In this document: piece by piece, positions 1 through 64,000 of the stretch
Layout of the letters: the number at the start of each line of letters is the position of its first letter
Position numbering within the stretch: the stretch's first letter is position 1
Assembly: GCA_045614965.1 (NCBI GenBank)
Contig: JAZLDY010000029.1
Span: forward strand, 14,814-78,813
DNA: 64,000 nucleotides
Direction: 5' to 3'
From: Tidjanibacter sp.
Lineage (GTDB): Bacteria > Bacteroidota > Bacteroidia > Bacteroidales > Rikenellaceae
Translations under genes and position numbers: made by a program
The notes under the pieces: model-generated
Databases searched by the model: none
Told to the model about the DNA's origin: nothing
What the model saw: the letters and a program-made list of their open reading frames with translations, nothing else

Positions 1-429
1 ATTGATGTTGAGAGTGTTGAGGTTGATGCAGAGGGCGACATTCTGCTCAATACCGGCTCGCCACACCTTGTGAGGGTGGTGGACGATTTGGATATGGACG
101 TGGTTGGCGTGGGTGCCTGCTTGCGCTATGGGCCCAAGTGTGCCCCCACAAATGGTGCCAACATCAACTTTGTGAAGGTGCTGGGCGAGGGTAGGCTTGC
201 ACTGCGCACCTACGAGCGTGGCGTGGAGGACGAAACCCTTGCTTGTGGCACGGGAGCAACGGCCACCGCCATAGCCATTTGCCACACCTTGCAACCCACT
301 GTGCGCCACTTCGACCTTGCAGCACAAGGGGGCGATTTGTCGGTTGACTTCTCCACCGATGGTTGTGGCCACTACACCGACATTCATCTGACCGGGCCGG
401 CGAGGTTGGTTTTCTGTGGCGAGTTTTGA
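1..429 (+). CDS. dapF: Diaminopimelate epimerase, C-terminal part (5' truncated by window)
   Basis: Open frame from base 1; motifs NTGSPH, GANINFV and RTYERGVEDETLACGTGATA. Confidence 0.95.
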   Translation: MDVESVEVDAEGDILLNTGSPHLVRVVDDLDMDVVGVGACLRYGPKCAPTNGANINFVKVLGEGRLALRTYERGVEDETLACGTGATATAIAICHTLQPTVRHFDLAAQGGDLSVDFSTDGCGHYTDIHLTGPARLVFCGEF

Positions 430-554
430 AAAAACGCAGATTGCGGGTGAATTTTGCACCGCACTTCGATAGGCGAGTTCCTCATTTGCGAGAGCAAACT
501 GCGGACTCGCCTTCTTGCTTAGCACAAAATTCACCTCGCACTTTGCGTTTTTTT
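429..554. other. Nested three-stem inverted-repeat element downstream of dapF
   Basis: GCGGGTGAATTTTG pairs imperfectly with CAAAATTCACCTCGC; inner AGGCGAGT/ACTCGCCT; innermost TTTGC/GCAAA; flanked by A and T runs. Confidence 0.7.
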
Positions 555-589
555 GTGGTGCTTTCAAACGTCAGATAGCACGCCGACCA

Positions 590-631
590 CTCCTCCCCTA
601 AGTTAGGGGAGGTGCCCGAAGGCGGAGGGGT
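590..631. repeat. REP-like hairpin CTCCCCTAAGTTAGGGGAG plus second small hairpin
   Basis: Near-identical copies at about 4713, 4874, 22755, 46128 and 51762. Confidence 0.85.
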
Positions 632-691
632 ATGTTTTACAAAACAGCCTATGGCTACTGCGGATTCGCTTGCTTGTTAGGCAAATCCCTC

Positions 692-1120
692 TCAGTCGAT
701 TTTCACCACGTTGCCTTTGGGGTTAAAGGTCAGCTCGGTGCCGTCGGAGAGCTCCACTTCGTGGCCCTCGCCCTCCTGTTCGATGCTCATAATAACCACG
801 TTGGGGTACTGCTCCCAAACGTAGGTGGTGATGTATTCGGGGATAATCTCCACGGGGATAGAGTCGTTGCGGAGTTTGATTTTGGTCCACTGACCTTTGG
901 AGTCGAAGTTGATTTTGCTGCCGTCGGTGAAGAGTACATTGTAGGAGGCTCCGCCGTGGTGGTGCTTGTGCATACGGATTTTCTTCACGGTGTCCTTTGC
1001 AAAATACTCTTTGATGAACTCCTGTGCGGGTTGGGGGAGTTGCTTGGTGGATATTTCGGCTGCCACCACACCCATCACCACCGCAAGGGTGGCCACTGCT
1101 GCTAACATCACTTTTTTCAT
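692..1120 (-). CDS. Secreted PepSY-like (beta-lactamase-inhibitor-like) domain protein
   Basis: Signal peptide; LPQPAQEFIKEYF and repeated Y/H-x-V-x-L/F-x-DG-x-x-(I/L)-x-F-(D/N)-x-KG units. Confidence 0.85.
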   Translation of the reverse strand: MKKVMLAAVATLAVVMGVVAAEISTKQLPQPAQEFIKEYFAKDTVKKIRMHKHHHGGASYNVLFTDGSKINFDSKGQWTKIKLRNDSIPVEIIPEYITTYVWEQYPNVVIMSIEQEGEGHEVELSDGTELTFNPKGNVVKID

Positions 1121-1165
1121 AATCGTTGCGTTTTTTTGTTGGTTAAAAGGTTAAAAATGAAATAC

Positions 1166-1180
1166 GCAGTCTTTATTCCA
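1166..1180 (-). promoter_or_regulatory. Possible sigma54-type promoter for the PepSY-like gene
   Basis: Minus strand TGGAATA-AAGA-CTGC, with GG and GC separated by 10 nt; imperfect match to consensus. Confidence 0.4.
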
Positions 1181-1242
1181 AGAATGGTGCAAAAGGTGAT
1201 GTGCGAGAAAAAAATCACAATAAAAACCACTTCGTTGGAGTG

Positions 1243-1257
1243 TGGCACGGAGTTTGC
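1243..1257 (+). promoter_or_regulatory. sigma54 (-24/-12) promoter
   Basis: TGGCACG-GAGT-TTGC is a perfect match to TGGCACG-N4-TTGC. Confidence 0.7.
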
Positions 1258-1268
1258 GACAATGTAGG

Positions 1269-1362
1269 GCGTAGTTGAATACTACAAGGTTTCTTCATTT
1301 ATTTAAGTTTGGGTTAGTAGTTTTGAAAAGGTAGCCGTTGTGATAACGCCTACCTTTTTTTT
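1269..1362 (+). ncRNA. Candidate sRNA A (about 95 nt)
   Basis: Lies between the sigma54 box and an intrinsic terminator (AAAAGGTAG...CTACCTTTTTTTT, 1326-1362); no ORF; contains GGTTAGTAGTTTT. Confidence 0.55.
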
Positions 1363-1380
1363 GTTTTGGTTGAGTGATTT

Positions 1381-1494
1381 TGGGAGTGTAGGGAGTGTAG
1401 GGAGTGTAGGGAGTGTAGGGAAGAGTCCTTAATGCCCTTAACTTCTCTAACCTCCCTAACCTCCCTAACTTCTCTAAATTCCCTAAATTCCCTT
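1381..1494. repeat. 9-mer tandem array with inverted arms, (AGGGAGTGT)n then (CTCCCTAAC)-like
   Basis: Directly visible; five GGG runs at 1382-1420; the C-rich arm overlaps the stop of the four-helix gene. Confidence 0.9.
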
Positions 1495-2040
1495 GATTCC
1501 CCTATTCTGCACCCTCATTCTATACATACGCTCCTTGAATCCACCCTCATTCACAAAGCGGCTAGATAGTGATTTGAGTAGCTGATGTAAGAGATAATCC
1601 TCTTGTTTGATGAGAATGATTGCCATATTTGCCACCGTGTCGAGAGGGCGTGATTTTGCGATAGTCAGAATGTGGGCATTGTTTCCTTCAATGCCAAGTT
1701 TGCGCATCGCTACATACTCTTTCGATGTTGCTTCCCATTGCGCATAGCCATTGACACGCAAGAAATCCTCATAGTCAGATAGTAGCTCTTGAAAACTTGC
1801 TTTGGCAACATTCAGCAATTTAATGCCCATTTCGAGTGAGGTTTCAATGTCGGCATTACCCTCTACAATGTTTTGTTTTCCAGAGCGAGCAGCTTGCACC
1901 ATTTGGTCAATCGTACGATTGCCTTTTTCGAAGGCGGCGTGTGCAAAGTGATATGTTATATCAAAAAGCAGTTCAGCTTTACGATAACATATTAAATTGT
2001 GATGGTCGCCTTGACGTTTGATTAACTCGTTGGTGTTCAT
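1483..2040 (-). CDS. Four-helix-bundle protein (23S rRNA IVP/Avd-like) with suffix domain
   Basis: NLICYRKAELLFD, RTIDQMVQAARSGKQNIVEG, LLNVAKASFQELLSDYEDFL, FVNEGGFKERM; low GC; start placed at MNTNEL. Confidence 0.85.
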   Translation of the reverse strand: MNTNELIKRQGDHHNLICYRKAELLFDITYHFAHAAFEKGNRTIDQMVQAARSGKQNIVEGNADIETSLEMGIKLLNVAKASFQELLSDYEDFLRVNGYAQWEATSKEYVAMRKLGIEGNNAHILTIAKSRPLDTVANMAIILIKQEDYLLHQLLKSLSSRFVNEGGFKERMYRMRVQNRGIKGI

Positions 2041-2106
2041 TGCAAAAGTCTTTCCTACAAAAATATTGTATTTGCAAGACTCTTGCAAGAGCTGCTTGGT
2101 TTTTTG

Positions 2107-2197
2107 TGGGGAGATTAGGGAATTTAGTGAAATTAGGGAGTTTAAGGAATTGCAAATACCATTTCCCTAACCTCTCAACACTCCCTAATCTCCCTAT
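2107..2197. repeat. 9-mer array with inverted arms on the 5' side of the four-helix gene
   Basis: GGGAGATTAGGGAATTTAG... followed by CCCTAACCTCTCAACACTCCCTAATCTCCCTA. Confidence 0.8.
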
Positions 2198-2233
2198 GTT
2201 CAAGTACAGGTGTTGCTTGTCCTATTTGTTGTC

Positions 2234-2947
2234 CTATTTGCCAAAACGAAAACCCAATCTAACGTACCCCATATGAGCCGCATCATTTACGATTATACTT
2301 TCATAACCAGCACCAAGTGTAAATCGCTTAATATCAATGCCTAATCCAACTCGATAACGGAAACCGTTGATCTCGCCAAGGGCTTCACCTACTCCGAAGA
2401 AACCGCCGAATGAGCAGTCGGCATAAGGAGTTGCATTTTGTTTTTGCATTAAGTTATATTTGATGTTAACTCCAAGCGGTATGTATGCCTCAAAAATAGT
2501 TCTCGTTTCACTATGATAAATAGGATAAGAACTGTGATAGATATAACGTGTAAAGCATGAATAGAAGCCTGTTTCAACACCCAAGTATAACCCCCTCTCA
2601 CTAACTTTTGTTCCGATGCTGACGTTTAATGCGGGGCCTGCTCCATCGGCAGTAAATATTACACCTAAGGTTGCGTAACCACAGACGTTGTTAGAGATGT
2701 TAGATTGCGGTATTGTACTCATTACATCTTTTTCGCCATTCTCGTACTTTATATAGAAAATTTGCGACTTTGATGTAGTGTAAGTGGGGCCTTCCATATT
2801 GCTCCAACGTTTGTATCCTACCTCGTCTTGTGAAATAGAGACAATCTTTGCTTTTAACTCGGTAGCATCCTTAAAAATAATAACATCTTGTGCTTTTAGC
2901 GCAGACGAAACAATAATGCATAATGCAAGTGGTAATAATCTTTTCAT
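2234..2947 (-). CDS. Putative outer-membrane beta-barrel protein with small N-terminal domain
   Basis: Signal peptide (MKRLLPLAL...AQD), alternating beta-strand pattern, C-terminal GFRFGK; low GC. Confidence 0.7.
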   Translation of the reverse strand: MKRLLPLALCIIVSSALKAQDVIIFKDATELKAKIVSISQDEVGYKRWSNMEGPTYTTSKSQIFYIKYENGEKDVMSTIPQSNISNNVCGYATLGVIFTADGAGPALNVSIGTKVSERGLYLGVETGFYSCFTRYIYHSSYPIYHSETRTIFEAYIPLGVNIKYNLMQKQNATPYADCSFGGFFGVGEALGEINGFRYRVGLGIDIKRFTLGAGYESIIVNDAAHMGYVRLGFRFGK

Positions 2948-3029
2948 GTTGTTTTTGTGTTTTAAGTTAAACAATAAGGTTTCGTAGTCAGCAGATGACA
3001 ACCGTTTAACTTAAATAGGTGGAGTCCTA

Positions 3030-3235
3030 AAAAAGAAACGTGGGTGCGCCTGATGTAACAAGGTACGACCAAGCACCCACAAAAACACAAGCACAACCCA
3101 CGCCATACAGCGTGAGCATTCAGCGTGCCTATTGGTGTTTTTGTTTCTAAAAATTGGTCGTTTTTGTTACAAACCCAACAGCCCTAAATGCCATCTATAA
3201 ACACTGCGTATTCCGCAATGCCACTACAAATATAA
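3030..3235 (-). promoter_or_regulatory. Promoter plus structured leader with terminator hairpin
   Basis: -7 box TATATTTG (3228-3235); GTGGGTGC/GCACCCAC hairpin followed by a U-tract; long-range complement 3154-3170 with 3055-3072. Confidence 0.6.
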
Positions 3236-3288
3236 GATTTTTTTTAGACAATCGCACTTCTTCCCATTTTTACTTTGCCCCAACCCCA

Positions 3289-3321
3289 CAATTTTGCATT
3301 TTCAATTTTCCATTTTCAATT
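3289..3321. repeat. Heptamer array (ATTTTC[A/C])n
   Basis: caattttgcattttcaattttccattttcaatt. Confidence 0.8.
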
Positions 3322-3344
3322 CGTTGTAGTACTTTTGTGCTGTT

Positions 3345-3773
3345 ATGGGACGAATTTTGGCAATAGACTACGGTTTGAAGCGTACGGGTGTGGCGGTGAG
3401 CGACCCGTTGCGCATCATTGCCGGTGGGCTCGACACCGTGCCTACCGCCACTCTCGAAGCGTGGCTCGCACAATATTTCGCCCAAAATGAGGTTGATATT
3501 ATTGTGGTGGGCAAGCCTACCCAGATGAACGGCAACCCCAGCCAGTCGTGGGCAGCCATTGAGCCCTTCGTGGAACGTTTGCGCAAACAGTACCCCACAA
3601 AGCAGGTCGTTCTCCACGACGAGAGGTTTACCTCCGTAATCGCCCACCGAGCAATGATTGACGGCGGTATAAAGAAGATGGCCCGCAGGGACAAGGCTGT
3701 GGTGGACAAGATTAGTGCAACCATAATTTTGCAGAGTTTTATGGACTCCGCAGAGTATAAAATGATGTTTTAA
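3345..3773 (+). CDS. ruvX: YqgF/RuvX family nuclease
   Basis: ILAIDYGLKRTGVAVSD, VVGKP, DERFTS, DKISATIILQ. Confidence 0.95.
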   Translation: MGRILAIDYGLKRTGVAVSDPLRIIAGGLDTVPTATLEAWLAQYFAQNEVDIIVVGKPTQMNGNPSQSWAAIEPFVERLRKQYPTKQVVLHDERFTSVIAHRAMIDGGIKKMARRDKAVVDKISATIILQSFMDSAEYKMMF

Positions 3774-3777
3774 GACT

Positions 3778-4329
3778 ATGATTTACCCTATTTATATATA
3801 TGGTTCGGGCGTGCTGCGCAAGGAGTGCGTGGAGATAGACAAGGACTATCCCGAACTCGACAAACTCGTGGAGGATATGTTCGCCACGATGTATGCTTCG
3901 CAGGGCGTGGGCCTTGCGGCTCCGCAGATTGGTAAGGACATCAGGCTCTTTGTGGCCGACGGCACCCCCTTTGAGGATGTGGACCCCACGGCCAAGGAGT
4001 TCAAGAGGGTGTGTATCAACCCCGAAATTGTAGAGGAGAGCGATATGGAGGTGCTGATGAATGAGGGCTGCCTCTCGGTGCCGGGCATCCACGAGGACGT
4101 GTATAGGCCCGAGGAGGTTACGTTACGTTACTACGACCTCGACTTTGTGGAGCACGAGGAGCACCTCACCGGTTGGCCCGCACGCATCGTTCAGCACGAG
4201 TACGACCACCTGGACGGCTATGTTTTCACGGATAGGCTGAGTAATATTCGCAAGACCCTGCTGCGCAACAAACTCGCATCGATGGCGAAGGGCAAGTTCA
4301 CTTGCGCCTACCGCACCAAACAGCGATAA
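3778..4329 (+). CDS. def: Peptide deformylase
   Basis: GVGLAAPQIG, EGCLSVP, QHEYDHLDG. Confidence 0.98.
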   Translation: MIYPIYIYGSGVLRKECVEIDKDYPELDKLVEDMFATMYASQGVGLAAPQIGKDIRLFVADGTPFEDVDPTAKEFKRVCINPEIVEESDMEVLMNEGCLSVPGIHEDVYRPEEVTLRYYDLDFVEHEEHLTGWPARIVQHEYDHLDGYVFTDRLSNIRKTLLRNKLASMAKGKFTCAYRTKQR

Positions 4330-4397
4330 AGAGGACCCCTTTTGTGCCGATTGTGTGGTGATAATCGGGGCGGTAGAGTAAAAAAGTGGGCAAAGAA

Positions 4398-4428
4398 TTT
4401 GCAGAAACAGAAATTTGCCTTATCTTTG
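4398..4428 (+). promoter_or_regulatory. Bacteroidetes housekeeping promoter for tRNA-Lys
   Basis: TTTG, 19-nt spacer, TATCTTTG. Confidence 0.7.
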
Positions 4429-4456
4429 CACCGCTTTTGGACTGAAAGCGTGTGTT

Positions 4457-4529
4457 GATTCGCTAGCTCAGCTGGTAGAGCACAGCACTTTTAATGCTGG
4501 GGTCCTGGGTTCGAGCCCCAGGCGAATCA
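4457..4529 (+). tRNA. tRNA-Lys (UUU)
   Basis: Acceptor GATTCGC/GCGAATC, anticodon arm CAGCA-CTTTTAA-TGCTG, TTCGA T-loop; no complete encoded CCA. Confidence 0.97.
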
Positions 4530-4537
4530 CCGAAGAG

Positions 4538-4569
4538 GCGGAAGACTTGAAAAGGTCTTCCGCTTTTTT
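4538..4569 (+). terminator. Intrinsic terminator after tRNA-Lys
   Basis: GCGGAAGAC/GTCTTCCGC followed by T6. Confidence 0.85.
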
Positions 4570-4599
4570 ATTGGTGTGCGTTGTGGTGGGGCTCGAACT

Positions 4600-5140
4600 G
4601 CTCGGCGAGGCCGCCGAGCGTAATTACGACCACCCCTCCCGTCCTCCCCTTTCGTAGGGGAGGGGTGTGTGAGGATGGAAGTTGAGGGCAGAACGGGCAG
4701 AAAGGGGAAGCTGCTCCCCTAAGGTAGGGGAGCTGTCGCAAAGCGACTGAGGGGTATGGTAGGTAGGGAAGGTGTCCGTCTTGCCACGACTGCCGTAGGC
4801 AGGCGGTTGGCATCTACCGCTCTTTATGTCAATCGACGGCTGGGGCCTCTGGATCTTCTGGGAGATGTTTGCTCTCCTCCCCTAACTCAGGGGAGGAGTG
4901 GTTGTGGTACTTCCTAACCTCCCTACGCTCCCTAAACCCCCTAAGGCCCCTACACTCCTACCACCTCACGGGTAACAAAAACATTACCCGTGAAGAAGGG
5001 GAGTCCCCTCCGAGGTCTTGGGTATTAAAAAAGATACCCGTGATTAAGAAAGGGCCTTAAAGTCCTTAAAGTCCCTATTGCCCCTATTGCCCCTATCATC
5101 CCAGTAGTCCCAGTAGTCCCAGCCGTCCCAGCCGCCCCCA
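4600..5140. repeat. Large intergenic mosaic of REP-like hairpins, CGGGTA palindromes and 9-mer arrays
   Basis: Hairpins at 4642, 4713 and 4874; palindromes at 4967-4992 and 5020-5040; C-rich 9-mer arrays at 4912-4960 and 5053-5140. Confidence 0.85.
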
Positions 5141-5159
5141 GGCCCTTGCCGATTGACAA

Positions 5160-5195
5160 AAAACCTCCCCATCAACTGTTGAGGGGGAGGTTTTT
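5160..5195. terminator. Bidirectional intrinsic terminator at the end of PUL-1
   Basis: AAAACCTCCCC/GGGGAGGTTTTT. Confidence 0.8.
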
Positions 5196-5214
5196 GTGTT
5201 GTTGTCCGATTGGT

Positions 5215-6885
5215 TTAGAATGGGGGCTCGCCGTGTTCGGAGGGGTCGAAGGGGTTGTTGAAATAGATGTCGTCGGCCCTCAGTAGGCGGAATTGTTCTT
5301 TGAGCCTCTGGTCGAAGCTCTCGATATCTTTCTGCTCTCGTGCGGTCCAAGCGTTCTCCGCAAGGGCGATGATGCGAGGATAGACGAGGTAGTCCAATCG
5401 GTCGGGGGTGTCAACCCTTTCGGTCCACATATTGGCCTGAATACCAAGTATTTTACCGCCTTTGGAGAAGTCTACGTCAAACTCCGAGTAGTCCCAATCA
5501 TAGACCTTGCGGTAGGAGTTCACGCCAAACTTCTTCCAACCCACACCGTGCACTTGGAGCGAGTCTTGGGCGTAGTCGAAATACATAGGCAGACGGGGCG
5601 AGAATACAATGTTGTAGTTTTTCTCCACGGCCTTGCGAATCACCTCCACCCTATTGGGCCTCCACGCATAGATGATGGTCTTGTCGCTGGGCAGGTCAAG
5701 GCCTGCGAGTTCGTCCCACGCAGCAATGCGGTTGTTCATCTGGAAGAGTGAGTCGGCCACACGGTGGGCGAAATAGTGCTCCACGTCGAGGAAAGAGGAG
5801 AGGTTTTCACGCTTCATCAGAGCCTGAATGTCGGCATTGTCGTTCCATACGCTGTTGCCATCTCGGAGTTCGTCGCCACCGATGTGTATGGTTTGGAAGG
5901 GGAAGAGCGCATCGACCTCTTTGAGTATTCGGTTGATGAAATAATATAGCTCCTCTTTGCCGGGGTTGAGTGTGTAGTTGGGCTTGCGTGAGCCTTTTGC
6001 GCCGCCGCTAAATTCGGGATAGGCCTTGACCATTGCGGTAGCGTGTCCGGGCATATCAATCTCTGGGAGAATCTCGATGCCACGCTCGTAGGCGTAGGCC
6101 ACGATTTCACGCACTTCGTCCTGTGTGTAGTATTGAGCCGGTGCAAAGGGGTCTGTGTTGTGCCCAATGCCACCGATTAGAGCCAATTTGGGATAGGCTT
6201 TGATTTCCACTCTCCACCCCTGCTCGTCGGATAGGTGCCAATGCAGACGGTTGAGTTTGTAGAGGGCCATATAGTCGATGAGTTGTTTCACCTTCTGTTT
6301 GCCGAAGAAGTGCCTTGCCTCATCGAGCATAAAACCTCGCCAACCGAAGCGTGGCGAGTCGCTGATGTGCCAACCTTGCAGAGTGATTTTTTCGTCTTGT
6401 GGTTTGGCGTTGAGAGCGTCGTGATAGTAAAAGGGATTCCAAGTATCTCTGCTGATGTAACCCTTGGAGGTGTGATAGGCGAGCCTTGCGAGTTGCAGGA
6501 GCGACATTGTGGCGTTAATCATACCCTTGCGCTCGGAGGCTTGCAGGGTGATTACGCTGTTGTCGATGTGGAGAGCGTAGGCCTCCTCACCGAGTTTTTT
6601 TGCACGTTGTAGAACGATTCTCGTTCCCGAAAGCCCCTTGTGGGGGCCTTCGGGATTGAGAATGGGAGAGATACCACACTGCACCAAGAGTTCGCCTTGG
6701 AGCAACTGCGCTTGTGGCGCAAACTCTTCGTCGTAGAAGATTGCCGTGCGGTTGTCGAGTGTGAACGAAGCGTCCACAGCGACAGCCTCCACAGGTTTGG
6801 GAACGAGTGGACACTCGGTTGTTTGAGCAAAAGTTGCCGTTGCGAGCGTTGCTACTGCCAACAGCGAAAGGAGTTTGCGTATCAT
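5215..6885 (-). CDS. GH20 beta-N-acetylhexosaminidase
   Basis: PRFGWRGFMLDEARHF, LHWHLSDEQGWR, PEIDMPGHA, catalytic HIGGDE, GIQANMWTE. Confidence 0.96.
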   Translation of the reverse strand: MIRKLLSLLAVATLATATFAQTTECPLVPKPVEAVAVDASFTLDNRTAIFYDEEFAPQAQLLQGELLVQCGISPILNPEGPHKGLSGTRIVLQRAKKLGEEAYALHIDNSVITLQASERKGMINATMSLLQLARLAYHTSKGYISRDTWNPFYYHDALNAKPQDEKITLQGWHISDSPRFGWRGFMLDEARHFFGKQKVKQLIDYMALYKLNRLHWHLSDEQGWRVEIKAYPKLALIGGIGHNTDPFAPAQYYTQDEVREIVAYAYERGIEILPEIDMPGHATAMVKAYPEFSGGAKGSRKPNYTLNPGKEELYYFINRILKEVDALFPFQTIHIGGDELRDGNSVWNDNADIQALMKRENLSSFLDVEHYFAHRVADSLFQMNNRIAAWDELAGLDLPSDKTIIYAWRPNRVEVIRKAVEKNYNIVFSPRLPMYFDYAQDSLQVHGVGWKKFGVNSYRKVYDWDYSEFDVDFSKGGKILGIQANMWTERVDTPDRLDYLVYPRIIALAENAWTAREQKDIESFDQRLKEQFRLLRADDIYFNNPFDPSEHGEPPF

Positions 6886-6921
6886 AGCGTTGTGGTCTTT
6901 TATTGGTAGTTCAACAAACTA

Positions 6922-8802
6922 TTAGAAAAGCTTCTGCGCACCTTTGTCCTTGTAGGCCTCGGTCTGCTCGAAGATACCTTTCTCAACGTCGATGGTCTTC
7001 AAGTAGGTACTTACGCTACCACTCTTGGCTACGTAAGTTTTGAGGGTTTGGTAAGGACCAGGTTGATTTCTGTTGAAATAATCAATGGAGTTGTTTGTAT
7101 CGGCAACGTTACCTGTAATTGTGTAGGGGAATTCGTCGCTATCTTCGGGTGAATCACCAATAAAACAAGTGCCTGTATTTGCTGTTGCACAGAAAATATT
7201 GTCTTTAGCAGTCAATGAGTTCATATCATAACTCAAGAATGTTTGAGGTCGGATATTGTAGAAGGTGTTGTTGTTGAGAGTAAAATCAGTTTGTTGTGTA
7301 CCACTTGTTGGTTTAACCTTGGTGGAAGACATAAGTTTGAGTTGTCCCACATTACCTGTGGAACTGTAAATAGCGTTATTTTCAAAGACAATCTCCTTAT
7401 AATCACTCCAATAAGGATTCGTTGCGAGATAACAGAAGTGCATCTCACGAGAGCCTGAAATCTCAATATGAGAGTTGACTATCTTTAAACTCTTGAAACC
7501 ACGATATGTAGCAGTAGACTGTGCAATAAAAGAATACTTAGAAGCACCTGAGAACTCAAACTTACAGTTGTCAAAATGCAAGTAGTCAACCACGTTGGTA
7601 GAGGATGTGTTGGAGAAGGTTCCAGAAGTATTGTCATCTATCAAGAAAGATATTCCTCGAATAGCCATACCACCACCTCCGAGTATTCGGAAATTCTTAT
7701 TACCGGCACTTGAATGAGTCATTGTTAATGACAGAACCTCATTGTCGTAGCGACTGCACAATAAGACATTTGCAGCAGCATCGGCCGTACCAATGTTCAT
7801 AAATGACCTTGAGAAGAATTTATAGTTGCCCACTTTGTCAAGGAAGAACACCAACTTGCCGGTCTTGTTATACAACTTGTCGAAGAGGTCGAAGTCTGCG
7901 CCATTGGTTTGGAGCAACTGACCGGCTACGCCAGTGGAGGCTTTGCTGTACTCAACGCCTGCGATGGTGATGGACTTGCCGGCCTCCCAGAGTTTCCAGT
8001 TGTCAATCCAGCCGTCAATAACGCCCAAGTTGCGCTGTTGGTTGCGGTCGAGGGCAATGGCACCCGACGAGTAAACCTCGCCCTGGTAGTCGGTCATAGC
8101 CTCGTCGCCATAGAGGGTGATGGTGTAGCCCTGCGAGAGGTTTACGCCCTGGGGAAGAGCAACGAAGTTCTCGCCCGTGGTGATGGGGATAACAATCTCG
8201 GTTGCCGAGCCTGTGGCCACAGTACCCACACCGGTTGCGGGGTCAACCTCAACGGTGGTACCAAATTTCTCACCATTCCTACCCTCCAATTTTGCATACT
8301 TCACAGCCTCCTTCTTCACGGTGAAGCGGAGCAGGTTGCTGGTGTTCTTGAAGACTGCGGGGGTTACGGGGTTGCTGATAGCAGCAACGCTGACAATCTG
8401 TTTGCCTGCGCTCTGGGTGATGGGGAAGTTGAGCACCACCTTGTCGCCGGCAGCGGCGTTCCACGCATCTGCGGGGGTTACAGCCACATAGGAGTCAGCC
8501 TCAGGGTCTACCTGTGCGCTGAACGTAACATTTGCACCATTCACCTCTTTGATGGTGGCATTCACATAGTTGGTACCGTCCCATACACCAATGGTGTCGT
8601 CGGCCTTCCAAGCCACAGCACCACCTGCGGAGGGAGTTGTGCGGACTACTGCGTCGAGCGAAGCGGTGAATACTACCTCGCTACCATTCACAGCGGGGCC
8701 GTTATTGTTGATATCGTCCATATTGTCGTTCTCGCAACCGACAAATGCAAAGGCTGCCACTGCGGCCAATGCCAAAGTATAAAGTTTTTTCATAGCGTTC
8801 AT
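6922..8802 (-). CDS. Surface lipoprotein; fimbrillin-like N-terminus, probable beta-helix C-terminus
   Basis: Lipobox FVGC; W-x-x-x-D-x-I-G-V-W motif; periodic F-x-N-C/N-x-(F/I) repeats in the C-terminal half. Confidence 0.7.
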   Translation of the reverse strand: MNAMKKLYTLALAAVAAFAFVGCENDNMDDINNNGPAVNGSEVVFTASLDAVVRTTPSAGGAVAWKADDTIGVWDGTNYVNATIKEVNGANVTFSAQVDPEADSYVAVTPADAWNAAAGDKVVLNFPITQSAGKQIVSVAAISNPVTPAVFKNTSNLLRFTVKKEAVKYAKLEGRNGEKFGTTVEVDPATGVGTVATGSATEIVIPITTGENFVALPQGVNLSQGYTITLYGDEAMTDYQGEVYSSGAIALDRNQQRNLGVIDGWIDNWKLWEAGKSITIAGVEYSKASTGVAGQLLQTNGADFDLFDKLYNKTGKLVFFLDKVGNYKFFSRSFMNIGTADAAANVLLCSRYDNEVLSLTMTHSSAGNKNFRILGGGGMAIRGISFLIDDNTSGTFSNTSSTNVVDYLHFDNCKFEFSGASKYSFIAQSTATYRGFKSLKIVNSHIEISGSREMHFCYLATNPYWSDYKEIVFENNAIYSSTGNVGQLKLMSSTKVKPTSGTQQTDFTLNNNTFYNIRPQTFLSYDMNSLTAKDNIFCATANTGTCFIGDSPEDSDEFPYTITGNVADTNNSIDYFNRNQPGPYQTLKTYVAKSGSVSTYLKTIDVEKGIFEQTEAYKDKGAQKLF

Positions 8803-8814
8803 TCTCCGTTTTTT

Positions 8815-8949
8815 TTAGTGTACCCAAATGTAGTCCTCTTCTTCGAAGTATTCAATCTCGGCCATAGTGTCGCTGATTGCGATACCTTCGTTCAGCTCAA
8901 CCTCCTCAACATAGAGGTCGGGGCTCTCATAAAGTCTTTTGGTTTTCAT
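8815..8949 (-). CDS. 44-aa acidic peptide MKTKRLYESPDLYVEEVELNEGIAISDTMAEIEYFEEEDYIWVH (below ORF-track cutoff)
   Basis: Translated by hand; A-rich initiation region; fills the operon gap; Y-x-x-P...E motif of small Bacteroidales proteins. Confidence 0.75.
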   Translation of the reverse strand: MKTKRLYESPDLYVEEVELNEGIAISDTMAEIEYFEEEDYIWVH

Positions 8950-9033
8950 AGAAAAAAGTTTTTGGTGTTTTGACGGCTATGGCCGACAACCATCAGATTG
9001 TCGGCCAACAGCCTCGGTTTTAGGGTTATTTGT

Positions 9034-11589
9034 TTATTGTTTTACTGTCAAACTTACGTCGTCGATGTTTACCTGGCACCTGATGGTTTTCAAGTTCGCA
9101 TCAAACTCGGGAGTCAGGGCGAAGAACAGGGCTGCATTCTTGAAGCTCTTACCGGGGTTGGCCTCGATAATCTTCGGAAGGTCGAGAGTCATTGTGTACT
9201 CCACCCACTCGTCTTTCTTCTCGATGGTGATGCTCTCCTCGTAGGTGTAGTCGGTATAGACATTAGCACCGGTGCTCGAAACAATACCTGCGGTGATGGT
9301 CTTGGCTCCATTATCCTTGTTCTGCCAAGTCTTCGAGGGCAGGTAGTACCAGAACTTCAAGGTGTAGGTCTTGGTGTCGTCCAACGAAATCTTCTGACCA
9401 GCACTCATCAGGTGGTGCATATTGTTATTGGTGTAGTGTTGGAAGTTGTCGAGCTCTGTCGAAAGGCGACCGTCGGTAGCATAGAGGCCCAACGACTGCT
9501 TGCCACCGTGGGCAACCGATGCGCCCGATGCGGTGTAGCCCATCTCGGGACCATCGATGTAGGCAAACCAGTGCCATCCGCCTGCAATGAAGCGCAGGAA
9601 CCATTGGCCCTCACCAACAATGGTGTTGGCAGCAAGGGTGGGGTGCGAAGTCTGGAAGGTGGGGTCGAAGAAGCTCTTCACACGGGGCAACTTCACTATC
9701 GAATTGGCGTGGAGTGCGGGGGCGGTGGAGGTAACCTCGGGGATGGTCTCGAAGTCGCCATTTGCAACGAGTACACCGGTCTGGCCCTCGTCATCGCCCT
9801 CGTCATCGCCACCTTCGGGTGTGTACTCGGGAATCACGTCCACCTTGTACTCTGCGGGCAGAGTTTTGTCGATTACGCTCTTGTGGTTCTCATAGAAGGT
9901 CTTGATGGCCTTCACGATGGCGTTGTTCTCATCCCAAGAGCTGCCGCCACCGCCAACGATGATAACACCATCGCAGTATTGCCACAAGTGCTCCAAACCT
10001 GCCAAGAAGGTCTCCTCCTTGATGGTCTGACCGCAACCCTCAAAGGTTTCGGGGTGGCTCTTGTCGCCGGTATAGGTGGTGCTAATCAGGGCATACACCT
10101 TCTTGGTGTTGTCGTTCCACATTGCCTCCTCAAACACCTGCAAGCAGTCGTTCCTCCAATAGTCGAGGTCGTCGTCAATCATATTCACAACGGGCACAAG
10201 CACGTCGGCATACTGACGCAATGCACGGGTGGGCTCAACAGCATACCTCAACCAGCTGTCCTTGCGGGCAAACTCGGTCTTGTAGTGATACTGACCCTGA
10301 ATCTGTGTAAGCGCAGTGGGGCCTACGCCTGCAAAGCCCAATACAGTCTCGCTATTGTTGGCCTTGAAGGTTTCGTTAATCTTGTCGAAGCGGTTTACCA
10401 TAATGATGTTGGCGCTGCTGCGGTCAACAATCCAACTACCCTGCGAGAATACGGTGAAGTTCTTCACGTTCTTTGCAACGTGGGCAATCTTGTCGTAGTC
10501 AGGCTCGTAGATGTCGTTGTAGATTTCGGGCACCGATACGTTGCGATACTCGATGTAGTTGATAGGCTGCATACCATAAGTGCGCATATCGGCGGGCTTG
10601 TTGGTGTATTTCATTCCATCATAGAGGGCAAACTCGCTGGGCTCACGAGGTTCGAGAGAGCTTGTCTTTGCCTCTTCGAGCACGATGTTGTCGTAGTGCC
10701 TATTGACGAGGTCTTTCACAGCACCATAGAACTCCTGCACCCTGGGGTCGTTCCAAGGCACTTCGCTCTTGCCGTCGGTATCTTTACCATTCGACCACAG
10801 GATGATACCATCGAGGTACTCATAGCAAGCCTCCAACATAATGTCGGCCTTCTCCTTGGTAACGAACTGCATATACTCGGGGTTGCTGGCGTGGTTGTAG
10901 TAGTTGGACCAAATGTAACCCACAATCTTCTTTTCGGGATAGTGCTGCCTGATGTAGGCAACGGTGGTCTTCAAGTCCTCAACCCACTGGTTCATATCCG
11001 AAGAGTAGGCATAGAGCGAAGGATACAACACGTCGCACACCTCACCAACGCCAATACGGCCCTCGTTGTTGTGCTTGGTCCAGCCGTCCAAAATTTCCTG
11101 TTCGCTCCAATCTTTCCTGTAACCACGATAGACGTTGAGGTTGCTCGCAGGTGCGCCATAGTTACCAATGGTACAATCGGGAATGGCCTCCTTGAACATA
11201 TTGAACACGATGCTCAACTGCTCCTTGATATAAGAGAAGTCTTTTTTGTCGTACCAGCACTCAATGTCAAGACTGATGGTCTTCACACCCGTCAGTTTGC
11301 AAATGTTGATTTGCTGTTTGATTTTGTCCATATCCAACTGCTCGTTGGTTACCAAGAAAGCCTCATAGATAAGACTGAAAGGCGAAATCATATCGCCTTG
11401 GAGTTCGGGCTTACCCTCGTGGAACAAACCATCATAGATGGTAAACTCCTTTTTGGTACCCGTGGGGCCGTCCTCGCCACCTTCGGGTACACGACCGGGG
11501 CCGTTGTTCGGCTCGGGGTCCTTACATCCTGCCAAAGCGAGAATCATCGCTGCGATGGCACTTAGCCATCTGAGATTCGTAAGTTTCAT
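9034..11589 (-). CDS. Lipoprotein with two GH56-like TIM-barrel domains and a C-terminal CBM-like domain
   Basis: Lipobox LAGC; domain 1 has SLDIECW, GNYGAP, DVLYPSLY, DGIILW; domain 2 is degenerate; C-terminal NGDFE...W...IDDVSL. Confidence 0.65.
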   Translation of the reverse strand: MKLTNLRWLSAIAAMILALAGCKDPEPNNGPGRVPEGGEDGPTGTKKEFTIYDGLFHEGKPELQGDMISPFSLIYEAFLVTNEQLDMDKIKQQINICKLTGVKTISLDIECWYDKKDFSYIKEQLSIVFNMFKEAIPDCTIGNYGAPASNLNVYRGYRKDWSEQEILDGWTKHNNEGRIGVGEVCDVLYPSLYAYSSDMNQWVEDLKTTVAYIRQHYPEKKIVGYIWSNYYNHASNPEYMQFVTKEKADIMLEACYEYLDGIILWSNGKDTDGKSEVPWNDPRVQEFYGAVKDLVNRHYDNIVLEEAKTSSLEPREPSEFALYDGMKYTNKPADMRTYGMQPINYIEYRNVSVPEIYNDIYEPDYDKIAHVAKNVKNFTVFSQGSWIVDRSSANIIMVNRFDKINETFKANNSETVLGFAGVGPTALTQIQGQYHYKTEFARKDSWLRYAVEPTRALRQYADVLVPVVNMIDDDLDYWRNDCLQVFEEAMWNDNTKKVYALISTTYTGDKSHPETFEGCGQTIKEETFLAGLEHLWQYCDGVIIVGGGGSSWDENNAIVKAIKTFYENHKSVIDKTLPAEYKVDVIPEYTPEGGDDEGDDEGQTGVLVANGDFETIPEVTSTAPALHANSIVKLPRVKSFFDPTFQTSHPTLAANTIVGEGQWFLRFIAGGWHWFAYIDGPEMGYTASGASVAHGGKQSLGLYATDGRLSTELDNFQHYTNNNMHHLMSAGQKISLDDTKTYTLKFWYYLPSKTWQNKDNGAKTITAGIVSSTGANVYTDYTYEESITIEKKDEWVEYTMTLDLPKIIEANPGKSFKNAALFFALTPEFDANLKTIRCQVNIDDVSLTVKQ

Positions 11590-11618
11590 TGGTTTTGTTG
11601 TTTTTGGTAATTAGTTGA

Positions 11619-12506
11619 TTATTTGTTTGTGTCCAATTCTATGTTTTTGTAGTGGTTTGCCACAAAGGTTCTAATGGCCCGTTCGATGCCCTGAATACGC
11701 TCGTCCTGCCACTCAATCTTGGGGCTGTCGTAGTCCCTGTGGCTGCGACCGTGGGCCCAGAGTACCACTCCGTCGAGATATTTATAGGAGGCCTCCAACA
11801 TTGCAAGGAAGTTCTCCTCGCTGATGACCTGCATATAATACGGGTTGGTCTTCCAGTCGTAATACTGTGGCCACAGGTAGCCCACAATCTCCTTGTCGGG
11901 GTAGTGCTCCCTGATGTACTCAACGGTGGTTGCGAGGTCTTTCTCCCACTGCTCCACGTCGGGGGTCATCGCATAGAAGCAGGGATACAACACATCGCAC
12001 ACCTCGCCGGCAGGCAGTCGGTTGTTATCTCTCTTCCAACGTGCAATCTTCTCCTCCTCGGTGGTGTCCTTCATAGTCTCCACATAGCGGAGAATGCAAA
12101 GGGAGCCGATGGGTACGCCATAGTTGCCGAGCCTTGCGCCCGGAATCTCCGCCTTGAATGCGTCAAAGACCTCTTTGAGTCCCTCCTTGACGTAGCCTTC
12201 CGAGCGGCCATTGCTTGCCCAGTACCACGACTCGATGTCGGTACACACGGCCAACACGCCACTCTCTTTGGCTTTGGCTACGGCTTTGGCCACCTTCTCG
12301 TGGTCAATCTCGTCGTTGGTCAGCAGGCTCGACTCATAGAAGAGTTCTATGGGCGAGAGTTTCAACTCCGAAAGGTCGGGTTTGCCGGGATATTTGAGTC
12401 GGTCGTAGATGTGAAACGGCTTGTCTCGCAGGGGCTCCTGCTCCACACACGAGGCCGCACACATCACCACGAGGCCCAATATCAACGTTCTAACTATCTT
12501 TTTCAT
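11619..12506 (-). CDS. Lipoprotein, single GH56-like glycoside hydrolase domain
   Basis: Lipobox AASC; TDIESW, GNYGVP, DVLYPCFY, DGVVLW. Confidence 0.65.
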   Translation of the reverse strand: MKKIVRTLILGLVVMCAASCVEQEPLRDKPFHIYDRLKYPGKPDLSELKLSPIELFYESSLLTNDEIDHEKVAKAVAKAKESGVLAVCTDIESWYWASNGRSEGYVKEGLKEVFDAFKAEIPGARLGNYGVPIGSLCILRYVETMKDTTEEEKIARWKRDNNRLPAGEVCDVLYPCFYAMTPDVEQWEKDLATTVEYIREHYPDKEIVGYLWPQYYDWKTNPYYMQVISEENFLAMLEASYKYLDGVVLWAHGRSHRDYDSPKIEWQDERIQGIERAIRTFVANHYKNIELDTNK

Positions 12507-12542
12507 CTCTCTGTTTGTTTTTAGGAGAGTTTTGTTGGATGA

Positions 12543-14051
12543 TTAGTAACCGGGGTTGTTCTGCCAGCCACGCAATTGGCACTGCCTTGCGGGGATGGGG
12601 AAGAGGTAGTTCTGGTAGTTTACGTTCAGGCGTGCGTCAACGTCGGGGTTTTTGCTCACCATCTCATCAACCTTCTCTGTCCTGACAAGTTGGAACCAAC
12701 GCTTAAACTCAAAGACATTCTCCCAGCCATACTCGTCAAAGACGGCCTTCTCAAATGCCTCAGGCGAGAGGCCCGAGAGTTGTTGGTGGGGGATGTCGCC
12801 AAAGGCCCTATCACGCACCTGGTTGATGCAGTCGTAGGCGAGTTGGCTCACTTGGCCCGTACCCGTAGCCTTCACGCTTGCCTCGGCATAGAGGAGAAGA
12901 ACATCGGCATAGCGATACACGGGAGTGATACCCTCCGAGAGTTGACTCTTCGTGCTGGTGTCGCCCTCGATGCCGTACTTTCCGCAACCACCAAAGTTGC
13001 GATACTTGCGAATGTAGGGAGCCTTGGGACCGAAGTTCTGCCAAGTGATGGTCTGCTTGGTGTCTTTGTGAATCGTTTCGGTTGTGAAGCAGAACTCTTT
13101 GCGCTTGTCGTTGGGATAGTTTGCAAAGAAGACGGGGTCTGCTGCATAGTCCGACCAACCGTCCTCCTCGTAGCCGAGGTAGGAGATTGCATATTGGCTG
13201 GGCAGATAGGAGAGCGAGTGGTGGAGAGTGAAGATGTGCTCGGTTTTGTCGTAGCAACTGCTCTTCAACCACAGGGTTTTGTACTCCTTCACGAGGCTGT
13301 GTGGGCCCTCGTCGATGACCTTTTTCAGCACCTCGGCAGCCGCAGCATATTTGTCGGTCTGTTTGAGAGGCCAGCCTGCCATATGCATATACACGTCGCC
13401 CAACACTGTTCTTGCAGCCCACTTGGTGGGGGCCTGTCCCCTCTCATCACGGCTGGTTGCGGGCAAGAGATTGATGGCCTCCAAGAGGTCGGGAACGATG
13501 ATGCGCTCATAGATGTCTTTGGTGCTCACACGAGGCATTGCATCGTTGCCATTGATGTCGCTACCCGAAGATGCATCAACGGGAGCAGGAGCATCGCCCC
13601 ACATCCTTACGACGTAGAAATACATCAGAGCCCTCATAAAGAGTGCCTCGCCGAGATAGATGTCGCTCTTGTCTGCGCTCAGCGTTGTGTTGTTATCGAT
13701 GAGCGAGATGATGTTGTTGGCATTGAAGATTGTGGCATAGAAATGTTTCCACAAGGGGGCAATGTCGAGGTTGTTAGCAGGCACCCTCATTTGGTCGTCT
13801 TCCACCAGACGACTCTTGGCTGCGTCGCCCGCAATCATATCATCACCGGCAAGGAGCAGCGATGCCATTCGGCAGTTGAAACCGAAGTTCTCGCCCCACC
13901 AGCTCTGGTAGAGTCCGTTAGCATTATTTTCGAGTGTTTGCTCCGTTACGGGCAGTGTTTGGTCGGTGAGGCTACTCTGCGGTTCTTGCAGAAGGTCCAC
14001 ACACGAGGTAAGTGCCACGAGAGCGAATAGGATAAATATCTGTTTTTTCAT
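12543..14051 (-). CDS. susD: SusD/RagB family lipoprotein
   Basis: Lipobox LTSC; GEALFMRALMYFYVVRMWG, YRYADVLLLYAEA, FEFKRWFQLVR, LFPIP. Confidence 0.95.
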   Translation of the reverse strand: MKKQIFILFALVALTSCVDLLQEPQSSLTDQTLPVTEQTLENNANGLYQSWWGENFGFNCRMASLLLAGDDMIAGDAAKSRLVEDDQMRVPANNLDIAPLWKHFYATIFNANNIISLIDNNTTLSADKSDIYLGEALFMRALMYFYVVRMWGDAPAPVDASSGSDINGNDAMPRVSTKDIYERIIVPDLLEAINLLPATSRDERGQAPTKWAARTVLGDVYMHMAGWPLKQTDKYAAAAEVLKKVIDEGPHSLVKEYKTLWLKSSCYDKTEHIFTLHHSLSYLPSQYAISYLGYEEDGWSDYAADPVFFANYPNDKRKEFCFTTETIHKDTKQTITWQNFGPKAPYIRKYRNFGGCGKYGIEGDTSTKSQLSEGITPVYRYADVLLLYAEASVKATGTGQVSQLAYDCINQVRDRAFGDIPHQQLSGLSPEAFEKAVFDEYGWENVFEFKRWFQLVRTEKVDEMVSKNPDVDARLNVNYQNYLFPIPARQCQLRGWQNNPGY

Positions 14052-14064
14052 AGTTCGTGGTCGA

Positions 14065-17000
14065 TTAGAAGGTTAGATTTACACCGAAGATGAAGCCGGT
14101 TTGTGCGGGATAGGTACCTGCATCAAGACCGGGACGGAGAGGATTGCTGATAGCCATCTCAGGGTCGTTACCGGAGTAGCCCGTAAAGGTGGCGAGGTTT
14201 TTGGCCGAGAGGTAAACCCTTGCGGCGCTCATACCAAGTTTTTTCAGCATATCGCTTGTGAGGTTATAGCCCAGAGTGATGCTCTTGATTTTCACAAAGT
14301 CGCCCTTTTCTACGAATGTGGACGAAGCCACCTGCTCATAGGAGGTGATAGCATCACGATTGGGACCGAAGCTTGCAATCTTCGCATCCTCGTTGGTGGT
14401 CTGTACCCACCTGTCGGCCAATGCGGGGGTGGGGGCGAGCTGGCTGGTAAGCCTTGCTGCGGGGTAGTTGTAGATGTCGAAACCGTGGTAGCCAATCAGG
14501 AAGATGTTGAGGTCAAAGTTCTTCCATTGGAGGCTGTTGTTCAAGCCCCAGTTGAATTTGGGCTGACCGTTACCGATGATAACGTAGTCATCGGCATCGA
14601 TAATCTTGTTGTCGTCGGTGTCGTAGTAGCGGTAGGCACCGGGACGAACTTTGGGGAAGACCTTGTCGGCTTGCAGTTCGGGGTTATTGAAGTCCTCTGT
14701 GCTCCACACGCCCAACGATTTCAGACCATAGATGGAGCCGATAGGTTGTCCCTCGTAGTAGCGGTAGAAGGCGTTGCCCCAACCGGTGCCGAGTTCCATA
14801 TAGTCCGATTCAATGTCGCCAAGCTCCACAATCACAGCCTCGTTGTGTGCAAGTGTCAGGTCGGCCTTCCAGAAGAAGTCTTTGGTGTTCACGGGGATAA
14901 CGCCCAGGGTGGCCTCAAAACCTTTGTTGTTGATGGTTGCAGCATTACGCAAGCCCGAGGAACGGCCCATATCGTCGGGCAGAATCACGGTGTTGATTGC
15001 GTTGGCCGTAGTCTTGTCGTAGTAGTCGGCATTGAGGGTAACCCTACCGCCAAACAGCGAGAGGTCCAAACCGAGGTTGTGTTGGCTGGTCTTCTCCCAA
15101 CGGAGGTTGGGGTTGCCTATGTTGAGCGAATAGACGGTGCCGTTGTTACCAATGGTTGCGTTGTAGGTGGAGAATGCCGAGTAGGCAGCCACTGCTTGGT
15201 TACCCGACACACCATAGCCATAACGCAGTTTGAGTTGGTCGAGGGCCTCGACGTTCTCCATAAAGGACTCTTCTTTGATGTTCCACGCTGCACTGAACGA
15301 GGGGAAGGTGTCCCACCTGTGCTGGTAGGCCAACAGCGACGAGCCGTCCCTACGAATGGTGGCGGTCAGCATATAGCGGTTCATCAACACATAGTTCACA
15401 CGGCCGAAATATGAGATTGCCGTGGAACGACTAACGCTCTGCTCGGTGATTTTGCTCAACTCGGAGAGCATCAGGTTTTTCCAACCAATCTGGGTGGAGG
15501 TCATACCCTCGGCCGAGAGTCCGAGTTTGAGAGTATTGCTAAGGCTCTGCTCCGCACCGATGGTGGCGTTGATACGGTGGTTTTCGTTGAACTCTTTGGT
15601 GTAGTTCAGGGTGGTTGTCATCCTCCAACCCCACGAGTTGGTGTCGGTGTAGGTTGCCTGCGACTTGCCTTTGAGAAGGCCCTGATAACTGAGTTCGCTG
15701 CTGGTGGTACCCACATAGGAGTTGGAAATGCTCAACTGCTGCTCGTTGCGGAAAGTGAGGCCCGGCAACACCTCCCAATTCAAATAGGCCTGAATCCAGT
15801 TGTTGAAGCCCTGATTGAGGTTGTTGTTGCGTTTCTGCTCGTCAATGAAGACCATTGGGTTGGTCATATTCGAGTTGGAGATGGTACCCGATGTGGGCTT
15901 CGAGTAGTCGAGGATTACCTGCTCGTTCTCGTCATACAACACGTTTCCATTCTCGTCCTTCATTGTTTCGTAGGGGAGGACGGTCTGTGGGAACTCCTGT
16001 GCAAGAGTGAGGATACTCGACGAGCCGGAGAAACCATTGGTTGTGGAGTCGTACATACGGCCCGAGAAGTTGGCACCAATGGAGAGTTTTTTCGACAAGT
16101 CGGAGTCGATTTTCAGACGATAGTTGAGGTTGTCGTGCTGTGAGATGCCGATGATACCCTCGTTGTGGGTGTATTGTGCGGAGAAGAGATACCTCATCTT
16201 CTCGCTCGAACCCTTGATGCTCACATCGTGCGACTGACTGAGGGCATAGTCGTTTACGATTGCGCCCATATAGTCAAACAGGTCGTAGCCATTGACAAAG
16301 TTGGTGATTTGGTTTTGTGTGTAAAGGCTCTTCTTGTAGAAGGTGCGATACCACTCGTTGGCCATATTGGCAAACTCGCCCACCTCCATAATTTCGGGCA
16401 GGTCGCTTGCCACACCCACATTCACATAGCCATTGTAGTCCACCGACACTTTGTTGTCGGAGGGGGTTTTGGTTGTGATGAGGATTACACCATTAGCACC
16501 CCTCGAACCATAGATGGCCGTGGAGGAGGCATCTTTGAGGATTTCGATGGATTTGATGTCGGAGGGGCTCACCGAGTTGAGGTTGCCACCGGGGAAGCCG
16601 TCGATAACCACCAGTGGACCACCGTCGGCTTTGATGGAGTTCACACCCCTGACACGCATTGTGGGGGCCGAGCCTGCTGCACCGGAGGAGTTCACAATGT
16701 TAAGACCTGCAACCCTGCCCTGCAACATATCGCCCACCTGACTTGCGGGCATCTTTTTGAGGGTCTCTTCGGCATTGATGGAGGCCACAGCACCCGTAAG
16801 GTCGCTCTTGCGCTGTACGCCATAGCCCACAACCACAATCTCCTCCAACGACTCTGCGTCTTCTTTCAACACAACGTCGATGGTTGTGCGGTTGGCCACA
16901 TTGACTTCTTGGGTGGCCATACCCATATAGGAGAAGATGAGTACATCGTTAGCCTTGGCACTGATGGTGTAGGAGCCATCCAGGCCGGTAACGGTACCAA

Positions 17001-17160
17001 CTCCGTAGTTGCTTTTCAACACGACCGAGACACCCAAGATGGGCTCTCCTGCCGAGTTTTTCACCACGCCACCAACATTCACTTGCGCAAACAAGCTACC
17101 CGTTAGTGTGCAGATTGCCAACAAAAGGGTGGCAAATCTGGCAGTCCATTGCTGTTTCAT
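14065..17160 (-). CDS. susC: SusC/RagA TonB-dependent transporter
   Basis: EIVVVGYG, IEILKDASSTAIYGSRGANGVILITTK, NPNLRWEK, C-terminal GVNLTF. Confidence 0.97.
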   Translation of the reverse strand: MKQQWTARFATLLLAICTLTGSLFAQVNVGGVVKNSAGEPILGVSVVLKSNYGVGTVTGLDGSYTISAKANDVLIFSYMGMATQEVNVANRTTIDVVLKEDAESLEEIVVVGYGVQRKSDLTGAVASINAEETLKKMPASQVGDMLQGRVAGLNIVNSSGAAGSAPTMRVRGVNSIKADGGPLVVIDGFPGGNLNSVSPSDIKSIEILKDASSTAIYGSRGANGVILITTKTPSDNKVSVDYNGYVNVGVASDLPEIMEVGEFANMANEWYRTFYKKSLYTQNQITNFVNGYDLFDYMGAIVNDYALSQSHDVSIKGSSEKMRYLFSAQYTHNEGIIGISQHDNLNYRLKIDSDLSKKLSIGANFSGRMYDSTTNGFSGSSSILTLAQEFPQTVLPYETMKDENGNVLYDENEQVILDYSKPTSGTISNSNMTNPMVFIDEQKRNNNLNQGFNNWIQAYLNWEVLPGLTFRNEQQLSISNSYVGTTSSELSYQGLLKGKSQATYTDTNSWGWRMTTTLNYTKEFNENHRINATIGAEQSLSNTLKLGLSAEGMTSTQIGWKNLMLSELSKITEQSVSRSTAISYFGRVNYVLMNRYMLTATIRRDGSSLLAYQHRWDTFPSFSAAWNIKEESFMENVEALDQLKLRYGYGVSGNQAVAAYSAFSTYNATIGNNGTVYSLNIGNPNLRWEKTSQHNLGLDLSLFGGRVTLNADYYDKTTANAINTVILPDDMGRSSGLRNAATINNKGFEATLGVIPVNTKDFFWKADLTLAHNEAVIVELGDIESDYMELGTGWGNAFYRYYEGQPIGSIYGLKSLGVWSTEDFNNPELQADKVFPKVRPGAYRYYDTDDNKIIDADDYVIIGNGQPKFNWGLNNSLQWKNFDLNIFLIGYHGFDIYNYPAARLTSQLAPTPALADRWVQTTNEDAKIASFGPNRDAITSYEQVASSTFVEKGDFVKIKSITLGYNLTSDMLKKLGMSAARVYLSAKNLATFTGYSGNDPEMAISNPLRPGLDAGTYPAQTGFIFGVNLTF

Positions 17161-17263
17161 TTTTTTTGAAAGGTAGGTTAATAAAGTAATAAAATGCAGT
17201 TTCGGTTATGTCCTATTTTCCCCAGGACTCACGGAGGGTGTAACACACCCACCTAATTCACAA

Positions 17264-17326
17264 CAAAGGTATCTATTGTGCAGAATAAATTACGTTCAAA
17301 AAACGACAATCGCACCTCAAAAAACG
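17264..17326 (-). promoter_or_regulatory. susC promoter with 21-bp-period direct repeat
   Basis: -7 box TACCTTTG (17264-17271); TCAAAAAACG at 17296-17305 and 17317-17326. Confidence 0.6.
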
Positions 17327-17533
17327 CAAAATTACCCCCCCCTCCTCAAAAAGCGTAGGAAACGAAGTGCATTTTTCCTCAATGTGGTGTGTGATTTTTC
17401 ACTCTTTTGATGTTGAAAACAAAAAGTCCCGTTGGTTGAGATTGTTGTTTTGAATATATTTTATACTTTTGTTGTGGTCTAAATTCCTCCTATTTCGCAA
17501 AGTGAACATAAACTATAACCAAAGTTTGATAGT

Positions 17534-18994
17534 ATGACTAAACGTACCTATTTATTATTATGCCTGCTGTTGACAACAATGGGGGCGATGGCTCAACTCT
17601 CCCTGCCCAACGTGTTTGACGACGATATGGTGCTGCAACAAGGCAAGAGGGTTTGTGTGTGGGGCGAGGCTCGCCCTACTGCAAAAGTCAGTGTTTCGTT
17701 TGCAGGACAGAGGGTCGCAACGGTGGCCGATGCGGAGGGTCGGTGGCGACTCTATTTGGACGAGATGACCGCCTCGGCCGAGCCACGCACGCTGGTTGTT
17801 AGTAGCGGTAAGGAGAAGAAGGTATATAAGAATGTGCTTGTGGGCGAGGTGTGGCTCGCTTCGGGCCAGAGCAATATGGAGTACTCTATGGGTAACCACA
17901 ACCACTATCCCCGCCCTGCACGAGGCGATAGGGATGTGTTGATGAAGGCCCACTATGAGGCCAATGATGCGCTTGTGAGGGTGCTCTATGTGAGCCGCAA
18001 TATGAGTGTCGATACCCTGCCCACAACGGGTTGGCACACTGTGGGTTACGAGTCGTTGAAGCCCGTGTCGGCTGCCGGCTATTTCTTTGCCAAAGAGTTG
18101 GCCGACAGCCTGAAAGTGCCCATCGGTCTCATCTCCTCGTCGTGGGGAGGTACACCCGTGGAGGAGTGGACTCCGAGGGAGGCTTTCGAGAAGTCGCAAT
18201 TTGGCAAGGATGTGGACTCCAAGGGCTTCTATGGCAATGTGAAGGTGGCTTGGCGTTACGACCACCTTATCGCCCCTATGGTGCCCTACACCCTGCGTGG
18301 TTTTTTGTGGTACAATGGTGAGCAGAATCTTATGACGGGCGACACGGACATCTATGCCGACAAGCAGATGTTGATGGTGGATGCGTGGCGTGAGGTGTGG
18401 GGCGACGAGCAGATGCCATTCTACTATGTGCAACTTGCCCCCTATGCCTACTCCCACAGGCGCACCCTCGCCACCCCTTTAACTTGGGCAACCCTTCCCC
18501 TCTTCTGGGAGGCCCAAAAGAGGGCTCTTGCGCAACCCCATACGGGTATGGTGTCAACCTTTGACCTCGTGGATGACGTGTCCGAAATACACCCTCCCTA
18601 CAAATGGATTGTGGGTAGTCGTTTGGCAAAAATGGCTCTTGCAAGGAGCTATGGTTTTGAGAATATCGAGCCGGAAGGCCCTGTGTTTAAGGGATATACC
18701 ATCGAGGGCGACCAAGTGGTTGTGGAGTTCGACAATGTGAGTGGCGGGCTGAAAACCTCCGACTCCTCCACTGCTCCCACCTTCTTCTGCCTGGCCGGGG
18801 CCGATGGGCGTTTCTTCCCTGCGGAGGCCAAGATTATCAGCCCCACAAAGATAGCGTTGACCAGCACAAGGGTAAAGGCTTCAAGGGTGGTGGATGTTTG
18901 CTTCGGTTGGGACGAAGAGTCGGGCCACAATTTGCACGGTGGCAACGGCCTGCCTGCACAACCCTTCAACACCCTCTTTATGCGACAGCAGTAG
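17534..18994 (+). CDS. Sialate O-acetylesterase family (SASA) protein
   Basis: GEVWLASGQSNM, WGGT, GFLWYNGEQN, IHPPYK. Confidence 0.92.
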   Translation: MTKRTYLLLCLLLTTMGAMAQLSLPNVFDDDMVLQQGKRVCVWGEARPTAKVSVSFAGQRVATVADAEGRWRLYLDEMTASAEPRTLVVSSGKEKKVYKNVLVGEVWLASGQSNMEYSMGNHNHYPRPARGDRDVLMKAHYEANDALVRVLYVSRNMSVDTLPTTGWHTVGYESLKPVSAAGYFFAKELADSLKVPIGLISSSWGGTPVEEWTPREAFEKSQFGKDVDSKGFYGNVKVAWRYDHLIAPMVPYTLRGFLWYNGEQNLMTGDTDIYADKQMLMVDAWREVWGDEQMPFYYVQLAPYAYSHRRTLATPLTWATLPLFWEAQKRALAQPHTGMVSTFDLVDDVSEIHPPYKWIVGSRLAKMALARSYGFENIEPEGPVFKGYTIEGDQVVVEFDNVSGGLKTSDSSTAPTFFCLAGADGRFFPAEAKIISPTKIALTSTRVKASRVVDVCFGWDEESGHNLHGGNGLPAQPFNTLFMRQQ

Positions 18995-19030
18995 GGTGGG
19001 GCCAATACACGGCCTTGGGCCACACAACAC

Positions 19031-19067
19031 AAAAGGCAGAGAGTTTTCGCTCTCTGCCTTTTCTTTT
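19031..19067. terminator. Bidirectional terminator between the esterase and lysC
   Basis: AAAAGGCAGAGAG/CTCTCTGCCTTTT. Confidence 0.85.
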
Positions 19068-19102
19068 ATCTGCCCCGAAAGTGGGCTATCAGACACTTTT
19101 GT

Positions 19103-20365
19103 TTAGTTGCCCTTTTTGAGGATGCGCACCACTTTGCGGGAACGCTGAGTCATATAGACACTCTCGTCCTCGGCAAACTTGTGGATGTCCTCGGCCTTGT
19201 AGCCACGAATGGTCAGCAACTCCATATCCGTATTGTACTTAACCTCAAAGCCCTTCTCGTGGAGGTCGTCGACAATCTCCGTCAGGTAGCGTGAGGAGTC
19301 GATGCACAAAGCCATACTGATTGCCGAATTTTGCACCAGGTGCACCTTTGCTCTGCGCTTCTCCATCGTGGCAAAAATCTCTGCCATACGCTCCTCCAAG
19401 ATGAACGAGTAGTCCTTGGGCTTGATGGACAAGAGCGTTTGGTTCTTTTTCAGAATGAGGATGGGTACATCAATGGGTTTGGAGATGCTCTCCTTGATGA
19501 CACTACCCGGCAACGAGGGGTTTACAAAGCACCTCACATAGAGTGGAATGTTCTTATTTTGAAGTGGTTTGATGGTCTTGGGGTGGATAATCTGCGCACC
19601 GCTGTATGCCAACTCGATAGCATCGAGGTAGGTGAGTTCGGGGATGTAGGTTACGTTGTCGAAAATCTTGGGGTCGCCATTGAGGATACCCTCCACGTCC
19701 TTCCAAATCGACACGCTCTCGGCATCGAGAATGTAGCCCGCAACGGCTGCCGAGTAGTCGGAGCCCTCACGTCCAATGGTGGTGGTTGCACCCTGCTCGG
19801 TGGCTCCAATGAAACCCTGACCTACGATGATGCGCTCGTCGGACAACTCCACCGCTTTGCGCAGTCTGGGGGTGGAAGCCTCAATGTCGATGTTTGCATC
19901 ACGGAAGCGGTTGGTCGTGAGAAACATACGCCTCATATCGAGCCACTCGCAACCGATGCCGTCGTGGTTGAGGTAGTCGCTCACGATGGCGGTGGAGATA
20001 AGTTCGCCGAAGCTGACGATGCGGTCGTACCACTCCTCATAGCTCTTGCTTGCGGGGTTGGCAACGGTGATAATCTCCTCCAACTCCTCATAGAAGCCCC
20101 TCACCCTTTGTGGCAAGTGGGGCTCTCCCCACAGGTCGGCAAGGATGCCTGCGTGATAATCAACCACTGCCTGCATTGCCACCACTGCTTCGCCCGTGCG
20201 ACCGCCCCAAAAGGCGTCCACGATTTTCTCCAACGCATTGGTTGTCTTGCCCATAGCCGACACCACGATAAACAACCTGCCCTCGGTCTGTCGTGCAATG
20301 TTTGCGAGATTTCTCACACCTGCGGCCTCCTTAACAGAGGCACCTCCGAATTTGTAAATCTTCAT
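19103..20365 (-). CDS. lysC: Aspartate kinase
   Basis: YKFGGASV, VVSAMGKTTN, TTIGREGSDYSA, IWKDVEG, HPKTIKP. Confidence 0.96.
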   Translation of the reverse strand: MKIYKFGGASVKEAAGVRNLANIARQTEGRLFIVVSAMGKTTNALEKIVDAFWGGRTGEAVVAMQAVVDYHAGILADLWGEPHLPQRVRGFYEELEEIITVANPASKSYEEWYDRIVSFGELISTAIVSDYLNHDGIGCEWLDMRRMFLTTNRFRDANIDIEASTPRLRKAVELSDERIIVGQGFIGATEQGATTTIGREGSDYSAAVAGYILDAESVSIWKDVEGILNGDPKIFDNVTYIPELTYLDAIELAYSGAQIIHPKTIKPLQNKNIPLYVRCFVNPSLPGSVIKESISKPIDVPILILKKNQTLLSIKPKDYSFILEERMAEIFATMEKRRAKVHLVQNSAISMALCIDSSRYLTEIVDDLHEKGFEVKYNTDMELLTIRGYKAEDIHKFAEDESVYMTQRSRKVVRILKKGN

Positions 20366-21655
20366 TTATTCGCTTTTGTTTTCGCTCTTGTTGTTGTAGA
20401 ATTTGTACATCTCCTCACAAGCAAGCGACATCTTCGTTACGGAGAAGTCCTCGCCCTGGGGGAATACAAACATTGTGTCCGTGAGGGTGCTCAGGTCGAT
20501 ACAATCACGGTGCCACTTGCGGAAGTCATACTCGATGTGAATCGAGTAGCGGGCCTGTGCAGGGATTTGCATCTCATACTGCACGCCGTCAAACTCGCCC
20601 ACGAGGTGGAAACCGGTCATATCGTGGGTGAACATACCTTCGCCCACATCAATAAATCTCTTGGGGTTGGGCAGCGAGCGCACGTCGGATTTAATCTTGA
20701 TACCGTAGGTGCCGGCCTCTACCTCCTTGCGCACATTCTCCCTCTCCCACTCATACCAATCGGGGATGTGCGAGAAGTATGTTTCGCCCTCGGTGGCCTC
20801 CAACTGACCATACTCGTTCATATACCAGCGGTGGCCACACTCCTTGCACCACACCTCGGCACCCTCCGATGTCATACGATACTCCTTACCGCAGTGGGGG
20901 CACTGATAGAGAACGTGGTGAAGTCCCTCGGCACGGTTTTTCTTGACCATACGGATTTGGTTGTCCCTCTGCCAAGCGAAGTCGTCATAGACAAACTCCC
21001 TGTCGATAACCTCCATAATCTGGTTGTAGTCCATCTTCTCAATCTCCTCCACATCGAGGATTTTCTTCATCGTTGCGGTGGTTTTGATGAGTCTGTCGCC
21101 GGTGTGCCAGAAGGGTGAGTTGATGTGGTTGCCCTGTGTGATGAGGGTTACCACGGGCATTTTGAGCAACTTGACAAGCTTACCCAACGAAGGGGGAAGG
21201 ATGGCGTTGGTGCCACACAACGAGTAGCGTGCTTCGGGATAGAAGGCCACGATTTTCTTGCGGTCGGCCACGCCACGCAGTTGGCGCACAAGGCGGGTGT
21301 CGTTGGTAAACTTACGCTTGGGGATACATCCAACTCTTGCCATCAGCCACGACAACAAACCACCAATGCCCACAAAGCCGTCGATGGCTACGATGTAGTA
21401 GGCGTGGTTGGGGAAGGTGGCCTTGATGGCGACCATAAAGTCGTAGAAGGCGTTGTGGTTACACAGCAACAGGTAGGGCCTTTTCACACCCTCCATACCG
21501 ATTTTCTTCACAGTAGTACGGTGGAGCCAAGTTACGGGGAACGAAGCTATCCACATTACGGGGCGCAACCACCACGAAATCTTGCGTGGTTTGCGGGCCA
21601 TATCGAGGCGCTTTACGCCCTCCAAAGGCATCGAAATTGCTTTCTCTTTGTTCAT
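20366..21655 (-). CDS. PlsC-like acyltransferase with C-terminal Cys4 zinc-ribbon extension
   Basis: CNHNAFYD, FYPEARYS, CPHC...CKEC; start placed at MNKEK; stop abuts the lysC start. Confidence 0.85.
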   Translation of the reverse strand: MNKEKAISMPLEGVKRLDMARKPRKISWWLRPVMWIASFPVTWLHRTTVKKIGMEGVKRPYLLLCNHNAFYDFMVAIKATFPNHAYYIVAIDGFVGIGGLLSWLMARVGCIPKRKFTNDTRLVRQLRGVADRKKIVAFYPEARYSLCGTNAILPPSLGKLVKLLKMPVVTLITQGNHINSPFWHTGDRLIKTTATMKKILDVEEIEKMDYNQIMEVIDREFVYDDFAWQRDNQIRMVKKNRAEGLHHVLYQCPHCGKEYRMTSEGAEVWCKECGHRWYMNEYGQLEATEGETYFSHIPDWYEWERENVRKEVEAGTYGIKIKSDVRSLPNPKRFIDVGEGMFTHDMTGFHLVGEFDGVQYEMQIPAQARYSIHIEYDFRKWHRDCIDLSTLTDTMFVFPQGEDFSVTKMSLACEEMYKFYNNKSENKSE

Positions 21656-21779
21656 AAAAAAATATTTTTTCTCCCTTAATAGGCTACAAATATAGTACAA
21701 TTTTGAAAAAGGTCGGTATTTGGGGTGGTATTCCCGTCTATTTTTTGCATATTTGCACGATATATCAATTTTAGACGTT

Positions 21780-22601
21780 ATGTACACAGAACTGAAAAAT
21801 AGGATTGAACGTGCGTGGGAGGATGCAACTCTTCTCCACGAGCCCGAGATTTTGGACGCCATCGAACAGGTTGTGGCTCTGCTCGACAAGGGCGAGTTGC
21901 GAGTGGCCGAGCCCAAGGAGGATGGCACCTGGCAGGTGAACGAGTGGGTCAAGAAGGCTGTTATTCTCTACTTCCCCACCCACGAGATGACCACCTCCAA
22001 TGCCGGCGACTTGGAGTTTTACGACAAGTTGCCCCTCAAACGAGGCTACAAGGAACTTGGCGTGAGGGTGGTGCCCCACGCAGTGGCTCGCTATGGTGCC
22101 TATCTGGCCAAGGGTGTGATTATGATGCCCTCCTATGTCAACATAGGTGCCTATGTGGACAGTGGCACTATGGTCGATACTTGGGCCACGGTTGGCTCGT
22201 GCGCCCAGATTGGCAAGGGTGTACACCTAAGCGGTGGCGTGGGTGTCGGTGGCGTGTTGGAGCCCGTGCAGGCAGCCCCCGTGATTGTTGAGGACAACTG
22301 CTTCCTCGGGTCGAGGTGTATTGTGGTGGAGGGTGCACACATTGGCCGTGAGGCTGTGCTGGGTGCCAACACTGTGATTACGGCCTCCACAAAGATTATT
22401 GACGTTACGGGGCCCGAGCCTGTGGAGTATAAGGGCTATGTGCCTCCTCGCTCGGTGGTTATCCCCGGCAGTTATACCCGCAAGTATCCCGCAGGAGAGT
22501 ATCAGGTAACCTGTGCGCTCATCATTGGACAGCGCAAGGAGAGCACCGACAAGAAGACCTCTCTGAACGATGCACTCCGTGAGTTTGGCGTGTCGGTATA
22601 A
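21780..22601 (+). CDS. dapD: Tetrahydrodipicolinate N-succinyltransferase
   Basis: WQVNEWVKKAVILYF, MPSYVNIGAYVD, DTWATVGSCAQIG, GGVLEP. Confidence 0.97.
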   Translation: MYTELKNRIERAWEDATLLHEPEILDAIEQVVALLDKGELRVAEPKEDGTWQVNEWVKKAVILYFPTHEMTTSNAGDLEFYDKLPLKRGYKELGVRVVPHAVARYGAYLAKGVIMMPSYVNIGAYVDSGTMVDTWATVGSCAQIGKGVHLSGGVGVGGVLEPVQAAPVIVEDNCFLGSRCIVVEGAHIGREAVLGANTVITASTKIIDVTGPEPVEYKGYVPPRSVVIPGSYTRKYPAGEYQVTCALIIGQRKESTDKKTSLNDALREFGVSV

Positions 22602-22835
22602 CGTCGACCGTCGACCGTCGACCGTCAACCGTCGACCGTCAACCGTCAACCGACAACCGTCAATTCAAAATGTTCCCACCCCTTTTCTCGGGTATCTTTT
22701 TTAATACCCGAGAGGTTGGGGAGTATTAGGAAGGTTTGGGAGCACCACAACCACCCCTCTCCTAAGTTAGGAGAGGTGCCCGAAGGGCGGAGAGGTGTGT
22801 CAATTTTCCATTTTCCATTTTCCATTTTCAATTTG
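22602..22835. repeat. Intergenic mosaic: (CCGTC[G/A]A)n, 22-bp palindrome, REP-like hairpin, (TTTTCCA)n
   Basis: All modules directly visible between dapD and birA. Confidence 0.9.
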
Positions 22836-22839
22836 AACA

Positions 22840-23571
22840 ATGGCAGTTTTTGTATTCAAACAGATGGGCTCCACCAATGCCGAGTGTAAGAACCCCTGCT
22901 ATGCACACGGCGACGCTGTGGTGGCGGTGGAGCAGACCGCAGGCAGGGGACAGAGGGGTAATGTGTGGAGCAGTAAGGCGGGCGAGAATTTGACCTTCTC
23001 GCTGGTGTGGGAGGCCGATTTTTTGGCCGCCCGAGAGCAGTTTTTACTCTCCGAGGCAGTGGCCCTTGCGCTTGTGGACACCCTTGCGGGCTATGGCTTG
23101 GAGGCCACCATCAAGTGGCCCAACGATATCTATGTGGGCCACAAGAAGATTTGCGGCATACTCATAGAGCACGACCTGGGCATAGCCGGCCGCCTTGCCC
23201 GTACCATTGTGGGCATTGGCCTAAACGTGAACCAAACCGAGTTTGAGGAGTGGATTCCCAACCCCACCTCCATTGCCCTGCTCACGGGCGAGAGGAGGGG
23301 TACGAACGATGTGTTTGGCGACCTCTACGAGGCGTTGGAACGTAGGTTTGAGCAGTTGAAGAGCGCACCGGAGAGAGTGCAGACCGACTATCTGGCCCGA
23401 CTCTACCGCCTCAACAAACCCTCCACCTATGCGCTTCCCGATGGCAAACAGTTCAGGGGGACCATCAAGGATGTTCGCCCCACGGGAGAACTGATGGTGG
23501 AGCACGAAGAGGGAGGCTTTGTAAAGCCCTATCTTTTCAAGGAGATTGAGTTTGTCTTGAACGGCCGTTAG
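22840..23571 (+). CDS. birA: Biotin-protein ligase (no HTH domain)
   Basis: STN, QTAGRGQRG, IKWPNDIY, KICGILIE, GIGLNVNQ. Confidence 0.95.
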   Translation: MAVFVFKQMGSTNAECKNPCYAHGDAVVAVEQTAGRGQRGNVWSSKAGENLTFSLVWEADFLAAREQFLLSEAVALALVDTLAGYGLEATIKWPNDIYVGHKKICGILIEHDLGIAGRLARTIVGIGLNVNQTEFEEWIPNPTSIALLTGERRGTNDVFGDLYEALERRFEQLKSAPERVQTDYLARLYRLNKPSTYALPDGKQFRGTIKDVRPTGELMVEHEEGGFVKPYLFKEIEFVLNGR

Positions 23572-23590
23572 ACTTTTTTCAATCGTGTGA

Positions 23591-23617
23591 TGCAACTTTT
23601 TGAGGGCTCTGTGCATC
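23591..23617 (+). promoter_or_regulatory. Putative ECF-sigma-dependent (autoregulatory) promoter
   Basis: TGCAAC-N15-TGCATC directly upstream of the ECF sigma gene. Confidence 0.45.
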
Positions 23618-23641
23618 ATACACAATAGATGACACAAAACA

Positions 23642-24202
23642 TTGACACAGGAGCAAATCATAGAGGGTTGTCGCAGGGGCGACAACGATGCTCGCAAGGC
23701 ACTCTACCAGCACTACGCCCCACTGATGTTTGGCGTGGTGAGGAGGTATGTGAGTGAGCGAGCCGCCGCCGAGGATATCCTGCACGATGGTTTTGTGGTG
23801 CTCTATACCAAGATTGGCGATTGGAGGGGCGAGGGGCCTTTTGATGCTTGGTGCAGGCGCATATTTGTAAACGCCGCCCTTTCGTTTCTGCGTAAGAAGA
23901 GTAACCTTGGGGCCGAGGTAGACATTGGCGATTTGCCGCCCAATAGGATAGAGGGGGTGAGGCCGCAAGCTCTGGAACGGCTCTCGGCCGAGGAACTCAA
24001 ACGGGCCATAGACAGCCTGCCCGACGGATATAGAACGGTGCTAAACCTCTATGCTATTGAGGGATACACCCACGCCGAGATAGGCCAAATGTTGGGCATT
24101 AGCGAGGTTACAAGTCGCTCGCAATACATCAGGGCCAAGACACGATTGGCCGAAAGACTTGGAATGACGAACAAGAACAAACAAAACAATGGAGAAGGAT
24201 AA
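23642..24202 (+). CDS. ECF sigma factor (TTG start)
   Basis: AEDILHDGF, WCRRIFVN, LPDGYRTVLNLYAIEGYTHAEIGQMLGI. Confidence 0.93.
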   Translation: MTQEQIIEGCRRGDNDARKALYQHYAPLMFGVVRRYVSERAAAEDILHDGFVVLYTKIGDWRGEGPFDAWCRRIFVNAALSFLRKKSNLGAEVDIGDLPPNRIEGVRPQALERLSAEELKRAIDSLPDGYRTVLNLYAIEGYTHAEIGQMLGISEVTSRSQYIRAKTRLAERLGMTNKNKQNNGEG

Positions 24203-25490
24203 GCGTGATAAATTTGAACAGCTCCTTATGGAGCGACTTGGGGAGTTCCGAGAGGAGCCTTCCGAGGGGCTGTTCGACCGCATCGAGGCAAGCCTTCTCG
24301 ATGTACAGATGGCTCCACAAGTGGTGGAGGAAGCTCTGCAGGTGGTCGTTAGGACTCCTCTGTGGCGTAGGCCTGCTGTGAGGTGGGCCCTCTCGGTGGC
24401 TGCTGCGGTGGTTTTGTTTGGCGTGGTGCTTTTTGTTGGTAGGGATAGTGGTGTTCCCCAAGAGGTGCTTTTGACGGAGAGCGTGGAGGCCACAATTCAG
24501 ACCACTCCTATTGTGGAATTGGTGGCGCAAGAGGCCACGGTGGAGGATATTGTAGCCAAGGTGTCTGCTCCCAAGGTGGATGTTAAGAGGGTGGCAACGG
24601 TGGCTAATGACTCCCTGGTGGCTGTGGCTGTGGTAGAGGCCGAAGAGCAACAACCTCTGTCTGCTGCCGAGCAGAAGGCCGAGGAGAGCCGCCCCCCGAA
24701 GCGCACTTCTTCCTATAAGGCCACACGAGCCCACCACCCCCGCAAGAGCGACGAGGAGATTGAGGCCTATTGGAGGGCTATCCTCGGACTTGATGAGGAG
24801 CCTCGCAAGCTTGGCCTTGCTCACCCAACCGAGGTGTCGCTCTATGCAGCCAATGTGGGCTTCAATCAGGGCGATATGATTCTTCGCAACATTGCGAGTG
24901 GCTCAATGGTTGTCAACGAACACAGCCTTCCCTATGGCGATGCGGGCCTGTCGGGAACAAATGTTTTCAAGGCACCCCAGAGAAACAATCGACTCAAACA
25001 CTATATGCCCGTGTCGGTGGGCCTTACAGCAAGCTATGCACTTGCCGATTGGATTGCTCTGGAAACGGGCCTTGTTTACACCCACCTCTACTCCCGTAGC
25101 GACAACGAGGGGCAGATGAGCAACTATGTCTGCAAGCGAGATATGCACTATTTGGGCATTCCCTTGGGTGCTTCGTTCCGCTTTGCCGGTTGGGATAGGT
25201 GGGGCTTGTATGGCAAGTTGGGGGCAACCTTTGAGCAATGTGTGAGCGCAAAGGATTCCTATTTTGTCAATGGCAAGAAGGATATTGTTACCAACCTCAA
25301 CACTTCGGGGTTGCAGTTGTCGTTGGATGCCGCTGCGGGTGTCAACTATATGTTGTGGGGCGGTGTGGGACTCTATGGCGAGGCCGGAGTATCCTATTGG
25401 CAATCGCTTGCACAGCACCCCGATAACTATCGCACGGAGAACCCGTTGAGCCTGACGTGTAGGGTTGGCGTGAGGTTTACGTTCCGTTAG
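24189..25490 (+). CDS. Anti-sigma-like N-terminus fused to an outer-membrane beta-barrel (PorT-like)
   Basis: Overlaps the sigma gene; single TM segment near residue 65; HYMPVSVGL, HYLGIPL, C-terminal GVRFTFR. Confidence 0.75.
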   Translation: MEKDKRDKFEQLLMERLGEFREEPSEGLFDRIEASLLDVQMAPQVVEEALQVVVRTPLWRRPAVRWALSVAAAVVLFGVVLFVGRDSGVPQEVLLTESVEATIQTTPIVELVAQEATVEDIVAKVSAPKVDVKRVATVANDSLVAVAVVEAEEQQPLSAAEQKAEESRPPKRTSSYKATRAHHPRKSDEEIEAYWRAILGLDEEPRKLGLAHPTEVSLYAANVGFNQGDMILRNIASGSMVVNEHSLPYGDAGLSGTNVFKAPQRNNRLKHYMPVSVGLTASYALADWIALETGLVYTHLYSRSDNEGQMSNYVCKRDMHYLGIPLGASFRFAGWDRWGLYGKLGATFEQCVSAKDSYFVNGKKDIVTNLNTSGLQLSLDAAAGVNYMLWGGVGLYGEAGVSYWQSLAQHPDNYRTENPLSLTCRVGVRFTFR

Positions 25491-25532
25491 GGGGTGTGCA
25501 GAGAGATAAATTGAGAAAAACAGATAGAAACT

Positions 25533-26279
25533 ATGAAGAAAATTTTTTGCAAAATTGCACTTTTGACTGCCGTGGTTTTTGGCACGGCTTCTTGCTCGGA
25601 TTGGCTCGATATTGACGAGAGCCAAAACCGATATGTTTCGTTGGGTGAGTTGGACCCCGTAACCCGCACCATTAAGGGCGACTATGGCGAACTGCTGCGC
25701 ATTGTGGAGGTTGGCCCGAGTGCATCCGACGAGGTGGAGGGGACAGCAAAGAGAAGGGTGTGCTTCAACTACTCGGTGCTGAAACGCAATGCCGACGCAC
25801 AAAATAGTGTCAACATCCGCATCAACGAGTTCTATCCTTTGGTGGTTGAGGGCATTAGGTCGCTCTCGGTGCTCGATGAGAATGAGCGTGCCGAGTTGGG
25901 TAAAACACCCGCAACACCTGTACAAGCGGCCATCAGTGGTGGTTTTGTGAATGTCCAGATGGCCTATGTAACAATGGATGCCGAGGGTGTGGACTTTGAG
26001 TGGGAACTCGTTTATGACGACACCGAGGGTGCATCCACCGACAATACTCTCGTGCTGCAAATCTGCCACAAGGGTAAAGATGTAACCAAGCAACCCTCCG
26101 ACAATAGTAGTTACTCCTATCAATGGGCCTCCTTTGAGTTGAGCGAAGAGGTGCTCGAAAGGTATGGCAACAAGACCTCCTACGACCTGATGGTGGTCTT
26201 CCGCTATAAGTGGTGGAACAATGCAGGCGAGATTGTGGACAATGTGGTAAACCTTGCCCCCTCTCCTTATAGCCTCTAA
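25533..26279 (+). CDS. NigD-like lipoprotein
   Basis: Lipobox TASC; R-V-x-F-N-Y-S, GGFVN and L-x-I-x-H patterns recalled from the NigD family. Confidence 0.55.
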   Translation: MKKIFCKIALLTAVVFGTASCSDWLDIDESQNRYVSLGELDPVTRTIKGDYGELLRIVEVGPSASDEVEGTAKRRVCFNYSVLKRNADAQNSVNIRINEFYPLVVEGIRSLSVLDENERAELGKTPATPVQAAISGGFVNVQMAYVTMDAEGVDFEWELVYDDTEGASTDNTLVLQICHKGKDVTKQPSDNSSYSYQWASFELSEEVLERYGNKTSYDLMVVFRYKWWNNAGEIVDNVVNLAPSPYSL

Positions 26280-26409
26280 TGGGGGCGGGAGCGTGAAAAT
26301 CGACTTTCTCCGACTGAAAGTTTAATATATGTGTGTGGTGAGAGCCGACTTGTGATTTGCAAGTCGGCTTTTTTGTGTACCTTTGTGGCAAAGAATAACG
26401 AAGAAACGG

Positions 26410-27609
26410 ATGGAACAGAAGAAGGAACGTGTGGTTGTGGGACTCTCCGGAGGTGTTGACTCGTCGGTGGCTGCGTGGCTCTTGAAGGAGCAGGGCTACG
26501 ATGTGGTGGGCCTCTTTATGGTCAATTGGCACGACACGGTGGGTACACTCAGTGGCGAGTGCCCTTGGGAGGACGACAGGCTCTTTGCCGAGTTGGTGGC
26601 CAAGAGGCTCGACATTCCGTTCCGTATGGTTGACCTGAGCGAGCAGTATAGGGAGAGGGTGGTAGATTATATGTTCTCCGAGTATGAGAAGGGGCGCACT
26701 CCCAATCCCGATGTGCTGTGTAATAGGGAGATAAAGTTCGACGTTTTCCTCAAAGAGGCCCTCAAATTGGGGGCCGATTGGGTGGCTACGGGCCACTACT
26801 GCCGTGTGGAACATTGTGCCGATGGCACACACCGACTGCTGGCAGGCACCGATGGCAACAAGGACCAGAGTTACTTCCTTTGCCAACTATCCCAAGAGCA
26901 ACTCTCTCGTGCACTCTTCCCCGTGGGCGATATGCTCAAACCGCAGGTGAGGGAGATTGCCACCGAGCGACACCTTGCCACGGCCAAGAGGAAGGACTCG
27001 CAGGGTATCTGCTTTGTGGGCAAGGTGGATTTGCCCGTGTTTTTGCAACAAAAACTGCGCTCACGCAAGGGGCGTATTGTGGAGATTGCGGCCGATTGGG
27101 AGGGCTATCGCTCGGAGGGCGAGGAGAGTGGTTTGGCCGAGAGGCTCGACCTTGCTACGCTTGCTGCACCATACAGTTACGAGCCGGCCAATGGGCGCAA
27201 GGTGGGCACCCACGGTGGCGCACACTTCTACACCATAGGCCAACGCCACGGCTTGGGTGTTGGAGGCACGGCACTGCCTCTGTTTGTAATCAGTACCGAC
27301 GTGGAACGAAACATTGTCTATGTTGGTCAGGGCCACAACCACCCCGGTCTTATGCGCCGTGCGCTGCACATTGCCCCCGAGGAGATACATTGGGTGAGGG
27401 AAGATTTGAGGATGGCGGTGGGCGATGCCCCTCGCCGCTATAAGGCCCGCATACGTTATCGCCAACCGCTGCAAGATGCCACCCTCTATATGTGCGAGGA
27501 GGGAGCCTACCTGCTCTTCGACGAGCCACAGAGAGGTATCACCGCAGGCCAATTTGCCGCTTGGTACGATGGGGACGAACTTGTCGGTTCGGGCGTGATT
27601 GCCAAATAA
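26410..27609 (+). CDS. mnmA: tRNA 2-thiouridylase
   Basis: [44 protein letters not shown]. Confidence 0.98.
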
Positions 27610-27610
27610 T

Positions 27611-27638
27611 AAAAAAGGGACTGTGCAGTCCCTTTTTT
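27611..27638. terminator. Bidirectional terminator
   Basis: AAAAAAGGGACTG/CAGTCCCTTTTTT. Confidence 0.85.
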
Positions 27639-27660
27639 GTTTGTATATGCCACTGTGTTG

Positions 27661-28173
27661 TTACTCCTCCCAGCAGCCAACAATCTCGCCCACAAAGACG
27701 TGGTGGAAGTCGCCATTGGGATAGACCGTATCACGCAGAGCCTCAATTACAAAGTCCTCCGGCTTGAAGGTGCCATCGAAGAGTTTGCGGCACTCCATAA
27801 CGAGGGTTGCCTCCTCAAAGGTGGGGTTGCCCATCTCGGTAAATGCGGGAGTGAGTCCCGAAGCAGCCACCTTGTCGCCATCACGGCCCGAGCGTGAGCC
27901 GAGCAGTTGGAGCGCAGGGCGGTGCTCCTCGCCAAAGAACGAGAGGGTGAAGTGGCTCTCACGCTGCACAAAGCCCAATGTGTGTCGCTGGGGGCGGATG
28001 AAGACATAAACCACCGGCTTGTTCCACAACACACCAAAGCCACCCCAACTTGCGGTCATCGTGTTGAAGCTCTCTGTGTTGCCAGCGGTGATGAGTGTCC
28101 ACCTTTCGCCAATCAGTTTGAAGGGATTGTGGGTGAGTTGCTCGGGGGCTATGGGTTTCAGTTTCGCTGCCAT
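27661..28173 (-). CDS. Flavin reductase family protein
   Basis: NTMTASWGG, FIRPQRHT, SGRDGDK, HHVFVGEI. Confidence 0.9.
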   Translation of the reverse strand: MAAKLKPIAPEQLTHNPFKLIGERWTLITAGNTESFNTMTASWGGFGVLWNKPVVYVFIRPQRHTLGFVQRESHFTLSFFGEEHRPALQLLGSRSGRDGDKVAASGLTPAFTEMGNPTFEEATLVMECRKLFDGTFKPEDFVIEALRDTVYPNGDFHHVFVGEIVGCWEE

Positions 28174-28188
28174 AACAACATTCCCCAA

Positions 28189-28635
28189 TTATACGAGAAC
28201 CTTTGCAATGAATTTCCTCACGGGAGCATCTGCAATGCCGGGTGCGTGTCCGTCCTCGGGCCAGAAGATTGCCACCTGACCGGGTTTGAGGGTAACGTAG
28301 TTTTCGGGCTTGTCGTCCGAGAAGATTACGTCCTTCACCTCGTTGTAGTCGGTAGTCCAGTGCTCAATCTCTTCGAGGGGTTTCCAGCCCATTGTCTCCT
28401 TGCCTTCGAGGATAACCTGCACGTCGATATATTTGCGGTGAGCCTCCAAGGGCATCTCCTCTTTGGTACCCACCTTGGGGCAGGCGTTGTTCACATAGAG
28501 GGTGTCGCCAAGGATGTCGTGGCGTCCCAGGGGCATTTCGGCCATATTGTGTGTTTCGAGCCACTCAAAGAGGGTCTTGAACAGGGGGTTGAGTTTCTCC
28601 AACTCTTTGCGGTTGTTGAGATTCGAAAGTACCAT
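28189..28635 (-). CDS. YhcH/YjgK/YiaL (NanQ-like) family protein
   Basis: LEAHRKYIDVQ, FWPEDGHAP, RKFIAKV. Confidence 0.92.
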   Translation of the reverse strand: MVLSNLNNRKELEKLNPLFKTLFEWLETHNMAEMPLGRHDILGDTLYVNNACPKVGTKEEMPLEAHRKYIDVQVILEGKETMGWKPLEEIEHWTTDYNEVKDVIFSDDKPENYVTLKPGQVAIFWPEDGHAPGIADAPVRKFIAKVLV

Positions 28636-28675
28636 AGTTTTTCAAATTTATTAGTTATCAGTTGTCAGTTATCAG

Positions 28676-30073
28676 TTACTCTTTGGCGGTTGACCTTATG
28701 TAGTCGTGGATGGCTTTGGCAGCCTTACGTCCTGCGCCCATTGCGAGGATTACGGTAGCGGCACCCGTAACGGCATCGCCACCTGCAAACACACCCTCTC
28801 GTGTGGTTGCGCCCTCCTCGGTGGCCACAAGGCAGCCCCTACGGTTACGCTCCAAGCCCTCGGTGGTGGATGCAATCAGTGGGTTAGGCGAGGTGCCAAG
28901 TGCCATAATCACGGTGTCGCACTCCAAGTCGAACTCCGAGCCCTCAACGACAACGGGCGACCTACGGCCACTCTCGTCCGGCTCGCCCAACTCCATACGC
29001 ACACACCTGAGGGCCTTCACCCACCCCTTCTCGTCGCCCACTACGGCCACAGGGTTGGTGAGCATTGCAAACTGCACTCCCTCCTCTTTGGCGTGGTGTA
29101 CCTCCTCCACACGGGCGGGCAACTCGGCCTCCGAACGGCGGTAGATGATGTAGGCATCGGCACCGAGCCTCTTGGCCGACCTCACAGCATCCATCGCCAC
29201 ATTGCCGCCGCCCACCACGGCCACCTTCTCGCCCCTCCTTACGGGGGTGTCGAAGCGGTCGGGGTCGTAGGCACCCATAAGGTTGATGCGGGTGAGGAAT
29301 TCGTTGGCCGAGAAAACTCCGTTGAGGTTCTCGCCCTCGATGCCCATAAACTTCGGAAGGCCCGCACCCGAGCCGATAAACACAGCATCGAAGCCCTCCT
29401 CGTCCATCAGGCTGTCGATGGTTACGGTGCGACCTACGATGGTGTTCTTCTCAAACTTAACTCCGAGCCTTGCAACCTTCTCAATCTCCCTCTCCACGAT
29501 GCGCTCTTTGGGCAGGCGGAATTCGGGGATACCATAGCTCAACACACCACCCAAGCGGTGCAGAGCCTCAAAGACGGTTACCTCATAGCCCCACTTTGCC
29601 AAGTCGGCAGCACAAGCAAGGCCTGCGGGGCCACTGCCCACCACGGCCACCTTCTTGCCATTCTTCTCAATCTCCACCTTCTCGGTGGTGCCGTTTTCGA
29701 GTTGCCAATCGCCCACAAACCTTTCGAGTTTGCCGATGGCCACCGGCTCGTTCTTGATGCCCACAATACACGAGCCCTCACATTGGCTCTCCTGGGGACA
29801 CACCCTGCCGCAAATGGAGGGCAACAAGGAGTCCTCAGCAATGATGTTTGCAGCCATCGAGAGGTCGCCCTCGGCTATGGCAGCGATGAAGTGGGGAATC
29901 TGGATACCCACAGGGCACGCCTTAACACAACGGGGGTTGCGGCAGTGGAGGCAACGGCTCGCCTCCCTCTGGGCCTCTTCGAGGTTGAAGCCATAGCACA
30001 CCTCCTCAAAGTTGGCGGCACGCTGGGTGGGGTCCTGCTCCCTTACGGGAGTTCGTGATATGATGTTTGCCAT
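28676..30073 (-). CDS. GltD-like FAD/Fe-S subunit (NfnB/SudA-like)
   Basis: EASRCLHC...CP, CGRVCPQESQCE, VGSGPAGL, VGGGNVAMD, FAGGDAVTG. Confidence 0.92.
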   Translation of the reverse strand: MANIISRTPVREQDPTQRAANFEEVCYGFNLEEAQREASRCLHCRNPRCVKACPVGIQIPHFIAAIAEGDLSMAANIIAEDSLLPSICGRVCPQESQCEGSCIVGIKNEPVAIGKLERFVGDWQLENGTTEKVEIEKNGKKVAVVGSGPAGLACAADLAKWGYEVTVFEALHRLGGVLSYGIPEFRLPKERIVEREIEKVARLGVKFEKNTIVGRTVTIDSLMDEEGFDAVFIGSGAGLPKFMGIEGENLNGVFSANEFLTRINLMGAYDPDRFDTPVRRGEKVAVVGGGNVAMDAVRSAKRLGADAYIIYRRSEAELPARVEEVHHAKEEGVQFAMLTNPVAVVGDEKGWVKALRCVRMELGEPDESGRRSPVVVEGSEFDLECDTVIMALGTSPNPLIASTTEGLERNRRGCLVATEEGATTREGVFAGGDAVTGAATVILAMGAGRKAAKAIHDYIRSTAKE

Positions 30074-30097
30074 ATATCCTTATGCTTATTTTCGTTA

Positions 30098-30970
30098 CTA
30101 CTTATCCAAACCGATGCGGCACTTGTGGTCTTTGTAACGCTCCAAGCGGCGTTGCTCCTCGGTGCGATACTGACCACTACGGCGCATAGCCTCGTCGAAA
30201 TCCACCTCGTGAGCATCAAACTCGGGGCCATCCACACAGGTAAACTTGGTCTTACCACCCACACTCACCCTGCACGCTCCACACATACCCGTACCGTCAA
30301 CCATCAGCGAGTTGAGCGATGCAATGGTGGGAATACCGAGTTTCTTGGTGGTGAGTGCCACAAACTTCATCATAATCATTGGGCCTATGGTGATGACCGT
30401 ATCGTAGTGCTTGCCCTTGTTCAGCACAAGGTCCTCCAGGCAGGCCGTAACGAGGCCCTTGAAGCCCTCCGAGCCATCGTCGGTGGCAATGTAGAGGTTC
30501 GTGGCCACAGCCTTCATCTCGTCCGTAAGGATGAGAATGTCTTTGGTCTTGGCACCAATAATCACATCGGCCTCCACACCGTGCTTGTGCAGCCACTTAA
30601 CCTGTGGATAGACAGGCGCAGTGCCCACACCACCTGCAATGAAGAGCAGCCTCTTGCCTTTGAGCTCCTCGATGTTCTCATAGACGAAGTCCGAAGGCCT
30701 TCCCAGAGGGCCGGCAAAGTCCTCAATGTAGTCGCCCTCGGCAATCTCACACAATTTGAGGGTGGACACACCGAGAGTCTGTACAACAATCTGCACACTA
30801 CCACGCTCGGTGTCGTAGTCGGAGATGGTCAAGGGGATGCGCTCGCCCTCTTTGGTTGCCCTGACAATGACGAACTGTCCGGGGTGTGCCGACTTGGCAA
30901 CCCTCGGAGCGTGGATGTCCATCAGGTAGATGTTCTCCGCAAGTTTCTCTTTTCTTAAAATCTGGTACAT
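30098..30970 (-). CDS. Ferredoxin-NADP reductase-like subunit (NfnA/SudB-like)
   Basis: PGQFVI, RIPLTI, GGVGTAP, MVDGTGMCGACRV, CVDGPEF. Confidence 0.92.
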   Translation of the reverse strand: MYQILRKEKLAENIYLMDIHAPRVAKSAHPGQFVIVRATKEGERIPLTISDYDTERGSVQIVVQTLGVSTLKLCEIAEGDYIEDFAGPLGRPSDFVYENIEELKGKRLLFIAGGVGTAPVYPQVKWLHKHGVEADVIIGAKTKDILILTDEMKAVATNLYIATDDGSEGFKGLVTACLEDLVLNKGKHYDTVITIGPMIMMKFVALTTKKLGIPTIASLNSLMVDGTGMCGACRVSVGGKTKFTCVDGPEFDAHEVDFDEAMRRSGQYRTEEQRRLERYKDHKCRIGLDK

Positions 30971-31022
30971 ATAGTTATTGTCAACCGTCGGCCGACCTCC
31001 GTCAACCGACCATTAAGTGTTG

Positions 31023-32120
31023 CTAATTGTTTGTTCTTTTTGTTGCCGTTGCTCCGAAGCGCAACTCCCTTACGGGGCGTGCGGGGTCGTTCACCACAAT
31101 CATTCCGCCTCCAAAGAGTGTGTCGTAGGTGCCAACGGGCACTTCCAACACAACCTCCACCTCCACCGTTTCGCTCGGTGCGATGGTCGCACCCTCGGGG
31201 AGCATAATCTTGGTGCCCTCTCTGGGGGTTACGTTGCGTACCACCAGCGGAGCCGTTCCCTCGTTGGTGATTCTTATCACACATCGCTGCACGCTCGGCA
31301 CCTCCACCTCCCCAAAGTCGTGCCACGAAGGCTCAATTACCGCCCGTGGTTTGTGGGGTGCACTCTTGTCGAAGCGGTCCACTCCAAAGGCTGTGGTGGT
31401 GAAAATCTCATTGCTCTTGGTGCCATTTATCAAAACACCCACCCTGTCCCTCAGCAGCCCATAGCGAGGCTCCTCCTCCGAGAGCAGATAGGTTGCCGTT
31501 GCCAAAGCCACCTCTTTTGGGGCGAGAGTGTCGGGCAGGAACAACTCCAACAACCCACTGCGCTCCTCCCATAGAGGCTCTATGCGCACACCCTTGTCGG
31601 AGGTGTTCACAATGGCTATGGTCATACTCTTCGAGCCCCCCTGCTCCACGTTGCCAAAGGCCTTGTAGGTGGCATCGGCCCTCACTCCACCACCGAGAGC
31701 ATAGGGATAGACATCCTCATCGGAGCGTTTGCGTTCCTTAACTGCCCCCTTGATGCGCAGGATGGTGCGCCCACGCCCTTGGTCATAGACGATGGTGATA
31801 CGCTTGTCGAACCTGCCGGGGCGACCTTCGGGGTCGAAGGTTATGGTGAACTGCTCCGAGGCTCCTGCTTTCAGTGGCCTGCGAGAGTAGTCGCCCGTGG
31901 TGCATCCGCACGAGGAATAAACTCTTTCGATTGATACGGGGTAGGGGGCAGTGTTGGTGTAGTGGAACGTGTGGCTAACCTTGCCGTCCTCCTCCTTGAT
32001 GCGTCCAAAATTCCACTCCACTTCCTCGAATGAGAGGGAGGTGGCGGTGGTGTCGGCCGGTTGTGCCACCACGAGGGCCGCACTCACAAGGGCCAAAAAC
32101 GCAACAAACAATCTTTTCAT
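31023..32120 (-). CDS. DUF1573 domain protein
   Basis: Signal peptide; FGRIKEEDG...F-x-Y-x-N, SSCGCTT; Ig-like repeats. Confidence 0.85.
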   Translation of the reverse strand: MKRLFVAFLALVSAALVVAQPADTTATSLSFEEVEWNFGRIKEEDGKVSHTFHYTNTAPYPVSIERVYSSCGCTTGDYSRRPLKAGASEQFTITFDPEGRPGRFDKRITIVYDQGRGRTILRIKGAVKERKRSDEDVYPYALGGGVRADATYKAFGNVEQGGSKSMTIAIVNTSDKGVRIEPLWEERSGLLELFLPDTLAPKEVALATATYLLSEEEPRYGLLRDRVGVLINGTKSNEIFTTTAFGVDRFDKSAPHKPRAVIEPSWHDFGEVEVPSVQRCVIRITNEGTAPLVVRNVTPREGTKIMLPEGATIAPSETVEVEVVLEVPVGTYDTLFGGGMIVVNDPARPVRELRFGATATKRTNN

Positions 32121-32217
32121 AACACACAAAGGTATCTATTTTAGGTGAGAAATCAACACAAAAAGCGGAGTAAACTTAGGCTTGGCGAAATTTTTTTGAA
32201 AAAATATGCGGTTTTTG

Positions 32218-32248
32218 TTTGCAGTAAAGAAATTTTGCCATATATTTG
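32218..32248 (+). promoter_or_regulatory. Housekeeping promoter for tRNA-Asn
   Basis: TTTG, 19-nt spacer, TATATTTG. Confidence 0.7.
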
Positions 32249-32290
32249 CACTCGCAAAACGGGAAACACCGTGAGCAGACAGATTAAAAT

Positions 32291-32364
32291 TCCTCAGTAG
32301 CTCAGTTGGTTAGAGCACCTGACTGTTAATCAGGGGGTCCTAGGTTCAAGTCCTAGCTGAGGAG
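32291..32364 (+). tRNA. tRNA-Asn (GUU)
   Basis: Acceptor TCCTCAG/CTGAGGA; anticodon arm CCTGA-CTGTTAA-TCAGG. Confidence 0.97.
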
Positions 32365-32365
32365 C

Positions 32366-32401
32366 AAAACGGAGAAGCAACTGCTTCTCCGTTTTTTTTT
32401 T
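32366..32401. terminator. Bidirectional terminator
   Basis: AAAACGGAGAAGCA/TGCTTCTCCGTTTT. Confidence 0.85.
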
Positions 32402-32428
32402 ATGCCATTAGCCGTTGGCCGTTAGTCG

Positions 32429-33601
32429 TTAGTCGTTAGTCGATTTCTTCTTCGCTATTTTGTCGATGATGGCAGCAATGGCTCCGTCGCCCGTTACATT
32501 GGTGGCAGTACCGAAAGAGTCCATCGCAATATAGATGGCAATCATCAATCCCATCATCGTTTGGTCAAAGCCGAGAACGCTTTGCAAAATGCCCACCGAA
32601 GCCATAATCGCTCCACCCGGTACACCCGGGGCGGCAATCATCGTGATACCCAGCATACAGATAAATCCCACCATTGTCAGCGGGTCAACCGTTGTCCCCG
32701 TCAACATCATAATAGCCAGCGAGCACGACACGATTTTGAGCGTGCTGCCCGATAGGTGGATGGTGGCACACAGGGGTACAACAAAACCCGCAATGGAGGG
32801 CGAGATGTTGTTCTGGATGGTCTGTTTGAGGGTTACGGGGATGGTGGCTGCGCTCGACGATGTGCCCAGAGCCGTGAAGTAGGCAGGCATCATTGTACGG
32901 AGCATTTTCAGTGGGTTGCGCTTGGTGATGACACCCGCAATGGAGAACTGAATGAGTAGCAGCACGGCGGTCATCAGGAAGATGACAATCACAAGTTTCA
33001 GGAACACACCCAACACACCCACCACCTGACCATTGGTGGTCATCGAGAGGAAGATGCCAAAGATGTAGAGTGGCAACAGAGGGATGATGACCTTCTCGAT
33101 GGTTTTGATGATAATCTTCTCGAAGTCGTCAAAGGCCTTTTTGAGTGTCGTGCCCTCGATTATTGTGAGTCCAATGCCGATGACAAAGGCTGCCACAAGT
33201 GCGCTCATTACGCTCAAAATGGGCGGCATATCAATCGTGAAATATGGTGCAAAGCCACTGCCCGCATCGCCCACCTCCGCAAGGGATGTCCCTTTGAGAA
33301 GCGAGGGGTAGATGGCCTCACACGTTCCCCACGCAAAAAAGCCACTAAACAGAGTGAACACATAGGCCAGCAGTGCAGTGATGGCCAGCAGTCGGCCTGC
33401 ACCCCTGCCCACGTTTGCAATGCCGGGCACAATGAGGCCCAGAATCAACAACGGTACAATGAATCCCAAAAAGTTGCCAAAGAGTCCGTTGAAGGTGGCA
33501 AACACCCTGCTGAGCCACTGCGGAAACCAGAGGCCACAGAGGATGCCCAGAATGATGGCGATGACAATTTTGCCGAGTAGGGAGATGCGTGGAAGTTTCA
33601 T
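32429..33601 (-). CDS. Dicarboxylate/amino acid:cation symporter (DAACS, SstT-like)
   Basis: TSSSAATIP, PLCATIHLSG, APGVPGG, DSFGTATNVTGD. Confidence 0.93.
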   Translation of the reverse strand: MKLPRISLLGKIVIAIILGILCGLWFPQWLSRVFATFNGLFGNFLGFIVPLLILGLIVPGIANVGRGAGRLLAITALLAYVFTLFSGFFAWGTCEAIYPSLLKGTSLAEVGDAGSGFAPYFTIDMPPILSVMSALVAAFVIGIGLTIIEGTTLKKAFDDFEKIIIKTIEKVIIPLLPLYIFGIFLSMTTNGQVVGVLGVFLKLVIVIFLMTAVLLLIQFSIAGVITKRNPLKMLRTMMPAYFTALGTSSSAATIPVTLKQTIQNNISPSIAGFVVPLCATIHLSGSTLKIVSCSLAIMMLTGTTVDPLTMVGFICMLGITMIAAPGVPGGAIMASVGILQSVLGFDQTMMGLMIAIYIAMDSFGTATNVTGDGAIAAIIDKIAKKKSTND

Positions 33602-33800
33602 ATCCGATAGGTTTTAGTTCTACTGTGCGTTCACAAATATAAACATTTCTTCTCACAAAACAAAACACACCTCTTGCAGGCGGTGGGATGTGTGGGATTT
33701 GGGCCACAAAAAAACTCGGGTAACGAAAAAGTTACCCGAGCTTTAATAGTGGTATCTGTGTGGCCTTGGTGTGTGCCACGAAGGGTTTTGATGGGCCCTA

Positions 33801-35426
<1,626 letters not shown>

Positions 35427-35432
35427 TTATTC

Positions 35433-35471
35433 AAATTGAGAATTGAGAATTGAGAATTGAAATTGAGAATT
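35433..35471. repeat. Heptamer array (AATTGAG)n between groES and groEL
   Basis: aaattgagaattgagaattgagaattgaaattgagaatt. Confidence 0.9.
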
Positions 35472-35742
35472 ATCCCAGCACGGCCATAATATCAGCCTGC
35501 TTCATAATAAGATAGTCCTCGCCGTCGATGTGGATTTCGGTGCCGGCATATTTGCCATACAATACGGTGTCGCCCTCGGCTACCTCCATCTTAACCTCGG
35601 CAGTGCCGGGGCCTACGGCCACAACCTTGCCGGTGAGTGGTTTCTCTTTTGCTGTGTCGGGGATGAACAGACCGCCTGCGGTCTTCTCCTCTGCGGGATT
35701 GGGCAGAACGAGTACCCTATCCGAAAGTGGTTTTACGCTCAT
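35470..35742 (-). CDS. groS: Co-chaperonin GroES
   Basis: [32 protein letters not shown]. Confidence 0.99.
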
Positions 35743-35801
35743 AGTGTTTTTGTGTTTTTATGTTTGTTTTTTGTCTTTTTGCTTTCTGTTCCACCAATGG
35801 G

Positions 35802-35816
35802 GCAAACAGTGTGCCA
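35802..35816 (-). promoter_or_regulatory. sigma54-type promoter upstream of groES
   Basis: Minus strand TGGCACA-CTGT-TTGC. Confidence 0.7.
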
Positions 35817-35864
35817 AACCAATTTTTGTGCCATTTTGACACGTTGGAGTCTGCGCAGTGGCCA

Positions 35865-37523
35865 CTATTTACCCTGCTCCCCCAAAATCTCAAAGGCTTT
35901 TAGCAGGGTGGGGTCGGCAGGCCATATCTGGGAGAAATAGCCGTTGTCTTGCAACTCGGTGTTGCGTGCGATGTAGGCCCTCAGGAGCGACTCAATCAAC
36001 ACCCTCGATGTGGCAATCTCCTCCCTGTTGGGTTTAATTCCCTTCTCGTCGGCATACGCCACAAAGTCTTCCAAGAGGGTGGTGTCGGCAGCAAGGAAGG
36101 CCTCCAACTGCTCGGCAGTGCGGATGTTGTTTATCTGCCTACGGTGTTTGTCGGCATAGTCGAGCGTGTAGCGGTAGAGGATGTTGAAGCCCGTTACGGC
36201 ATAGTAATAAGGGGTCATATCGAGCGTGTCGAGTGGCACAAACACGTCGGGCATAATGCCACCGCCACCATAGACGGTCTTACCTCCGGGGGTGGTGAAG
36301 CGGAGCGAGTCGGCAAAGTGGATGCTGTCGGCCGAGAAGAACTGACCACTCTCGTAGCGGTTGAGGATGTCCTCGTTGTAGCCACCCTCGCCACGCACAA
36401 AGGGTTTTTGGATGGAACGGCCCGTGGGGGTGTAATACTTGGCCACCGTGAGCCTTATGGCCGAGCCGTCGGAGAAAGGTATTTGGCTCTGCACAAGTCC
36501 CTTGCCAAACGACCTACGGCCCACGATGGTACCCCTGTCGTTGTCCTGCAACGCACCGGCCACAATCTCGCTGCTCGATGCGCTATACTCGTCAATCAGC
36601 ACCACGAGTGGCAACTCCGTGAGTCGGCCACCGCCCGTACTGTACTCCTTCTGTTGTCCTCCGAGTCGGTCTTCGGTATAGACCATAAGCTTACCTTTGG
36701 GCAGAAACTCGTTGGTCATCAGTATTGCTTGGTCCAAGTAGCCGCCACTATTGCCCCTGAGGTCAAAAATGAGGCTCTTCATACCTTGCTTTTTGAGTCC
36801 CTCAACAGCCTCCACAAACTCGGTGTGGGTGGTGCGTGCAAAACTCGTCAGCCTCACATAGCCCACCTCGGGGCGAATCATAAAGGCCGCATCAATGCTC
36901 TTTACGGGAATCTTATCTCTGGTGATGGTTACATCCACAAGGCCCTCCACATTCTGCCTTTCGATACCGATGGTAACCTTCGAGCCACGCTTGCCACGCA
37001 GTCGGTTGACAATTTTGTTTTGCTCAATCTTGCGCCCTGCAACGGTGTCGCCATCGATGGTTACAATGCGGTCGCCGGGCAGCACTCCCGCCTTGTAACT
37101 TGGGCCACCGGCAATGATGTTGAGCACCACCACCGTATCGGTTGCCATATTGAACACAACGCCAATGCCGTCGAACTCGCCCTCCAAAGGCTCGTTGACC
37201 TGTTGCATCTCGCTGGCGGGGATGTATGTGGAGTGGGGGTCCAACTGCTCCATAAGGAGTGGCATCAGGGCCTCCACAATGGCGTTGCGATCGACCGAAT
37301 CGACATACACCCTATCCACAAGGCTCAGTGTGAGGTCAATCTTGGAGGCACTACGCAGGGGCGAAGCCGCAGAGGTGGTAGCCTTTGGGGTGGTTGCTTT
37401 GGGTGCGGTGGCATAGCCCAACCACGAGCCCGCAACCACTGCGCAAGCAATGGCCACAACTACCCACCACGATATATTTTTTCTATTTGCGTTCAATCTC
37501 AATTTTGAATTTTGAATTCCCAA
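35865..37523 (-). CDS. S41 carboxy-terminal protease
   Basis: LDPHS, PDZ domain (GIGV), DLRGNSGG, SASSSEIVAGALQD, SFGKGLVQ. Confidence 0.95.
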   Translation of the reverse strand: MGIQNSKLRLNANRKNISWWVVVAIACAVVAGSWLGYATAPKATTPKATTSAASPLRSASKIDLTLSLVDRVYVDSVDRNAIVEALMPLLMEQLDPHSTYIPASEMQQVNEPLEGEFDGIGVVFNMATDTVVVLNIIAGGPSYKAGVLPGDRIVTIDGDTVAGRKIEQNKIVNRLRGKRGSKVTIGIERQNVEGLVDVTITRDKIPVKSIDAAFMIRPEVGYVRLTSFARTTHTEFVEAVEGLKKQGMKSLIFDLRGNSGGYLDQAILMTNEFLPKGKLMVYTEDRLGGQQKEYSTGGGRLTELPLVVLIDEYSASSSEIVAGALQDNDRGTIVGRRSFGKGLVQSQIPFSDGSAIRLTVAKYYTPTGRSIQKPFVRGEGGYNEDILNRYESGQFFSADSIHFADSLRFTTPGGKTVYGGGGIMPDVFVPLDTLDMTPYYYAVTGFNILYRYTLDYADKHRRQINNIRTAEQLEAFLAADTTLLEDFVAYADEKGIKPNREEIATSRVLIESLLRAYIARNTELQDNGYFSQIWPADPTLLKAFEILGEQGK

Positions 37524-37527
37524 TGGT

Positions 37528-38532
37528 CTATTTGTTCTTAAACTTGTAGGATAGGCCCAACGTCGCCGAGTATTGATACTGTGGCTTGGGGCTTGCCGTT
37601 TTCAGGTAGTAGAACACACCATAGAGTTGTATGCTCATATACTTCGACAAGTTGACATCCACCGTGTTGTCCCACCTCACTGTTGGGGGTGTGGCAAGGT
37701 CGTTGAAGCCATAGAAGCCATAGAGAGTACTGCGGTAGCGCAACACCTTCTTGAAGAAATGTTTGTCGTAGGAGATGTTGACCGAGGGACCAATCATACT
37801 GTAAATCTTCTCGCCCGCAGGTACACCATTAAGCCCCTGCTCATTGAGCCTCTCGTCCAACATCGACACCATATTGCCCGCAATGGGCGAGAGAGATACC
37901 TTATAGGGGGCACCTTTGGGGGCATAGGTGAAACCTCCCGACACGTCAAAATAGCCGGGCGACATAAATGCCGATTTGAGGGTGTTGTCGGTGCGGGACA
38001 CAAAACCGTCGGTAAATTGGGTGCGGAAGTTGATGGTTACCGAATAGGACCAACCGCTGCGCTGAATATCCCACGAAAGGAGCTCTTTGATTTTTATCTC
38101 ATCGACGTTCTTGAAGGGTATTTTGTCGATGTAGTTACTTCCGTAGCGGGCATTCACCGTAAGGTCGCTGGCAAACTTGTGGTGTTTGTATTGGTGGCGC
38201 AAAAAGAGGGTTGCCAGACCGGAGAAGGTGTTGTTTCCGCCCGCTGTCCAGTTGTCGAATTGGAGTGTCGAAGTTTGGAATGTGGTCTGTATTTCGAGTG
38301 TGTTGCGCTGCTTGCGTATGCGCCTGCGCTCGGCCAGCCAAGCGGCGTGGTCGTAGTAGTCGTTCTGAATCTTGTTGTCCACAAAACCACCGAAAGCCTT
38401 ATAGGGGTCGCTTTTGACCTCTTGTCGTTGTTCGGGCTGGCGGCGTTGGATGGTGAATTGGGCATCGGCACGCCCCACAAAGCCCACCAACGCCACAACC
38501 AACACAGCTATTTTGCGCACAACATTTCTCAT
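37528..38532 (-). CDS. DUF3078 outer-membrane protein
   Basis: NWTAGGNN, FRTQFTDG, SAFMSPGY, beta-strand C-terminus. Confidence 0.85.
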   Translation of the reverse strand: MRNVVRKIAVLVVALVGFVGRADAQFTIQRRQPEQRQEVKSDPYKAFGGFVDNKIQNDYYDHAAWLAERRRIRKQRNTLEIQTTFQTSTLQFDNWTAGGNNTFSGLATLFLRHQYKHHKFASDLTVNARYGSNYIDKIPFKNVDEIKIKELLSWDIQRSGWSYSVTINFRTQFTDGFVSRTDNTLKSAFMSPGYFDVSGGFTYAPKGAPYKVSLSPIAGNMVSMLDERLNEQGLNGVPAGEKIYSMIGPSVNISYDKHFFKKVLRYRSTLYGFYGFNDLATPPTVRWDNTVDVNLSKYMSIQLYGVFYYLKTASPKPQYQYSATLGLSYKFKNK

Positions 38533-38646
38533 AAGCTACTCCTATATGCCCATAAAAATATATGATTGCACAAAGATAACGATTTAAGCGAAAAATCCGT
38601 ACATTTGTAGTGGAGTAAAATTGCACACAAAAACATTTATTATAGG

Positions 38647-39492
38647 ATGAAATACTTTGGAGCACACGTCAGCGCAGCAGGGGGAGTTCAGAATGCCCCC
38701 ATAAATGCGCACAACATAGGGGCTACGGCCTTTGCACTCTTCACCAAAAACCAACGCCAATGGTTTGCACCCTCGCTCTCGGAGCGAGATGTTGAGGCCT
38801 TCCGTGAGGAGTGCGAGAGGTTGGGCTACAAACCCTTTCAGATTCTTCCCCACGACTCCTACCTCATCAATCTCGGACACCCCGACGAGGAAGGCCTGCT
38901 CAAATCCCGTGGCTCGTTTATTGAGGAAATGGCTCGCTGTGAGCAGTTGGGCCTCGATAGGCTTAATTTTCACCCGGGTAGCCACTTGGGGCGCATAGGG
39001 CTTGACGAGTGCCTCGACCGTGTGGCCGAGAGCATCAACATTGCCCTTGACAAGACCAAGGGGGTTACGGCTGTGATTGAGAACACCGCAGGTCAGGGCT
39101 CCAATGTGGGCTTTGCGTTTGAGCACATCGCCCACATTATAGACCGTGTGGAGGACAAGTCGAGGGTGGGCTATTGCATAGACACCTGCCACGCCTTTGC
39201 CGCAGGCTACGACCTCTCGTCGGCCGAGGCTTGCGAGAAGACCTTTGCACAGATTGACAACATCATATCGCTCGACTACCTGCGTGGTATGCACCTCAAC
39301 GAGGCTATGCGCCCGCTGGGTAGCCACATCGACCGCCACGAAAGGCTCGGGCACGGACAAATTGGCTGGGAGTGTTTTGAGTACATCGCTCGCAACCCAC
39401 GATTTGACAATATGCCCCTTGTGCTCGAAACCATCGACGAGAGCCTTTGGCCCGAGGAGATTGCCCGCTTGAAGGCTCTTGCAGGAGTTTAG
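38647..39492 (+). CDS. nfo: Endonuclease IV
   Basis: [41 protein letters not shown]. Confidence 0.97.
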
Positions 39493-39568
39493 GGAGTTTA
39501 GGGAGATTAGGGAGTTTAGGGAGTGTTTATCTCTAACCTCCCTAAATTCTTTACATTCCCTAAATTCT
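39484..39568. repeat. 9-mer array with inverted arms, (TTAGGGAG[T/A])n / (CTCCCTAAA)-like
   Basis: Four GGG runs with 6-nt loops at 39492-39521; lies between convergent nfo and ndk. Confidence 0.9.
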
Positions 39569-39585
39569 CCTATTTCCCACGCCCC

Positions 39586-39987
39586 CTAATAGAAAAACTG
39601 TGAGGCTTCGGCGGCGGCATTGCCGAGGGTGTCGGCAGCGTGGAGGGCGTTGCGGGTGGTGTTGGTGCCATATTTGCGGCGCAGGGTGCCACGCTCTGCT
39701 GTGCGTGGGTTGGTAGTGCCCACCAATTTGCGTAGTGCCGCCACGGCATTCTCCCCTTCGAGTAGTATGGCAATGATGGGCCCCGAGGTCATCAGGTCGA
39801 TTAGCTCTTCCCAAAATGGCTCTCCTCGGTGGGCCTCATAGAAACGCTCGGCTGCGTTGCGGTCGAGTGTTACGAGCCTCATTTGCAGGATGTCGAAACC
39901 AGACTCCAATAGGTCGTTGATGATTTTGCCCTCGGTACGATTGCGCATCGCATCGGGCTTGATGATGCAAAAAGTCCTCTCTTTCAT
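39586..39987 (-). CDS. ndk: Nucleoside diphosphate kinase
   Basis: ERTFCIIKPDA, FYEAH, MTSGP, GTLR, NALHAAD. Confidence 0.95.
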   Translation of the reverse strand: MKERTFCIIKPDAMRNRTEGKIINDLLESGFDILQMRLVTLDRNAAERFYEAHRGEPFWEELIDLMTSGPIIAILLEGENAVAALRKLVGTTNPRTAERGTLRRKYGTNTTRNALHAADTLGNAAAEASQFFY

Positions 39988-40045
39988 AACACCCCTCCCC
40001 TCTGCAAAAAGTGTTCCTATATAACCGTCAACCGACAATAAACAA

Positions 40046-40075
40046 GCCACGGGTAACGGAATCGTTACCCGTGGC
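40046..40075 (-). terminator. Terminator hairpin of the CGGGTA family after rimM
   Basis: GCCACGGGTAACG/CGTTACCCGTGGC. Confidence 0.7.
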
Positions 40076-40094
40076 TGTTTTCTCTTGTGTCTGA

Positions 40095-40619
40095 TTAGTT
40101 GAGGTCCAGGAGTCCCTCAGGGAGGGAGAAGTGGACGGTGCGTTGGGTGGGGGAGTACTCCACAATGAAATCATCCACCGCAGGGATGATAACCTCCCTA
40201 TCGTTGATGTCGATATAGAAGAGAGGATTCCAATCGTCGTCCTCAAAGTCCACTATCTTGCCACTCTCCTCGTGGCCCTCAAAGGTGGCTGTGAAGCCCA
40301 CAAAGTCCTCCAAGTAGAGTTCGTCGTCCTCATCAAAGGATGTTTCCTCTTCGGGCTCCTCAAAGCCCAACAGAAGTTCTTTGCCGATGAGTTCGGCAGC
40401 ACGGTATGGGGTGTCGAGGTCGGCAAACCTCACCACAGCACCACTCTTACCCCTACGTTCGAAGTGGTCGAAAAAAAGAGGAACCACCAGCTTGTCCACA
40501 TAGACAAACAGCGGTTCCTCTGTTGTGAAGTCCGAAGGAAAAGTGTCGTAGAGGTTCAATGTGAGTTCGCCGTGAGTACCGAAACTCTTACCGACTTTGG
40601 CTACTGCAAACTCTTTCAT
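40095..40619 (-). CDS. rimM: Ribosome maturation factor RimM
   Basis: VGKSFGTHGEL and IIPAVDDFI; adjacent to rpsP. Confidence 0.9.
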   Translation of the reverse strand: MKEFAVAKVGKSFGTHGELTLNLYDTFPSDFTTEEPLFVYVDKLVVPLFFDHFERRGKSGAVVRFADLDTPYRAAELIGKELLLGFEEPEEETSFDEDDELYLEDFVGFTATFEGHEESGKIVDFEDDDWNPLFYIDINDREVIIPAVDDFIVEYSPTQRTVHFSLPEGLLDLN

Positions 40620-40739
40620 TGTGGTCTTCTCTGTCGGCCTTGTGTGGTGCACGCAGCCTGATAAATACTCCTCTCTTGTTGCAAAAACTCCCTCTCTTCC
40701 TTCAAACTGTGTTTACCGGACCTTCGTGGGGGCTTTTGA

Positions 40740-41267
40740 CTATGCCTCCTCGGTTGCGGTCTCCTCGGTTGCCTCCTCAGCAGCAGCCTCCTCGGCGGCG
40801 GCAGCGGCAGCAGCCTTCTTCTCAGCTACTTTGGCAGCGATAGCCTCTTTGGTCTTTGCCTCCTCTGCGAGTGCAGCCTTGTGAGCAGCTACCTTGTCAG
40901 CGGCAATCTTACCAGCCTTTGCAGCGATTTTTGCGTTCTTCTCGTCCATCCACTTGTTGAACTTAGCCTCTGCGGTAGCCTCGTCAAATGCGCCTTTGGC
41001 TACACCACCAAGGAGGTGTTTTTTGTACAAAACGCCCTTGTAGGAGAGGATTGCACGGCAAGTATCAGTGGGTTGTGCGCCTTTCTGCAACCAGTCGAGT
41101 GCTTTGTCAGCATTCAACTCGATTGTAGCAGGATTGGTATTAGGGTTGTAAGTACCAAGTTTTTCGATGAACTTACCATCGCGTGGCGCCCTGCTATCTG
41201 CGGCAACGATGTGGTAGAAAGCGTAGCCTTTCTTACCGTGGCGTGCCAAACGAATTTTTACAGACAT
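40740..41267 (-). CDS. rpsP: 30S ribosomal protein S16 with long Bacteroidetes tail
   Basis: [34 protein letters not shown]. Confidence 0.99.
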
Positions 41268-41349
41268 TGTGCGTAAAAGTTTAGTTGTTAATAATTTAGT
41301 TGTCTATTGCCGATGGCTTTTACACCAATCAGCCCGCAAAGATACAAAT

Positions 41350-41444
41350 AAAATTGAAAATTGAAAATTGAAAATTGAAAATTATTGATTTTTATCGATT
41401 TACTATAACTCTCAATTCTCAATTCTCAATTCTCAATTCTCAAT
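41350..41444. repeat. Inverted pair of heptamer arrays (AAAATTG)n ... (AATTCTC)n
   Basis: Directly visible. Confidence 0.9.
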
Positions 41445-41737
41445 TACATCTCCTCTTCCACGTTCCACACAAAGGCCCTCATACCTTGCAGTTGGGTATC
41501 TTTGTCGATGGCACGCAGGGCCTCCATTGTGGGTGCAATTTTGGAGTCCTCCACCACGGCTATAACCGTGGTGTTCATCGCAGGCCAAGTGTGGCTACCC
41601 ATATGTGGCTCGCCTGTGTAGGAGCCCCTACCGTGGGTGAGCGGAAAGAGGGTGTAGCCCCTGATGCCCTGCTCGTCGAGGAGTGCCTCAATGCGTTCGG
41701 TCATCGCCTGATTGTAGGATATAAATAGTGCTTTCAT
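41444..41737 (-). CDS. PG0541-family transporter-associated protein (P-II-like)
   Basis: GRGSYTGEPHMGSHTWPAMN; last gene of the RND operon. Confidence 0.8.
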   Translation of the reverse strand: MKALFISYNQAMTERIEALLDEQGIRGYTLFPLTHGRGSYTGEPHMGSHTWPAMNTTVIAVVEDSKIAPTMEALRAIDKDTQLQGMRAFVWNVEEEM

Positions 41738-41764
41738 ATATCGTTATTCTGCTTTTTTGTCGGT

Positions 41765-44700
41765 TTAACCATTCTGCTCATTGCTCTCGGCAATGGCCTT
41801 CATCTTCTCCTCATACTTGCGTTGCGCACGAGCCTTGTGACGTGCTTGTGCCTTTTCGCTACGGCCCATAAATATATAATATAGTATGGGCACAGCCACA
41901 AGTGTCAACACCAACGAGAAGGTCAGACCACCGATGATGGTGATACCCATCGGTTGCCACAACTCCGCACCATTACCCAAGCCCAAAGCCATAGGCAACA
42001 TACCGAGTACGGTGGTGAGCGAGGTCATCAACACGGGGCGCAGACGGCTCTTGCCGGCCTGCACAACCGCATCATACATCCCCACGCCCCTCTCACGCAG
42101 CAGGTTTGTGAAGTCCACCATCACAATACCGTTCTTCACTACAATACCCACCAGCATCACAATAGCAATCAGTGCCATAAGGCTCAGCGGGGTGTTGGTT
42201 ATCCACAGCGCAATGGCCGAGCCGGGGAGTGCATAGAGGATGGTGAACATAATGATAAAGGGCATCACAAACGACTCAAACTGTGTGGCCATAACGATAT
42301 ACACCAGCAGCACAATGAGTACCATCAGCAGGCCAATGTCGGCAAAAGACTCCTGTTGGTCCTCGAAGTCGCCACCGATGGTGGTATAGACATCCTCGGG
42401 CATAGGGTAGTCGGCCAGCACCTCGTTAATTCTCGCCACCATTTGTCCGAGTGCCACCTTATCGCCGAGTGCCACATTGGCGGTTACGAGCCTCTGGCGG
42501 TTTTGGCGTTCGATGGTGGGTGGTGCATAGGTCTCCACCACCTTGCCAATATCTCGTACCCTCACACCCTGACCACGCTGGTTATAGACGAGGATGTTCT
42601 CCACATCTTCCAACGAGAGTCGGTCCTCCTTGTTGTAACGCACCTTGATATAGTACTCCTCACCATCCTCACGATAGATGGAGGCGGTCATACCATTGAT
42701 GCGGTTACGAATGGCACTTGCCACGGTGGAGGAGTTAAGACCGTAGTAGGCCAAGCGGTTGCGGTCGAACTCCACATTATACTCGGGCCTCATATCGTCC
42801 CTCGACACACGCACGTCCCTTGCGCCCTCCAAGCGGGAGAATTGCTCCACAAGGTCGCCGGCAATTTGGTTGGTGCGCTCGATGTCGTGGCCGAAAATCT
42901 GCACCTGCACCGAACTGCTACCACCCATCATACCGCCACCTGTGCTAACGTGGGAGCGTTTAATCTCCGGAATACCGGCAAGGTCGGCACGGAATTCATC
43001 GGCAATCTGGAACACGGTGCGCTCCCTCTCTTGCGGGTCGGTCAGGCGGAAGGTGTAGTTGATGATGTTGCTACCCGTGGTGCTCATTGCGGCAAACACA
43101 TTGGAGGTGCTCGACGAGCCTGCACTCGTGGAGAGCAGCACCACTTCGGGATACTTGGCATAGACGATGGAGTCGATACGGCGAGCCACAGCCGAGGTGT
43201 AGCCCACGCTGAGGTTTTGGTCGAGGGTGATGGTTGCGCTCATCTGGTCGCCATCGCTACTCGGCATAAACTCCGTGGGAATCTTGGTGGCAAAGAGCCA
43301 CAAACCAAAGCCCAGCAGCACCATAGGCACAAAGAATACCAACTTCTTGTGGCGGAGGGCCCAACGAAGGATTTTCTCGTAGGCCCTATCGAGCCAACCG
43401 AGGAAGCGGTCGATGGGTTTATAGACGATGCCTATGCCCTTATAGACGTGTTGGTTGTTCTCGATGCGGAGCAGTTTGGCCGAGAGCATAGGGGTAAGCG
43501 AAATGGCCGCAATGGTGGAGGTTGTTACCACCAACGACACAATCCAACCCAACTGCTGGAACATCACACCTGCCATACCTTTAACCATTGTCAGGGGCAG
43601 GAACACGGCCACAACAACCAGTGTGGTTGCAATAACCGACAGCCACACCTCATTGGTACCATAGATTGCCGCCTCACGAGGTTTACTTCCCCTCTCGATG
43701 TGGGTGGTGATGTTCTCCAATACCACAATGGCATCATCTACAACCATACCGATTGCAATCGAAAGCGACGACAGGGAGATGATGTTGAGTGTTCCGCCCG
43801 TGAGGTGGAGGTAGATGAACGACACCACCAACGAGATGGGAATGGTAAGGCAGATAATCAGTGTTGCCCTCCATCTTCCGAGGAAGAAGAGCACCACCAA
43901 AATCACAAACAAGAAGGCGAACATCACCGTATCGGTCAGTGTGTCGATACTATCCTTGATGTTCTTCGACGAGTCGCCCAAGATGTGTATTGTTACATCC
44001 GAGGGGAGGTTGCGCTCAATCTCGGGCAACATCTTTTTGACCTTCTCGATAATCTTCACGGTGTTGGCACCCGATTGTTTCTGAATCATCACCCTCACAC
44101 CCTTCTCGCCGTTGAGCCTCTCGTCGAGGGTCTCCTCTTCGAGGGTGTCCTTAATTTCGGCAATATCTCGCAGATAGACCTCCTGGCCACCCATATTGCT
44201 GATGAGGATGGTTTTCAGGTCGTCGGAGGAGTTGAACTCTCCGTCGGCCTTGATGTTGTAGGTGTGGTTGCCGATGTCGAGCGTACCACCCGAGGTGTTG
44301 ACGTTCTCTTGTGCGATGATTGCGCCAATCTGCTCCACCGACAGACCATAGGCTTCGAGCTTCACGGGGTCCACATTCACTTGGATTTCCCTCACAGGGG
44401 CACCCATAATGCCCACCGAGCCCACGCCATCAATGCGGCTGAGTCGGTTGGAGAACTGCTCTTCGAGGATTTTGTTGAGCGCAGGATAACTCTCCTCGGC
44501 TGTGATGGCGAACGACATAATTGGCATCAGCGAGGAGTTGAAGCGGAACAAAATGGGCTCCTCGGCATCATCCGGCATATACTCCGAGAGTCGTCCTATG
44601 GCATCACGGATGTCGTTGGAGGCCTCATCGAGATTGGTTCCCCACTCAAATTCGAGCGACACGAGCGACACTCCGTCGCTCGACTTGGAGGTAATCTCTT

Positions 44701-44932
44701 TGAGGTTGCTCACGGTGTTCAGACCGTCCTCAATGCGCCTTGTGATGTTGTTCTCCACATCCTCGGCATTGGCACCCTGATAGGTTGTGATGACCGAAAT
44801 GGACGGTAGGTCCATCTCGGGCAACATATCAATTGCCAGGTTGTTCAACGAAAAGAGACCAAACACAATCACAGCCACAAAGATTAGGGCTGTGGATATC
44901 GGTTTCTTTACGGAAGTTTCGTATATCTTCAT
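41765..44932 (-). CDS. RND efflux permease (AcrB/AcrD/AcrF family)
   Basis: GMVVDDAIVVLENI, GIVVKNGIVMVD, SRLRPVLMTSLTT. Confidence 0.97.
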   Translation of the reverse strand: MKIYETSVKKPISTALIFVAVIVFGLFSLNNLAIDMLPEMDLPSISVITTYQGANAEDVENNITRRIEDGLNTVSNLKEITSKSSDGVSLVSLEFEWGTNLDEASNDIRDAIGRLSEYMPDDAEEPILFRFNSSLMPIMSFAITAEESYPALNKILEEQFSNRLSRIDGVGSVGIMGAPVREIQVNVDPVKLEAYGLSVEQIGAIIAQENVNTSGGTLDIGNHTYNIKADGEFNSSDDLKTILISNMGGQEVYLRDIAEIKDTLEEETLDERLNGEKGVRVMIQKQSGANTVKIIEKVKKMLPEIERNLPSDVTIHILGDSSKNIKDSIDTLTDTVMFAFLFVILVVLFFLGRWRATLIICLTIPISLVVSFIYLHLTGGTLNIISLSSLSIAIGMVVDDAIVVLENITTHIERGSKPREAAIYGTNEVWLSVIATTLVVVAVFLPLTMVKGMAGVMFQQLGWIVSLVVTTSTIAAISLTPMLSAKLLRIENNQHVYKGIGIVYKPIDRFLGWLDRAYEKILRWALRHKKLVFFVPMVLLGFGLWLFATKIPTEFMPSSDGDQMSATITLDQNLSVGYTSAVARRIDSIVYAKYPEVVLLSTSAGSSSTSNVFAAMSTTGSNIINYTFRLTDPQERERTVFQIADEFRADLAGIPEIKRSHVSTGGGMMGGSSSVQVQIFGHDIERTNQIAGDLVEQFSRLEGARDVRVSRDDMRPEYNVEFDRNRLAYYGLNSSTVASAIRNRINGMTASIYREDGEEYYIKVRYNKEDRLSLEDVENILVYNQRGQGVRVRDIGKVVETYAPPTIERQNRQRLVTANVALGDKVALGQMVARINEVLADYPMPEDVYTTIGGDFEDQQESFADIGLLMVLIVLLVYIVMATQFESFVMPFIIMFTILYALPGSAIALWITNTPLSLMALIAIVMLVGIVVKNGIVMVDFTNLLRERGVGMYDAVVQAGKSRLRPVLMTSLTTVLGMLPMALGLGNGAELWQPMGITIIGGLTFSLVLTLVAVPILYYIFMGRSEKAQARHKARAQRKYEEKMKAIAESNEQNG

Positions 44933-44982
44933 TGTTCTGTTTTTTCTCGTTGTTGTTTGCTTCTAATGGCTTTGTGGCGGTC

Positions 44983-46029
44983 CTATTTCACCACCTCAAC
45001 GGTGGTGCCGTTTTTGATTTTGGATAGGGCGGTGATGGCAACCTCTTCGCCCTCGGCTACGCCCGAGAGAATCTCCACCTGTTGGCCCACCTGGCGACCG
45101 AGGGTTACAACCCTACGCTCGGCAACACCGTCCTTGATGACATAGACGTAGCGGTCGTTCACACCCATCTGCTTCTGCACAGCCACGTCGGGCACCACAA
45201 GGCTCTTGCGGTTACCCATATTAAATTCCGTGCGGGCAAACATACCGGGGCGCAAAATCTCCTTGGCATTGGGTACAAGTACCTCCACATTGAAGGTGTG
45301 GGTGGTGGCGTTGATGGCGGGATAGACAATGTTCACCTCGCCCTCAAACTCCCTATCGGGATAGACCTCGGCCAAAACCTTAACCTTCATACCTTTATAT
45401 ACTTGTGGGTAGTACTGCTCCGAGAGGGCCACGATTGCTTTGAGGCGGTTGATTTGCATCACCTGCAACACACCCACGCCACCATCGGCATTACCGCCCA
45501 TAGTGAACAAGTCGCCCGGCTCGTTGTAGCGGCCCGTGATGACACCATCGATGGGCGAACGAAGTTCGATGTTGCGCTCCAAGTTGGCGATGTTCTCCTC
45601 CATAACCGACACAGAGGTCTCCAACTCGTCAATCTGCGAACGGCTCACGCCACCTGCCTCATACACGCTACGCATACGAGCGAGGTTCTGTTTGGCATTT
45701 TTGAGTTGTGCGGCGGTCTGGTTGTATTGGTTCCTATCGAGGGTGGCCACAAGTTGTCCCTCCTTGACGTGGTCGCCCACGTCAACCCTAATCTCGTCGA
45801 TACGGAGGGCCATTTGGGGAGTGATGAAGGTCTTTTTGTAGGGCAGCAGGGTGGTCGTGAAGTCAACCGTTTGTGCCACCTCCACATTCTCCACGGGTGC
45901 AACCTTTGTCAGTACAGCGGTCTGCTGGGTGAGTACAGCCTCAACACTACTCTTTGTCTTGTTGCCCACGCAACCAGCAAGGGCGAGGGTGGCCACTGCG
46001 GCCACTGCAATCAAAATACTACGTTTCAT
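44983..46029 (-). CDS. RND periplasmic adaptor subunit
   Basis: Lipobox LAGC; VDVGDHVKEGQLVA, SPIDGVI, LRPGMF. Confidence 0.95.
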   Translation of the reverse strand: MKRSILIAVAAVATLALAGCVGNKTKSSVEAVLTQQTAVLTKVAPVENVEVAQTVDFTTTLLPYKKTFITPQMALRIDEIRVDVGDHVKEGQLVATLDRNQYNQTAAQLKNAKQNLARMRSVYEAGGVSRSQIDELETSVSVMEENIANLERNIELRSPIDGVITGRYNEPGDLFTMGGNADGGVGVLQVMQINRLKAIVALSEQYYPQVYKGMKVKVLAEVYPDREFEGEVNIVYPAINATTHTFNVEVLVPNAKEILRPGMFARTEFNMGNRKSLVVPDVAVQKQMGVNDRYVYVIKDGVAERRVVTLGRQVGQQVEILSGVAEGEEVAITALSKIKNGTTVEVVK

Positions 46030-46124
46030 AAACTTTGCTGTCTAACGTCAATATCTCTGACGTCAAAAAAATATATTATTTACTATGTTCTCAATTTTCA
46101 AAACAGACGCCCCCGCTGCTGCGC

Positions 46125-46241
46125 AGCACCCCCTCTAACTTAGAGGGGGACCTTCTTATTCTCGGGTATCTTTTTTAATACCCGAAATAAAAATGCGCCG
46201 CAGGCACCTTAATTTTCCATTTTCAATTTTCAATTTTCAAA
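46125..46241. repeat. Intergenic mosaic (REP-like hairpin, 22-bp palindrome, GCGC linker, heptamers)
   Basis: Same modules as 51640-51850. Confidence 0.88.
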
Positions 46242-47600
46242 CCCTTTGCCGATGATTTTCTCATAGTCGGCCCTGGCGGCCAAAAAGTCATAGATGGCTT
46301 GCGAGTAGTTCAGACGTGCCTGCGTGAGCGACAACTCCGAGGAGTTGAGTTCGAGGATGGTGCCCGTGCCGGCGTTGTAGCGCACCTGGGCAATCTCGTA
46401 GGCTTTGGCTGCCTGACGTACCGTAATCTCGTTGCTGGTCATCTTCTCCTTGGCTGTCAGGATGTTGTTGAAGGCACTCTCCACCTGCACATTCACGCTC
46501 TGGGCAAGGTAGTCCCTTTGGAGCGAGAGTTGGTGAAGGGTGTTGCGAATCTCGTGTGCTTTGTTGAGGTTGCGACCACCCGAAAAGAGGGGGATGCTGA
46601 TGGATATGCCCGCCGAAAGGGGCTTCTGCCACCACCACTCCTTCTTGGTTGTGGGCGCAGAGGAGCCTCCACCCATACCGCCCATACTTCCACCGATAAT
46701 CTCGCCAAAGTTCATCGAGTTGTCGTTACCGGAGTACATAAAGGTAGAGAAGGCTGCAATGGTCGGCAGGCGGCTTGCGTTGGTCATTCGGAGCTGGTGT
46801 TCCAGCAGTTTGCGCTGAAATTCCAACGAGCGCAGGTCGGTATTGTTGGACAAGTCCACACTGTCGGTGGGGATGATTGCCAGGGCCACCTCCTCGGCAA
46901 AGTCGTCCAGGGTGCCCTCCAAAACAAAGTCGCTCTGGGCAGGCAGGCCGAGATACATCTTAAAGAGGAGCTTTGTGGCCTTGATTGAGTTCTCCGTTTG
47001 CACAATGTTGGGCCTCAGGTTGCTCAACTGCACCTGTGCCGACAGAAGGTCATACTCGCTGGCAAGGCCCTGCTGGTACATCTTCTCGGTGTTGGCCACC
47101 GTCTCGGCAATGGACTTCTCGCTCTCCTTCAAAACCGAACGCGACTGCTCGGCCAGCAGAATGTTGTAATATCCTTTTTTGACCTCGTTGGTGAGATTGA
47201 TTTTCGACGAACGTGCACTCTCAACCGCCTGCTCCATCTGTGTACGATTCATTTTGAGCGTCTCATAGACGGTGGGGGCATAGAGTGGTAGGGAGAGTGA
47301 GGCGGTGTTGTTGATGGTGTTGTCGGCACCAAACGAAAGGCCTTTGGCCATCTCCTGCTTAACGATGCTGTATGAGTATTGACTCTGTACCGACACGTTG
47401 GGCAGCAGGCTGCCGATGGTCTGCTTGCGCACCCAATCCTGACGCTCAATCTCCAAGCCCGACACCACAATCGTAGGGTTGTCGCTCAGAGCTATTTCGA
47501 GAGCTTTGTCGAGAGTGAGAGTGAGTGTTTGTGCTCCTGCGAGCCCCACGGATAGGCCCACCAGCGAAATGCACAATGTGAAAAATCTCTTCATAATCAT
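46230..47600 (-). CDS. TolC family outer-membrane channel
   Basis: ALEIALSDNP, YNAGTGTILEL and helical repeats. Confidence 0.93.
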   Translation of the reverse strand: MIMKRFFTLCISLVGLSVGLAGAQTLTLTLDKALEIALSDNPTIVVSGLEIERQDWVRKQTIGSLLPNVSVQSQYSYSIVKQEMAKGLSFGADNTINNTASLSLPLYAPTVYETLKMNRTQMEQAVESARSSKINLTNEVKKGYYNILLAEQSRSVLKESEKSIAETVANTEKMYQQGLASEYDLLSAQVQLSNLRPNIVQTENSIKATKLLFKMYLGLPAQSDFVLEGTLDDFAEEVALAIIPTDSVDLSNNTDLRSLEFQRKLLEHQLRMTNASRLPTIAAFSTFMYSGNDNSMNFGEIIGGSMGGMGGGSSAPTTKKEWWWQKPLSAGISISIPLFSGGRNLNKAHEIRNTLHQLSLQRDYLAQSVNVQVESAFNNILTAKEKMTSNEITVRQAAKAYEIAQVRYNAGTGTILELNSSELSLTQARLNYSQAIYDFLAARADYEKIIGKGFEN

Positions 47601-47769
47601 TATCTATATATGTTCTATTTTTCTTATTCTTATAACCTATTTATTGCCAGCAATGTAGCTCATCGTAGGAAAGGTGGCGCAAAGGTAGTCAGAAAACTCA
47701 AAAACCACAACGTTTTTTTCTCTCTTCTTATTGCGTGTCAATGTTGATTTGTACCTCAAAAAAGTGTAC

Positions 47770-47885
47770 AAAAAAAGGTTACGTTTAATTGAAACGCAAC
47801 CTTTTTTCCCAAACAGGGGATAGAATCACTTCTTGCCCTGTTTCTACTAACCTAAAACTACTAACCTAAATGAACCTTAAAACTT
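47770..47885 (-). ncRNA. Candidate sRNA B (about 115 nt)
   Basis: -7 box TATCTTTG (47891-47898); two TAGGTTAGTAG copies; hairpin 47811-47843; terminator 47770-47801; no ORF. Confidence 0.65.
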
Positions 47886-48044
47886 CGCTGCAAAGATAAG
47901 GGCATTTTGTGCAATTTTCCAAATATATTAAAATTTTTTAATAATAATTTAACATTGGAAACAGTGTTAATTTATGCAGACAAGGGGTTATTGCGTTGGT
48001 TTTCAACACAATAGGTTGGTTTTGAAATAAAACAACGATTTTTG

Positions 48045-49082
48045 TTACCTGAGAAGTTTAAGTAACCTTGCAAGCACCATTTCGGGCGATATGCGGGTCA
48101 TACACTCATAGTGTCCAAAGAGGCAGGCCCTACGTCCGTCGGCCGAGCAAGGGCGACACGGAAGCTCCACTTGCACCGCATAAGTGGGGTTTTGTCCATA
48201 GCCGCAAGACTCTATGAATGGGTGAGTTGCGCCCCAGATTGATACCGCCGGAGTGCCCACCAACGAGGCCAAACTCAACACCGGATGGTCAACCGTAACC
48301 ACTGCATCGAGTGTCGAAATGAGGTCCATTTGCTCGCTCAGCGAGGCTCTCTCGGCCACGGACACCACCGATGGGAAAAGAGTCTCCATTCCCTCACAAA
48401 ATTGTTTTTGATAGGTGCCACTTCCAAAAACGAACACTTTTTCGTAGCGTGCAGCGAGTTGCTTTATCAATTCGGCAGATTGGTCTATGGGGTAACAATT
48501 CCCTTTGCGGTGCGACAGCAGGGCAACACCTATCCATCGGCCACTCTTCTCGCCTGCCAGAATGGAGGCAATGTGTGGGGGCTCGCCTGTGCGCTTACGG
48601 CGCACGGGGGCAGGCATACTGAATGGTAGGCCGAGTCGCTCAAATACATCTCGTGAGCGTTGCGACAGGGGAGAGAGTTGCACCATCACCTTGCGGAATT
48701 TGCGGGTGAGGAGTTTGCGCTCAATCTTGCCACGCTCTATTGTGGAGGTTAGCCTGCGCCACGGAGTGGGGCAGAAACGTAGCCTGCGACTGCGTGGGGA
48801 GGCTTCAAGGTCGGCAACTCCGTCAACCCTAAGCCTTTGGATGTCGCCCCAGAGTTTCAGCCCTCCCAACACGCCCCTGTATTTGGCATCGTCGGCCAGC
48901 AGAAATTCCAACCCCGACACACCTCTGAACAGAGGTAGGAGTGCAGAGGAGGTCAGCACGGTGAGTTTGATGTTGGGGTAATCACGCTTCAATCCTCGCA
49001 GGGCGTGCACACACATTGCCGCCTTTGCCACGTCGGTAAGGCGGACAACAAGGATGTGTTCTATGGGCCTCTGTTTTTTCAT
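48045..49082 (-). CDS. Glycosyltransferase family 9 (heptosyltransferase-like)
   Basis: ILVVRLTDV, LASLVGTPAVSIWGAT, CRPCS...C...C. Confidence 0.85.
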   Translation of the reverse strand: MKKQRPIEHILVVRLTDVAKAAMCVHALRGLKRDYPNIKLTVLTSSALLPLFRGVSGLEFLLADDAKYRGVLGGLKLWGDIQRLRVDGVADLEASPRSRRLRFCPTPWRRLTSTIERGKIERKLLTRKFRKVMVQLSPLSQRSRDVFERLGLPFSMPAPVRRKRTGEPPHIASILAGEKSGRWIGVALLSHRKGNCYPIDQSAELIKQLAARYEKVFVFGSGTYQKQFCEGMETLFPSVVSVAERASLSEQMDLISTLDAVVTVDHPVLSLASLVGTPAVSIWGATHPFIESCGYGQNPTYAVQVELPCRPCSADGRRACLFGHYECMTRISPEMVLARLLKLLR

Positions 49083-49217
49083 CGTTGCGTGAGTGGTGAT
49101 TGTGGCTACAAAGGTAGGAATTTTATGCGGACAACCACCCACTCAGCGACCAAAAAATAAAAGTGCGGCCCTCATCCAAAGGCCACACTTTCACTTTATC
49201 ACCAATTCTTTCAATAC

Positions 49218-50480
49218 CTATGCTCCCACAATCAGGTATGCTGCCACCGAGCAGAGCGTCAGCACCAAGCCCACCAACGATTCGTAGGGGATGAGCCTCA
49301 GTCGCTCCTTGATACCCATCTCCACCGAGCCACCCGTGGCGTGGAAGAACGATCCGTGGGGTAGGTGGTCGAGCACCGTAGCACCGGCGTTAATCATCGC
49401 AGCACCCCACACGGCACCCACACCCGAGGCGAGAATGGCACTGCCAAACGAGGCCGAAGCCACCGTTGCACCTGCTGTGGTGGAGGCTGTGGCGGCCGAC
49501 ATCAGTGCGCCCGACAGGGGGGCAAGCAACACACGTCCACCCTCGCCACTACCCATCAGCGAGATGAGCATATCGGTAAGTGCCGAAGCCTTGATGATGC
49601 CCGCAATGGCTCCCGTGCCAACCAACAGCACAGCCACCACCGACATCTTCTCCAAGCCATACCTCACACTTTCGCTCGCACCGTTCCACGTCCTTGTGGT
49701 CAGAATGCCCACGATTCCGCCCACGGGGAGCGCAATCAGAGGGTCAACCACAACGCCCACAAGGGGCCTCAGCGAGAGGAGCACAATGGCCACCAAAGGG
49801 CCGGCAATGCTTGCCCAAAACGAGGGTAATTTTTTGCCGTCATCTCCACACTGTTCCCTAACAGACTCTTTCGTATAGAGGTCTTTGTTGGGCATCAGGG
49901 GGATGATGAGGTAGATTGTTACCAGCAGGCCCACAATGGCAGGAATCACTCCTGCGCCCATCACCGACGAAAGTGGGGCGTCCATATTCTCGGCAGCAAT
50001 GATGGTGTTGGGATTGGGGGAGATGATGTTGCCACACTTGCCACCACCCACCATTGCAAGCAGAATTTTCAGTCGGGAAGCACCCACCTTTTGGCCAATC
50101 ATTATGGCCACGGGGGCTACGGTGATGACGGCAACGTCGATGAACACGCCCACGGCAGTCAGCAACATCACCGACAGTGCAAGAGCCAAGTAGATATGTT
50201 TTTGGCCGAGTTTGCTGACAATGGTGTGTGAGATACTCTCCGCTGCACCACTCTTAATCAGCACGCCCGAAAGCACACCTGCGGCCAAAATTCTCACAAT
50301 GGCGGGGGTGATGTCCTTCACACCACTCACCATTGTTGTTGCTGTGGCTTCGAGTCCCAGCCCTCCGAGAAGGCCGCCCACCAATGCGCCCAACAGCAGG
50401 CTATACACGGGCGATACTTTGCGAATAATAAGCACAATGGCAACCCCAAGGCCCACCAATGCGCCAATGGCACTCATCAT
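49218..50480 (-). CDS. GntP-family permease (putative glycerate transporter)
   Basis: RILAAGVLSG, VGVFIDVAVITVAP, GNIISPNPNT, HLPHGSFFH; directly after glycerate kinase. Confidence 0.85.
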   Translation of the reverse strand: MMSAIGALVGLGVAIVLIIRKVSPVYSLLLGALVGGLLGGLGLEATATTMVSGVKDITPAIVRILAAGVLSGVLIKSGAAESISHTIVSKLGQKHIYLALALSVMLLTAVGVFIDVAVITVAPVAIMIGQKVGASRLKILLAMVGGGKCGNIISPNPNTIIAAENMDAPLSSVMGAGVIPAIVGLLVTIYLIIPLMPNKDLYTKESVREQCGDDGKKLPSFWASIAGPLVAIVLLSLRPLVGVVVDPLIALPVGGIVGILTTRTWNGASESVRYGLEKMSVVAVLLVGTGAIAGIIKASALTDMLISLMGSGEGGRVLLAPLSGALMSAATASTTAGATVASASFGSAILASGVGAVWGAAMINAGATVLDHLPHGSFFHATGGSVEMGIKERLRLIPYESLVGLVLTLCSVAAYLIVGA

Positions 50481-50487
50481 AGTTGTT

Positions 50488-51627
50488 CTATTGTTTTGTG
50501 GTAAATAGTTTAACAATCTGTGTGGCCGTGCGTGTGAGGTTCTCCCTTGCCACCTCGGGGCGCATAGCCTCTTCCAATGATATGGGGCCCGACACTATGG
50601 GAAGGATAGCCGCAAAGCCACTCTCGGAGAGCTCCTTGCACCACGCCACGCCACCACCTATGGCCACCACTGGGATACCCTGCAAAGAGGCCCTCTCCAA
50701 CACTCCGCTGGGTGCTTTGCCCATAACGGTCTGGCGGTCCACACGGCCCTCGCCCGTGATGACAAGGTCGCTCCCTTCAATCACTTTGTCGAATTGGAGC
50801 GCATCCATAACCATACCGATACCCCTTTGGAGCCTTGCTCCGAGTAGGGCCACAAAGCCGGCACCAAGTCCGCCCGCCGCACCTGCCCCCTCCATTGGGG
50901 CTACATCGAGTCCGTTGTGTTGTCTGACAATGTGGGCAAAGTTGCGCAGTCCCTCGTCGAGCAGTTCGACCATCTGTGGTGTTGCACCCTTCTGGGGAGC
51001 ATAGACATAGGCCGCACCATTGGGCCCACAGAGTGGGTTGGTAACATCGCAAGCCACTGTGAACTCACACTCGGCCAACTCTTCCATTACGCCACTCGGG
51101 TCAATGGACCTGATTTTTGAAAGGTTGCCACCACAAGGCTCCACTACCTCTCCATCCTTGTCCACAAAGCGATAACCCAAGGCGTGGAGCATACCCACAC
51201 CTGCATCGTTGGTTGCACTTCCGCCAATGCCCACCAAAAACCTACGGCACCCCCTGCGGATAGCATCGGCAATGATTTCGCCCGTGCCAAGTGTGGAGGT
51301 CAGCATAGGGTTGCGCTCTTCGGGGGAGAGTAGCGGTAGGCCGCTTGCGGAGGCCATCTCCACCACAGCCAAACGCTTGTCAGCAACCACACCATAGCGT
51401 GCCACGGTTGGTGTGCCAAGTGGGCCCGACACGGCAATCTCCACAATCTCACCACCCAGACTATCCACAATGGCCTCCACGGTGCCCTCGCCACCATCGG
51501 CAATGCTCACCTTGCACACCTCGCAGTGGGGACACACGCTCCTCACGCCTGCCTCCACCGCCTCGGCCACCTCACGAGAGGATAGCGAGCCCTTGAACGA
51601 ATCTACCGCTATGGTTACCTTTTTCAT
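50488..51627 (-). CDS. garK: Glycerate kinase (GarK/GlxK family)
   Basis: DSFKGSL, ADGGEGT, GIGGSATND, GAGAAGGLG, TGEGRVD. Confidence 0.95.
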   Translation of the reverse strand: MKKVTIAVDSFKGSLSSREVAEAVEAGVRSVCPHCEVCKVSIADGGEGTVEAIVDSLGGEIVEIAVSGPLGTPTVARYGVVADKRLAVVEMASASGLPLLSPEERNPMLTSTLGTGEIIADAIRRGCRRFLVGIGGSATNDAGVGMLHALGYRFVDKDGEVVEPCGGNLSKIRSIDPSGVMEELAECEFTVACDVTNPLCGPNGAAYVYAPQKGATPQMVELLDEGLRNFAHIVRQHNGLDVAPMEGAGAAGGLGAGFVALLGARLQRGIGMVMDALQFDKVIEGSDLVITGEGRVDRQTVMGKAPSGVLERASLQGIPVVAIGGGVAWCKELSESGFAAILPIVSGPISLEEAMRPEVARENLTRTATQIVKLFTTKQ

Positions 51628-51639
51628 ATTAAAATAACG

Positions 51640-51850
51640 TCTAATAAAATTGAAAATTGAAAATTGAAAATGGAAAATTAAGGTGCGCCAAAGGCGCAGT
51701 TTTCTATTTTCATTTACCTTTCTTCACGGGTATCTTTTTTAATACCCGTGCCATCCGATAACTCCTCCCCTAAGTTAGGGGAGGTGGTCGAAGACCGGAG
51801 GGGTATGTTAGCTAACAGTTAATAGCAAATAGCTGATTGCTAATTCCGAA
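51640..51850. repeat. Intergenic mosaic (heptamers, GCGC linker, 22-bp palindrome, REP-like hairpin, heptamers)
   Basis: Directly visible. Confidence 0.88.
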
Positions 51851-51859
51851 AGCTCTCTT

Positions 51860-54130
51860 CTAACTCTCAATAATCTTCTTTGCATCGGGGGCCACCACAA
51901 AGGGGAGGGCTTCGAGGGTGGGCCTATACTTGATGTGAAGTTCCCTCACCACCTCAATCTCGTCGGCCGAAGGCTCGGTGGGGTAGCACTCCTTGCCGAA
52001 GGTCCACTCCCATTCCCACACTTTGCTCTCCTCCTCAAAGGCCTTTTGGTCGAAGGGTTTGCCCTCGGTCATCGCACTTCTCACGGCCGCAAAGAAACGC
52101 TCCCAGCGGGGGATGTAGAAGCCACCCACCATACCCGACCATTGGCGGCAGGCGTAGTCCCTGATGCGGCAATCTTTGTTACCCCAAGTGGTAAGCAAAT
52201 TTCGTGCATTTTGCTCATACACTGCCTTCTCGCTTTGGGTGTGTCCCATCGCTTTGGCATCCTCCAACCACCTTCCGAGCAAGAACTCCTTGCGTGAGGA
52301 TAGCAGACGCTCGAAGTCGCAAAGGTAGGATAAATAGTTGGCCACTGCAACATCCAAGGCCTCCACACTGCCACTCTCGTAGGCCTTTGCGCAGGCTTGT
52401 TGCAACACGGTGGCGTGGTTGGCCATCACCTGACGGGTGATATCTACAAGGTCGTAGCGGTAGCCCTCGCTGTCGGCAAAGCGGTCGGCACACTCCACCA
52501 ACAAGTCCCACGCCTCGGCGAGTTCCATCTGGTCGTAGTGGAGTTTGACGTTGGTTGTTCCGCCGGGGTTGAGTTTGAAGGAGGGACGGCCGGTGATGAT
52601 GGATTCGGGGCCTCCGTTGGTAACATCGTTGTTATAGACACTCTCGGTGATGATGCTCCACGCCTTTTCGGCACGCTCATCACGCTCTCCATACCTCTCT
52701 TCGAGGTAGTCGGTGGTGAATGCCTCAATATCAATGGGCTCACTCCTCCACACATTCTCCAACATCATCGCAAACATCAGGGGGTTGTGTTCGATGCCCT
52801 CGGGTGTGAGTCCAATGCCACAGAACTCTCCCGAACGTGGGGAGGCGAGTGCGGCTGCGGGCCCTGCGGCCACACGGGCGGAGTTGCCCGAAAGGGTGAT
52901 GTTTTGGCCGAAGTTGTGGAGCATACACCATATCCAAGGCTTACCGTAATATGCCTCGGTGCGCTGCCATACGGGGAAACGCTCGCTCCACAGGTCGAGG
53001 ATAATCATACCGTCGTTGGGCACAGCACCCAGCAGGGCTTTGATTTCGGGCTCGCCCCAGAAGTCGTCGGAGTGGTGGAACAACCAACCCTGCATTACCC
53101 ACACAGCCTCGCTGTCGGCGGCTCTCATCGACTCGAAGACCTTGCGACTCATACCGGCAAGGTAGGCCGAGTCGGTGCTTGGTGGGTCGTTTTCGTTGAA
53201 TGTGTCGGCCGAGTAGAGGTGGTTGGTGCCATAGAGTGCGGCCTGCTCACGGATGAACATCTCGCCAATGGTGTCGAACATCTCCTCCTCGGGGTCCATA
53301 ACGGCCACTTCGGGGAAGTTCACCCACGAGGTTTTGCGCACCTTCACATCGGGGAATTTATGCTCAAAGGCGGGCGGAACGTGGCCCGTGAAGGCGGGTA
53401 GCACGGGGGTCATACCGAGTGCTCGCTCGCTGCGAAGGATGAATTTTTGTAGCCTTTCGTGCTGACGGAAGAACCTCTGTGGCAGCGGACCACCCCAACC
53501 GTCGAGGTTGCCCATCCAAAACCAGTTGAAATAGGCCGGGCCGCTGAAAAAACTTTCGAGTTCTTTGTCCGTAAAGCCCAACTTCTTATAGACCCTCTGC
53601 CACACGGAGTTTTGGCCCGTAACGGCCAAGGGCATATTGATACCGTTGAGAGCCATAAAGTCTATCTCCCACTGCCAACGCTCCTTGTCCCACCAACTCA
53701 TCGTGTAGTTGAAGGTGCAGTAGTTGAAGCAGTAGCGATACTTGTAGGGGGTTGTTTTGACCACCCTCTCGGTGGGTAGGGGTAACTCTTCGGGGAGTTC
53801 CACATTGGAGCCACACCAACTGATGTGGCAACCACACCACTCTTGGAGGTAGTGGTTCAGTGCGCTTGCCACGCCCACACCGTCGCCACCTTCGAGGACA
53901 ACCCTACCATCCTCGGCCCAGAGCGCAAAGTAGTCGTGTCCGTTGAGCTGCTTCTCGGTGATGACCACCTTGAAATCGCTCTGTCGTCCGCCCGTAACCC
54001 TCCCAACGAGGGCCTCGGCAGCCTTGGTTTGTTCGTCGAGCGAAAAGATGGTTTGGGTGGCATCGGGGCTGCAACTGCTCCCCACGATAAGGGCCAGAAT
54101 GGTGGCAATGATTATGGCGTATCTCTTCAT
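51860..54130 (-). CDS. GH89 alpha-N-acetylglucosaminidase (lipoprotein)
   Basis: NYCTFNYTMSWW, IDFMALNGIN, MGNLDGWGGPL, DTFNE, LHNFG, TPEGIEHN. Confidence 0.96.
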   Translation of the reverse strand: MKRYAIIIATILALIVGSSCSPDATQTIFSLDEQTKAAEALVGRVTGGRQSDFKVVITEKQLNGHDYFALWAEDGRVVLEGGDGVGVASALNHYLQEWCGCHISWCGSNVELPEELPLPTERVVKTTPYKYRYCFNYCTFNYTMSWWDKERWQWEIDFMALNGINMPLAVTGQNSVWQRVYKKLGFTDKELESFFSGPAYFNWFWMGNLDGWGGPLPQRFFRQHERLQKFILRSERALGMTPVLPAFTGHVPPAFEHKFPDVKVRKTSWVNFPEVAVMDPEEEMFDTIGEMFIREQAALYGTNHLYSADTFNENDPPSTDSAYLAGMSRKVFESMRAADSEAVWVMQGWLFHHSDDFWGEPEIKALLGAVPNDGMIILDLWSERFPVWQRTEAYYGKPWIWCMLHNFGQNITLSGNSARVAAGPAAALASPRSGEFCGIGLTPEGIEHNPLMFAMMLENVWRSEPIDIEAFTTDYLEERYGERDERAEKAWSIITESVYNNDVTNGGPESIITGRPSFKLNPGGTTNVKLHYDQMELAEAWDLLVECADRFADSEGYRYDLVDITRQVMANHATVLQQACAKAYESGSVEALDVAVANYLSYLCDFERLLSSRKEFLLGRWLEDAKAMGHTQSEKAVYEQNARNLLTTWGNKDCRIRDYACRQWSGMVGGFYIPRWERFFAAVRSAMTEGKPFDQKAFEEESKVWEWEWTFGKECYPTEPSADEIEVVRELHIKYRPTLEALPFVVAPDAKKIIES

Positions 54131-54141
54131 ATTTCAGTGTG

Positions 54142-56301
54142 TTATTTGTAGCGATTAACCAGCGTGCGAGCCAACTCCACGGGGTCGCCCTCGGGGGTGG
54201 CAAAACGAGTGATGGGGGTGTTTATCCACTCCTCTTCCCACCTGTCGGTGGCCTCTTGACCCTCGGAGAAGAATATTTCCAAGCGGGGGATGTAGTATGC
54301 ACCCACCATATCGCTCCACAGCCTTGCGGCATAGTCCTCCTGCCAGCCGCCCCAAGTGGCGATGAGCCTCTTGGCGTTGGCCTCGGCACCATTTTGGGCC
54401 TCCACATCGGGGGATGACTTGCGAGCCAATGTAACCCAATTTTCGAGTCTGTGGTTGGGGTGGTGGGCCAAGAGGGCATCCACACCTCGGAGTATCTCAA
54501 TGGTGGCTTTGAGTTCTTTTTGAGCAGCCGCTTTGCGCCCCTTTTGGTGGAGCGAGAGGGCTTTTTCGTAGTGGCGGTCGGCAACCTCCGAGAGCCACAT
54601 TGCGCTCATCTCCACCACGTCGTTCACATAGAGGGGCGAGGCTCCACACTCTCCCTCGGCGGCCAATAAGTGCTCCACGCCCTCGCCAAAGAGGTCGTTG
54701 ATGTCGTGGGCACTACGGCGACGCTTGTCGTGGGTTACGGTCTGCCAAGTGAAACGGGGGTAGGAGTAGAGCGACGAATAGACACTGCCACGGAAGGCCT
54801 CCCAAGCGGCCTTGACCTCCTCGGTGTAGGCTCCATAGCGGGCTGTGCAGAACTGTGCAAGCCACTCGTCGAGGTTGATGGCCTCGGTGGTCCAACCCAT
54901 ATCGGCCAAGAGTTCATAGACAACCTCGTTGTTTTCGAGGCCTTCGGGTGCCGAGCCAAAGCCCACCAAGTTGCCCTTGCGGGGCGAGGCGAGTGCCTCG
55001 GCCGAAGAGGTGGCATACATTTCGAGTTCGCCCGTGGGCAACACCTTGCCACCGAAGTTGGGCACATAACTGAATATCCACTGCTTGCCGTAGAAACCAT
55101 CCTGCACTTTCCACGTCTGCTCGGTCTTCCACACCCACTTGGGGTAGTCGCAACCGAGGTCGATGATTATCATCCTGTCGTCGGGCACACGGCTCAGCAG
55201 GGCCTGCATACTCTCCTTGTCCCAAAAGTCGTGCTGATAGCCGAAGGTCCAACCCTGCGTTACCCACACGGCATCGGGGTCGCCAGCGGTGATGGAGTTG
55301 TAGATGGCCTCTCCGTAGTCGGCCAACAGGGCGTGCTTACCCTCGGTGTCGCCCTCCGCTACGGGCAGGCGCATCTCGTTGAAGCTGTCGGAGAGGTAGT
55401 ATTTTGCATCGCCAAACTCCTTTTCCCACTCCTCCACGAAGAGTTTGCCAATCTTGCTAAACCAAGGCGACGAGGGGGCCAATACCACAGCGTTGAACGA
55501 CTTGTCGAAGCCACCCCAAAGGAGTTGGTTGTATGTGATGTCGGGATTTTTTGCAATGAATGCAGGGGGTACGAAACCTGCGAAAGCGGGTGCTACGGGG
55601 GCCATACCGAGTTCTCTCATACGGTCGAGTATCTTGTGTTGGAGGGCAATCTGGCTCTCGTGCCACTCGTCAGTGAGGGGACCGTCGAAGGAGTTGAGGT
55701 TGCCCATACGGTGCCAAGGCAGGTGTGCCGCACCGGTAAAGAATGCGTTGGCCTCCTCGGGCGAGAGGCCGAGTTTTACCCACACACGCTTGGCAATGGC
55801 CTCGCTGGCCACACTCGCCAAGGGGAAGTTCACGCCGTGCAGAGCCATCCAGTCCAACTCCTGCTCCCAACGCTCCCAATCCCAATAGGGGGCGGTGTAG
55901 CCAAAGGTGCACACGTTCAGGAAGTAGCGCAAGGAGTAGGGCGACGAGCCACTCTCGGCATAGTCGGGCCACTGGGTGGGTAGGTTGAGGTGCTTGCCAC
56001 TCCACACCACTTGTGCGTTGCAGGCACGGTGGAGATAGTGGTTGAAGGCATAGCACAGAGCCGTAGGCGAGGAGCCCTCGATGGTGAGGTGTCCGCCCGT
56101 GGCCGAGATGTTGTAGGTATCCAGCCCCTCTGCGTTGGGGGCGGTAAGGTTGAGTGTGAGGTTTTGGGGCACCACTCCGAGTGTGCGCTCAATCACACCT
56201 TGTGCCGCAGCGACCTGCTTGGTGCGCTCCTTGTGGGCACTACATCCTGCCATTGTGGCACACACTAAAATAATGAGTAGAAATCGTTGCAGCAGTTTCA
56301 T
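54142..56301 (-). CDS. GH89 alpha-N-acetylglucosaminidase, second paralog (lipoprotein)
   Basis: NVCTFGYT, DWMALHGVN, MGNLNSFDGPL, DSFNE, VPNFGG, APEGLENN. Confidence 0.96.
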   Translation of the reverse strand: MKLLQRFLLIILVCATMAGCSAHKERTKQVAAAQGVIERTLGVVPQNLTLNLTAPNAEGLDTYNISATGGHLTIEGSSPTALCYAFNHYLHRACNAQVVWSGKHLNLPTQWPDYAESGSSPYSLRYFLNVCTFGYTAPYWDWERWEQELDWMALHGVNFPLASVASEAIAKRVWVKLGLSPEEANAFFTGAAHLPWHRMGNLNSFDGPLTDEWHESQIALQHKILDRMRELGMAPVAPAFAGFVPPAFIAKNPDITYNQLLWGGFDKSFNAVVLAPSSPWFSKIGKLFVEEWEKEFGDAKYYLSDSFNEMRLPVAEGDTEGKHALLADYGEAIYNSITAGDPDAVWVTQGWTFGYQHDFWDKESMQALLSRVPDDRMIIIDLGCDYPKWVWKTEQTWKVQDGFYGKQWIFSYVPNFGGKVLPTGELEMYATSSAEALASPRKGNLVGFGSAPEGLENNEVVYELLADMGWTTEAINLDEWLAQFCTARYGAYTEEVKAAWEAFRGSVYSSLYSYPRFTWQTVTHDKRRRSAHDINDLFGEGVEHLLAAEGECGASPLYVNDVVEMSAMWLSEVADRHYEKALSLHQKGRKAAAQKELKATIEILRGVDALLAHHPNHRLENWVTLARKSSPDVEAQNGAEANAKRLIATWGGWQEDYAARLWSDMVGAYYIPRLEIFFSEGQEATDRWEEEWINTPITRFATPEGDPVELARTLVNRYK

Positions 56302-56413
56302 CGTTTTTTGGGATTTTGTGGGTTAAAAAGTGTGGTTTTTTGAGAAAAAAGAAAACTTTGCCGATGCGGAGTGTTTGTCTCCCCGCACCGGCAAAGTAGT
56401 TGGTTATGAGTGC

Positions 56414-57694
56414 TTATTTAGCAACAATCATCTGGCTCTTGATGTTCAAGTAGCAGGGTTTGAGATAGAGTTGCTCCGACAATGTTGCATCAAGATATTT
56501 CTTGCCGGTAGCCTCATCGGTTACAAATGCAGCCGAATCATCAGGCAACTGAACAATCTGGATAATACCATAGCTGAAAGGCACACCCTCTTTTGCAGTG
56601 CGGGGGCTGCGAATAATGAGGTAGTCGCCTGCACGGAAGTTCTCGGTAAGAGGCTTAGCCATTGAAGTGTGGCCAGCAGAGCCCCAACGACGATACATAT
56701 TCTTGTTGCTCAACGAGGTAGGCTCGTTCTCAACTCCGAGGGTGCTGTTGTCGAGTACCCTCTGGATCTCACCCAACTGATAGTGTGCCCTCATCTGGTC
56801 TGCCAATGTCTTAATCTCCTCGGGAATAGCCATAAACAGACTGTCAACAAATTTATACTCATCCTCATCGTAATTTGTACCATCCCACGAACCAACAATA
56901 CGGCTCATACCAACTTCGTCTGCGATGGCTTTGTCGAGGAAGTGCTCGCCATACTTTGCAACATCGCACTGACGACCAATAGTACCGGCATTAAGCCTCT
57001 CGATAGTACAGAACATATAACCCCTTTCACTTCCGAATACAACGTTGTTGGAGGTGTTCATAAGAGCGTTGCAGAAGCAGAGCGAACCCTCTTTACCATT
57101 AGTGGGAAGAAGCTCGTTGAGCGAAACGATGTGTTTCAAGGTGCCATTTACGTTCACACCATGCATCGAAATGAACGAAGGAGTGTCGCTACCTGCACCG
57201 GTGTTCTCATCGGGATAGAGCTCGGGGTTGTTCTCGTGGTTGTCAATCTTCTTGTCGGCCATAATGGTTGCAGTGGGCTCGCACCAAGCACCATAGTTCC
57301 ACTCGCCCTCAACTGCGCCAAGTGCGTAGTAGAAAGCAGCGGCTTTGTTACCGGCAACAACTTTAACCTCAACGTGGGTAGCCTCTTTGGTGTCGGCAAA
57401 CCAGAGCTGGTCAACCTCTGTACCCTCCTGTTCGAGAGTCTGTGCGCTACCTTTGGCAACATAGCTCTCGCCACTCTTAGCAACACCGGTCAGAACAACC
57501 TCGGTGAGTGCTACACTCGAAGTACCTTTGATTGCGATGGGCGAACCATAGGCTACACCCTCGGCGATAGCAGCCTCAACACCCTCGGCGAGTGTGAGAG
57601 TTGCTTCGAGTTTGTCCTGGCCACCTTCGGACTCCTTGTCGCAAGCCACCAGTGCTACTGCCAGCATTGCAATTGCAAATAAAGTTTTTTTCAT
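56414..57694 (-). CDS. Surface lipoprotein of unknown function (SGBP-like)
   Basis: Lipobox LVAC; located inside PUL-2; no catalytic motif recognised. Confidence 0.65.
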   Translation of the reverse strand: MKKTLFAIAMLAVALVACDKESEGGQDKLEATLTLAEGVEAAIAEGVAYGSPIAIKGTSSVALTEVVLTGVAKSGESYVAKGSAQTLEQEGTEVDQLWFADTKEATHVEVKVVAGNKAAAFYYALGAVEGEWNYGAWCEPTATIMADKKIDNHENNPELYPDENTGAGSDTPSFISMHGVNVNGTLKHIVSLNELLPTNGKEGSLCFCNALMNTSNNVVFGSERGYMFCTIERLNAGTIGRQCDVAKYGEHFLDKAIADEVGMSRIVGSWDGTNYDEDEYKFVDSLFMAIPEEIKTLADQMRAHYQLGEIQRVLDNSTLGVENEPTSLSNKNMYRRWGSAGHTSMAKPLTENFRAGDYLIIRSPRTAKEGVPFSYGIIQIVQLPDDSAAFVTDEATGKKYLDATLSEQLYLKPCYLNIKSQMIVAK

Positions 57695-57772
57695 AGCAAA
57701 TAATGTTTTAGAAAAAAGGTTAATAAATAAAGTTGTTAATAGGTTTGTTTTGTTTGGTTTATGTTGTTTGGT

Positions 57773-58540
57773 TTATTTGATGTCGATAACCGATAGGACG
57801 GGGAAGTGGTCCGAAAGGGTGCACCACTCAACCACCTCCGTCTTGCGCAACTCCACAGGGCGGGCACCACGATAGAAGATGTAGTCAATCTTTATCTTGG
57901 GCTCCTTGGTGCTGTATGTCTTCTCCTCGTTGGTCATATTTTTCCACCCTGCCTTCACGAGTGTCTGCATCTCCTTGGTGTGGGGCTCGGCATTCATATC
58001 GCCCACCAAAATCACGGGGTAGGGCCACCCTTCGAAGTAGCGGTTGATGAACTCCACCTGCTCCATTCGTGCCTCGCTCGACGACACCTCCAAGTGGGTA
58101 CACACAAAGGTCAGAAGGTCGCCACTTGGCAGTTCGGCTGTGGCAACCAATAGGGTGCGCTGTTCGGTCTTGGGCTTTTGGGGGAGCAACACACGCTCGC
58201 TCTTGATGATAGGGTAGCGGCTCAGGATACCCACGCCATAATATCCACCCTTGTAGTTGATGGCCTTACCATAGAGGCCAAACATACCGGCACGGTGGGC
58301 AATCTCGCTCACGAACTTCACACCGTGTTGGTGGGGTGCTCTCTCCCTCTTGGTGGCCCAATCACACTCCTGCAAGGCCACAAAGTCGGCCTCCTGCGAT
58401 GCCACAAAGTCGCCCAACTGCTCCACGGTGGCAAGTTCGCCAAAGCGCAGGTTGTAGCTCAAAATCTTCAAAGGCTCCTCGGCCCTCGCCAAAAGGCTCA
58501 CGGCAAGGACAGCCATTAGTGTCAATAGTGTTTTCTTCAT
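57773..58540 (-). CDS. Endonuclease/exonuclease/phosphatase (EEP) family protein, secreted
   Basis: SYNL, ALQECD, THL, GDMNA, IDYIF, SDHFPV. Confidence 0.93.
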   Translation of the reverse strand: MKKTLLTLMAVLAVSLLARAEEPLKILSYNLRFGELATVEQLGDFVASQEADFVALQECDWATKRERAPHQHGVKFVSEIAHRAGMFGLYGKAINYKGGYYGVGILSRYPIIKSERVLLPQKPKTEQRTLLVATAELPSGDLLTFVCTHLEVSSSEARMEQVEFINRYFEGWPYPVILVGDMNAEPHTKEMQTLVKAGWKNMTNEEKTYSTKEPKIKIDYIFYRGARPVELRKTEVVEWCTLSDHFPVLSVIDIK

Positions 58541-58549
58541 ATCCGTTGG

Positions 58550-59380
58550 TTAGAAAAATTTCTCCATTGTTACCTTCCAATAGGGAAGATTTATTGTTTT
58601 CAGCCTCTCAATCGAACGGCACACATACATCGCAGGGCAGAGCACCATTAGGTCATAGGCTGTGCCCTCGCTCCCTGCAAAGGCCACTCGGTAGCCCGAA
58701 AAGTTCTTTTTGAGCCACTCCTCCACGTCGGCCTTCTTGTCGGTGGCCACCCTTGCCAACAGCACACCGTCGCTCTGCAACTCCACCCCAAAGGCCTCCA
58801 CAGCCGCAGCCACCTGCTCGGTGGTGTCGAAGGTGGCGTTGAAGAGGGTGATGGTGGCAGGCTTGGAGAGTCCGATGGCTACGCTGATACCCGACAAGTG
58901 GAGGTCATCTGTGGCCACGCCCACGATGGACGAACTCTTGTAGCGGCTCACAACGCCCGTGCCTTTGGTGGAGTTCTCACCCGTAGCCTCCGTGGGGAGG
59001 AAATATGCGTTGGCCTTGTTGTCGTAGGCAACCTTCACAGCGGCCACACCCTTGCCCACCTCAAAGTCGCAACGGTCGAAGAGGTAGAATGTCGATTTGG
59101 GAGCCGTTTGGTTGCCCACAAATTGGCTCGCCACACCCACATCACGCTGGCCACTGAAAAATGGCTCATCCTCCAAGGTGGAGAAAAAATCTACCCTGAA
59201 AAGATTTGCCGTTACGGGCACCTCGGGTATCTCGGGGGCTACATATTCACCCCCATTGTTCGTTCCGCCACCTTGCGTTCCGCCATTGTCATCGGGCGTT
59301 GGGGTGCAACCGGCCAATGTTGCCACAAGGAGCAACACCGGCCACTGCACGGCGAGAAGTTGTTTGATTGTGCGTGTCAT
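58550..59380 (-). CDS. Lipoprotein of unknown function
   Basis: Lipobox LAGC and G/T/N-rich linker; no EEP catalytic motifs. Confidence 0.65.
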   Translation of the reverse strand: MTRTIKQLLAVQWPVLLLVATLAGCTPTPDDNGGTQGGGTNNGGEYVAPEIPEVPVTANLFRVDFFSTLEDEPFFSGQRDVGVASQFVGNQTAPKSTFYLFDRCDFEVGKGVAAVKVAYDNKANAYFLPTEATGENSTKGTGVVSRYKSSSIVGVATDDLHLSGISVAIGLSKPATITLFNATFDTTEQVAAAVEAFGVELQSDGVLLARVATDKKADVEEWLKKNFSGYRVAFAGSEGTAYDLMVLCPAMYVCRSIERLKTINLPYWKVTMEKFF

Positions 59381-59395
59381 ATCTTCTCGTAGGTC

Positions 59396-60199
59396 TTATT
59401 CGTTAGGAAATGTGTAGGTTACGTCGGCTACAATGAAGCGGTGGTCCGACAATTCGGGGCAGTCGAGAATGGTGTAACTCTCCACCGTCCAACCCGTCTT
59501 GGGCGAGGCCATAACATAGTCGAGCCTTTGGGCCGCATAGGTAATCTCCGGACGGCTCGAAGGGTAGGTGTTGCCATAGCCCTTGCCGAGGTCTTTCCAG
59601 CGGTAGGCAGAGTAGGTGATGGGGTCGCTACTCTCGTTGGCGTTGAAGTCGCCCACGAGGAGTGTGGGGATTGTGTCGCCCTCGGCAAAGATGTTTTTGT
59701 TCACATCGGCGAGGTGCTGGATGGTCATCTGCGCACTCTCCAATGCGAGGTGGGTGGTGGCAACCCTCACACACTCGCCCTCGGGAAGTTGAACATAAAT
59801 CCACCCCGAAGCCCTCGGCTCCCTTGCGCCCGAGAGGTTGGTTACAATCTTGGTCATCTTGTAGAATGGCCACCTACTCAACAGGGCCGTACCAAAGCCA
59901 CCGCCCTGGTAGTTCATCGAGTGGCAGAAATAGGGCATCATACCCGTAGCCATTGCCACCTCGTTGAGCCAATCTCGGCCACCATTGCGGGTGGTCATCT
60001 GGTCCACCTCCTGCAAGCACACCACATCGGGCTCATATTGGGCAATCAGTTCGGCATAGGGGGCCGACAGAAAACCGCAATACCTGCCGCCCTCCTTGAT
60101 GTTCATCGACATCACACGGAGCGACACGCTCCTCTGGGCACTCACGCTGAGCACCGCCCCAAGAAGCACAATGGCAAGTGTCAATATTCTCTTGTTCAT
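59396..60199 (-). CDS. EEP family protein, secreted
   Basis: SMNI, CLQEVD, TTHL, GDFNA, RLDYV, SDHR. Confidence 0.93.
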   Translation of the reverse strand: MNKRILTLAIVLLGAVLSVSAQRSVSLRVMSMNIKEGGRYCGFLSAPYAELIAQYEPDVVCLQEVDQMTTRNGGRDWLNEVAMATGMMPYFCHSMNYQGGGFGTALLSRWPFYKMTKIVTNLSGAREPRASGWIYVQLPEGECVRVATTHLALESAQMTIQHLADVNKNIFAEGDTIPTLLVGDFNANESSDPITYSAYRWKDLGKGYGNTYPSSRPEITYAAQRLDYVMASPKTGWTVESYTILDCPELSDHRFIVADVTYTFPNE

Positions 60200-60259
60200 A
60201 CTCATTTCCGTTTGTTGGTTACGGATGAAATGTTGTTTTTTGGTTACTCTCACTCCTCA

Positions 60260-61948
60260 CTACCAACCGGGGTTGTTGGGGGCAAGGTTGGGGTTGAGTT
60301 GCATCTGCTTGAAAGGAATGGAGAGCAGATAGTGCTTGCTGGGGTTGAATGTACGGCCCGTTTCGAGCAACAAATACTGTTCGCCATCGATGGTTACCCA
60401 TTGCAGCTTGCTCAAATCAACCTTCAATCTCGATTGGTCAAGCCACCTGCGGTTTACACCCACGAGGTCCTCGCCCAGAGTCTTGCCCTCACGCCAACGG
60501 ATGATGTCGAAGTAGCGGTGGCCCTCAAAGAAGAGTTCCACGTTGCGCTCCCTGCGAATCTCGGTGCAGATGTCGCTACCGGCGGGCAGTTTGCCCAACT
60601 CCATAGGCACCATCCCAACCCTCTTGCGCAGCAGGTTGATGGACTTGTCAAGGTCGTCTTGGGTGAGTTTACCATCCAACTGTTTGGCTTCGGCATAGTT
60701 GAGCAGCACCTCGGCATAGCGCATCAGGACGATGTCGTTGTCGTCGTGGTTTACATACTTAACCGTCGAAGGCTCAACATACTTACGCATATAGTAGCCC
60801 GAATAGGTCATTGCACCCGTCTTGTCGTTAATCAACAAGGGGTAGTGATAGGTGCTCTTGTCGTTGCTGGTGGTATCACCGTCGGGGCCTCCGGTCCAAG
60901 GGGTGCCGGGAGCCAGAATGGTCTGACACATACGGGGGTCCCTATTCTTGAACACATCCTCGTAGGAGTTGCATTGTTTGGGGTCCCAAATCTGGCCATC
61001 GGCTGTAAGGTAGAGTTCGATAGCCTTCTTGGTGGGCACAAAACGGGCAAAGTCGCCAGGCACCCAATTCTCTCTCGAAAGGTTGTGGGAAGTGCGTGCA
61101 TCCTCGCCGAGGTTGTAGTTGTACACATAGGCCAAGATGGTCTCTTTGTTGTTGGCGTTACGGGAGGCACGTCCGGTGTAGTTGAAGAGGTTGTAGTAGT
61201 CCTCGTCGGGTTTGCCGGTGGTGTAGAGTTCGTGGTAGGGGTTCTCCATTGCCCTCTCGCAAGCATCCACAGCATCGGCATAGCGACCATTGTAGAGATA
61301 GATGCGGGAAAGAAGCAGAAGGGCTGCGGCCTGAGATACTCGGCCAAACTCCTCGCTTGCAGCGGCGATATACTCGGGCAGAGCCTTGTAGTGGTCTTCG
61401 AGGTCTTTGGTTATCTTCTCAACAACCACCTCTCGCTTGTCCCTGCCACGATAGACATCGGGCGACTCCACGTTGAGTACCTCGGTGATGTAGGGAACAT
61501 CGCCAAAGTAGTTGGTCAGAATCCAATAGTTGTAGGCACGGTAGAAATAGGCCTCGGCTGCATACCTATCCTTAATCTCCTGCTTCACATTTGTTGCCCT
61601 TTGGTAGTTGGCCAAGAAATAGTTGACACGTCCGATGCTATTGTAGGCACCGGCCCAAATAGAGTTGAGGTTACTATTGTTGGTTGCGTAGTTGCCGCCA
61701 CCGATGGTACGGAAGGCGGTGGTTACTGCCCAAGGGGCGTAGTCGGCCATAATCTCAGTCATATTGATCCAATACTTACCCTCCAACGAAGAGGTGAAGG
61801 TGTTGGCCACACTCTGCAAGTGGGACTCATCCTGCCAGAAGTTTTCGTCGGTGATTTGGTCAAATTGCGGACGCTCCAAAAAGTCGTCGTTGCAACCTGT
61901 CAGAAGTGCCACAGAGGCAACCAGCAAACCATATATAATCTTTTTCAT
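60260..61948 (-). CDS. susD: SusD/RagB family lipoprotein
   Basis: Lipobox LTGC; AEAYFYRA, MRYAEVLLNYAEA, FFEGHRYFDIIRW. Confidence 0.95.
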   Translation of the reverse strand: MKKIIYGLLVASVALLTGCNDDFLERPQFDQITDENFWQDESHLQSVANTFTSSLEGKYWINMTEIMADYAPWAVTTAFRTIGGGNYATNNSNLNSIWAGAYNSIGRVNYFLANYQRATNVKQEIKDRYAAEAYFYRAYNYWILTNYFGDVPYITEVLNVESPDVYRGRDKREVVVEKITKDLEDHYKALPEYIAAASEEFGRVSQAAALLLLSRIYLYNGRYADAVDACERAMENPYHELYTTGKPDEDYYNLFNYTGRASRNANNKETILAYVYNYNLGEDARTSHNLSRENWVPGDFARFVPTKKAIELYLTADGQIWDPKQCNSYEDVFKNRDPRMCQTILAPGTPWTGGPDGDTTSNDKSTYHYPLLINDKTGAMTYSGYYMRKYVEPSTVKYVNHDDNDIVLMRYAEVLLNYAEAKQLDGKLTQDDLDKSINLLRKRVGMVPMELGKLPAGSDICTEIRRERNVELFFEGHRYFDIIRWREGKTLGEDLVGVNRRWLDQSRLKVDLSKLQWVTIDGEQYLLLETGRTFNPSKHYLLSIPFKQMQLNPNLAPNNPGW

Positions 61949-62002
61949 AGCGTTCTGTCTTGTTTCGTTTGTTCTACACTTTGTTGTCCATTACTTCTCC
62001 TC

Positions 62003-64000
62003 CTATCGGAAGGTTACACTCAGACCGAGCACACAGGTCTTAACCTGTGGGTAGTAGCCACCACTCGAAACGGGAGTCTCGGGGTCGTAGGCATAGAAGA
62101 AGTCGCTCACGGTGAGGAGGTTGTCGGCCGAAATGTAGATGCGGCACTTTTCAACCTTTGCCTTCTTGGTCAGAGCCGAAGGCAGTGTGTAGCCCAACTG
62201 GATGTTCTTCAAACGGAGGTAGGAAGCATCCTCCAACCAGAAGGTCGAGAAGGTCTCCTGATTGAACTTGGTGTTGTAGGTCAAGCGGGGGTAGGAGGCG
62301 TTGGCATTGGGGTTCTCCTTGTAGTGGTAACGGTCGAGGTGTACCTTCTGTGGGTAGGCCGCCATATCCTGCAAGGCGTGGCGTGCGGAGCCTTTCAGGA
62401 AGCCATCACACTTGCCAACACCCTGGATGTTGAAACTGAAATCGAAGCCCTTCCACGCCACATCGCCACGGAAACTGTATGTGTAGCGGGGGATGTTGCT
62501 ACCGATAATCTTCTTGTCATACTCGGGCGAGATACGTCCGTCGGGTTTGCCATTGGGGCCACTGATGTCCCTATATTTGATATCACCGGGCTGGTAGTCG
62601 TTACCCAGCACCACGGGGATATTGGGCAGGGCGGCCTTGCCGGTGGCAGCGTCGTAGATTTTGAAATCCTCGGGAGTCATCAGGCCGATAGCCTCGTAGC
62701 CATAGAAGGCATCAATGGGGTAGTCCACAATCCTCACTTGGTCGCCACTCAAATCGGGGGCGTTGCCTGCAAGGTCAGTAATCTTGTTCTTCACATCCGA
62801 GAGGTTGAAGCCAAAACCATAGCGCACACCGCCAACCTTGTCCCTCCAAGCCATATCAATCTCCCAACCGGTGTTGTTCATCTTGCCGGCATTCTCCTCC
62901 GAGGGGGTTGCGCCAATCTGCGAGGGGTAGTTGAGTTTCAAGAGGATACCATCGGTGTCTTTCGTAAACCAGTCAAACGTAACCGAGAGGCGGTTGTGGA
63001 GCATTTGGAGGTCAAAACCGAAGTCCAACATTGTGATTGTCTCCCAAGTCAACAGAGGGTTGGAGAGCACCGACTGGGTGTAGCCTGTGGTTGCGTTGGC
63101 ACCGATGAGCGAAATCTCGTCGGTGTAGGCGGTGAGGTTGGACATATAGGGGGTGTTGGACGAGCCAACGTATTGGTTGCCGAGTTTACCCCACGAAGCC
63201 CTCAGTTTGAGGTTGTCGAGCCACTCGTCGGTGGAGGCCATAAACTGCTCTTCGCTTATCCTCCAACCACCCGAGAACGAGGGGAACAAGCCCGCACGGT
63301 TATCACGGTGGAAGCGAGAGGAGAGGTCGTAGCGCACGTTCATCTCCAAGAGGTAACGCTCGTCGTAGTTGTAGCTCACACGTCCAAAGCCCGAACGGAT
63401 GGCCCACTGCTTGGCCGACGAGTCGTTGCTCATACTTGTCGAGCTACCCAGATTGATTGTGGGGTTATACTCCGTTACAAGGTTGTTGCGTGAGGCCTCA
63501 AATTGGCGATACACATACCACTCTTGCGACATACCAACCACGCCGCTGATGTTGTGTTTGCCAATGTTGAAGTCGAAGTTGCTCTGCAAAATGAAGGTCT
63601 GTTGTTGGGCCCTCATATCAATATTCTTTATGGAGTTGGGCGAGTTGACCTCCACAGTTGCGCCCGTGTCGGGGTTCACAAAGCGGATGGTCTTTTTGAG
63701 GATATCACGCAGGGAGTTGGTGGAGGTGAGGTTGTAGGTTGCGCTCACGTTCCAATGCTTGTTGATATCATAGCGCAGCACCTCCAAGATTGACACCTCC
63801 TCTGCCGAGGTGTTGCTGTGGCCACCATCGGTGAGGGTTGCCACGGGGTTGGTGTTGCCACCACCATAGGCCCAAGTGCCATCCGTGTAGCGAATGGGGC
63901 TGTTGGGCATAATACGCATAGCGGTATAGATTGCACCACCACCGCTTACCAGCGAGTTGATGGGGGCTGTGATGTTGCGAGAGGTGTAGCCCACGTTGGA
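62003..64000 (-). CDS. susC: SusC TonB-dependent transporter, C-terminal two-thirds (5' end beyond window)
   Basis: RYDLSSRF, LKLRASWGKLGN, NPLLTWE, YLRLKNIQLGY, C-terminal SVTFR. Confidence 0.96.
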   Translation of the reverse strand, partial: SNVGYTSRNITAPINSLVSGGGAIYTAMRIMPNSPIRYTDGTWAYGGGNTNPVATLTDGGHSNTSAEEVSILEVLRYDINKHWNVSATYNLTSTNSLRDILKKTIRFVNPDTGATVEVNSPNSIKNIDMRAQQQTFILQSNFDFNIGKHNISGVVGMSQEWYVYRQFEASRNNLVTEYNPTINLGSSTSMSNDSSAKQWAIRSGFGRVSYNYDERYLLEMNVRYDLSSRFHRDNRAGLFPSFSGGWRISEEQFMASTDEWLDNLKLRASWGKLGNQYVGSSNTPYMSNLTAYTDEISLIGANATTGYTQSVLSNPLLTWETITMLDFGFDLQMLHNRLSVTFDWFTKDTDGILLKLNYPSQIGATPSEENAGKMNNTGWEIDMAWRDKVGGVRYGFGFNLSDVKNKITDLAGNAPDLSGDQVRIVDYPIDAFYGYEAIGLMTPEDFKIYDAATGKAALPNIPVVLGNDYQPGDIKYRDISGPNGKPDGRISPEYDKKIIGSNIPRYTYSFRGDVAWKGFDFSFNIQGVGKCDGFLKGSARHALQDMAAYPQKVHLDRYHYKENPNANASYPRLTYNTKFNQETFSTFWLEDASYLRLKNIQLGYTLPSALTKKAKVEKCRIYISADNLLTVSDFFYAYDPETPVSSGGYYPQVKTCVLGLSVTFR

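Follow-up and report, generated by a model that had tools for sequence, protein, structure and literature searches.

A four-helix-bundle gene framed by nonamer repeat hairpins in Tidjanibacter, a candidate cassette resembling rRNA intervening sequences

The window, the whole stretch of 64,000 nucleotides of Tidjanibacter sp. DNA analysed here (contig JAZLDY010000029.1), carries at 1382-2197 a compact element whose neighbours are, on one side, a PepSY-like gene with its sRNA-like terminator module and, on the other, an outer-membrane-like gene. The element is composed of a single four-helix-bundle (4HB) gene with a 5' region of its own, set between arms of nine-nucleotide units. The genome holding the window is referred to as G000, and congeneric genomes by other G-numbers. 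The features, in the direction of the gene and ending with the adjoining boundary, are as follows.

2164-2197, minus strand: outer 5' arm G1, four imperfect G-rich nonamers, on the sense strand TAGGGAGAT TAGGGAGTG TTGAGAGGT TAGGGAAAT
2110-2151, minus strand: inner 5' arm C1, its sense strand C-rich and its plus strand (TTAGGGAAT)x4.1
2041-2109, minus strand: the cassette's own 5' region, with a palindrome and a putative -7 box
1483-2040, minus strand: suffix-type 4HB gene, 185 aa, pI 8.9, basic C-terminal tail
1427-1501, minus strand: inner 3' arm G2, sense-strand units (GGGAATTTA/GGGAGGTTA/GAGAAGTTA)x8, TRF period 9, 8.2 copies
1382-1421, minus strand: outer 3' arm C2, sense-strand units (TACACTCCC)x4.4, 100% matches in TRF
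1284-1377, plus strand: boundary element, a conserved sRNA-like module with a terminator hairpin at its end

The gene is bracketed on both sides by hairpins of a G-rich and a C-rich 9-mer arm, as the first-pass annotation had proposed: TRF calls the arrays, and the flanking hairpins fold at -38 to -52 kcal/mol, with z-scores of -4.6 to -8.6 against shuffled sequence. TRF places C1 at 2115-2151 (period 9, (TTAGGGAAT)x4.1) and C2 at 1382-1421 ((GGGAGTGTA)x4.4). G1 is too imperfect for TRF and pairs with 2110-2151 (-41.1 kcal/mol, z -6.9, minus strand). G2 overlaps the final six codons and the stop codon of the gene, the TAG stop falling within a repeat unit. A fold of the whole element brings the outer arms together on either side of the gene, in a terminal inverted-repeat stem of the kind seen in 23S rRNA intervening sequences (IVSs). 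Duplex energies of the two strands, sense and antisense, show no asymmetry of the kind that favouring G-U pairs on one strand would cause; this strand test is uninformative for an RNA stem, and an RNA-level role is thus not favoured over a DNA-level one. At the gathering score, the Rfam scan of the window returned two tRNAs, no rRNA and no family at the hairpins, and within 1200-2400 it gave generic hairpin matches only, far below gathering. The 5' region contains a 12-bp palindrome (CTCTTGCAAGAG, 2080-2091) and, 17 nt upstream of the ATG, a -7 box of the Bacteroidetes type, TAnnTTTG (TATTTTTG, 2065-2058). The block 2041-2109 is also conserved 5' of the orthologues in G003, G023 and G055, and its sequence suggests a promoter-like region of the 4HB gene. 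At the other end, the sequence remains similar to that of G010 and G004, the closest relatives, only as far as 1365-1368, just short of the first repeat. The C2 array of G003 runs to 13 copies or more and interrupts the assembly, with contigs C49 and C15 both ending inside it; the C15 match, considered as a relocated second copy, was rejected as the same PepSY-adjacent locus split at this break. Such arrays break short-read assemblies, and for many homologues the contig is 600-1500 bp long, so that cassettes are systematically under-assembled in metagenomes.

The product of 1483-2040 matches the four helix bundle suffix domain TIGR04258 with 66.6 bits over residues 151-196 of a 201-aa ORF (cut-off 40), and with 69.1 bits in the whole-genome search of G000, which puts the suffix domain at the C-terminus of a TIGR02436-type protein. 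TIGR02436 itself is passed marginally (24.0 and 24.6 bits, cut-off 24). The PF05635 score of 25.1 bits is below the gathering score of 33.8, and a precomputed PF05635 match is present in many close homologues. The AF2 model of a single chain is all-helical (pLDDT 87.5, pTM 0.80), and its best Foldseek matches in the PDB are four chains of 2GSC (Xcc0516; prob 1.00, TMt 0.76-0.79, E only 0.12); a profile search of the PDB sequences gave no match, so the link to 2GSC comes from the fold search alone. As modelled, the protein matches the fold of solved TIGR02436/PF05635 members, compare the Xcc0516/S23p pentamer subunit, and the first assignment to a four-helix-bundle (IVP/Avd-like) fold stands. 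This fold family includes the 23S rRNA intervening-sequence proteins and Avd, pentamers that bind nucleic acid. PMC4990558, citing Lin 2006, gives PF05635-family proteins as pentameric rings. Only four-helix-bundle families match the product, which has no recognisable catalytic domain, and searches of PADLOC and PHROGs gave no match for the gene. The low GC content remarked on at first holds against the window (42.5% versus 52.8%), but the adjoining 255-aa gene is equally AT-rich.

Furthermore, the window contains gene-less elements built of similar units:

39484-39572, unstranded: nonamer hairpin without a gene, units of the 1382-2197 family, (GGAGTTTAG)x4.6, loop, (TCCCTAAAT)x3.7
4913-5131, unstranded: mosaic of single C-rich nonamer arms of the families CCCTAAACC, CCTTAAAGT, CCCTATTGC and TCCCAGTAG, with REP-like palindromes
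41350-41445, unstranded: gene-less heptamer hairpin, (AAAATTG)x5, 26 nt, (TCTCAAT)x5

The element at 39484, noticed earlier as an apparent empty site, is confirmed as a gene-less G-arm/C-arm hairpin (z -8.3 and -6.7), whose first unit contains the stop codon of the upstream gene. It is present in G050 and G010 and absent from G019, and G004 has one G and one C unit in 13 bp; a filled allele with a gene was found at this site in none of 47 genomes. At 4912-5140, where the same element had been seen in part, the C-rich single arms of several nonamer families are real, but TRF and folding give no hairpin. The heptamer hairpin at 41350-41445 folds at -38.5 kcal/mol (z -9.9, minus strand), and its arm family is that of short 4HB cassettes.

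TRF finds about 785 period-7 or period-9 arrays in the 1.92 Mb of G000, so that closeness to an array is by itself weak evidence. As background, arrays adjoin one end of 31% of 1561 crude genes and both ends of 5%, and 0.9% are enclosed by a matching inverted pair; of the 4HB genes, four of four have arrays at both ends and three of four a matching inverted pair. Across ordinary genes, inverted array pairs are not in excess over direct ones, and the other genes inside inverted arrays are ordinary housekeeping genes, no commoner than the 0.7% background. All four TIGR02436 matches of G000 are array-flanked, each by a different unit family, and these flanking families are also abundant dispersed families of the genome; two of its 4HB cassettes are heptamer-armed (C24, C33). 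Perfect repeats of at least three copies number 198 at period 7 and 67 at period 9, with at most 6 each at periods 5, 6, 8, 10 and 11. The most abundant family, AAAATTG, is without a cognate gene in G000, and the site that is filled in relatives is decayed there. The arrays are intergenic and somewhat enriched between convergent genes; some families are orientation-biased relative to transcription, and the AAAATTG and AAACTCCCT families show no such bias.

The genus survey covers 77 4HB genes from 47 congeners. The short ones, about 41, are all enclosed by inverted heptamer arrays that differ by 0-1 mismatch (2 once), and about 32 suffix-type genes adjoin nonamer arrays, as is true of every clear suffix-type gene for which a flanking array was detected. 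The 32 genes represent about 25 distinct loci and the 41 heptamer genes 7, with one locus per heptamer family, so that the match of unit and protein within the genus could be plain co-inheritance. At three paralogous loci, related proteins are accompanied by the related units AATTGAG, AATTGAA and AGTTGAA. Beyond the genus, PF05635/TIGR02436 proteins occur in 160 of 201 sampled genomes of the order, and in 30 further genera 28 of 30 loci have arrays directly at the gene ends, with few further arrays in the surrounding 3 kb. Other members of the order have short 4HB genes with periods of 6, 8 and 9 as well; the core fold therefore does not rigidly fix the period. In the phylum-level sample of suffix-type genes, the flanking arrays are nearly all of period 9 or 18 and none is of period 7. 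Among 80 suffix loci sampled in Bacteroidota, Verrucomicrobiota, Planctomycetota and other groups, 66 are accompanied by flanking arrays, and the 130 arrays there have periods of 9/18/27 (96 arrays), 10/20/30 (21) and 7 (3). The arms of the cassettes have a median of 4.4-4.8 units. The repeat period thus follows protein architecture, short proteins with 7 and suffix proteins with 9, and arm complementarity is retained while the unit sequences diverge.

Orthologous loci provide both filled and empty alleles, a comparison that the first-pass annotation had proposed as a check. The lysS-tpiA locus is filled in about 12 genomes and empty in more than 20, its filled and empty alleles having different array families, and the GT-CBS locus is polymorphic too; in four species, the GT-CBS slot holds a DUF559 endonuclease gene between inverted REP-like elements instead. 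Fixation at the 1382-2197 locus, which would have spoken against a cassette, is not seen: G003, G023 and G045 carry the gene, and in G010 and G004 it is absent past position 1368. A decayed cassette in G000 (C24:3117-3363) has lost all of its ORF but the final 45 nt, with both arms retained. The 4HB gene of G004 is 99% identical to that of G000 and its flanks are 86-90% identical; the single recent transfer resembles an exchange by homologous recombination in which the locus stays the same. Comparing filled with empty alleles reveals whole-intergenic replacement with no target-site duplication; no transposase was found in or beside the cassettes, and neither an enzyme nor direct movement of a cassette was seen. 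Gene and arms are kept, lost and replaced as one unit, a decaying cassette leaves arms without a gene, and cassettes are accessory and apparently pass between related species through homologous recombination. The initial idea of a transposase-free mobile cassette survives in that the gene travels with its own arms, but movement between pre-existing repeat elements finds no support: the site at 39484 is never filled among 47 genomes, and the array families of the lysS-tpiA alleles differ. The expected relation between 4HB gene and array counts is also found across the 47 congeners (heptamers, rho 0.78; nonamers, rho 0.66; both confounded by phylogeny). All 13 array-free congeners are without 4HB genes; G007 and G011 have more than 100 heptamer arrays and no short 4HB gene, and G048 and G013, which also carry arrays, lack 4HB genes of any type.

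We favour, at a probability of about 0.5, the reading of 1382-2197 as an IVS-like gene-in-a-stem, a transposase-free cassette whose protein probably recognises its own repeats. Such a cassette would consist of the suffix-type gene and its promoter-like region with a G-arm/C-arm nonamer hairpin on each side, the outer arms also being able to pair and enclose the whole gene, and would be the nonamer sister of the heptamer-armed gene-in-a-stem module. We postulate that the arms would form a stem in RNA or single-stranded DNA, and that this stem would insulate or process the insert, by analogy with RNase III acting on rRNA intervening sequences. The ring-forming, mildly basic protein would recognise its own repeat arrays, of the type (GGGAGTTTA)n, and the C-terminal suffix domain would set the 9-nt register. 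Cassettes may also be the source of many of the gene-less arrays of G000, which number in the hundreds, or their proteins may act on these arrays.

The 23S rRNA IVSs, which sit in helix 9, 25 or 45, are the closest known parallel. Like them (Coxiella burnetii S23p; Leptospira; PMC4990558), in which the ORF is of the PF05635 family, the element has a 4HB ORF in the loop of a predicted long inverted-repeat stem. The Coxiella IVS has a 28-bp terminal stem and tandem heptamers before the S23p ORF and is excised by RNase III; the arm by the start codon consists of these heptamers, with a copy number that varies among strains, and IVS elements are regarded as selfish and possibly mobile, with no transposase known (PMC4990558). 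Unlike an IVS, 1382-2197 lies outside rRNA amid protein-coding genes, has nonamer units and a G-arm/C-arm hairpin on each side, and adds to the protein a TIGR04258 suffix domain and to the gene its own promoter-like region. The heptamer 4HB cassettes outside rRNA share the gene between inverted tandem arrays; the nonamer cassette differs in its period of 9 instead of 7, in a protein about 65 residues longer, and in usually forming two local hairpins where heptamer cassettes form one long-range stem. The only described cases of the heptamer-armed module are the ORF-bearing 23S rRNA IVSs, and our full-text searches found no literature linking 4HB genes to flanking tandem arrays outside rRNA. In contrast to MITE and IS elements, the cassettes have neither target-site duplication nor cognate transposase. 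Abundant intergenic 7-9-nt tandem repeats with a patchy phylogeny are otherwise known as long simple-sequence repeats, such as the cyanobacterial STRR heptamers, the TAACTGA repeats (PMC4679880) and the G-rich heptamers of Xanthomonas and Nostoc (PMC4692102). These two papers tie the repeats to no protein family, whereas the two periods of the cassette arrays match two 4HB classes and their counts track the genes.

A broader reading, which we put forward tentatively and at clearly less than even odds, takes the 4HB proteins as trans-acting partners of 7-10-nt arrays, with architecture setting the register (the core bundle with 7 nt, the bundle plus TIGR04258 suffix with 9 nt), the cassettes being autonomous and the gene-less arrays their non-autonomous products. 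The link between protein type and period fits the idea of a ring protein reading repeats, for which recognition is predicted.

It is rather unlikely that the system is REP/RAYT-like, with 4HB proteins and host replication or repair enzymes making and spreading arrays, the gene-bearing copies being autonomous and the gene-less arrays and hairpins their non-autonomous derivatives. As in REP/RAYT (REPIN) systems, a single-copy gene lies between inverted copies of a dispersed repeat family, each gene having its own, among hundreds of gene-less intergenic copies (about 785 arrays against four genes, with the gene-flanking families abundantly dispersed). Only periods 7 and 9, those of both 4HB classes present, are amplified, the array-free congeners (13 of 13) are without 4HB genes and the counts correlate (rho 0.78, 0.66), and the 39484 hairpin is itself an insertion/deletion polymorphism with one unit per arm in G004. 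However, a RAYT is a Y1 (HUH) transposase, whereas the 1483-2040 product is a small helical bundle without catalytic motif, and the cassette repeats are tandem arrays of 7- or 9-nt units and not single palindromic units. Some genomes are array-rich without a cognate gene, AAAATTG, the most abundant family, is without one in G000 and the relatives' site is decayed, and no new array or gain in copy number is tied to gene presence.

We consider it unlikely that the protein is a host regulator, a TRAP-like ring that reads units in transcripts genome-wide and controls termination or stability at the many arrays between genes, with the flanking arrays only autoregulatory. TRAP, a ring protein on evenly spaced repeats, offers an analogy only, its fold being unrelated and binding by the 4HB protein putative. 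The pentameric rings of the family (2GSC), the median of 4.4-4.8 units per arm, the intergenic, somewhat convergent-enriched and in some families orientation-biased arrays, and the link of protein type to repeat period would all suit such a role. The gene is nevertheless accessory and often lost though arrays persist, and units differ among copies in one genome, so that each protein would serve an array subset only; the AAAATTG and AAACTCCCT families lack orientation bias, and arm pairing lacks strand asymmetry.

Quite unlikely, in our judgement, is a horizontally acquired gene, inherited along with its repeats, for which the repeats are mere insulation, terminator-like or recombination-prone, the protein having an unrelated role, for example in toxin-antitoxin or defence systems. 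Low GC and patchy distribution agree with this, and the DUF559 gene in the GT-CBS slot of four species indicates that the slot tolerates varied repeat-flanked cargo. Yet the architecture-specific period is held across phyla despite complete change of the unit, inverted arms are found at every short-gene locus of the genus, PADLOC and PHROGs give no match, and the other G000 genes with inverted arrays are housekeeping genes at no more than the 0.7% background.

Mere coincidence, a gene in a repeat-rich intergenic region of a genome where nearly one gene in three has an array to one side, is highly improbable: 785 arrays in 1.92 Mb do bracket many housekeeping genes, but the genus survey and the order- and phylum-level samples refute it (four of four 4HB genes with arrays at both ends versus 5% in G000, 28 of 30 loci in other genera with few other arrays in the surrounding 3 kb, 66 of 80 loci over several phyla). 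Next to negligible is an Avd-type accessory protein of a diversity-generating retroelement: the fold family (PF05635) is shared and Avd is likewise a pentameric nucleic-acid-binding ring, but the cassette has no reverse transcriptase, template repeat or variable repeat, none of the four G000 genes has a reverse transcriptase nearby, and the sole RVT_1 match in G000, considered as retroelement partner or array generator, is a contaminating plant Ty3/gypsy gag-protease-RT fragment (contig C4), leaving no bacterial reverse transcriptase in the genome and the Avd link of the first-pass annotation at the level of fold.

PF05635/TIGR02436 proteins are among the commonest small bacterial proteins of unknown function, and short tandem heptamer and nonamer arrays are a genomic oddity noted for long, with an unexplained origin. 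The 1382-2197 locus and its relatives join the two by a falsifiable rule, in which architecture predicts period, and the genus supplies natural filled, empty and decayed alleles. If the 4HB proteins were indeed trans-acting partners of the arrays, the system would be an enzyme-poor analogue of REP/RAYT and would account for the heptamer and nonamer long simple-sequence repeats of many bacteria together with the origin of rRNA intervening sequences, on which the gene-in-a-stem cassette bears in any case.

The four-helix-bundle (4HB) cassette under study consists of a minus-strand gene and four arms, all built from a single unit family, the nonamer GGGAnnTTA. On the sense strand of the gene, its parts are arranged as follows:

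2197-2164, G-rich arm, outermost on the 5' side, nonamer array
2151-2110, C-rich arm, next on the sense strand, nonamer array
5' region of 69 nt between the C-rich arm and the gene, containing a palindrome of 12 bp and, 17 nt ahead of the ATG, a TAnnTTTG box
1483-2040, minus strand, gene, 185-aa open reading frame
1501-1427, G-rich arm on the 3' side, sense strand, overlapping the last six codons and providing the TAG stop
1421-1382, C-rich arm, outermost on the 3' side, nonamer array

The first-pass annotation had described a gene bracketed by 9-mer elements with G-rich and C-rich arms. Indeed, a nonamer hairpin stands on each side, its stability far above that of shuffled sequence (z -4.6 to -8.6), and folding of the whole element predicts that the outer arms pair and enclose the gene. 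The gene-less copy it had proposed is likewise present as a hairpin of the GGGAnnTTA family at 39484-39572. Its partial copy at 4912-5140 does contain C-rich arms (4913-5131), but these are single arms from several families. The G-rich nonamer arms at 1382-1421 and 39484-39524, of the form (GGG N6)n, fit the canonical G-quadruplex motif (G3N1-7 x4), so that a quadruplex and i-motif could compete with the hairpin; nonamer families lacking GGG allow no quadruplex competition.

The 185-aa protein is mildly basic (pI 8.9) with a very basic tail, and its gene is, as had been noted, AT-rich (42.5% GC, compared to 52.8% in the window). It scores 66.6 bits against the NCBIfam model TIGR04258 "four helix bundle suffix domain" (cut-off 40), 24.0 bits against TIGR02436, barely at the cut-off, and 25.1 bits against PF05635, under the Pfam gathering score. 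An AlphaFold2 model based on an alignment of 25 homologues is confident (pLDDT 87.5, pTM 0.80) and predicts an all-helical fold, in which three long helices are followed by an insert of two, then by a long fourth helix and one more at the C-terminus. In the PDB, the model comes closest to Xcc0516 of Xanthomonas, a pentameric S23p-family protein: four chains of its structure 2GSC match with prob 1.0 and TMt 0.76-0.79, at an E of only 0.12. Near homologues occur in Tidjanibacter, Alistipes, and Rikenellaceae MAGs, annotated as 'four helix bundle suffix domain-containing protein'.

A survey of 47 congeneric genomes gave 77 4HB matches, with 17 genomes lacking any; each of these loci was fetched and its flanks were analysed with TRF. 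The short 4HB genes (96-121 aa, approximately 41) all lie between mutually reverse-complementary heptamer arrays with at most one mismatch (two in a single case), formed by eight unit families, one per protein subfamily. Clear suffix-type genes, which carry the added TIGR04258 domain (approximately 32), adjoin nonamer arrays wherever a flanking array was detected, mostly as G-arm/C-arm hairpins. One weak match has no arrays, and its family membership is doubtful. Of 30 loci sampled across as many other genera of the order, 28 hold short 4HB genes with tandem arrays directly at their ends, mainly of period 7, also of 8, 9, 6, and 14, and few further arrays are seen in the surrounding 3 kb. Flanking arrays in a phylum-level TIGR04258 sample are nearly all of period 9 or 18, none of period 7. 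We observed flanking arrays at 66 of 80 named suffix-type loci from Bacteroidota, Verrucomicrobiota, Kiritimatiellae, Lentisphaerae, Planctomycetota, Ignavibacteriota, and others; across the 80 loci, 96 arrays have periods 9/18/27, 21 have periods 10/20/30, and three have period 7, each of these at least 76 bp away from the gene. The link between protein class and period persists despite a complete change of unit sequences, and because it is seen in other genera and phyla, it is independent of the array background of G000, the genome containing the window.

In G000 (1.92 Mb, 99.8% complete) there are 785 tandem arrays, 437 of period 7 and 348 of period 9. Perfect repeats with three or more copies number 198 at period 7 and 67 at period 9, and 14 at periods 5, 6, 8, 10, and 11 together. 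By crude gene calls, an array adjoins one end of 31% of G000 genes and both ends of 5%, and 0.9% are bracketed by a matching inverted pair, so array proximity alone is weak evidence; at ordinary genes, inverted array pairs are not in excess over direct pairs. Each of the four TIGR02436 matches in G000 is flanked by arrays on both sides, and three of them satisfy the inverted-match test. Two short 4HB genes carry heptamers (GAATTGA/CTCAATT and CGTCGAC/GACGGTA), and two suffix-type genes carry nonamers. That the dispersed arrays arose in a REP/RAYT-like manner is conceivable, if rather improbable. Relative to flanking co-directional genes, some units are strongly biased in orientation (GAGAATT 20:5, AAAATTC 17:4, CGACGGT 10:1, AACGTCT 0:7) and others are not (AAAATTG 29:28, AAACTCCCT 6:6). 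Regions between convergent genes hold 0.51 arrays each, those between divergent genes 0.30.

The relation between 4HB gene count and repeat count envisaged from the sequence was recovered across the 47 genomes: with kinship ignored, the number of short 4HB genes rises with that of AATT-core heptamer arrays (Spearman 0.78), and the number of suffix-type genes with that of GGG-core nonamer arrays (0.66). All 13 essentially array-free genomes are without 4HB genes. Exceptions are G007 and G011, each of which has over 100 heptamer arrays but lacks a short 4HB gene, and G048 and G013, with arrays and no 4HB gene at all.

Filled and empty alleles coexist at the lysS-tpiA locus, with approximately 12 genomes filled and more than 20 empty; flanks match those of G000 at 94-95% in the empty relative G004 and at 95% in the filled relatives G010 and G050. 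Filled alleles read (CGTCGAC)n-gene-(GACGGTA)n and empty ones carry one unrelated (ATTCAAA)n array, so the gene arrives with its own arms and the entire spacer is swapped. The GT-CBS locus is polymorphic too: some genomes carry a 4HB cassette there, some short arrays from different families, some no array, and four species a DUF559 endonuclease gene. There, the 4HB gene of G004 is 99% identical to that of G000 within flanks of 86-90% identity and adjoins what is left of an older copy, together with a 28-bp duplicate from the neighbouring gene; the sequence points to a recent import via homologous recombination. The DUF559 allele (G058, G051, G054, G042; fetched loci L053-L056) replaces the 4HB cassette with a 125-aa gene (97.8 bits) bracketed by inverted REP-like elements CACACGCCCCCGCCC..GGGCACCCCCTCTAACTTAGAGGGGG, a second type of repeat-bracketed small-gene cassette at this locus.

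The cassette under study is PepSY-adjacent in G003, G023, and G045. Similarity to the closest relatives, G010 (86%) and G004 (90%), stops at 1365-1368, just past a conserved terminator module, and other genes come next. The conserved module bounding the cassette (1284-1377) comprises TTTAAGTTTGGGTTAGTAGTTTTGAAA, followed by a hairpin (GGTAGCCG...CGCCTACC) with a T-run behind it. In G003 it stands twice on one side and once, inverted, on the other; in G010 and G004 it is enclosed by its own inverted repeat TCTTCATTTATTTAAGTTT / AAACTTAAATAAATGAAGA. It resembles a repeated sRNA or an element of MITE type. Elsewhere in the window, 428-683 is a repeated element of approximately 125-250 bp with many copies (85-98% identity) in G000 and most array-rich congeners, and 2960-3245, upstream of an AT-rich 255-aa gene, recurs at several loci of G000 and relatives (73-93% identity), possibly as a leader or promoter that these loci have in common. 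The intergenic mosaic at 22602-22834 follows a stop codon directly with (CGTCAAC)x9, then palindromes, a REP-like hairpin, and (ATTTTCC)x4.6; its module kinds reappear at 4600-5140.

On contig C24 of G000, 3117-3363 retains the two arms and, of a 4HB reading frame that is intact in nine other species, the final 45 nt, and gene-less arms can therefore be decayed cassettes. A repeat of approximately 170 bp (..CTCTGCTCTCGCTTACTCGCATTTGCC) abuts (CTCAATT)n / (AATTGAG)n at C24:9442-9621 and C24:3154-3222 and lies next to arrays at several loci in G000, G010, G050, and G004 (87-98% identity). The 32 suffix-type genes are spread over approximately 25 loci. Three paralogous loci share related proteins (at least 60% identity) and related units, so entire cassettes were copied to new sites in the past. 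The hairpin at 39484 is full in G000, G050, and G010, reduced to one G and one C unit in G004, and absent in G019; none of the 47 genomes has a gene there.

Among close relatives, the arm-gene-arm unit is gained, lost, and decaying, and it is this unit that is inherited, its arms staying complementary and its period fitting the protein architecture. The first-pass picture of a transposase-free cassette that may move between repeat elements, or of a ring protein that would read them, is partly supported. The gene is gained and lost with its arms; the 39484 hairpin is never filled, and at lysS-tpiA the spacer is replaced whole. Neither an enzyme nor a target duplication was found at the cassettes. 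Of the mechanisms considered, we favour an IVS-like gene-in-a-stem module (IVS, intervening sequence of 23S rRNA). We postulate that the arms would pair, by which the insert would be isolated or processed, that a ring-forming protein would recognise its own arrays, and that the suffix domain would go with the 9-nt register. Arm pairing has no sense/antisense asymmetry, and RNA is therefore not favoured over DNA. That the protein is instead a TRAP-like host regulator strikes us as unlikely, and that the repeats merely insulate unrelated cargo as less likely still. A role in a diversity-generating system, as for Avd, is excluded, since G000 has no bacterial reverse transcriptase; its sole reverse-transcriptase match, on contig C4 (L201), combines a gag zinc-knuckle, a retropepsin-like region, and RT, and looks like a plant Ty3/gypsy retrotransposon fragment, i.e. 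eukaryotic contamination of the assembly. Rfam, PADLOC, and PHROGs gave no match.

The nearest published case to the nonamer cassette is the Coxiella 23S rRNA IVS, which has a 28-bp terminal stem, is excised by RNase III, and carries variable-copy tandem heptamers preceding its S23p ORF (PMC4990558). Heptamer repeats of unexplained origin are described in PMC4679880 and PMC4692102, and full-text searches yielded no paper connecting four-helix-bundle genes with flanking arrays outside rRNA. Nonamer arms with a suffix-domain protein are a variant of a kind in print only from rRNA intervening sequences; to this kind we add the nonamer/suffix-domain class, the period rule across phyla, the filled, empty, and decayed allele set from 47 genomes, and the array-gene correlation.

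Follow-up and report, generated by a model that had tools for sequence, protein, structure and literature searches.

Two neighboring lipoproteins encoded in a PUL of Tidjanibacter sp. belong, as judged by sequence profiles, to a highly divergent branch of the GH56 superfamily found in bacteria. Both genes lie within a 64,000-nucleotide stretch of DNA that was analyzed as a whole (the window). We consider it probable that these GH56-derived proteins contain two active barrels, acting as endo-beta-N-acetylhexosaminidases, and a derived third barrel (barrel 2) that is non-catalytic.

The shorter lipoprotein (295 aa; positions 11619 to 12506, minus strand) carries a lipobox, AASC with Cys20, that was read from the sequence. 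Its ORF, AF2 model, and residue alignment point to a single GH56-like (beta/alpha)7 barrel that is predicted to be active; the model (pLDDT, 90.4) displays seven strand/helix units. The longer lipoprotein (851 aa; 9034 to 11589, minus strand) comprises a lipobox, a flexible tether, two barrels, an acidic linker, and a CBM-like domain, with all segments given here as minus-strand positions of the window. Barrel 1 (residues 47 to 308; 10666 to 11451) is predicted to be active, while barrel 2 (residues 318 to 578; 9856 to 10638) has lost the GH56-type catalytic set. Each has seven strand/helix units in the AF2 model, with a pLDDT of about 90 for barrel 1. The preliminary description had placed an acidic linker and a CBM-like domain after barrel 2, and both were found. 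The linker (residues 579 to 630; 9700 to 9855) has a pI of 4.05, contains 13 D/E in 52 residues, and is modeled as disordered (pLDDT of <50 at residues 592 to 630). The C-terminal domain (residues 631 to 851; 9037 to 9699; model pLDDT, 60 to 90) is a predicted CBM4/9-like beta-sandwich that Foldseek matched to the CBM4 structure 1gui (E, 5e-6; TM, 0.63 on the target); its hmmscan match to Pfam CBM_4_9 (E, 0.011) scored 16.6 bits, under the cutoff of 25.9. The 851-aa protein has 22 orthologues at an E of ≤0.001, most with the same architecture. Computed pI values of the domains are 4.8 to 5.0.

Relationship of the three barrels to one another and to GH56

The 295-aa protein resembles both barrels of the 851-aa protein far above chance. 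By BLASTP, it shares 44% identity with barrel 1 (residues 47 to 308; E, 2e-72) and 24% with barrel 2 (residues 318 to 570; E, 5e-10). The D-I-E-x-W, G-N-Y-G-x-P, L-Y-P-x-x-Y, and D-G-x-x-L-W motifs reported earlier for the 295-aa protein and barrel 1 were all located. In the former, they read DIESW (residues 90 to 94, with D90, E92, and W94; 12225 to 12239, minus strand), GNYG (127 to 130), LYPCFY (173 to 178), and DGVVLW (245 to 250). In barrel 1, they read DIECW (108 to 112, the D-x-E pair being D108 and E110; 11254 to 11268, minus strand), GNYG (142 to 145), LYPSLY (188 to 193), and DGIILW (260 to 265). Barrel 2 carries SQGSW (residues 382 to 386; 10432 to 10446, minus strand) in place of DIExW, as originally noted. 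The kinship extends to the DNA: the similarity described between 11870 to 11960 and 10910 to 11000 falls inside a longer block in which 10850 to 11046 and 11812 to 12008 are 71% identical over 197 nt at an offset of 962.

Neither protein matched PF01630 when scanned against Pfam-A (hmmscan; E ≤ 0.1) or passed the cutoff of any other Pfam family, and neither retrieved an NCBIfam family or, by phmmer, a PDB entry. In a phmmer search of 5.8 billion proteins, the 295-aa query reached the relatives P0067 (E, 3.5e-13) and P0069 (E, 2e-6), the latter of which scores above the Pfam GH56 cutoff (29.5 versus 23.2 bits). Profile A1 found 1fcq and 2atm as its sole matches in the PDB. Profile A2, representing 106 diverse relatives, placed three GH56 chains at the top (1fcq, 2e-9; 2atm, 5e-6; 2pe4, 0.02), with unrelated proteins following from an E of 0.033. 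Taken individually, 33 of the 106 relatives matched PF01630 (E ≤ 0.01), the best at 2.3e-12. The family had initially been regarded as unclassified, which holds insofar as the window proteins lie below the Pfam threshold, but it belongs, as a distant offshoot, to a large GH56-related group of bacterial proteins, approximately one-third of which reach that threshold.

For profile-profile comparison, we used the catalytic region of human HYAL1, identical to 2pe4_A over 351 residues. The hhalign match to the HYAL1 profile had a probability of 95% (E, 3e-8); the close clade alone gave 75% at default settings (E, 2.6e-5), with DIESW placed on HYAL1 D129-W-E131-A-W133. D90, E92, Y129, Y178, and W250 of the 295-aa protein thereby correspond to HYAL1 D129, E131, Y202, Y247, and W321, and all five are invariant across the family of the 295-aa protein. 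Y129, Y178, and W250 fall within the confident part of the alignment, while D90 and E92 are paired with D129 and E131 both in the close-clade default run and in the extended alignment. The corresponding D108 and E110 of barrel 1 are likewise invariant. These positions are the five essential GH56 residues, whose roles have been described (PMC13080975); the proposed parallel between the four motifs and those of GH56 is thus borne out at the residue level. By hmmsearch, the close-clade profile alone found nothing in the PDB, and one built from just the N-terminal half did not find GH56. Thus, the GH56 link requires distant bacterial intermediates or profile-profile comparison.

Characterized GH56 enzymes have a (beta/alpha)7 fold and a substrate-assisted mechanism (PMC12254123). 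By residue correspondence, the 295-aa protein and barrel 1 are most likely retaining endo-beta-N-acetylhexosaminidases of the same substrate-assisted type, with a HexNAc in subsite -1. In each, the Glu of D-x-E-x-W would serve as acid/base alongside its partner Asp, and two Tyr residues and one Trp would hold the 2-acetamido group.

Gene cluster and candidate substrates

The PUL setting given in the preliminary description was confirmed. Upstream of the two lipoproteins are genes for a SusC-like TonB-dependent transporter (14065 to 17160; Pfam Plug, TonB_dep_Rec_b-barrel, and CarbopepD_reg_2) and a SusD-like protein (12543 to 14051; Pfam SusD_RagB and SusD-like_3). Downstream are a 626-aa lipoprotein (6922 to 8802) and a GH20 exo-beta-N-acetylhexosaminidase with a signal peptide (5215 to 6885; Pfam Glyco_hydro_20, 1e-102; PDB GH20 matches down to 8e-79). 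All four are on the minus strand, and a SASA-type carbohydrate esterase (17534 to 18994, plus strand; Pfam SASA, 2.6e-16) is transcribed divergently. The same core (SusC, SusD, both barrel proteins, the 626-aa lipoprotein, and GH20) occurs in four other loci, often adjoined by NagA/NagB. Homologues of the 626-aa lipoprotein in the orthologous PULs are 33 to 41% identical, and the protein has no Pfam, NCBIfam, or PDB match. The SASA-type esterase is absent beside the orthologous PULs examined, where GH32, GH29, GFO/IDH/MocA, and esterase genes recur.

The cluster is patchily distributed, with relatives in Tidjanibacter, Cryptobacteroides, Neisseria, and Pasteurellaceae. All named carriers are host associated (ruminant/faecal Tidjanibacter and Cryptobacteroides, commensal Neisseria, and Pasteurellaceae). 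The patchy reach of the cluster into commensal Neisseria and Pasteurellaceae points to a mucosal substrate common to the carriers. Two genomes of the same genus lack the PUL and the esterase beside the aspartokinase gene; synteny breaks at that gene, and a clean insertion boundary could not be drawn.

From this context, we infer a pathway in which both lipoproteins would reside in the outer membrane and the 851-aa protein would act at the cell surface, a location proposed because of the long acidic tether following its lipid-anchored Cys. SusC/SusD would import the resulting fragments, which the 295-aa enzyme and the GH20 exo-hexosaminidase may then finish to HexNAc, feeding NagA/NagB.

The leading, if tentative, candidate substrate is a mainly neutral polymer rich in GlcNAc, either chitin-like or some other beta-GlcNAc glycan. 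Four observations lead us to favor it over hyaluronan or chondroitin, which appear a rather less likely pair: GH20 suffices downstream in the core, NagA/NagB turn up repeatedly as neighbors, no GH18 is encoded in the genome, and all domains are acidic. The remaining probability falls to a bacterial capsule/EPS or a host N-/O-glycan. The GH32, GH29, GFO/IDH/MocA, and esterase neighbors hint at a more complex substrate, and the nearest PDB relatives of GH20 and SusD were uninformative on this point.

The alternative that survives best is that the barrels are true hyaluronidases or chondroitin hydrolases and that the PUL provides a hydrolytic, non-lyase route to host GAGs or GAG-like capsules. 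GH56 hyaluronidases are the sole detectable relatives of known function, and the host-associated life of all named carriers would suit such a diet. An attempt to exclude GAG use by genome content failed, as UxaC (uronate isomerase) and GH88 are encoded in the genome, making uronate-containing substrates possible. Against this reading, the conserved core contains no beta-glucuronidase, GH88, lyase, or sulfatase in any of the five PUL versions, and it is NagA/NagB, not uronate genes, that recur as neighbors. Reviews describe positive charges in the GH56 binding cleft, where Arg and Lys occupy the plus subsites (PMC12254123 and PMC13080975). The bacterial domains, however, all have a pI near 5, and no conserved basic cluster is seen among the invariant residues; in the close clade, the invariant basic positions, taken from sequence, are K42, R140, K205, and R270. 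Because the core lacks a glucuronidase or lyase, NagA/NagB are neighbors, and the domains are acidic, context does not favor GAG use, and we regard a true hyaluronidase as unlikely.

Loss of the catalytic set in barrel 2

The claim that one barrel has a disabled catalytic motif proved correct and extends beyond that motif. At the five GH56 positions, barrel 2 has S382, G384, A420, N469, and V545, and all five are replaced in each of the 24 orthologues, with replacements that vary between orthologues. The D-E-Y-Y-W set is present in barrel 1 of 23 of the 24 tandem proteins. Barrel 2 has an invariant set of its own (W386, D389, R390, G423-P424-T425, D444-S445-W446, D473, D474, and Y506) and forms a single clade (SH-aLRT, 96) that is old and conserved. 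It probably arose by an old internal duplication followed by loss of all five residues, and selection would since have maintained it with another conserved surface in their place. Most likely, given this pattern of conservation, barrel 2 and the CBM4-like domain on its flexible acidic linker bind or position glycan and do not cut it.

It is also conceivable, if improbable, that barrel 2 is a neo-functionalized catalytic domain using new residues (e.g., D389 with D473/D474), making the 851-aa protein a two-activity enzyme. Conservation is equal in the two barrels, and all orthologues have retained barrel 2 from a time before T9SS-bearing relatives split off. Judged by their place in the sequence, W386, D389, R390, G423-P424-T425, D473, D474, and Y506 also come after predicted strands, on the side where a TIM-barrel usually has its active site. 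However, a recognizable known catalytic motif is absent, Pfam, phmmer against the PDB, and Foldseek gave no family or structure match to another activity, and the conserved aromatic and polar residues are equally compatible with sugar binding.

Fold searches and comparison with known systems

The preliminary description had called the barrels GH56-like. At the level of sequence profiles, this homology stands, but no GH56 structure was among the best 50 PDB matches when both AF2 models were searched by Foldseek. The best 50 were of TIM-barrel families (GH164, GH5, GH26, GH18, GH2, Cwp19, and Sph3) at a TM of 0.3 to 0.5, which, on these models, is generic barrel similarity. Because Foldseek gave only generic TIM-barrel glycosidases, the evidence for GH56 comes from sequence profiles and not from structure matching; the fold search itself neither established nor refuted GH56 membership. 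That the GH56 likeness is convergent or spurious, the barrels being generic small TIM-barrels of another glycosidase clan or of non-glycosidase function, would accord with this Foldseek ranking, the empty close-clade hmmsearch, and the silent N-terminal half, but is very improbable given the low TM values, the GH56 chains heading the PDB-wide A2 search ahead of any unrelated protein, the one-third of relatives that match PF01630 individually, and the ordered, invariant alignment of five functionally proven residues. A GH18/GH85-type ENGase identity was separately rejected, as the proteins showed neither a model match nor a DxxDxDxE motif.

In reviews, GH56 appears as the hyaluronidase family of mammals and venoms (PMC11669647 and PMC12254123), and our literature search found no paper characterizing a bacterial member. 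In this conserved gut PUL, the only enzymes predicted to act in endo fashion come from the far bacterial branch; thus, substrate and role are directly testable by ordinary recombinant assays. If active, these proteins would bring a new type of enzyme into models of Bacteroidales foraging on HexNAc-rich glycans, whether of host, fungal, or bacterial origin. They would also offer compact, disulfide-free enzymes of the hyaluronidase fold for study and would illustrate clearly how, in nature, a catalytic barrel can become a non-catalytic fusion partner. A bolder reading, which we consider possible but would not expect to hold in full, is that the clade represents a glycoside hydrolase group of new function: a GH56-derived bacterial endo-beta-N-acetylhexosaminidase that replaces GH18 enzymes or lyases as the PUL surface endo-enzyme. 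Its partner in cis would be an ancient glycan-binding barrel of enzymatic origin, and the group would have undergone exchange between Bacteroidales of the gut and Neisseria and Pasteurellaceae of mucosae. Candidate roles would then be a GH56-type chitinase/ENGase or a hydrolytic GAG/capsule depolymerase, and bacteria would harbor a large and older radiation of the "animal" hyaluronidase fold that acts on different substrates.

Among known systems, GH18 chitinases and endo-beta-N-acetylglucosaminidases and GH20 enzymes are likewise TIM-barrels that carry a D-x-E or D-E pair and act on GlcNAc by substrate-assisted catalysis; a GH18 EndoE and a chitinase were among the Foldseek matches. Unlike these, the barrels have no Pfam GH18/GH20 match, lack DxxDxDxE, and are modeled with seven units, not eight. 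In known PULs for chitin and N-glycans, the corresponding endo step falls to GH18 enzymes. Similar to GH18 chitinase-like lectins, which are dead glycosidase-fold binding proteins, barrel 2 retains the fold and conservation on the cleft side without the acid/base and acetamido-positioning residues. Unlike those lectins, it is fused in cis to a predicted-active copy and a CBM, and its binding role is putative.

The bacterial PF01630-positive proteins of Planctomycetota, Acidobacteriota, Gemmatimonadota, and others (pipeline label "Hyaluronidase") belong to the same bacterial superfamily and are matched directly by phmmer from the 295-aa protein. They are of similar length (∼290 aa), share the motifs, and are secreted, but are only 20 to 27% identical and single-domain, with no inactive partner barrel fused to a CBM.

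With animal and venom GH56 (human HYAL1, 2PE4; PH-20, 9JUB; bee, 1FCQ; wasp, 2ATM; PF01630), profile homology covers the C-terminal 130 to 180 residues. The five key residues agree in order and identity (D-x-E-x-W, G-x-Y-G-x-P, L-Y-P-S-x-Y, and D/A-G-V-V-L-W). The models predict a seven-unit beta/alpha barrel, and the mechanism is presumed to be retaining and substrate-assisted, with HexNAc at subsite -1. Identity in the aligned part is ∼19%, however, and the bacterial barrel is shorter (∼260 versus ∼330 residues), lacking the insert of ∼30 to 40 residues after the DxE motif, the disulfides, and the EGF-like tail. The bacterial form is also a lipoprotein with acidic domains, is encoded in a SusC/SusD locus, and scores below the Pfam GH56 threshold. 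The ez-CAZy survey lists 29 characterized GH56 proteins, all single-domain, and names GH56 among the single-domain-only families; in contrast, the 851-aa protein joins in tandem a predicted-active barrel, an inactive barrel, and a CBM.

Locus anatomy and domain architecture

The barrel genes belong to a minus-strand run of six head-to-tail genes (5215-17160, from ORF calls and Pfam) comprising a SusC-like transporter (14065-17160), a SusD-like protein (12543-14051), the single-barrel 295-aa protein (11619-12506), the tandem 851-aa protein (9034-11589), a 626-aa protein without detectable family (6922-8802), and a GH20 beta-N-acetylhexosaminidase (5215-6885). A SASA-type carbohydrate esterase (17534-18994) is divergent from this run. 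The 295-, 851-, and 626-aa proteins carry N-terminal lipoprotein signal peptides, with lipobox cysteines read from the sequence at Cys20, Cys22, and Cys23, respectively; the GH20 enzyme has an ordinary signal peptide. In the 851-aa protein, the lipid-anchored cysteine is followed by ~25 acidic disordered residues (AlphaFold2 [AF2] pLDDT of <50 over 19-45). Such tethers are typical for surface-exposed Bacteroidota lipoproteins. The acidic 626-aa lipoprotein had no match in Pfam, NCBIfam, or PDB; its homologues (33-41% identity) are present in the PUL core of three distant loci. It is a candidate surface glycan-binding protein or uncharacterised enzyme. One homologue shows a faint DUF5123 match, the sole family hint.

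By BLASTP, the 295-aa protein aligned with barrel 1 of the 851-aa protein (residues 47-308; 44% identity, E = 2e-72) and with barrel 2 (residues 318-570; 24% identity, E = 5e-10), and DNA positions 10850-11046 and 11812-12008 were 71% identical over 197 nt. All motifs listed in the preliminary description occur in the 295-aa protein and in barrel 1; their DIE(S/C)W is replaced by SQGSW in barrel 2, after which come an acidic, disordered linker (residues 579-630, pI 4.05) and a beta-sandwich. The latter matched CBM_4_9 below the Pfam threshold and, by Foldseek, the CBM4 structure 1gui (E = 5e-6, TM of 0.63 on target). Thus, the preliminary description of the barrel copies and their motifs, the DNA similarity, the altered motif and acidic linker, and the CBM-like C-terminal domain was confirmed in every detail. 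Identity to Tidjanibacter orthologues (P0217-P0221) varied by domain, with barrel 1, barrel 2, and the CBM being 97%, 83%, and 65% identical to P0218 and 73%, 80%, and 93% identical to P0217. This mosaic pattern suggests that recombination has acted domain by domain and that two or more CBM variants are in circulation.

Relation to GH56

Queried alone, the 295- and 851-aa proteins matched no Pfam, NCBIfam, or PDB entry. An exhaustive phmmer search (E <= 0.001) retrieved 508 cluster representatives, most of them exported proteins of ~290 aa. Direct matches of the 295-aa protein included P0067 (3.5e-13) and P0069 (2e-6), a relative named "Hyaluronidase" by JGI that scores above the Pfam GH56 gathering cutoff. 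PF01630 was matched by 33 of 106 diverse representatives at E <= 0.01 (best, 2.3e-12), and no other glycosidase family was found among the 106 by Pfam. Against all PDB sequences, the 106-member profile retrieved the hyaluronidases of bee (2e-9) and wasp (5e-6) and human HYAL1 (0.02), and no non-GH56 match better than 0.03. Alignment to a vertebrate HYAL1 profile by hhalign gave 95% probability (E = 3e-8, 133 columns). With the close clade alone as the query (Bacteroidales, Neisseria, and Pasteurellaceae), the probability was 75% (E = 2.6e-5, 177 columns), and DIESW was placed on HYAL1 D129-W-E131-A-W133. The confident part of the alignment paired Y129, Y178, and W250 of the 295-aa protein with Y202, Y247, and W321. 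The residues strictly conserved in GH56 for catalysis and substrate positioning are Glu131, Asp129, Tyr202, Tyr247, and Trp321 (PMC13080975); all five are invariant across the close clade and kept in barrel 1 of 23/24 tandem proteins.

The AF2 model of the 295-aa protein had a pLDDT of 90, and the seven strand/helix units predicted per barrel would fit the (beta/alpha)7 fold described for GH56 (PMC12254123). By Foldseek, both models matched assorted TIM-barrel enzymes (TM of 0.3-0.5), with no GH56 structure in the PDB top 50. A profile of the N-terminal half alone found no GH56, and the close-clade profile found no PDB match by hmmsearch. The proposed GH56 relationship is thus a sequence-profile link without structure-match confirmation, strong via intermediates and moderate directly. 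The earlier interpretation was largely right, except that the family, as a distant offshoot of the GH56 superfamily, is not wholly unclassified.

Catalytic-set loss and retention of barrel 2

All five GH56 positions are replaced in barrel 2 of 24/24 aligned tandem proteins (down to 30% identity), with residues that differ between orthologues. Overall, barrel 2 is as conserved as barrel 1, and its invariant residues (W386, D389, R390, G423-P424-T425, D444-S445-W446, D473, D474, and Y506) mostly follow predicted strands, which, judged by sequence place, would put them on the active-site side of the TIM barrel. In a maximum-likelihood tree, barrel-2 sequences formed a single clade (SH-aLRT of 96), sister to a clade of barrel 1, single-barrel Bacteroidales, and Neisseria-type proteins. 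This single clade implies that the duplication and the loss of the catalytic set occurred once. Both predate the split from relatives bearing a C-terminal extension that looks, on inspection, like a type IX secretion sorting domain, the presumably dead barrel having been retained since. Such a history is expected for a non-catalytic binding or scaffolding module; alternatively, barrel 2 may have gained a new catalytic function. Of the "pseudo-enzyme binding domain" initially proposed, the loss of the GH56 catalytic set held throughout, and binding remains an expectation. In a metagenomic three-barrel variant (P0072, 775 aa), the five positions of the first barrel read N-D-Y-F-S, a degenerate set, and DVEDW is found in an additional barrel at the C-terminus; the degenerate first barrel indicates that catalytic-set loss occurred more than once in the barrel family.

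Distribution, candidate substrate, and comparison with known GH56 proteins

The three barrels are all the copies in the window's genome, and no relatives were found in 150 sampled genomes of the same family or 400 across the phylum. The two closest genomes of the genus, whose aspartokinase is 96-98% identical, carry the locus, and five with ~85% identical aspartokinase lack it; in two of these five, the aspartokinase gene has neither the PUL nor the esterase adjoining it. Carriers include Tidjanibacter MAGs from yak caecum, sheep colon, and faeces; Candidatus Cryptobacteroides and rumen Bacteroidales; Sphingobacterium tabacisoli (a barrel within an 817-aa protein, in a different PUL); and many commensal Neisseria plus Aggregatibacter, Actinobacillus, Rodentibacter, and Exercitatus. 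Such patchiness indicates that the genes have spread laterally between host-associated bacteria. The barrel gene adjoins rml and glycosyltransferase genes in Neisseria and Aggregatibacter: the single-barrel genes of Neisseria perflava (L005/L006) and Aggregatibacter actinomycetemcomitans (L044) lie next to dTDP-rhamnose, glycosyltransferase, and GtrA-like genes, followed in N. perflava by the gene for a 938-aa protein without family match.

Metagenomic contigs carry the core again (SusC, SusD, tandem protein, single-barrel protein, 626-aa homologue, and GH20), with tandem proteins only 39-45% identical to the window's; one shorter version was also seen. In one orthologous PUL (L001/L002), an IS200-type Y1 transposase (8898-9839) lies between the GH20 and single-barrel genes. 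Two orthologous loci have NagA- and NagB-type genes immediately upstream, and in a further locus a stand-alone single-barrel gene is overlapped by one resembling nagA. Near the orthologous PULs of other Bacteroidales (L056, L057, L058, and L001), GH32, several GFO/IDH/MocA oxidoreductases, and a DLH/GCE-type esterase recur, with GH29 and a fructokinase seen once; these could reflect a branched substrate or mere inherited synteny. None of these genes occurs in the window.

No core of any PUL version examined contains a polysaccharide lyase, GH88, beta-glucuronidase, or sulfatase, a context that does not favor the glycosaminoglycan angle raised at the outset. The window's genome (1.92 Mb, 99.8% complete) encodes UxaC, GH88, and NagB elsewhere, and GH18 was not detected in it (the Bacteroides thetaiotaomicron control has one). 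All barrel domains have a pI near 5. Taken together, these observations make GlcNAc the most likely product, and a core this small suggests a polymer for which GH20 suffices as the finishing enzyme. By a small margin, we tentatively favor a neutral beta-GlcNAc-rich glycan over hyaluronan or chondroitin, neither option being more likely than not. A second PUL-like cluster (51860-64000) encodes two GH89 (NAGLU) alpha-N-acetylglucosaminidases, two Exo_endo_phos proteins, a SusD-like protein, and a truncated upstream ORF, probably SusC.

Reviews present GH56 as a family of mammalian and venom enzymes (PMC11669647, PMC12254123), and bacterial "GH56" appears in genome papers as annotation counts only; no characterised bacterial member was found in the literature covered, which was incomplete. 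The novelty would lie in a PUL-borne lipoprotein with a CBM and a predicted tandem active/inactive GH56-like architecture, which is readily testable. The ez-CAZy survey lists 29 characterised single-domain GH56 proteins and places GH56 among single-domain-only families, whereas here predicted active and inactive barrels stand in tandem with a CBM.

Follow-up and report, generated by a model that had tools for sequence, protein, structure and literature searches.

A predicted Rikenellaceae-wide family of small RNAs with one seed under two putative sigma factors and SusC-like leaders as candidate target class

The FopS sRNAs of Bacteroides thetaiotaomicron comprise 14 paralogues of ~65-70 nt which are transcribed from sigma-ABfr promoters, block translation of susC mRNA by means of an invariant 5' seed and associate with the RRM protein RbpB (PMC11697453). 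GibS has part of its seed in common with FopS and is transcribed from a different promoter (PMC11697453, PMC7366714). Full-text literature searches uncovered no work on the seed described below or on any sRNA of Alistipes or Rikenellaceae, and a 2026 review of sRNAs in gut commensals is silent on both Rikenellaceae and sigma-54-dependent sRNAs. To our knowledge, Bacteroides, with FopS, is the only genus in which multicopy sRNAs have been shown to control polysaccharide-utilisation and TonB-dependent transporters post-transcriptionally.

The stretch of DNA analyzed here (64,000 nt, referred to as the window) corresponds to C29:14814-78813 of a Tidjanibacter genome of 1.92 Mb in 66 contigs with 51.8% G+C (G000). 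In an earlier reading of the same letters, hereafter the original prediction, positions 47898-47770 of the minus strand had been described as a promoter-terminator unit with a housekeeping -7 box, a duplicated motif, a hairpin and a terminator but no ORF, and the tolC operon behind it as having a -7 box of its own. Direct reading of the minus-strand letters recovered every one of these elements, the duplicated motif being UAGGUUAGUAG. The features of this unit, referred to as B1, and of its surroundings are:

48045-49142, minus strand: gene for a family-9 glycosyltransferase (GT9), flanking B1
47920-47923, minus strand: TTTG resembling a -33 element in the B1 promoter, with the -7 box 21 nt downstream (direct reading)
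47891-47898, minus strand: -7 box TATCTTTG, matching the Bacteroidota housekeeping-sigma consensus TAnnTTTG (direct reading)
47770-47886, minus strand: predicted B1 sRNA, ~117 nt (promoter and U-tract used to place the 5' and 3' ends)
47844-47886, minus strand: invariant, largely unstructured 5' region of 43-44 nt (alignment of 26 distinct homologues)
47870-47878, minus strand: AAGGTTCAT box, common in form to unit A (AAGGTT..CAT) and to FopS (UUUAAGGUU)
47858-47868, minus strand: seed copy 1, TAGGTTAGTAG (motif search)
47844-47854, minus strand: seed copy 2, TAGGTTAGTAG (motif search)
47812-47842, minus strand: hairpin 1 (AACAGGG / CCCUGUU) with the conserved loop UUAGAAGUGAUUCUAUC (compensatory changes)
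47770-47805, minus strand: Rho-independent terminator with a 14-bp stem and a 7-U tract (folding and covariation)
47680-47687, minus strand: separate -7 box TACCTTTG of the TolC/HlyD operon, ~85 nt past B1 (direct reading)
46230-47600 and 44983-46029, minus strand: genes of the TolC-type OEP/HlyD operon, downstream of B1

After the -7 box, the B1 sequence continues with four bases and then reads GAAGUUUUAAGGUUCAUU-UAGGUUAGUAG-UUU-UAGGUUAGUAG (47886-47844), i.e., the open 5' region carries a AAGGUUCAU box and two tandem UAGGUUAGUAG seeds; in one homologue (L029 and L086) three tandem seed copies are found. The predicted 117-nt RNA folds with -33.1 kcal/mol (z = -4.5 versus dinucleotide shuffles). 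In both B1 and unit A the terminator consists of a stem containing G+C and a U-tract, and the stem is maintained by covariation. The B1 terminator was missed by a generic sigma-70 promoter/terminator scanner; we take this as a limitation of that tool, which is unsuited to Bacteroidota promoters. A small-ORF reading of B1 was rejected, because the RNA contains no ATG, its strand has no ATG-initiated ORF and stop codons occur in all frames; the only ORFs overlapping B1 are chance TTG frames of ≤ 30 aa on the opposite strand. 

Unit A, the second unit named in the original prediction, was read as follows:

1243-1257, plus strand: predicted sigma-54 -24/-12 promoter TGGCACGGAGTTTGC of paralogue A (direct reading)
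1269-1362, plus strand: predicted sRNA of paralogue A, ~94 nt (fold)
1312-1324, plus strand: shared 13-mer GGTTAGTAGTTTT (exact match)

The RNA would comprise a 5' hairpin (1271-1285), an open core (1287-1326) and a terminator (1326-1362, all plus strand). Paralogue A has the same GGUUAGUAGUUUU seed as B1, but under a predicted sigma-54 promoter, and the motif is present in a single copy. The unit is divergent from a PepSY-like gene, and the intergenic DNA nearby is repeat-rich. In many Tidjanibacter species, a perfect complement of 20-24 nt to the A core lies directly downstream of A, and the genomes of the genus often contain a second seed-plus-terminator unit ~200 bp downstream. A small ORF following paralogue A in relatives was considered as well and rejected, neither its start codon nor its length being conserved.

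The 13-mer GGTTAGTAGTTTT said to be common to both units is indeed present in exact form in each of them (1312-1324, plus strand; 47854-47866, minus strand), as is the upstream AAGGTT..CAT box, which reads AAGGTTCAT at 47878-47870 in B1. Two matches of the 13-mer in the window contrast with 0.03 expected, and none of 100 shuffles reached this number; the 9-mer GGTTAGTAG occurs three times in the window (0.25 expected). The scan of the whole genome for the seed between a promoter and a terminator, which had been proposed as a check, yields a small, clean family: the 13-mer has three copies and all three lie inside such units, namely A, B1 and a third one, B2. The latter is located on another contig (C16:16493-16600) and directly abuts tRNA-Leu(GAG); its -7 box and first ~45 nt are identical to those of B1, while its terminator differs. 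The 9-mer is not over-represented genome-wide (9 copies versus ~15 expected from length alone); four of these nine copies are inside the three units.

Conservation was examined on several taxonomic scales. B1 was found by BLAST in 36/37 Tidjanibacter genomes, usually as one full-length copy and one copy matching only the 5' 60 nt, and unit A in 45/47 genomes of the genus. When 185,579 species genomes were scanned for the exact pattern, 78 loci were obtained, every one in Tidjanibacter or Rikenellaceae MAGs (a few labelled Alistipes sp.) from human, chicken, ruminant and mouse guts. The motif TRGGTTAGTAGTTTTR was present in 124/201 Rikenellaceae genomes and 19/31 genera with one to six copies per genome, and the reversed-pattern control was essentially zero; among ~396 other Bacteroidales genomes (~139 families), the motif occurred in only four, which is not above the control. 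Both types are intact at loci from ten other genera, where the invariant core of type A reads (A/G)AGGUUUCUUCAUUUAUUUAAGUUUGGGUUAGUAGUUUU and the 5' region of type B GAAGUUUUAAGGUUCAUUU(U)AGGUUAGUAGUUUUAGGUU. That A and B1 would belong to a paralogous sRNA family, as had been suggested, gains from these sequence comparisons: the genome contains a third copy and both types are conserved across Rikenellaceae.

When 26 distinct B1 sequences were aligned, columns 1-44 were identical, and the stems showed changes on both sides in 8/14 terminator pairs and 2/7 hairpin pairs. Pairing was retained in 99.2% of the alignment cells (100% in hairpin 1) versus 91.2% in shuffles, the covariation score was 0.293 versus 0.133, and none of 500 shuffles reached the observed values; with slid 3' partners, pairing fell to 36-61%. 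In type A, six terminator pairs have compensatory changes and the 5' hairpin covaries by eye (GUAGU/ACUAC versus GUGGU/ACCAC). The combination of an invariant single-stranded 5' end with stems that covary freely is classically that of a base-pairing sRNA. The invariant 5' region of type B and its covarying stems therefore indicate selection at the RNA level, and 47898-47770 on the minus strand is, very probably, a genuine gene for a small regulatory RNA of ~117 nt.

TAnnTTTG is the established housekeeping promoter of Bacteroidota. This -7 box was found upstream of 83/83 distinct B units, ending 12-14 nt before AGGTTCAT or AGGUUCAU, and 74/83 have the upstream TTTG in addition. The core of A is preceded by a sigma-54 box, GGCA(C/U)-N5-UUG(N), at 37/39 distinct loci throughout the family, and such a box occurs in 0.9% of random 130-nt windows. 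In G000, unit A has a perfect TGGCAC-N5-TTGC, of which the genome contains only three in intergenic DNA; besides this GG-N10-GC element, rpoN (C49) and two Sigma54_activat enhancer-binding ATPases (bEBPs) are encoded. Because B units have the -7 box, A units the sigma-54 box and the genome rpoN and bEBPs, the proposal of one seed under two sigma factors, already part of the original prediction, is well supported at the level of sequence.

When G000 was searched for complements, perfect or nearly so, to the seed or the entire 5' region, the antisense strands of the units were the only matches. Translation initiation regions (TIRs) contain hardly any perfect complement of GGUUAGUA, hence pairing would need to make do with 7-11 bp including G:U. 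In a ranking of duplexes over all TIRs, the best matches were not above those of shuffled queries, so that no individual target can be named. One candidate lies in the window itself:

17172-17184, minus strand: candidate site UUAUUAACCUACC for seed pairing within a SusC-like leader, predicted from complementarity (rank 45/1588 leaders)

The site is 14-24 nt upstream of the ATG at 17160-17158, and phylogenetic footprinting showed this leader to be conserved only in the closest relative.

SusC-like genes were then considered as a class. G000 contains 19 Plug-domain genes, i.e., TonB-dependent (TBDR) genes that are mostly SusC-sized, and 18 TBDR leaders of 60 nt each were tested, with gene starts as given by a crude ORF caller. 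With one G:U pair allowed, GGUUAGU is complementary to the box A(C/U)UAACC; this box was present in 7/18 TBDR leaders versus 26/1567 other genes (Fisher 2.4e-8), and its reverse-complement control showed no enrichment in the TBDR leaders of G000. In a genome of a different genus (G177; 58% G+C, 660 kb examined), AACCU(U)AA or A(C/U)UAACC was found in 13/37 TBDR leaders versus 10/341 others (5e-9; AT-matched 4e-7). Since SusC leaders are partly paralogous, these Fisher tests overstate independence, and the enriched motif, which was refined after inspection of the data, differs between the two genomes, each exact motif replicating weakly in the other one.

In a motif-free test, the mean energy of duplexes formed by the real 5' region was compared between TBDR leaders and AT-matched other leaders, and the comparison was repeated with 100 shuffled sRNAs. 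TBDR leaders were bound better in all four cases, the differences being:

G000, type B: -3.06 kcal/mol, Mann-Whitney p 8e-4, shuffles as low 2/100
G000, type A: -2.59 kcal/mol, Mann-Whitney p 1e-3, shuffles as low 0/100
G177, type B: -4.16 kcal/mol, Mann-Whitney p 2e-6, shuffles as low 0/100
G177, type A: -2.92 kcal/mol, Mann-Whitney p 3e-7, shuffles as low 0/100

Along the sRNAs, the profile of 7-mer complements peaks at the shared GGUUAGU/AGGUUAG seed. For GGUUAGU, a complement is present in 56% of the TBDR leaders of G000 versus 14% of the others (6.5e-5); for UUUAGGU, UUAGGUU and AGGUUAG in G177, the values are 24-38% versus 8.5-16% (p 1e-3 to 6e-3). The part containing CAU gave no signal in TBDR leaders in this profile. 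An 'anti-start' role, in which the CAU of AAGGUU(UCUU)CAU would pair with AUG, was rejected for the SusC-like class, the complements being generic MKK starts unenriched in TBDR leaders, and is retained among the rival explanations below. There is thus good statistical support for SusC-like/TBDR leaders as a predicted target class, as opposed to individual targets, and this complementarity in two genera supports the functional analogy with FopS.

The reading towards which we lean, with moderate confidence, is that B1 is an independent gene for a trans-acting sRNA of a Rikenellaceae family, the seed of which pairs with SusC-like leaders. B1 would be transcribed from a housekeeping Bacteroidota promoter and end at the Rho-independent terminator, as one of at least three members in G000 (B1, B2 and A) of a family found throughout the Rikenellaceae. 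The GGUUAG-centred seed would pair with the A/U-rich leaders of TonB-dependent, SusC-like mRNAs at a box of the form (A/C)UUAACC or AACCU(U)AA, 15-40 nt upstream of the start codon, and translation initiation would be blocked in the way demonstrated by experiment for FopS of Bacteroides thetaiotaomicron. With the same seed behind sigma-A and sigma-54 promoters, two signals may converge on the same transporter genes.

The units might instead encode genuine trans-acting sRNAs with main targets other than SusC-like leaders, for instance the mRNA starts of exported proteins, recognized by the CAU 'anti-start' boxes or UAGUAGUUUU, or a single highly conserved RNA; we regard this as rather unlikely. 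It draws on the complementarity of UAGUAGUUUU to AAAACUACU, a stretch of Lys-Leu-Leu codons, of UUCUUCAU in A to AUGAAGAA in 33 TIRs and of GUAGUUUU to AAAACUAC in 15 TIRs, further on the perfect complement downstream of A in many Tidjanibacter species, and on the 43 invariant nucleotides. The latter are far more than the 7-nt peak or any simple seed needs, and therefore hint that a further partner exists, be it a protein or a long duplex. Yet the matches of the CAU part are the generic MKK starts mentioned above, no extended complement exists elsewhere in G000, and the sole specific statistical signal is that of the shared seed against TBDR leaders. In another reading, the tandem UAGGUUAGUAG might be binding sites for an RNA-binding protein and not mRNA seeds, and the RNA would act as a sponge in the manner of CsrB/RsmZ. 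Tandem motifs with a copy number of 2 to 3 and an invariance reaching well past a typical seed suit such titration, and RbpB binds FopS sRNAs over a 55-nt 5' region (PMC11697453). We nevertheless hold the sponge to be improbable: PF00076 (RRM_1, RbpB-type) has no match in G000, which is 99.8% complete (the B. thetaiotaomicron control was positive), and RRM_1 proteins are patchy in Rikenellaceae (23/81 genomes) whereas the sRNAs are widespread; moreover, paralogue A has a single motif copy and the complementarity to TBDR leaders is specific to the real sequence.

The fixed position of B1 on the same strand, with the GT9 gene on one side and the TolC operon on the other, an order kept in relatives, raises the question of whether synteny reflects a cis role, with B1 as leader or attenuator of the TolC/HlyD efflux operon. 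The strong terminator with its 7-U tract and the operon's own -7 box ~85 nt further on speak against it, as does the conserved part being unstructured, with no aptamer-like structure. Since the same 5' region recurs in B2-type copies at other sites, beside a tRNA or in tandem intergenic pairs, a cis role of this shared region is very unlikely. Least credible of all appears a DNA-level repeat with no function as RNA, for example an array bound by proteins or what is left of a mobile element. In relatives, the A core lies within a 23-bp inverted repeat flanking the seed and terminator, which together with the repeat-rich DNA nearby might suggest such an origin, but RNA stems are maintained by compensatory changes, the orientation relative to promoter and terminator is fixed at all loci, and the loci are few per genome and syntenic, not mobile. 

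Should the reading as trans-acting sRNAs directed at SusC-like leaders be correct, a second family, not detectably homologous to FopS and alike in architecture and predicted target class, would act in Alistipes, Tidjanibacter and relatives, and sRNA control of these transporters would become a general principle among the abundant gut Bacteroidales. With paralogue A, Bacteroidota would have an sRNA that depends on sigma-54 and links a bEBP signal to transporter expression. Concrete seed/leader pairs are provided here for testing.

For the comparison with FopS, published probe and guide sequences and 12 loci from other Bacteroidales were used; the FopS RNA reads GUGUUUUUCAUAGUAUUAGAUUUAAGGUUAACAAAGGUUGG followed by the terminator. 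The original prediction had refrained from claiming homology, and this caution proved right. The FopS 5' consensus or R1' seed GUAUUAGAUUUAAGGUUAACAAAGGUUGG had no match with ≤ 1 mismatch in G000 and four other Tidjanibacter genomes, the only Rikenellaceae in a set in which 24 other Bacteroidales genomes carry the pattern. nhmmer with a profile of the 12 FopS sequences gave no match at A, B1 or B2, and local alignment was not significant against shuffles (p 0.01-0.17). Homology to FopS is thus not established by pattern, profile HMM or shuffled local alignment. The Rfam search that had been proposed was run with Rfam 15, including the Bacteroides BTnc models, at gathering as well as permissive thresholds, both for the window and for loci of six further genomes; no model matched at the gathering threshold, and the best hits (E ≥ 0.02) are at chance level. 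Because the family is missing from Rfam, its loci are unannotated in hundreds of genomes.

The likeness in organization may reflect deep homology or convergence on a common leader box. FopS and the A/B units are both multicopy paralogues within one genome, and both would be short RNAs in which an invariant, single-stranded 5' seed region precedes one or more terminator hairpins. FopS and type B have the canonical sigma-ABfr promoter TAnnTTTG, in place of which paralogue A has a sigma-54 box. Further resemblances to FopS are a U-rich stretch followed by CAU, the UUUAAGGUU box and a second AGGUU after five nucleotides. Pairing with SusC-like mRNA upstream of or at the start codon was shown experimentally for FopS and is predicted for A and B. 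On the other side, G000 has three copies versus 12-15 per genome for FopS, B1 is longer (117 nt) with an extra conserved hairpin and a seed of tandem UAGGUUAGUAG, and, with no RbpB in G000, the layer of chaperones or antagonists differs. GibS resembles the A/B units in having a seed common to a multicopy family behind a different, non-canonical promoter and in its long, unstructured 5' seed targeting TIRs; its promoter is of the PM2 -10/-30 type, not sigma-54 -24/-12 as in A, and its length is ~145 nt (PMC7366714). No Rfam or sequence match connects GibS with the units.

The sigma-E envelope sRNAs of enterobacteria (RybB, MicA, MicL) collectively repress outer-membrane protein mRNAs by a conserved 5' seed. 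Like A, they combine such a seed with an alternative sigma factor, which is an analogy only, as phylum, sigma factor (sigma-54 with a bEBP for A) and chaperone context (no Hfq) are different. It is conceivable, although doubtful, that the GGUU-box sRNAs A, B1 and B2 and FopS/GibS are diverged branches of an ancient Bacteroidales superfamily reading an 'AACC box' in the A/U-rich leaders of SusC-like mRNAs, which in Rikenellaceae would work without an RbpB-type protein and have one branch under sigma-54, where a bEBP sensing a nutrient or envelope signal would globally shut off transporter translation. Given the outcome of the FopS, Rfam and RRM searches, the family is taken to work like FopS/GibS and is not filed as a member of either. 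The best reading is that of lineage-specific, FopS/GibS-like trans-acting sRNAs with one seed under two predicted sigma factors, and the comparisons support A and B as a putative new, Rikenellaceae-wide sRNA family of a known functional kind with an unusual paralogue that would be driven by sigma-54.

In many Tidjanibacter species, an additional unit with the shared seed, designated A2, was observed about 200 bp downstream of A, the predicted sRNA with the sigma-54 box (loci L032, L035, L036, L038-L043 and L047-L058 of other genomes). Four elements make up A2: a covarying hairpin (GUGUGGCGACC..GGUCGCCACA), a linker rich in pyrimidines, the sequence GUUUGGGUUAGUAGUUUUG, and a terminator. Since no promoter of A2 was recognisable, its RNA may be produced via read-through or processing. 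The source genome is without this unit.

A near-perfect reverse complement (20-24 nt; CAAACTTAAATAAATGAAGAAAC) of the A core, which is the invariant open region bearing the seed, was detected in relatives of unit A at L032-L058, about 15-25 nt 3' of the A terminator; it is absent from the source genome. This element looks like a translation start region. No conserved ORF was found there in the L032-L058 relatives, because one species has ACG in place of ATG as the start codon, and the frame runs for 8 to 42 or more codons before a stop, so that ORF length is unstable. Possible explanations are a target or decoy encoded in cis, cleavage of a read-through RNA by RNase III at this site, or an old inverted duplication of which this is one half.

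For B1 and its paralogue B2, the following features were located:
window 47818-47836, minus strand: loop of B1 hairpin 1 (UUAGAAGUGAUUCUAUC), near-invariant between species
C16:16493-16686: B2 and tRNA-Leu(GAG)

In one homologue, found at both L029 and L086, the tandem UAGGUUAGUAGUUU seed repeats number three, not two. Because it is almost invariant across species, the hairpin 1 loop suggests a second functional site, where either a protein might bind or a kissing loop might form. In the source genome, the 5' end of the tRNA directly adjoins the U-tract ending B2, and this adjacency was found again in many relatives (gcccaggtggtggaattggtagacac). B2 and tRNA-Leu(GAG) may be co-transcribed and then separated by RNase P.

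Inverted arrays built of tandem 8-9-nt repeats, e.g., (GGGAGTGTA)4 ... (CCCTAAC/TTCTCTAAC)n, were observed between genes:
window 1377-1500
C16:16770-16880
C44:~8190
C29:~11860
L042 and L036 (other genomes)

They usually lie directly 3' of terminators, including 3' of unit A, and also 3' of the tRNA adjoining B2. Upon folding, very long hairpins would be expected, which account for weak Rfam 'microRNA' matches (mir-2278, E = 3e-4); these were rejected as artefacts.

Besides unit A, only two intergenic perfect TGGCAC-N5-TTGC sites exist in the whole source genome, both of which may belong to a sigma-54 regulon of very small size:
C3:50725, minus strand
C30:37389, plus strand

The two sigma-54 enhancer-binding ATPases are encoded on C7 and C17.

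Proteins with an RRM_1 domain, resembling the FopS-binding RbpB, are patchy in Rikenellaceae (23/81 genomes), occur in one of 11 sampled Tidjanibacter genomes and were not found in the whole source genome. Among 401 sampled Bacteroidales genomes, 24 (loci L160-L171) carry the FopS-type 5' consensus (≤ 1 mismatch); they represent 15 genera and about a dozen families, with 5-6 copies per genome in one family and 1-2 in the others. Its range may be broader than the Bacteroidaceae stated for FopS (PMC11697453). A CGUGAGA terminator loop occurs both in several copies of FopS and in several terminators of type A.

What the first reader, a model, noticed from the sequence alone, without database searches (positions are those of the whole stretch)
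51860..64000. PUL-2 pairs two GH89 enzymes with two secreted EEP phosphoesterases: candidate teichoic-acid or phosphoglycan utilisation locus
Seen: susC-susD-EEP-lipoprotein-EEP-lipoprotein-GH89-GH89, co-oriented, with no sulfatase or lyase in the visible part. Established: GH89 removes alpha-GlcNAc (heparan sulfate, gastric mucin), EEP enzymes are metal-dependent phospho(di)esterases, and alpha-GlcNAc with phosphodiesters occurs in teichoic acids and some capsules. Inference: the locus forages on Gram-positive wall polymers or other GlcNAc-phosphate glycans, a niche little described for PULs.
Basis: inference. Interest (0 to 1): 0.68.

Follow-up and report, generated by a model that had tools for sequence, protein, structure and literature searches.

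The report
Predicted lipoteichoic-acid (GlcNAc-phosphate-glycerate) utilisation locus
A gut Tidjanibacter carries a nutrient-uptake gene cluster whose enzymes match, part for part, the unusual cell-wall polymer (lipoteichoic acid) of Clostridioides difficile and its relatives, so it may be a system for eating a teichoic acid, but no enzyme has been tested.

Summary
On the minus strand lie susC, susD, EEP, a lipoprotein, EEP, a lipoprotein, GH89 and GH89.

The contig beyond the window shows an ECF sigma/anti-sigma pair and then housekeeping genes. There is no lyase or sulfatase upstream.

Three findings are new:
- A glycerate kinase and a GntP-family permease (49218-51627) belong to the locus. 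They follow the second GH89 in 14 of 15 related loci and overlap it in three. They also stay with the EEP/GH89 module in two rearranged variants from other Bacteroidales families.
- The first "lipoprotein" has an EEP fold but has lost the catalytic residues. It is probably a binding protein.
- Both EEPs and both GH89s keep their catalytic residues.

The parts are two alpha-GlcNAc-ases, phosphoesterases and glycerate uptake with a kinase. They match the type V lipoteichoic acid (PS-III) repeat: P-6-alphaGlcNAc-(1-3)-alphaGlcNAc-(1-2)-glycerate. One variant locus adds an HGSNAT-like N-acetyltransferase, which fits the GlcN residues of PS-III.

Points against: sister loci carry S1_46 (3S-GlcNAc) sulfatases, the glycerate pair also occurs alone, and nothing has been assayed.

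Confidence is about 0.55. This would be a new variant of a known kind (a PUL).

The parts
62003..64000 (-). SusC-like TonB-dependent transporter. It is cut by the window end; the full gene is 1115 aa and ends at window-equivalent 65350. Outside the window, upstream on the same strand, lie a FecR anti-sigma factor (about 65655-66653) and an ECF sigma factor (about 66726-67331).
   Evidence: STN, CarboxypepD_reg and Plug domains. FecR/FecR_C and Sigma70_r2/r4 are found in L001.
60260..61948 (-). SusD-like lipoprotein
   Evidence: SusD_RagB at E 1e-47 and SusD-like_3. One search shows the lipobox LTGC.
59396..60205 (-). EEP1: a metal-dependent phosphoesterase of the endonuclease/exonuclease/phosphatase fold, predicted to be periplasmic
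   Evidence: PF03372 at E 4e-20; all catalytic residues are invariant (N35, E66, H152, D186, N188, D229, D254, H255). Searches show an SPI-type signal.
58550..59380 (-). Lipoprotein with an EEP fold that has lost the catalytic His/Asn/Asp set. It is a pseudo-phosphoesterase and a candidate surface binding protein for the phospho-glycan.
   Evidence: model pLDDT 82; Foldseek probability 1.0 to EEP proteins 3TEB, Tdp2 and beta-toxin; no invariant His. Searches give a weak profile alignment to EEP1. One search finds no Pfam hit.
57773..58540 (-). EEP2: a second active EEP phosphoesterase, a paralogue of EEP1 at 24% identity, predicted to be periplasmic
   Evidence: PF03372 at E 3e-18 and PGAP2IP-type at 9e-12. 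One search shows invariant catalytic residues; hhalign E 7e-42 to EEP1.
56414..57694 (-). Lipoprotein with an N-terminal Ig-like domain and a C-terminal domain of about 290 aa that has no solved relative. It is a candidate surface glycan-binding protein, or a new enzyme.
   Evidence: pLDDT 77; only Ig-domain matches; more than 1000 homologues, all unnamed; an acidic residue cluster follows the lipid Cys (CDKESE).
54142..56301 (-). GH89a: a divergent alpha-N-acetylglucosaminidase lipoprotein, 30-32% identical to the other three GH89s of the genome
   Evidence: both catalytic Glu are kept (FNEM and APEG, equal to hNAGLU E316 and E446).
51860..54130 (-). GH89b: a NAGLU-like alpha-N-acetylglucosaminidase lipoprotein
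   Evidence: E 9e-178 to human NAGLU 4XWH; both catalytic Glu are kept.
51628..51859 (-). Intergenic spacer with three hairpins and a TTTTCAA heptamer array. It is specific to this lineage; relatives have 0-40 bp or overlapping genes here.
50488..51627 (-). Glycerate kinase (GlxK/GarK family), the only one in the genome
   Evidence: PF02595 at E 3e-148. TIGR00045. Searches show a single copy.
49218..50480 (-). GntP-family permease, a candidate glycerate importer. It starts 7 bp after the glxK stop.
   Evidence: Searches show it always paired with glxK.

Best explanation
This is an ECF-sigma/anti-sigma-controlled polysaccharide utilisation locus. Its substrate is probably a type V lipoteichoic acid: the PS-III polymer of Clostridioides difficile and related clostridia, or a very close alpha-GlcNAc/GlcN-phosphate-glycerate polymer.

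Proposed mechanism (all steps inferred):
1. Released LTA chains are captured at the surface by SusD, by the pseudo-EEP lipoprotein and by the Ig-domain lipoprotein.
2. SusC imports them. Its STN domain signals to the anti-sigma factor.
3. In the periplasm, EEP1 and EEP2 hydrolyse the 6-P-6 phosphodiester and the remaining 6-phosphomonoester.
4. One GH89 removes the alpha-1,3-GlcNAc. The other, perhaps the divergent GH89a, cleaves GlcNAc-alpha-1,2-glycerate.
5. The GntP-family permease takes up glycerate, and the glycerate kinase phosphorylates it into glycolysis.
6. GlcNAc enters the NagA/NagB route.

Shown: gene content, intact catalytic residues, signal types, folds and conserved linkage. 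Inferred: substrate identity, the order of steps and the assignment of each enzyme to a bond.
For: (1) Composition match. [quoted passage not shown] The locus encodes two GH89s, two active EEP phosphoesterases, and a glycerate kinase with a permease. It encodes no other degradative enzyme.

(2) The glycerate genes are part of the unit.
- They follow GH89b in 14 of 15 related loci that have downstream sequence.
- The flanks differ completely among these loci.
- The gap is 4 bp in L006. In L053-L055, glxK overlaps GH89b by 8 bp and gntP overlaps glxK.

(3) The link survives rearrangement in other families.
- In L056, glxK-gntP sits between GH89a and a further GH89.
- In L058, it directly follows the EEP/lipoprotein module.

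(4) L056 adds an HGSNAT-like N-acetyltransferase next to a GH89. This fits the 15-30% free-amine alpha-GlcN in PS-III.

(5) There is precedent for PUL-borne EEP-fold sugar phosphatases acting on a phosphorylated microbial wall glycan: BT3783 and BT2630 (PMC4978465).

(6) The genome has a separate GH88/GH89 locus for glycosaminoglycan-like substrates. It has NagB-like genes.

Against: - No enzyme, binding protein or growth phenotype has been tested.
- The glxK-gntP pair also occurs alone, with housekeeping flanks, in other Rikenellaceae. Glycerate kinase is present in 86 of 301 family genomes against 11 with the PUL marker. Part of the adjacency could therefore be inherited rather than selected.
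- In this genome a 232-bp spacer with a weak terminator-like hairpin separates GH89b from glxK.
- Sister loci L005 and L006 carry S1_46 sulfatases, orthologues of the BT1918 3S-GlcNAc sulfatase with an intact S-x-P-x-R motif. PS-III does not explain these, and they point towards sulfated host glycans.
- No obvious surface endo-acting enzyme or lipid-anchor-removing enzyme is present.
- All the proteins are acidic overall. That gives no electrostatic hint of binding a polyanion.
- ECF-type PULs with GH89 are known for mucin O-glycans.
Confidence: 0.55

Rival explanations
1. This is a host-glycan cap-harvesting PUL. The two GH89s strip terminal alpha-GlcNAc from gastric-type mucin O-glycans or from heparan sulfate non-reducing ends, as in the B. 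thetaiotaomicron GH89 BT4359. The EEPs and the glycerate genes would be accessory or merely adjacent.
For: - The regulator is of the ECF sigma/anti-sigma type.
- BT4359 removes all alpha-1,4-GlcNAc caps of gastric mucin O-glycans (PMC13042051).
- GH89b is very NAGLU-like.
- Sister loci contain S1_46 3S-GlcNAc sulfatases.
- One variant contains an HGSNAT-like gene. Together with the sulfatases, this recalls the lysosomal heparan exo-pathway.
Against: - It gives no role to three conserved EEP-fold proteins.
- It gives no role to the translationally coupled glycerate kinase and permease.
- The locus has no uronidase, galactosidase or other mucin or heparan enzyme.
- This genome has no S1_46 sulfatase.
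- This genome has a separate GH88/GH89 locus.
Confidence: 0.2
2. The substrate is a different, still undescribed alpha-GlcNAc/GlcN-phosphate-glycerate glycoconjugate from another gut organism, whether a Firmicute, an archaeon or a eukaryote. It may be sulfated in some variants. It would be degraded by the same logic.
For: The gene content demands only GlcNAc, phosphate and glycerate. The variants carrying sulfatases, a GH127-like gene and a beta-helix protein suggest a family of related polymers rather than one structure.
Against: PS-III is the only described polymer with exactly these parts in a gut organism, as far as the papers read and my own knowledge go. No candidate structure can be named.
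Confidence: 0.15
3. The substrate is a classical teichoic acid or capsule. That means poly(glycerol- or ribitol-phosphate) carrying alpha-GlcNAc, or a GlcNAc-1-phosphate polymer.
For: EEP phosphoesterases occur together with alpha-GlcNAc-ases.
Against: - There is no GDPD (GlpQ) or PhoD-type enzyme.
- There is no glycerol or ribitol uptake or kinase.
- The linked kinase is a glycerate kinase (PF02595, TIGR00045), not a glycerol kinase.
Confidence: 0.05
4. The EEPs are nucleases or lipid phosphodiesterases. On this reading the locus targets extracellular nucleic acid or inositol-phospho-glycolipids (GPI or plant GIPC with alpha-GlcN(Ac)).
For: The EEP fold includes DNases and sphingomyelinases. 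EEP2 matches the PGAP2IP-type EEP model.
Against: - The EEPs are strictly linked to GH89s and glycerate genes.
- The locus has no inositol, mannose or glucuronate enzymes.
- It has no nucleoside uptake genes.
Confidence: 0.03

Closest known systems
B. thetaiotaomicron yeast alpha-mannan PULs with the EEP-fold phosphatases BT3783 and BT2630 (Cuskin et al. 2015, PMC4978465)
   Same: Both are SusC/SusD-based loci for a phosphorylated microbial cell-wall glycan. In both, Mg-dependent EEP-fold enzymes remove phosphate so that exo-glycosidases can proceed.
   Different: - The sugar differs: mannose there, alpha-GlcNAc here.
- There are three EEP-fold genes here, one of them a pseudoenzyme lipoprotein.
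- Control here is by an ECF sigma factor.
- Glycerate uptake and a glycerate kinase are built into the operon here.
- The EEPs here have no detectable sequence match to solved structures.
B. thetaiotaomicron GH89 enzymes BT4359, BT0438 and BT3590 (PMC13042051, PMC8225759). BT4359 lies in a small ECF-regulated SusCD locus; that gene context is from my own memory and was not checked here.
   Same: Both involve a GH89 alpha-N-acetylglucosaminidase in, or next to, an ECF sigma/anti-sigma SusCD locus.
   Different: - The B. thetaiotaomicron enzymes act on gastric mucin caps, pNP-alpha-GlcNAc or heparosan.
- They have no EEP, glycerate kinase or permease partners.
- There is one GH89 per locus there, against two here.
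Lysosomal heparan sulfate exo-pathway: NAGLU, HGSNAT and sulfatases
   Same: GH89b is a close NAGLU homologue (E 9e-178). Variant loci add an HGSNAT-like acetyltransferase or sulfatases with an SGSH_C domain.
   Different: - There is no glucuronidase or iduronidase.
- The sulfatases are S1_46 (3S-GlcNAc), not sulfamidase.
- Phosphoesterases and glycerate genes have no counterpart in heparan catabolism.
Teichoic-acid recycling by GlpQ (GDPD) and PhoD in Bacillus and Staphylococcus (own knowledge, not checked here)
   Same: Both involve hydrolysis of teichoic-acid phosphodiesters to recover nutrients.
   Different: - The enzyme folds differ.
- That system is a Gram-positive self-recycling response to phosphate limitation.
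- It has no outer-membrane import machinery.
- Its substrate is poly(glycerol phosphate).

Membership tests
Bacteroidota polysaccharide utilisation locus (PUL) | Adjacent susC/susD-like pair | tested here: met
   a TonB-dependent receptor with a Plug domain, followed by a SusD_RagB protein.
Bacteroidota polysaccharide utilisation locus (PUL) | Co-oriented glycan-degrading enzymes and a dedicated regulator | tested here: met
   two GH89s and two EEPs lie on the same strand. An ECF sigma/FecR pair lies upstream, and SusC has an STN domain.
Bacteroidota polysaccharide utilisation locus (PUL) | Induction by, and growth on, the cognate glycan | not testable with these tools
GH89 alpha-N-acetylglucosaminidase | NAGLU N-terminal, TIM-barrel and C-terminal domains | tested here: met
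   both proteins match all three Pfam models far above cut-off.
GH89 alpha-N-acetylglucosaminidase | The two catalytic glutamates (hNAGLU E316 and E446) | tested here: met
   FNEM/FNEN and APEG/TPEG align to the human residues in both proteins.
Endonuclease/exonuclease/phosphatase (EEP) superfamily, active members | The metal-binding and catalytic residues: Asn, Glu, His, Asp-x-Asn, Asp and Asp-His | tested here: met
   the residues are invariant in EEP1 and EEP2 across 10-11 orthologues.
Endonuclease/exonuclease/phosphatase (EEP) superfamily, active members | The same catalytic set in the 276-aa lipoprotein | tested here: not met
   The fold is EEP. However, no His is invariant, and the motif positions are replaced in the low-confidence profile alignment.
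Heparin/heparan sulfate PUL | Heparinase-type lyases (PL12, PL13, PL15, PL21), GH88 and GAG sulfatases in the locus | tested here: not met
   Searches find none in or around the locus. A GH88 lies in a different locus on contig C45.
Classical teichoic-acid hydrolases (GlpQ/GDPD, PhoD) | A GDPD or PhoD domain | tested here: not met
   no such domain occurs in any gene of the locus.
Type V LTA (PS-III) degradation system (no such family has been described) | One activity for each bond or part: alpha-1,3-GlcNAc, GlcNAc-alpha-1,2-glycerate, the 6-P-6 diester and glycerate catabolism | tested here: inconclusive
   Gene content matches one to one and the linkage is conserved. The activities themselves are untested.

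The most novel reading that the evidence does not exclude
This would be the first dedicated teichoic-acid utilisation system. It is a Bacteroidales PUL family that dismantles the C. difficile-type lipoteichoic acid bond for bond. It uses a catalytically dead phosphoesterase as its surface receptor and feeds the released glycerate straight into glycolysis. Gut commensals would then consume, and so clear, an immunogenic surface polymer of Peptostreptococcaceae. The family would also supply ready-made enzymes for analysing or degrading PS-III.
Probability: 0.5. Interest if true: 0.85.

Novelty: new variant of a known kind. Interest (0 to 1): 0.72.

Why it matters
PULs are known for dietary, host and fungal glycans and for some bacterial polysaccharides. 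In the papers I searched, none is assigned to a teichoic acid.

If this reading is right, it would have four consequences:
- It would open a new nutrient niche, the necromass or shed envelope of Gram-positive neighbours.
- It would give a natural context to divergent GH89 and EEP enzymes and to a pseudo-EEP binding protein.
- It would provide enzymes specific for PS-III, which is a C. difficile vaccine antigen.
- It would suggest a commensal route for removing an immunostimulatory polymer from the gut.

The hypothesis is directly testable, because synthetic PS-III repeats already exist (PMC13558421, PMC13614052).

Tried and rejected
- **PDB sequence searches.** Searches with both EEPs and both lipoproteins gave nothing useful.
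- **lip426 fold search.** Only the Ig domain matched. The C-terminal domain stays unassigned.
- **Global hhalign.** A global alignment of the pseudo-EEP to EEP1/EEP2 failed. Only a 26%-probability local alignment exists.
- **Is glycerate kinase confined to PUL-bearing genomes?** It is not: 86 of 301 genomes have the kinase against 11 with the PUL marker. The glxK tree mixes PUL-linked and stand-alone copies. The argument therefore rests on operon structure and on linkage surviving rearrangement, not on co-presence.
- **Bulk charge.** The pI values of the binding proteins are all acidic, which gives no support.
- **CpGH89 Trp685 specificity loop.** GH89b has a loop of similar length but without the Trp. 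This is inconclusive.
- **Substrates considered and set aside.**
  - Plant GIPC and GPI anchors: no inositol, uronate or mannose enzymes.
  - The heparan linkage region: no galactosidase or glucuronidase.
  - The GlcNAc-1-P-Man 'uncovering' substrate and yeast mannan: no mannosidases.
  - Deinococcus-type glyceroyl-alkylamine phosphoglycolipids: wrong habitat.

Full report
**Observation**

The flagged region encodes eight co-oriented genes on the minus strand:
- a SusC-like gene, cut by the window end;
- SusD (60260-61948);
- EEP1 (59396-60205);
- a 276-aa lipoprotein (58550-59380);
- EEP2 (57773-58540);
- a 426-aa lipoprotein (56414-57694);
- GH89a (54142-56301);
- GH89b (51860-54130).

The window is C29:14814-78813 of a 1.92-Mb assembly that is 99.8% complete. 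Close relatives of the locus lie in MAGs named Tidjanibacter sp., with 95-98% GH89 identity.

I read the 11 kb of contig beyond the window. SusC is 1115 aa and has an STN signalling domain. It is preceded by a FecR anti-sigma factor and an ECF sigma factor. Upstream of those lie a GHMP kinase, DUF2851 and SecA. For this genome that test is negative.

*1. Glycerate genes.* Directly downstream of GH89b lie a glycerate kinase (50488-51627; PF02595 at E 3e-148, TIGR00045) and, 7 bp further on, a GntP-family permease (49218-50480).

*2. A third EEP fold.* The 276-aa lipoprotein has no Pfam hit, but its model (pLDDT 82) is an EEP fold. Foldseek gives probability 1.0 to 3TEB, Tdp2, S. aureus beta-toxin and DNase I. 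Its orthologues have no invariant histidine. In the low-confidence profile alignment, the Asn, His, Asp-x-Asn and Asp-His positions are replaced. I read it as a pseudo-phosphoesterase used as a binding protein.

*3. Intact enzymes.* EEP1 and EEP2 are 24%-identical paralogues. Their catalytic sets are fully invariant and their signals are of the signal-peptidase-I type. The two lipoproteins and both GH89s have lipoboxes, and this pattern holds across orthologues. Both GH89s keep the two catalytic glutamates.

*4. The 426-aa lipoprotein.* It has an N-terminal Ig-like domain and a C-terminal domain with no solved relative.

**Conservation of the block**

The 426-aa lipoprotein has more than 1000 unnamed homologues in metagenomes. 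Among species representatives it is rare:
- 1 of 401 sampled Bacteroidales;
- 11 of 301 Rikenellaceae, in 3 genera.

I examined fifteen related loci that have downstream sequence. They share 35-70% protein identity with the window in the divergent clades. Fourteen of them keep the same order, from SusC to GH89b, then glxK and gntP. Their flanking genes are entirely different.

- In L006 the gap between GH89b and glxK is 4 bp.
- In L053-L055 glxK overlaps the end of GH89b by 8 bp, and gntP overlaps glxK. This indicates one operon.
- In this window a 232-bp spacer separates the two genes. It is full of hairpins, carries a heptamer array and has one weak terminator-like site. This is a lineage-specific insertion.

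**Rearranged variants in other families**

A profile search with EEP2 over 401 Bacteroidales genomes found two rearranged variants.

*L056* has this order: sigma, anti-sigma, SusC, SusD, EEP, EEP2-like, GH127-like, EEP, a beta-helix protein, GH89a-like (61% identity), glxK, gntP, an HGSNAT-like acetyltransferase, GH89.

*L058* has this order: sigma, anti-sigma, SusC, SusD, EEP1-like, a 276-aa protein, EEP2-like, an Ig-domain lipoprotein, glxK, gntP.

The glycerate genes thus stay with the EEP/GH89 module even when the order is shuffled.

**Limits of the linkage argument**

- Glycerate kinase is present in 86 of 301 family genomes.
- The glxK-gntP pair also occurs alone, with housekeeping flanks.
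- PUL-linked and stand-alone kinases interleave in the tree.

Co-presence alone therefore proves little. The weight lies on operon structure and on linkage persisting across divergence and rearrangement.

**Interpretation**

The locus contains two alpha-N-acetylglucosaminidases, phosphoesterases, and glycerate import with a kinase. It contains no other degradative enzyme.

The only polymer I know from a gut organism with exactly these parts is the type V lipoteichoic acid (PS-III) of C. difficile. [quoted passage not shown] The match is one to one:
- two alpha-GlcNAc linkages for two GH89s;
- a 6-P-6 diester, and the monoester it leaves, for two EEPs;
- glycerate for the permease and kinase.

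The HGSNAT-like gene of L056 fits the GlcN residues, which a GH89 should not cleave until they are acetylated.

There is precedent for EEP-fold sugar phosphatases in a PUL for a phosphorylated microbial wall glycan: BT3783 and BT2630 (PMC4978465).

The genome also has two further GH89 genes elsewhere:
- One sits beside an ECF PUL with GH88, which looks like the glycosaminoglycan locus.
- One sits with a LacI regulator, a CBM9-like protein and an APH-type kinase.

**Against this reading**

- Nothing has been assayed.
- Sister loci L005 and L006 carry S1_46 sulfatases. These are strong orthologues of the BT1918 3S-GlcNAc sulfatase (PDB 7OZ8; E 1e-163 to 1e-170) with an intact S-x-P-x-R motif. 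PS-III does not explain them, and they keep a host-glycan link alive. This genome has no S1_46 gene.
- No surface endo-enzyme or anchor-removing enzyme is evident.
- The bulk charge of the proteins is acidic.
- ECF-type loci with GH89 are known for mucin caps (PMC13042051).

**Earlier notes from this scan**

Two earlier AI notes, on homologous loci in other genomes, reached the same lipoteichoic-acid reading. I had written the idea down before seeing them. They are not independent evidence.

**Verdict**

- The best explanation is a type V LTA, or closely related GlcNAc-phosphate-glycerate, utilisation locus, at confidence about 0.55.
- The main rival is a host alpha-GlcNAc cap-harvesting locus, at about 0.2.
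- It is a new variant of a known kind (a PUL). It is directly testable with existing synthetic PS-III fragments.

Noticed in passing
window 51628-51859: The GH89b-glxK spacer holds three hairpins (CCTCCCC...GGGGAGG, CACGGGTAT...ATACCCGTG, TGCGCC...GGCGCA) and a TTTTCAA heptamer array. Relatives have 0-40 bp or overlapping genes at this point, so this is an inserted repeat mosaic.
   Followed up: partly
G000 contig C45:80413-98210: This is a second ECF-type PUL. A GH89 and a SASA-type esterase run divergently from sigma, anti-sigma, SusC, SusD, an unknown 651-aa lipoprotein, an fn3 + FGE-sulfatase-domain lipoprotein, GH88 and an unknown 705-aa lipoprotein. It is probably the glycosaminoglycan-like locus of this genome.
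   Followed up: partly
G000 contig C64:60227-65558: A fourth GH89 lies in a small operon with a CBM9-like protein and an APH-type kinase, next to a LacI-family regulator.
   Followed up: partly
L005:15723-17153 and L006:9873-11417: S1_46 sulfatases, orthologues of the BT1918 3S-GlcNAc sulfatase, are embedded in homologous EEP/GH89 loci. In L006 the sulfatase lies between the two GH89s. The natural substrate of S1_46 is poorly defined, so this recurrent context may be a clue to it.
   Followed up: partly
L056:1129-2247 and L056:6953-11639: The variant locus carries an HGSNAT_cat/DUF5009-like membrane acetyltransferase between gntP and a GH89. It also carries a GH127-like protein, a beta-helix protein and a third active-looking EEP.
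   Followed up: partly
L013:3363-8367: One Tidjanibacter lineage has tandem duplicates of SusD and of EEP1 inside the locus.
   Followed up: no
L053:2765-5884: In this relative the SusC is 1039 aa with no STN hit listed (precomputed Pfam annotation). No sigma/anti-sigma pair precedes it, so the regulator appears to have been lost.
   Followed up: no
L057:3302-18216: An EEP2-like enzyme (44% identity) sits in a different ECF PUL with GH97, a heparinase II/III-like lyase and GH38. This EEP clade therefore appears to be a general PUL accessory.
   Followed up: partly
window 59441-63493 (+), also 41954-44809 (+): There are very long open frames of 1350 and 951 aa, antisense to EEP1/SusD/SusC and to the AcrB-like gene. 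They are probably an effect of codon usage, not genes.
   Followed up: no
whole genome G000: This 1.92-Mb genome is 99.8% complete and carries four GH89 genes. Most congeners lack the PUL described here, so its distribution is patchy.
   Followed up: partly
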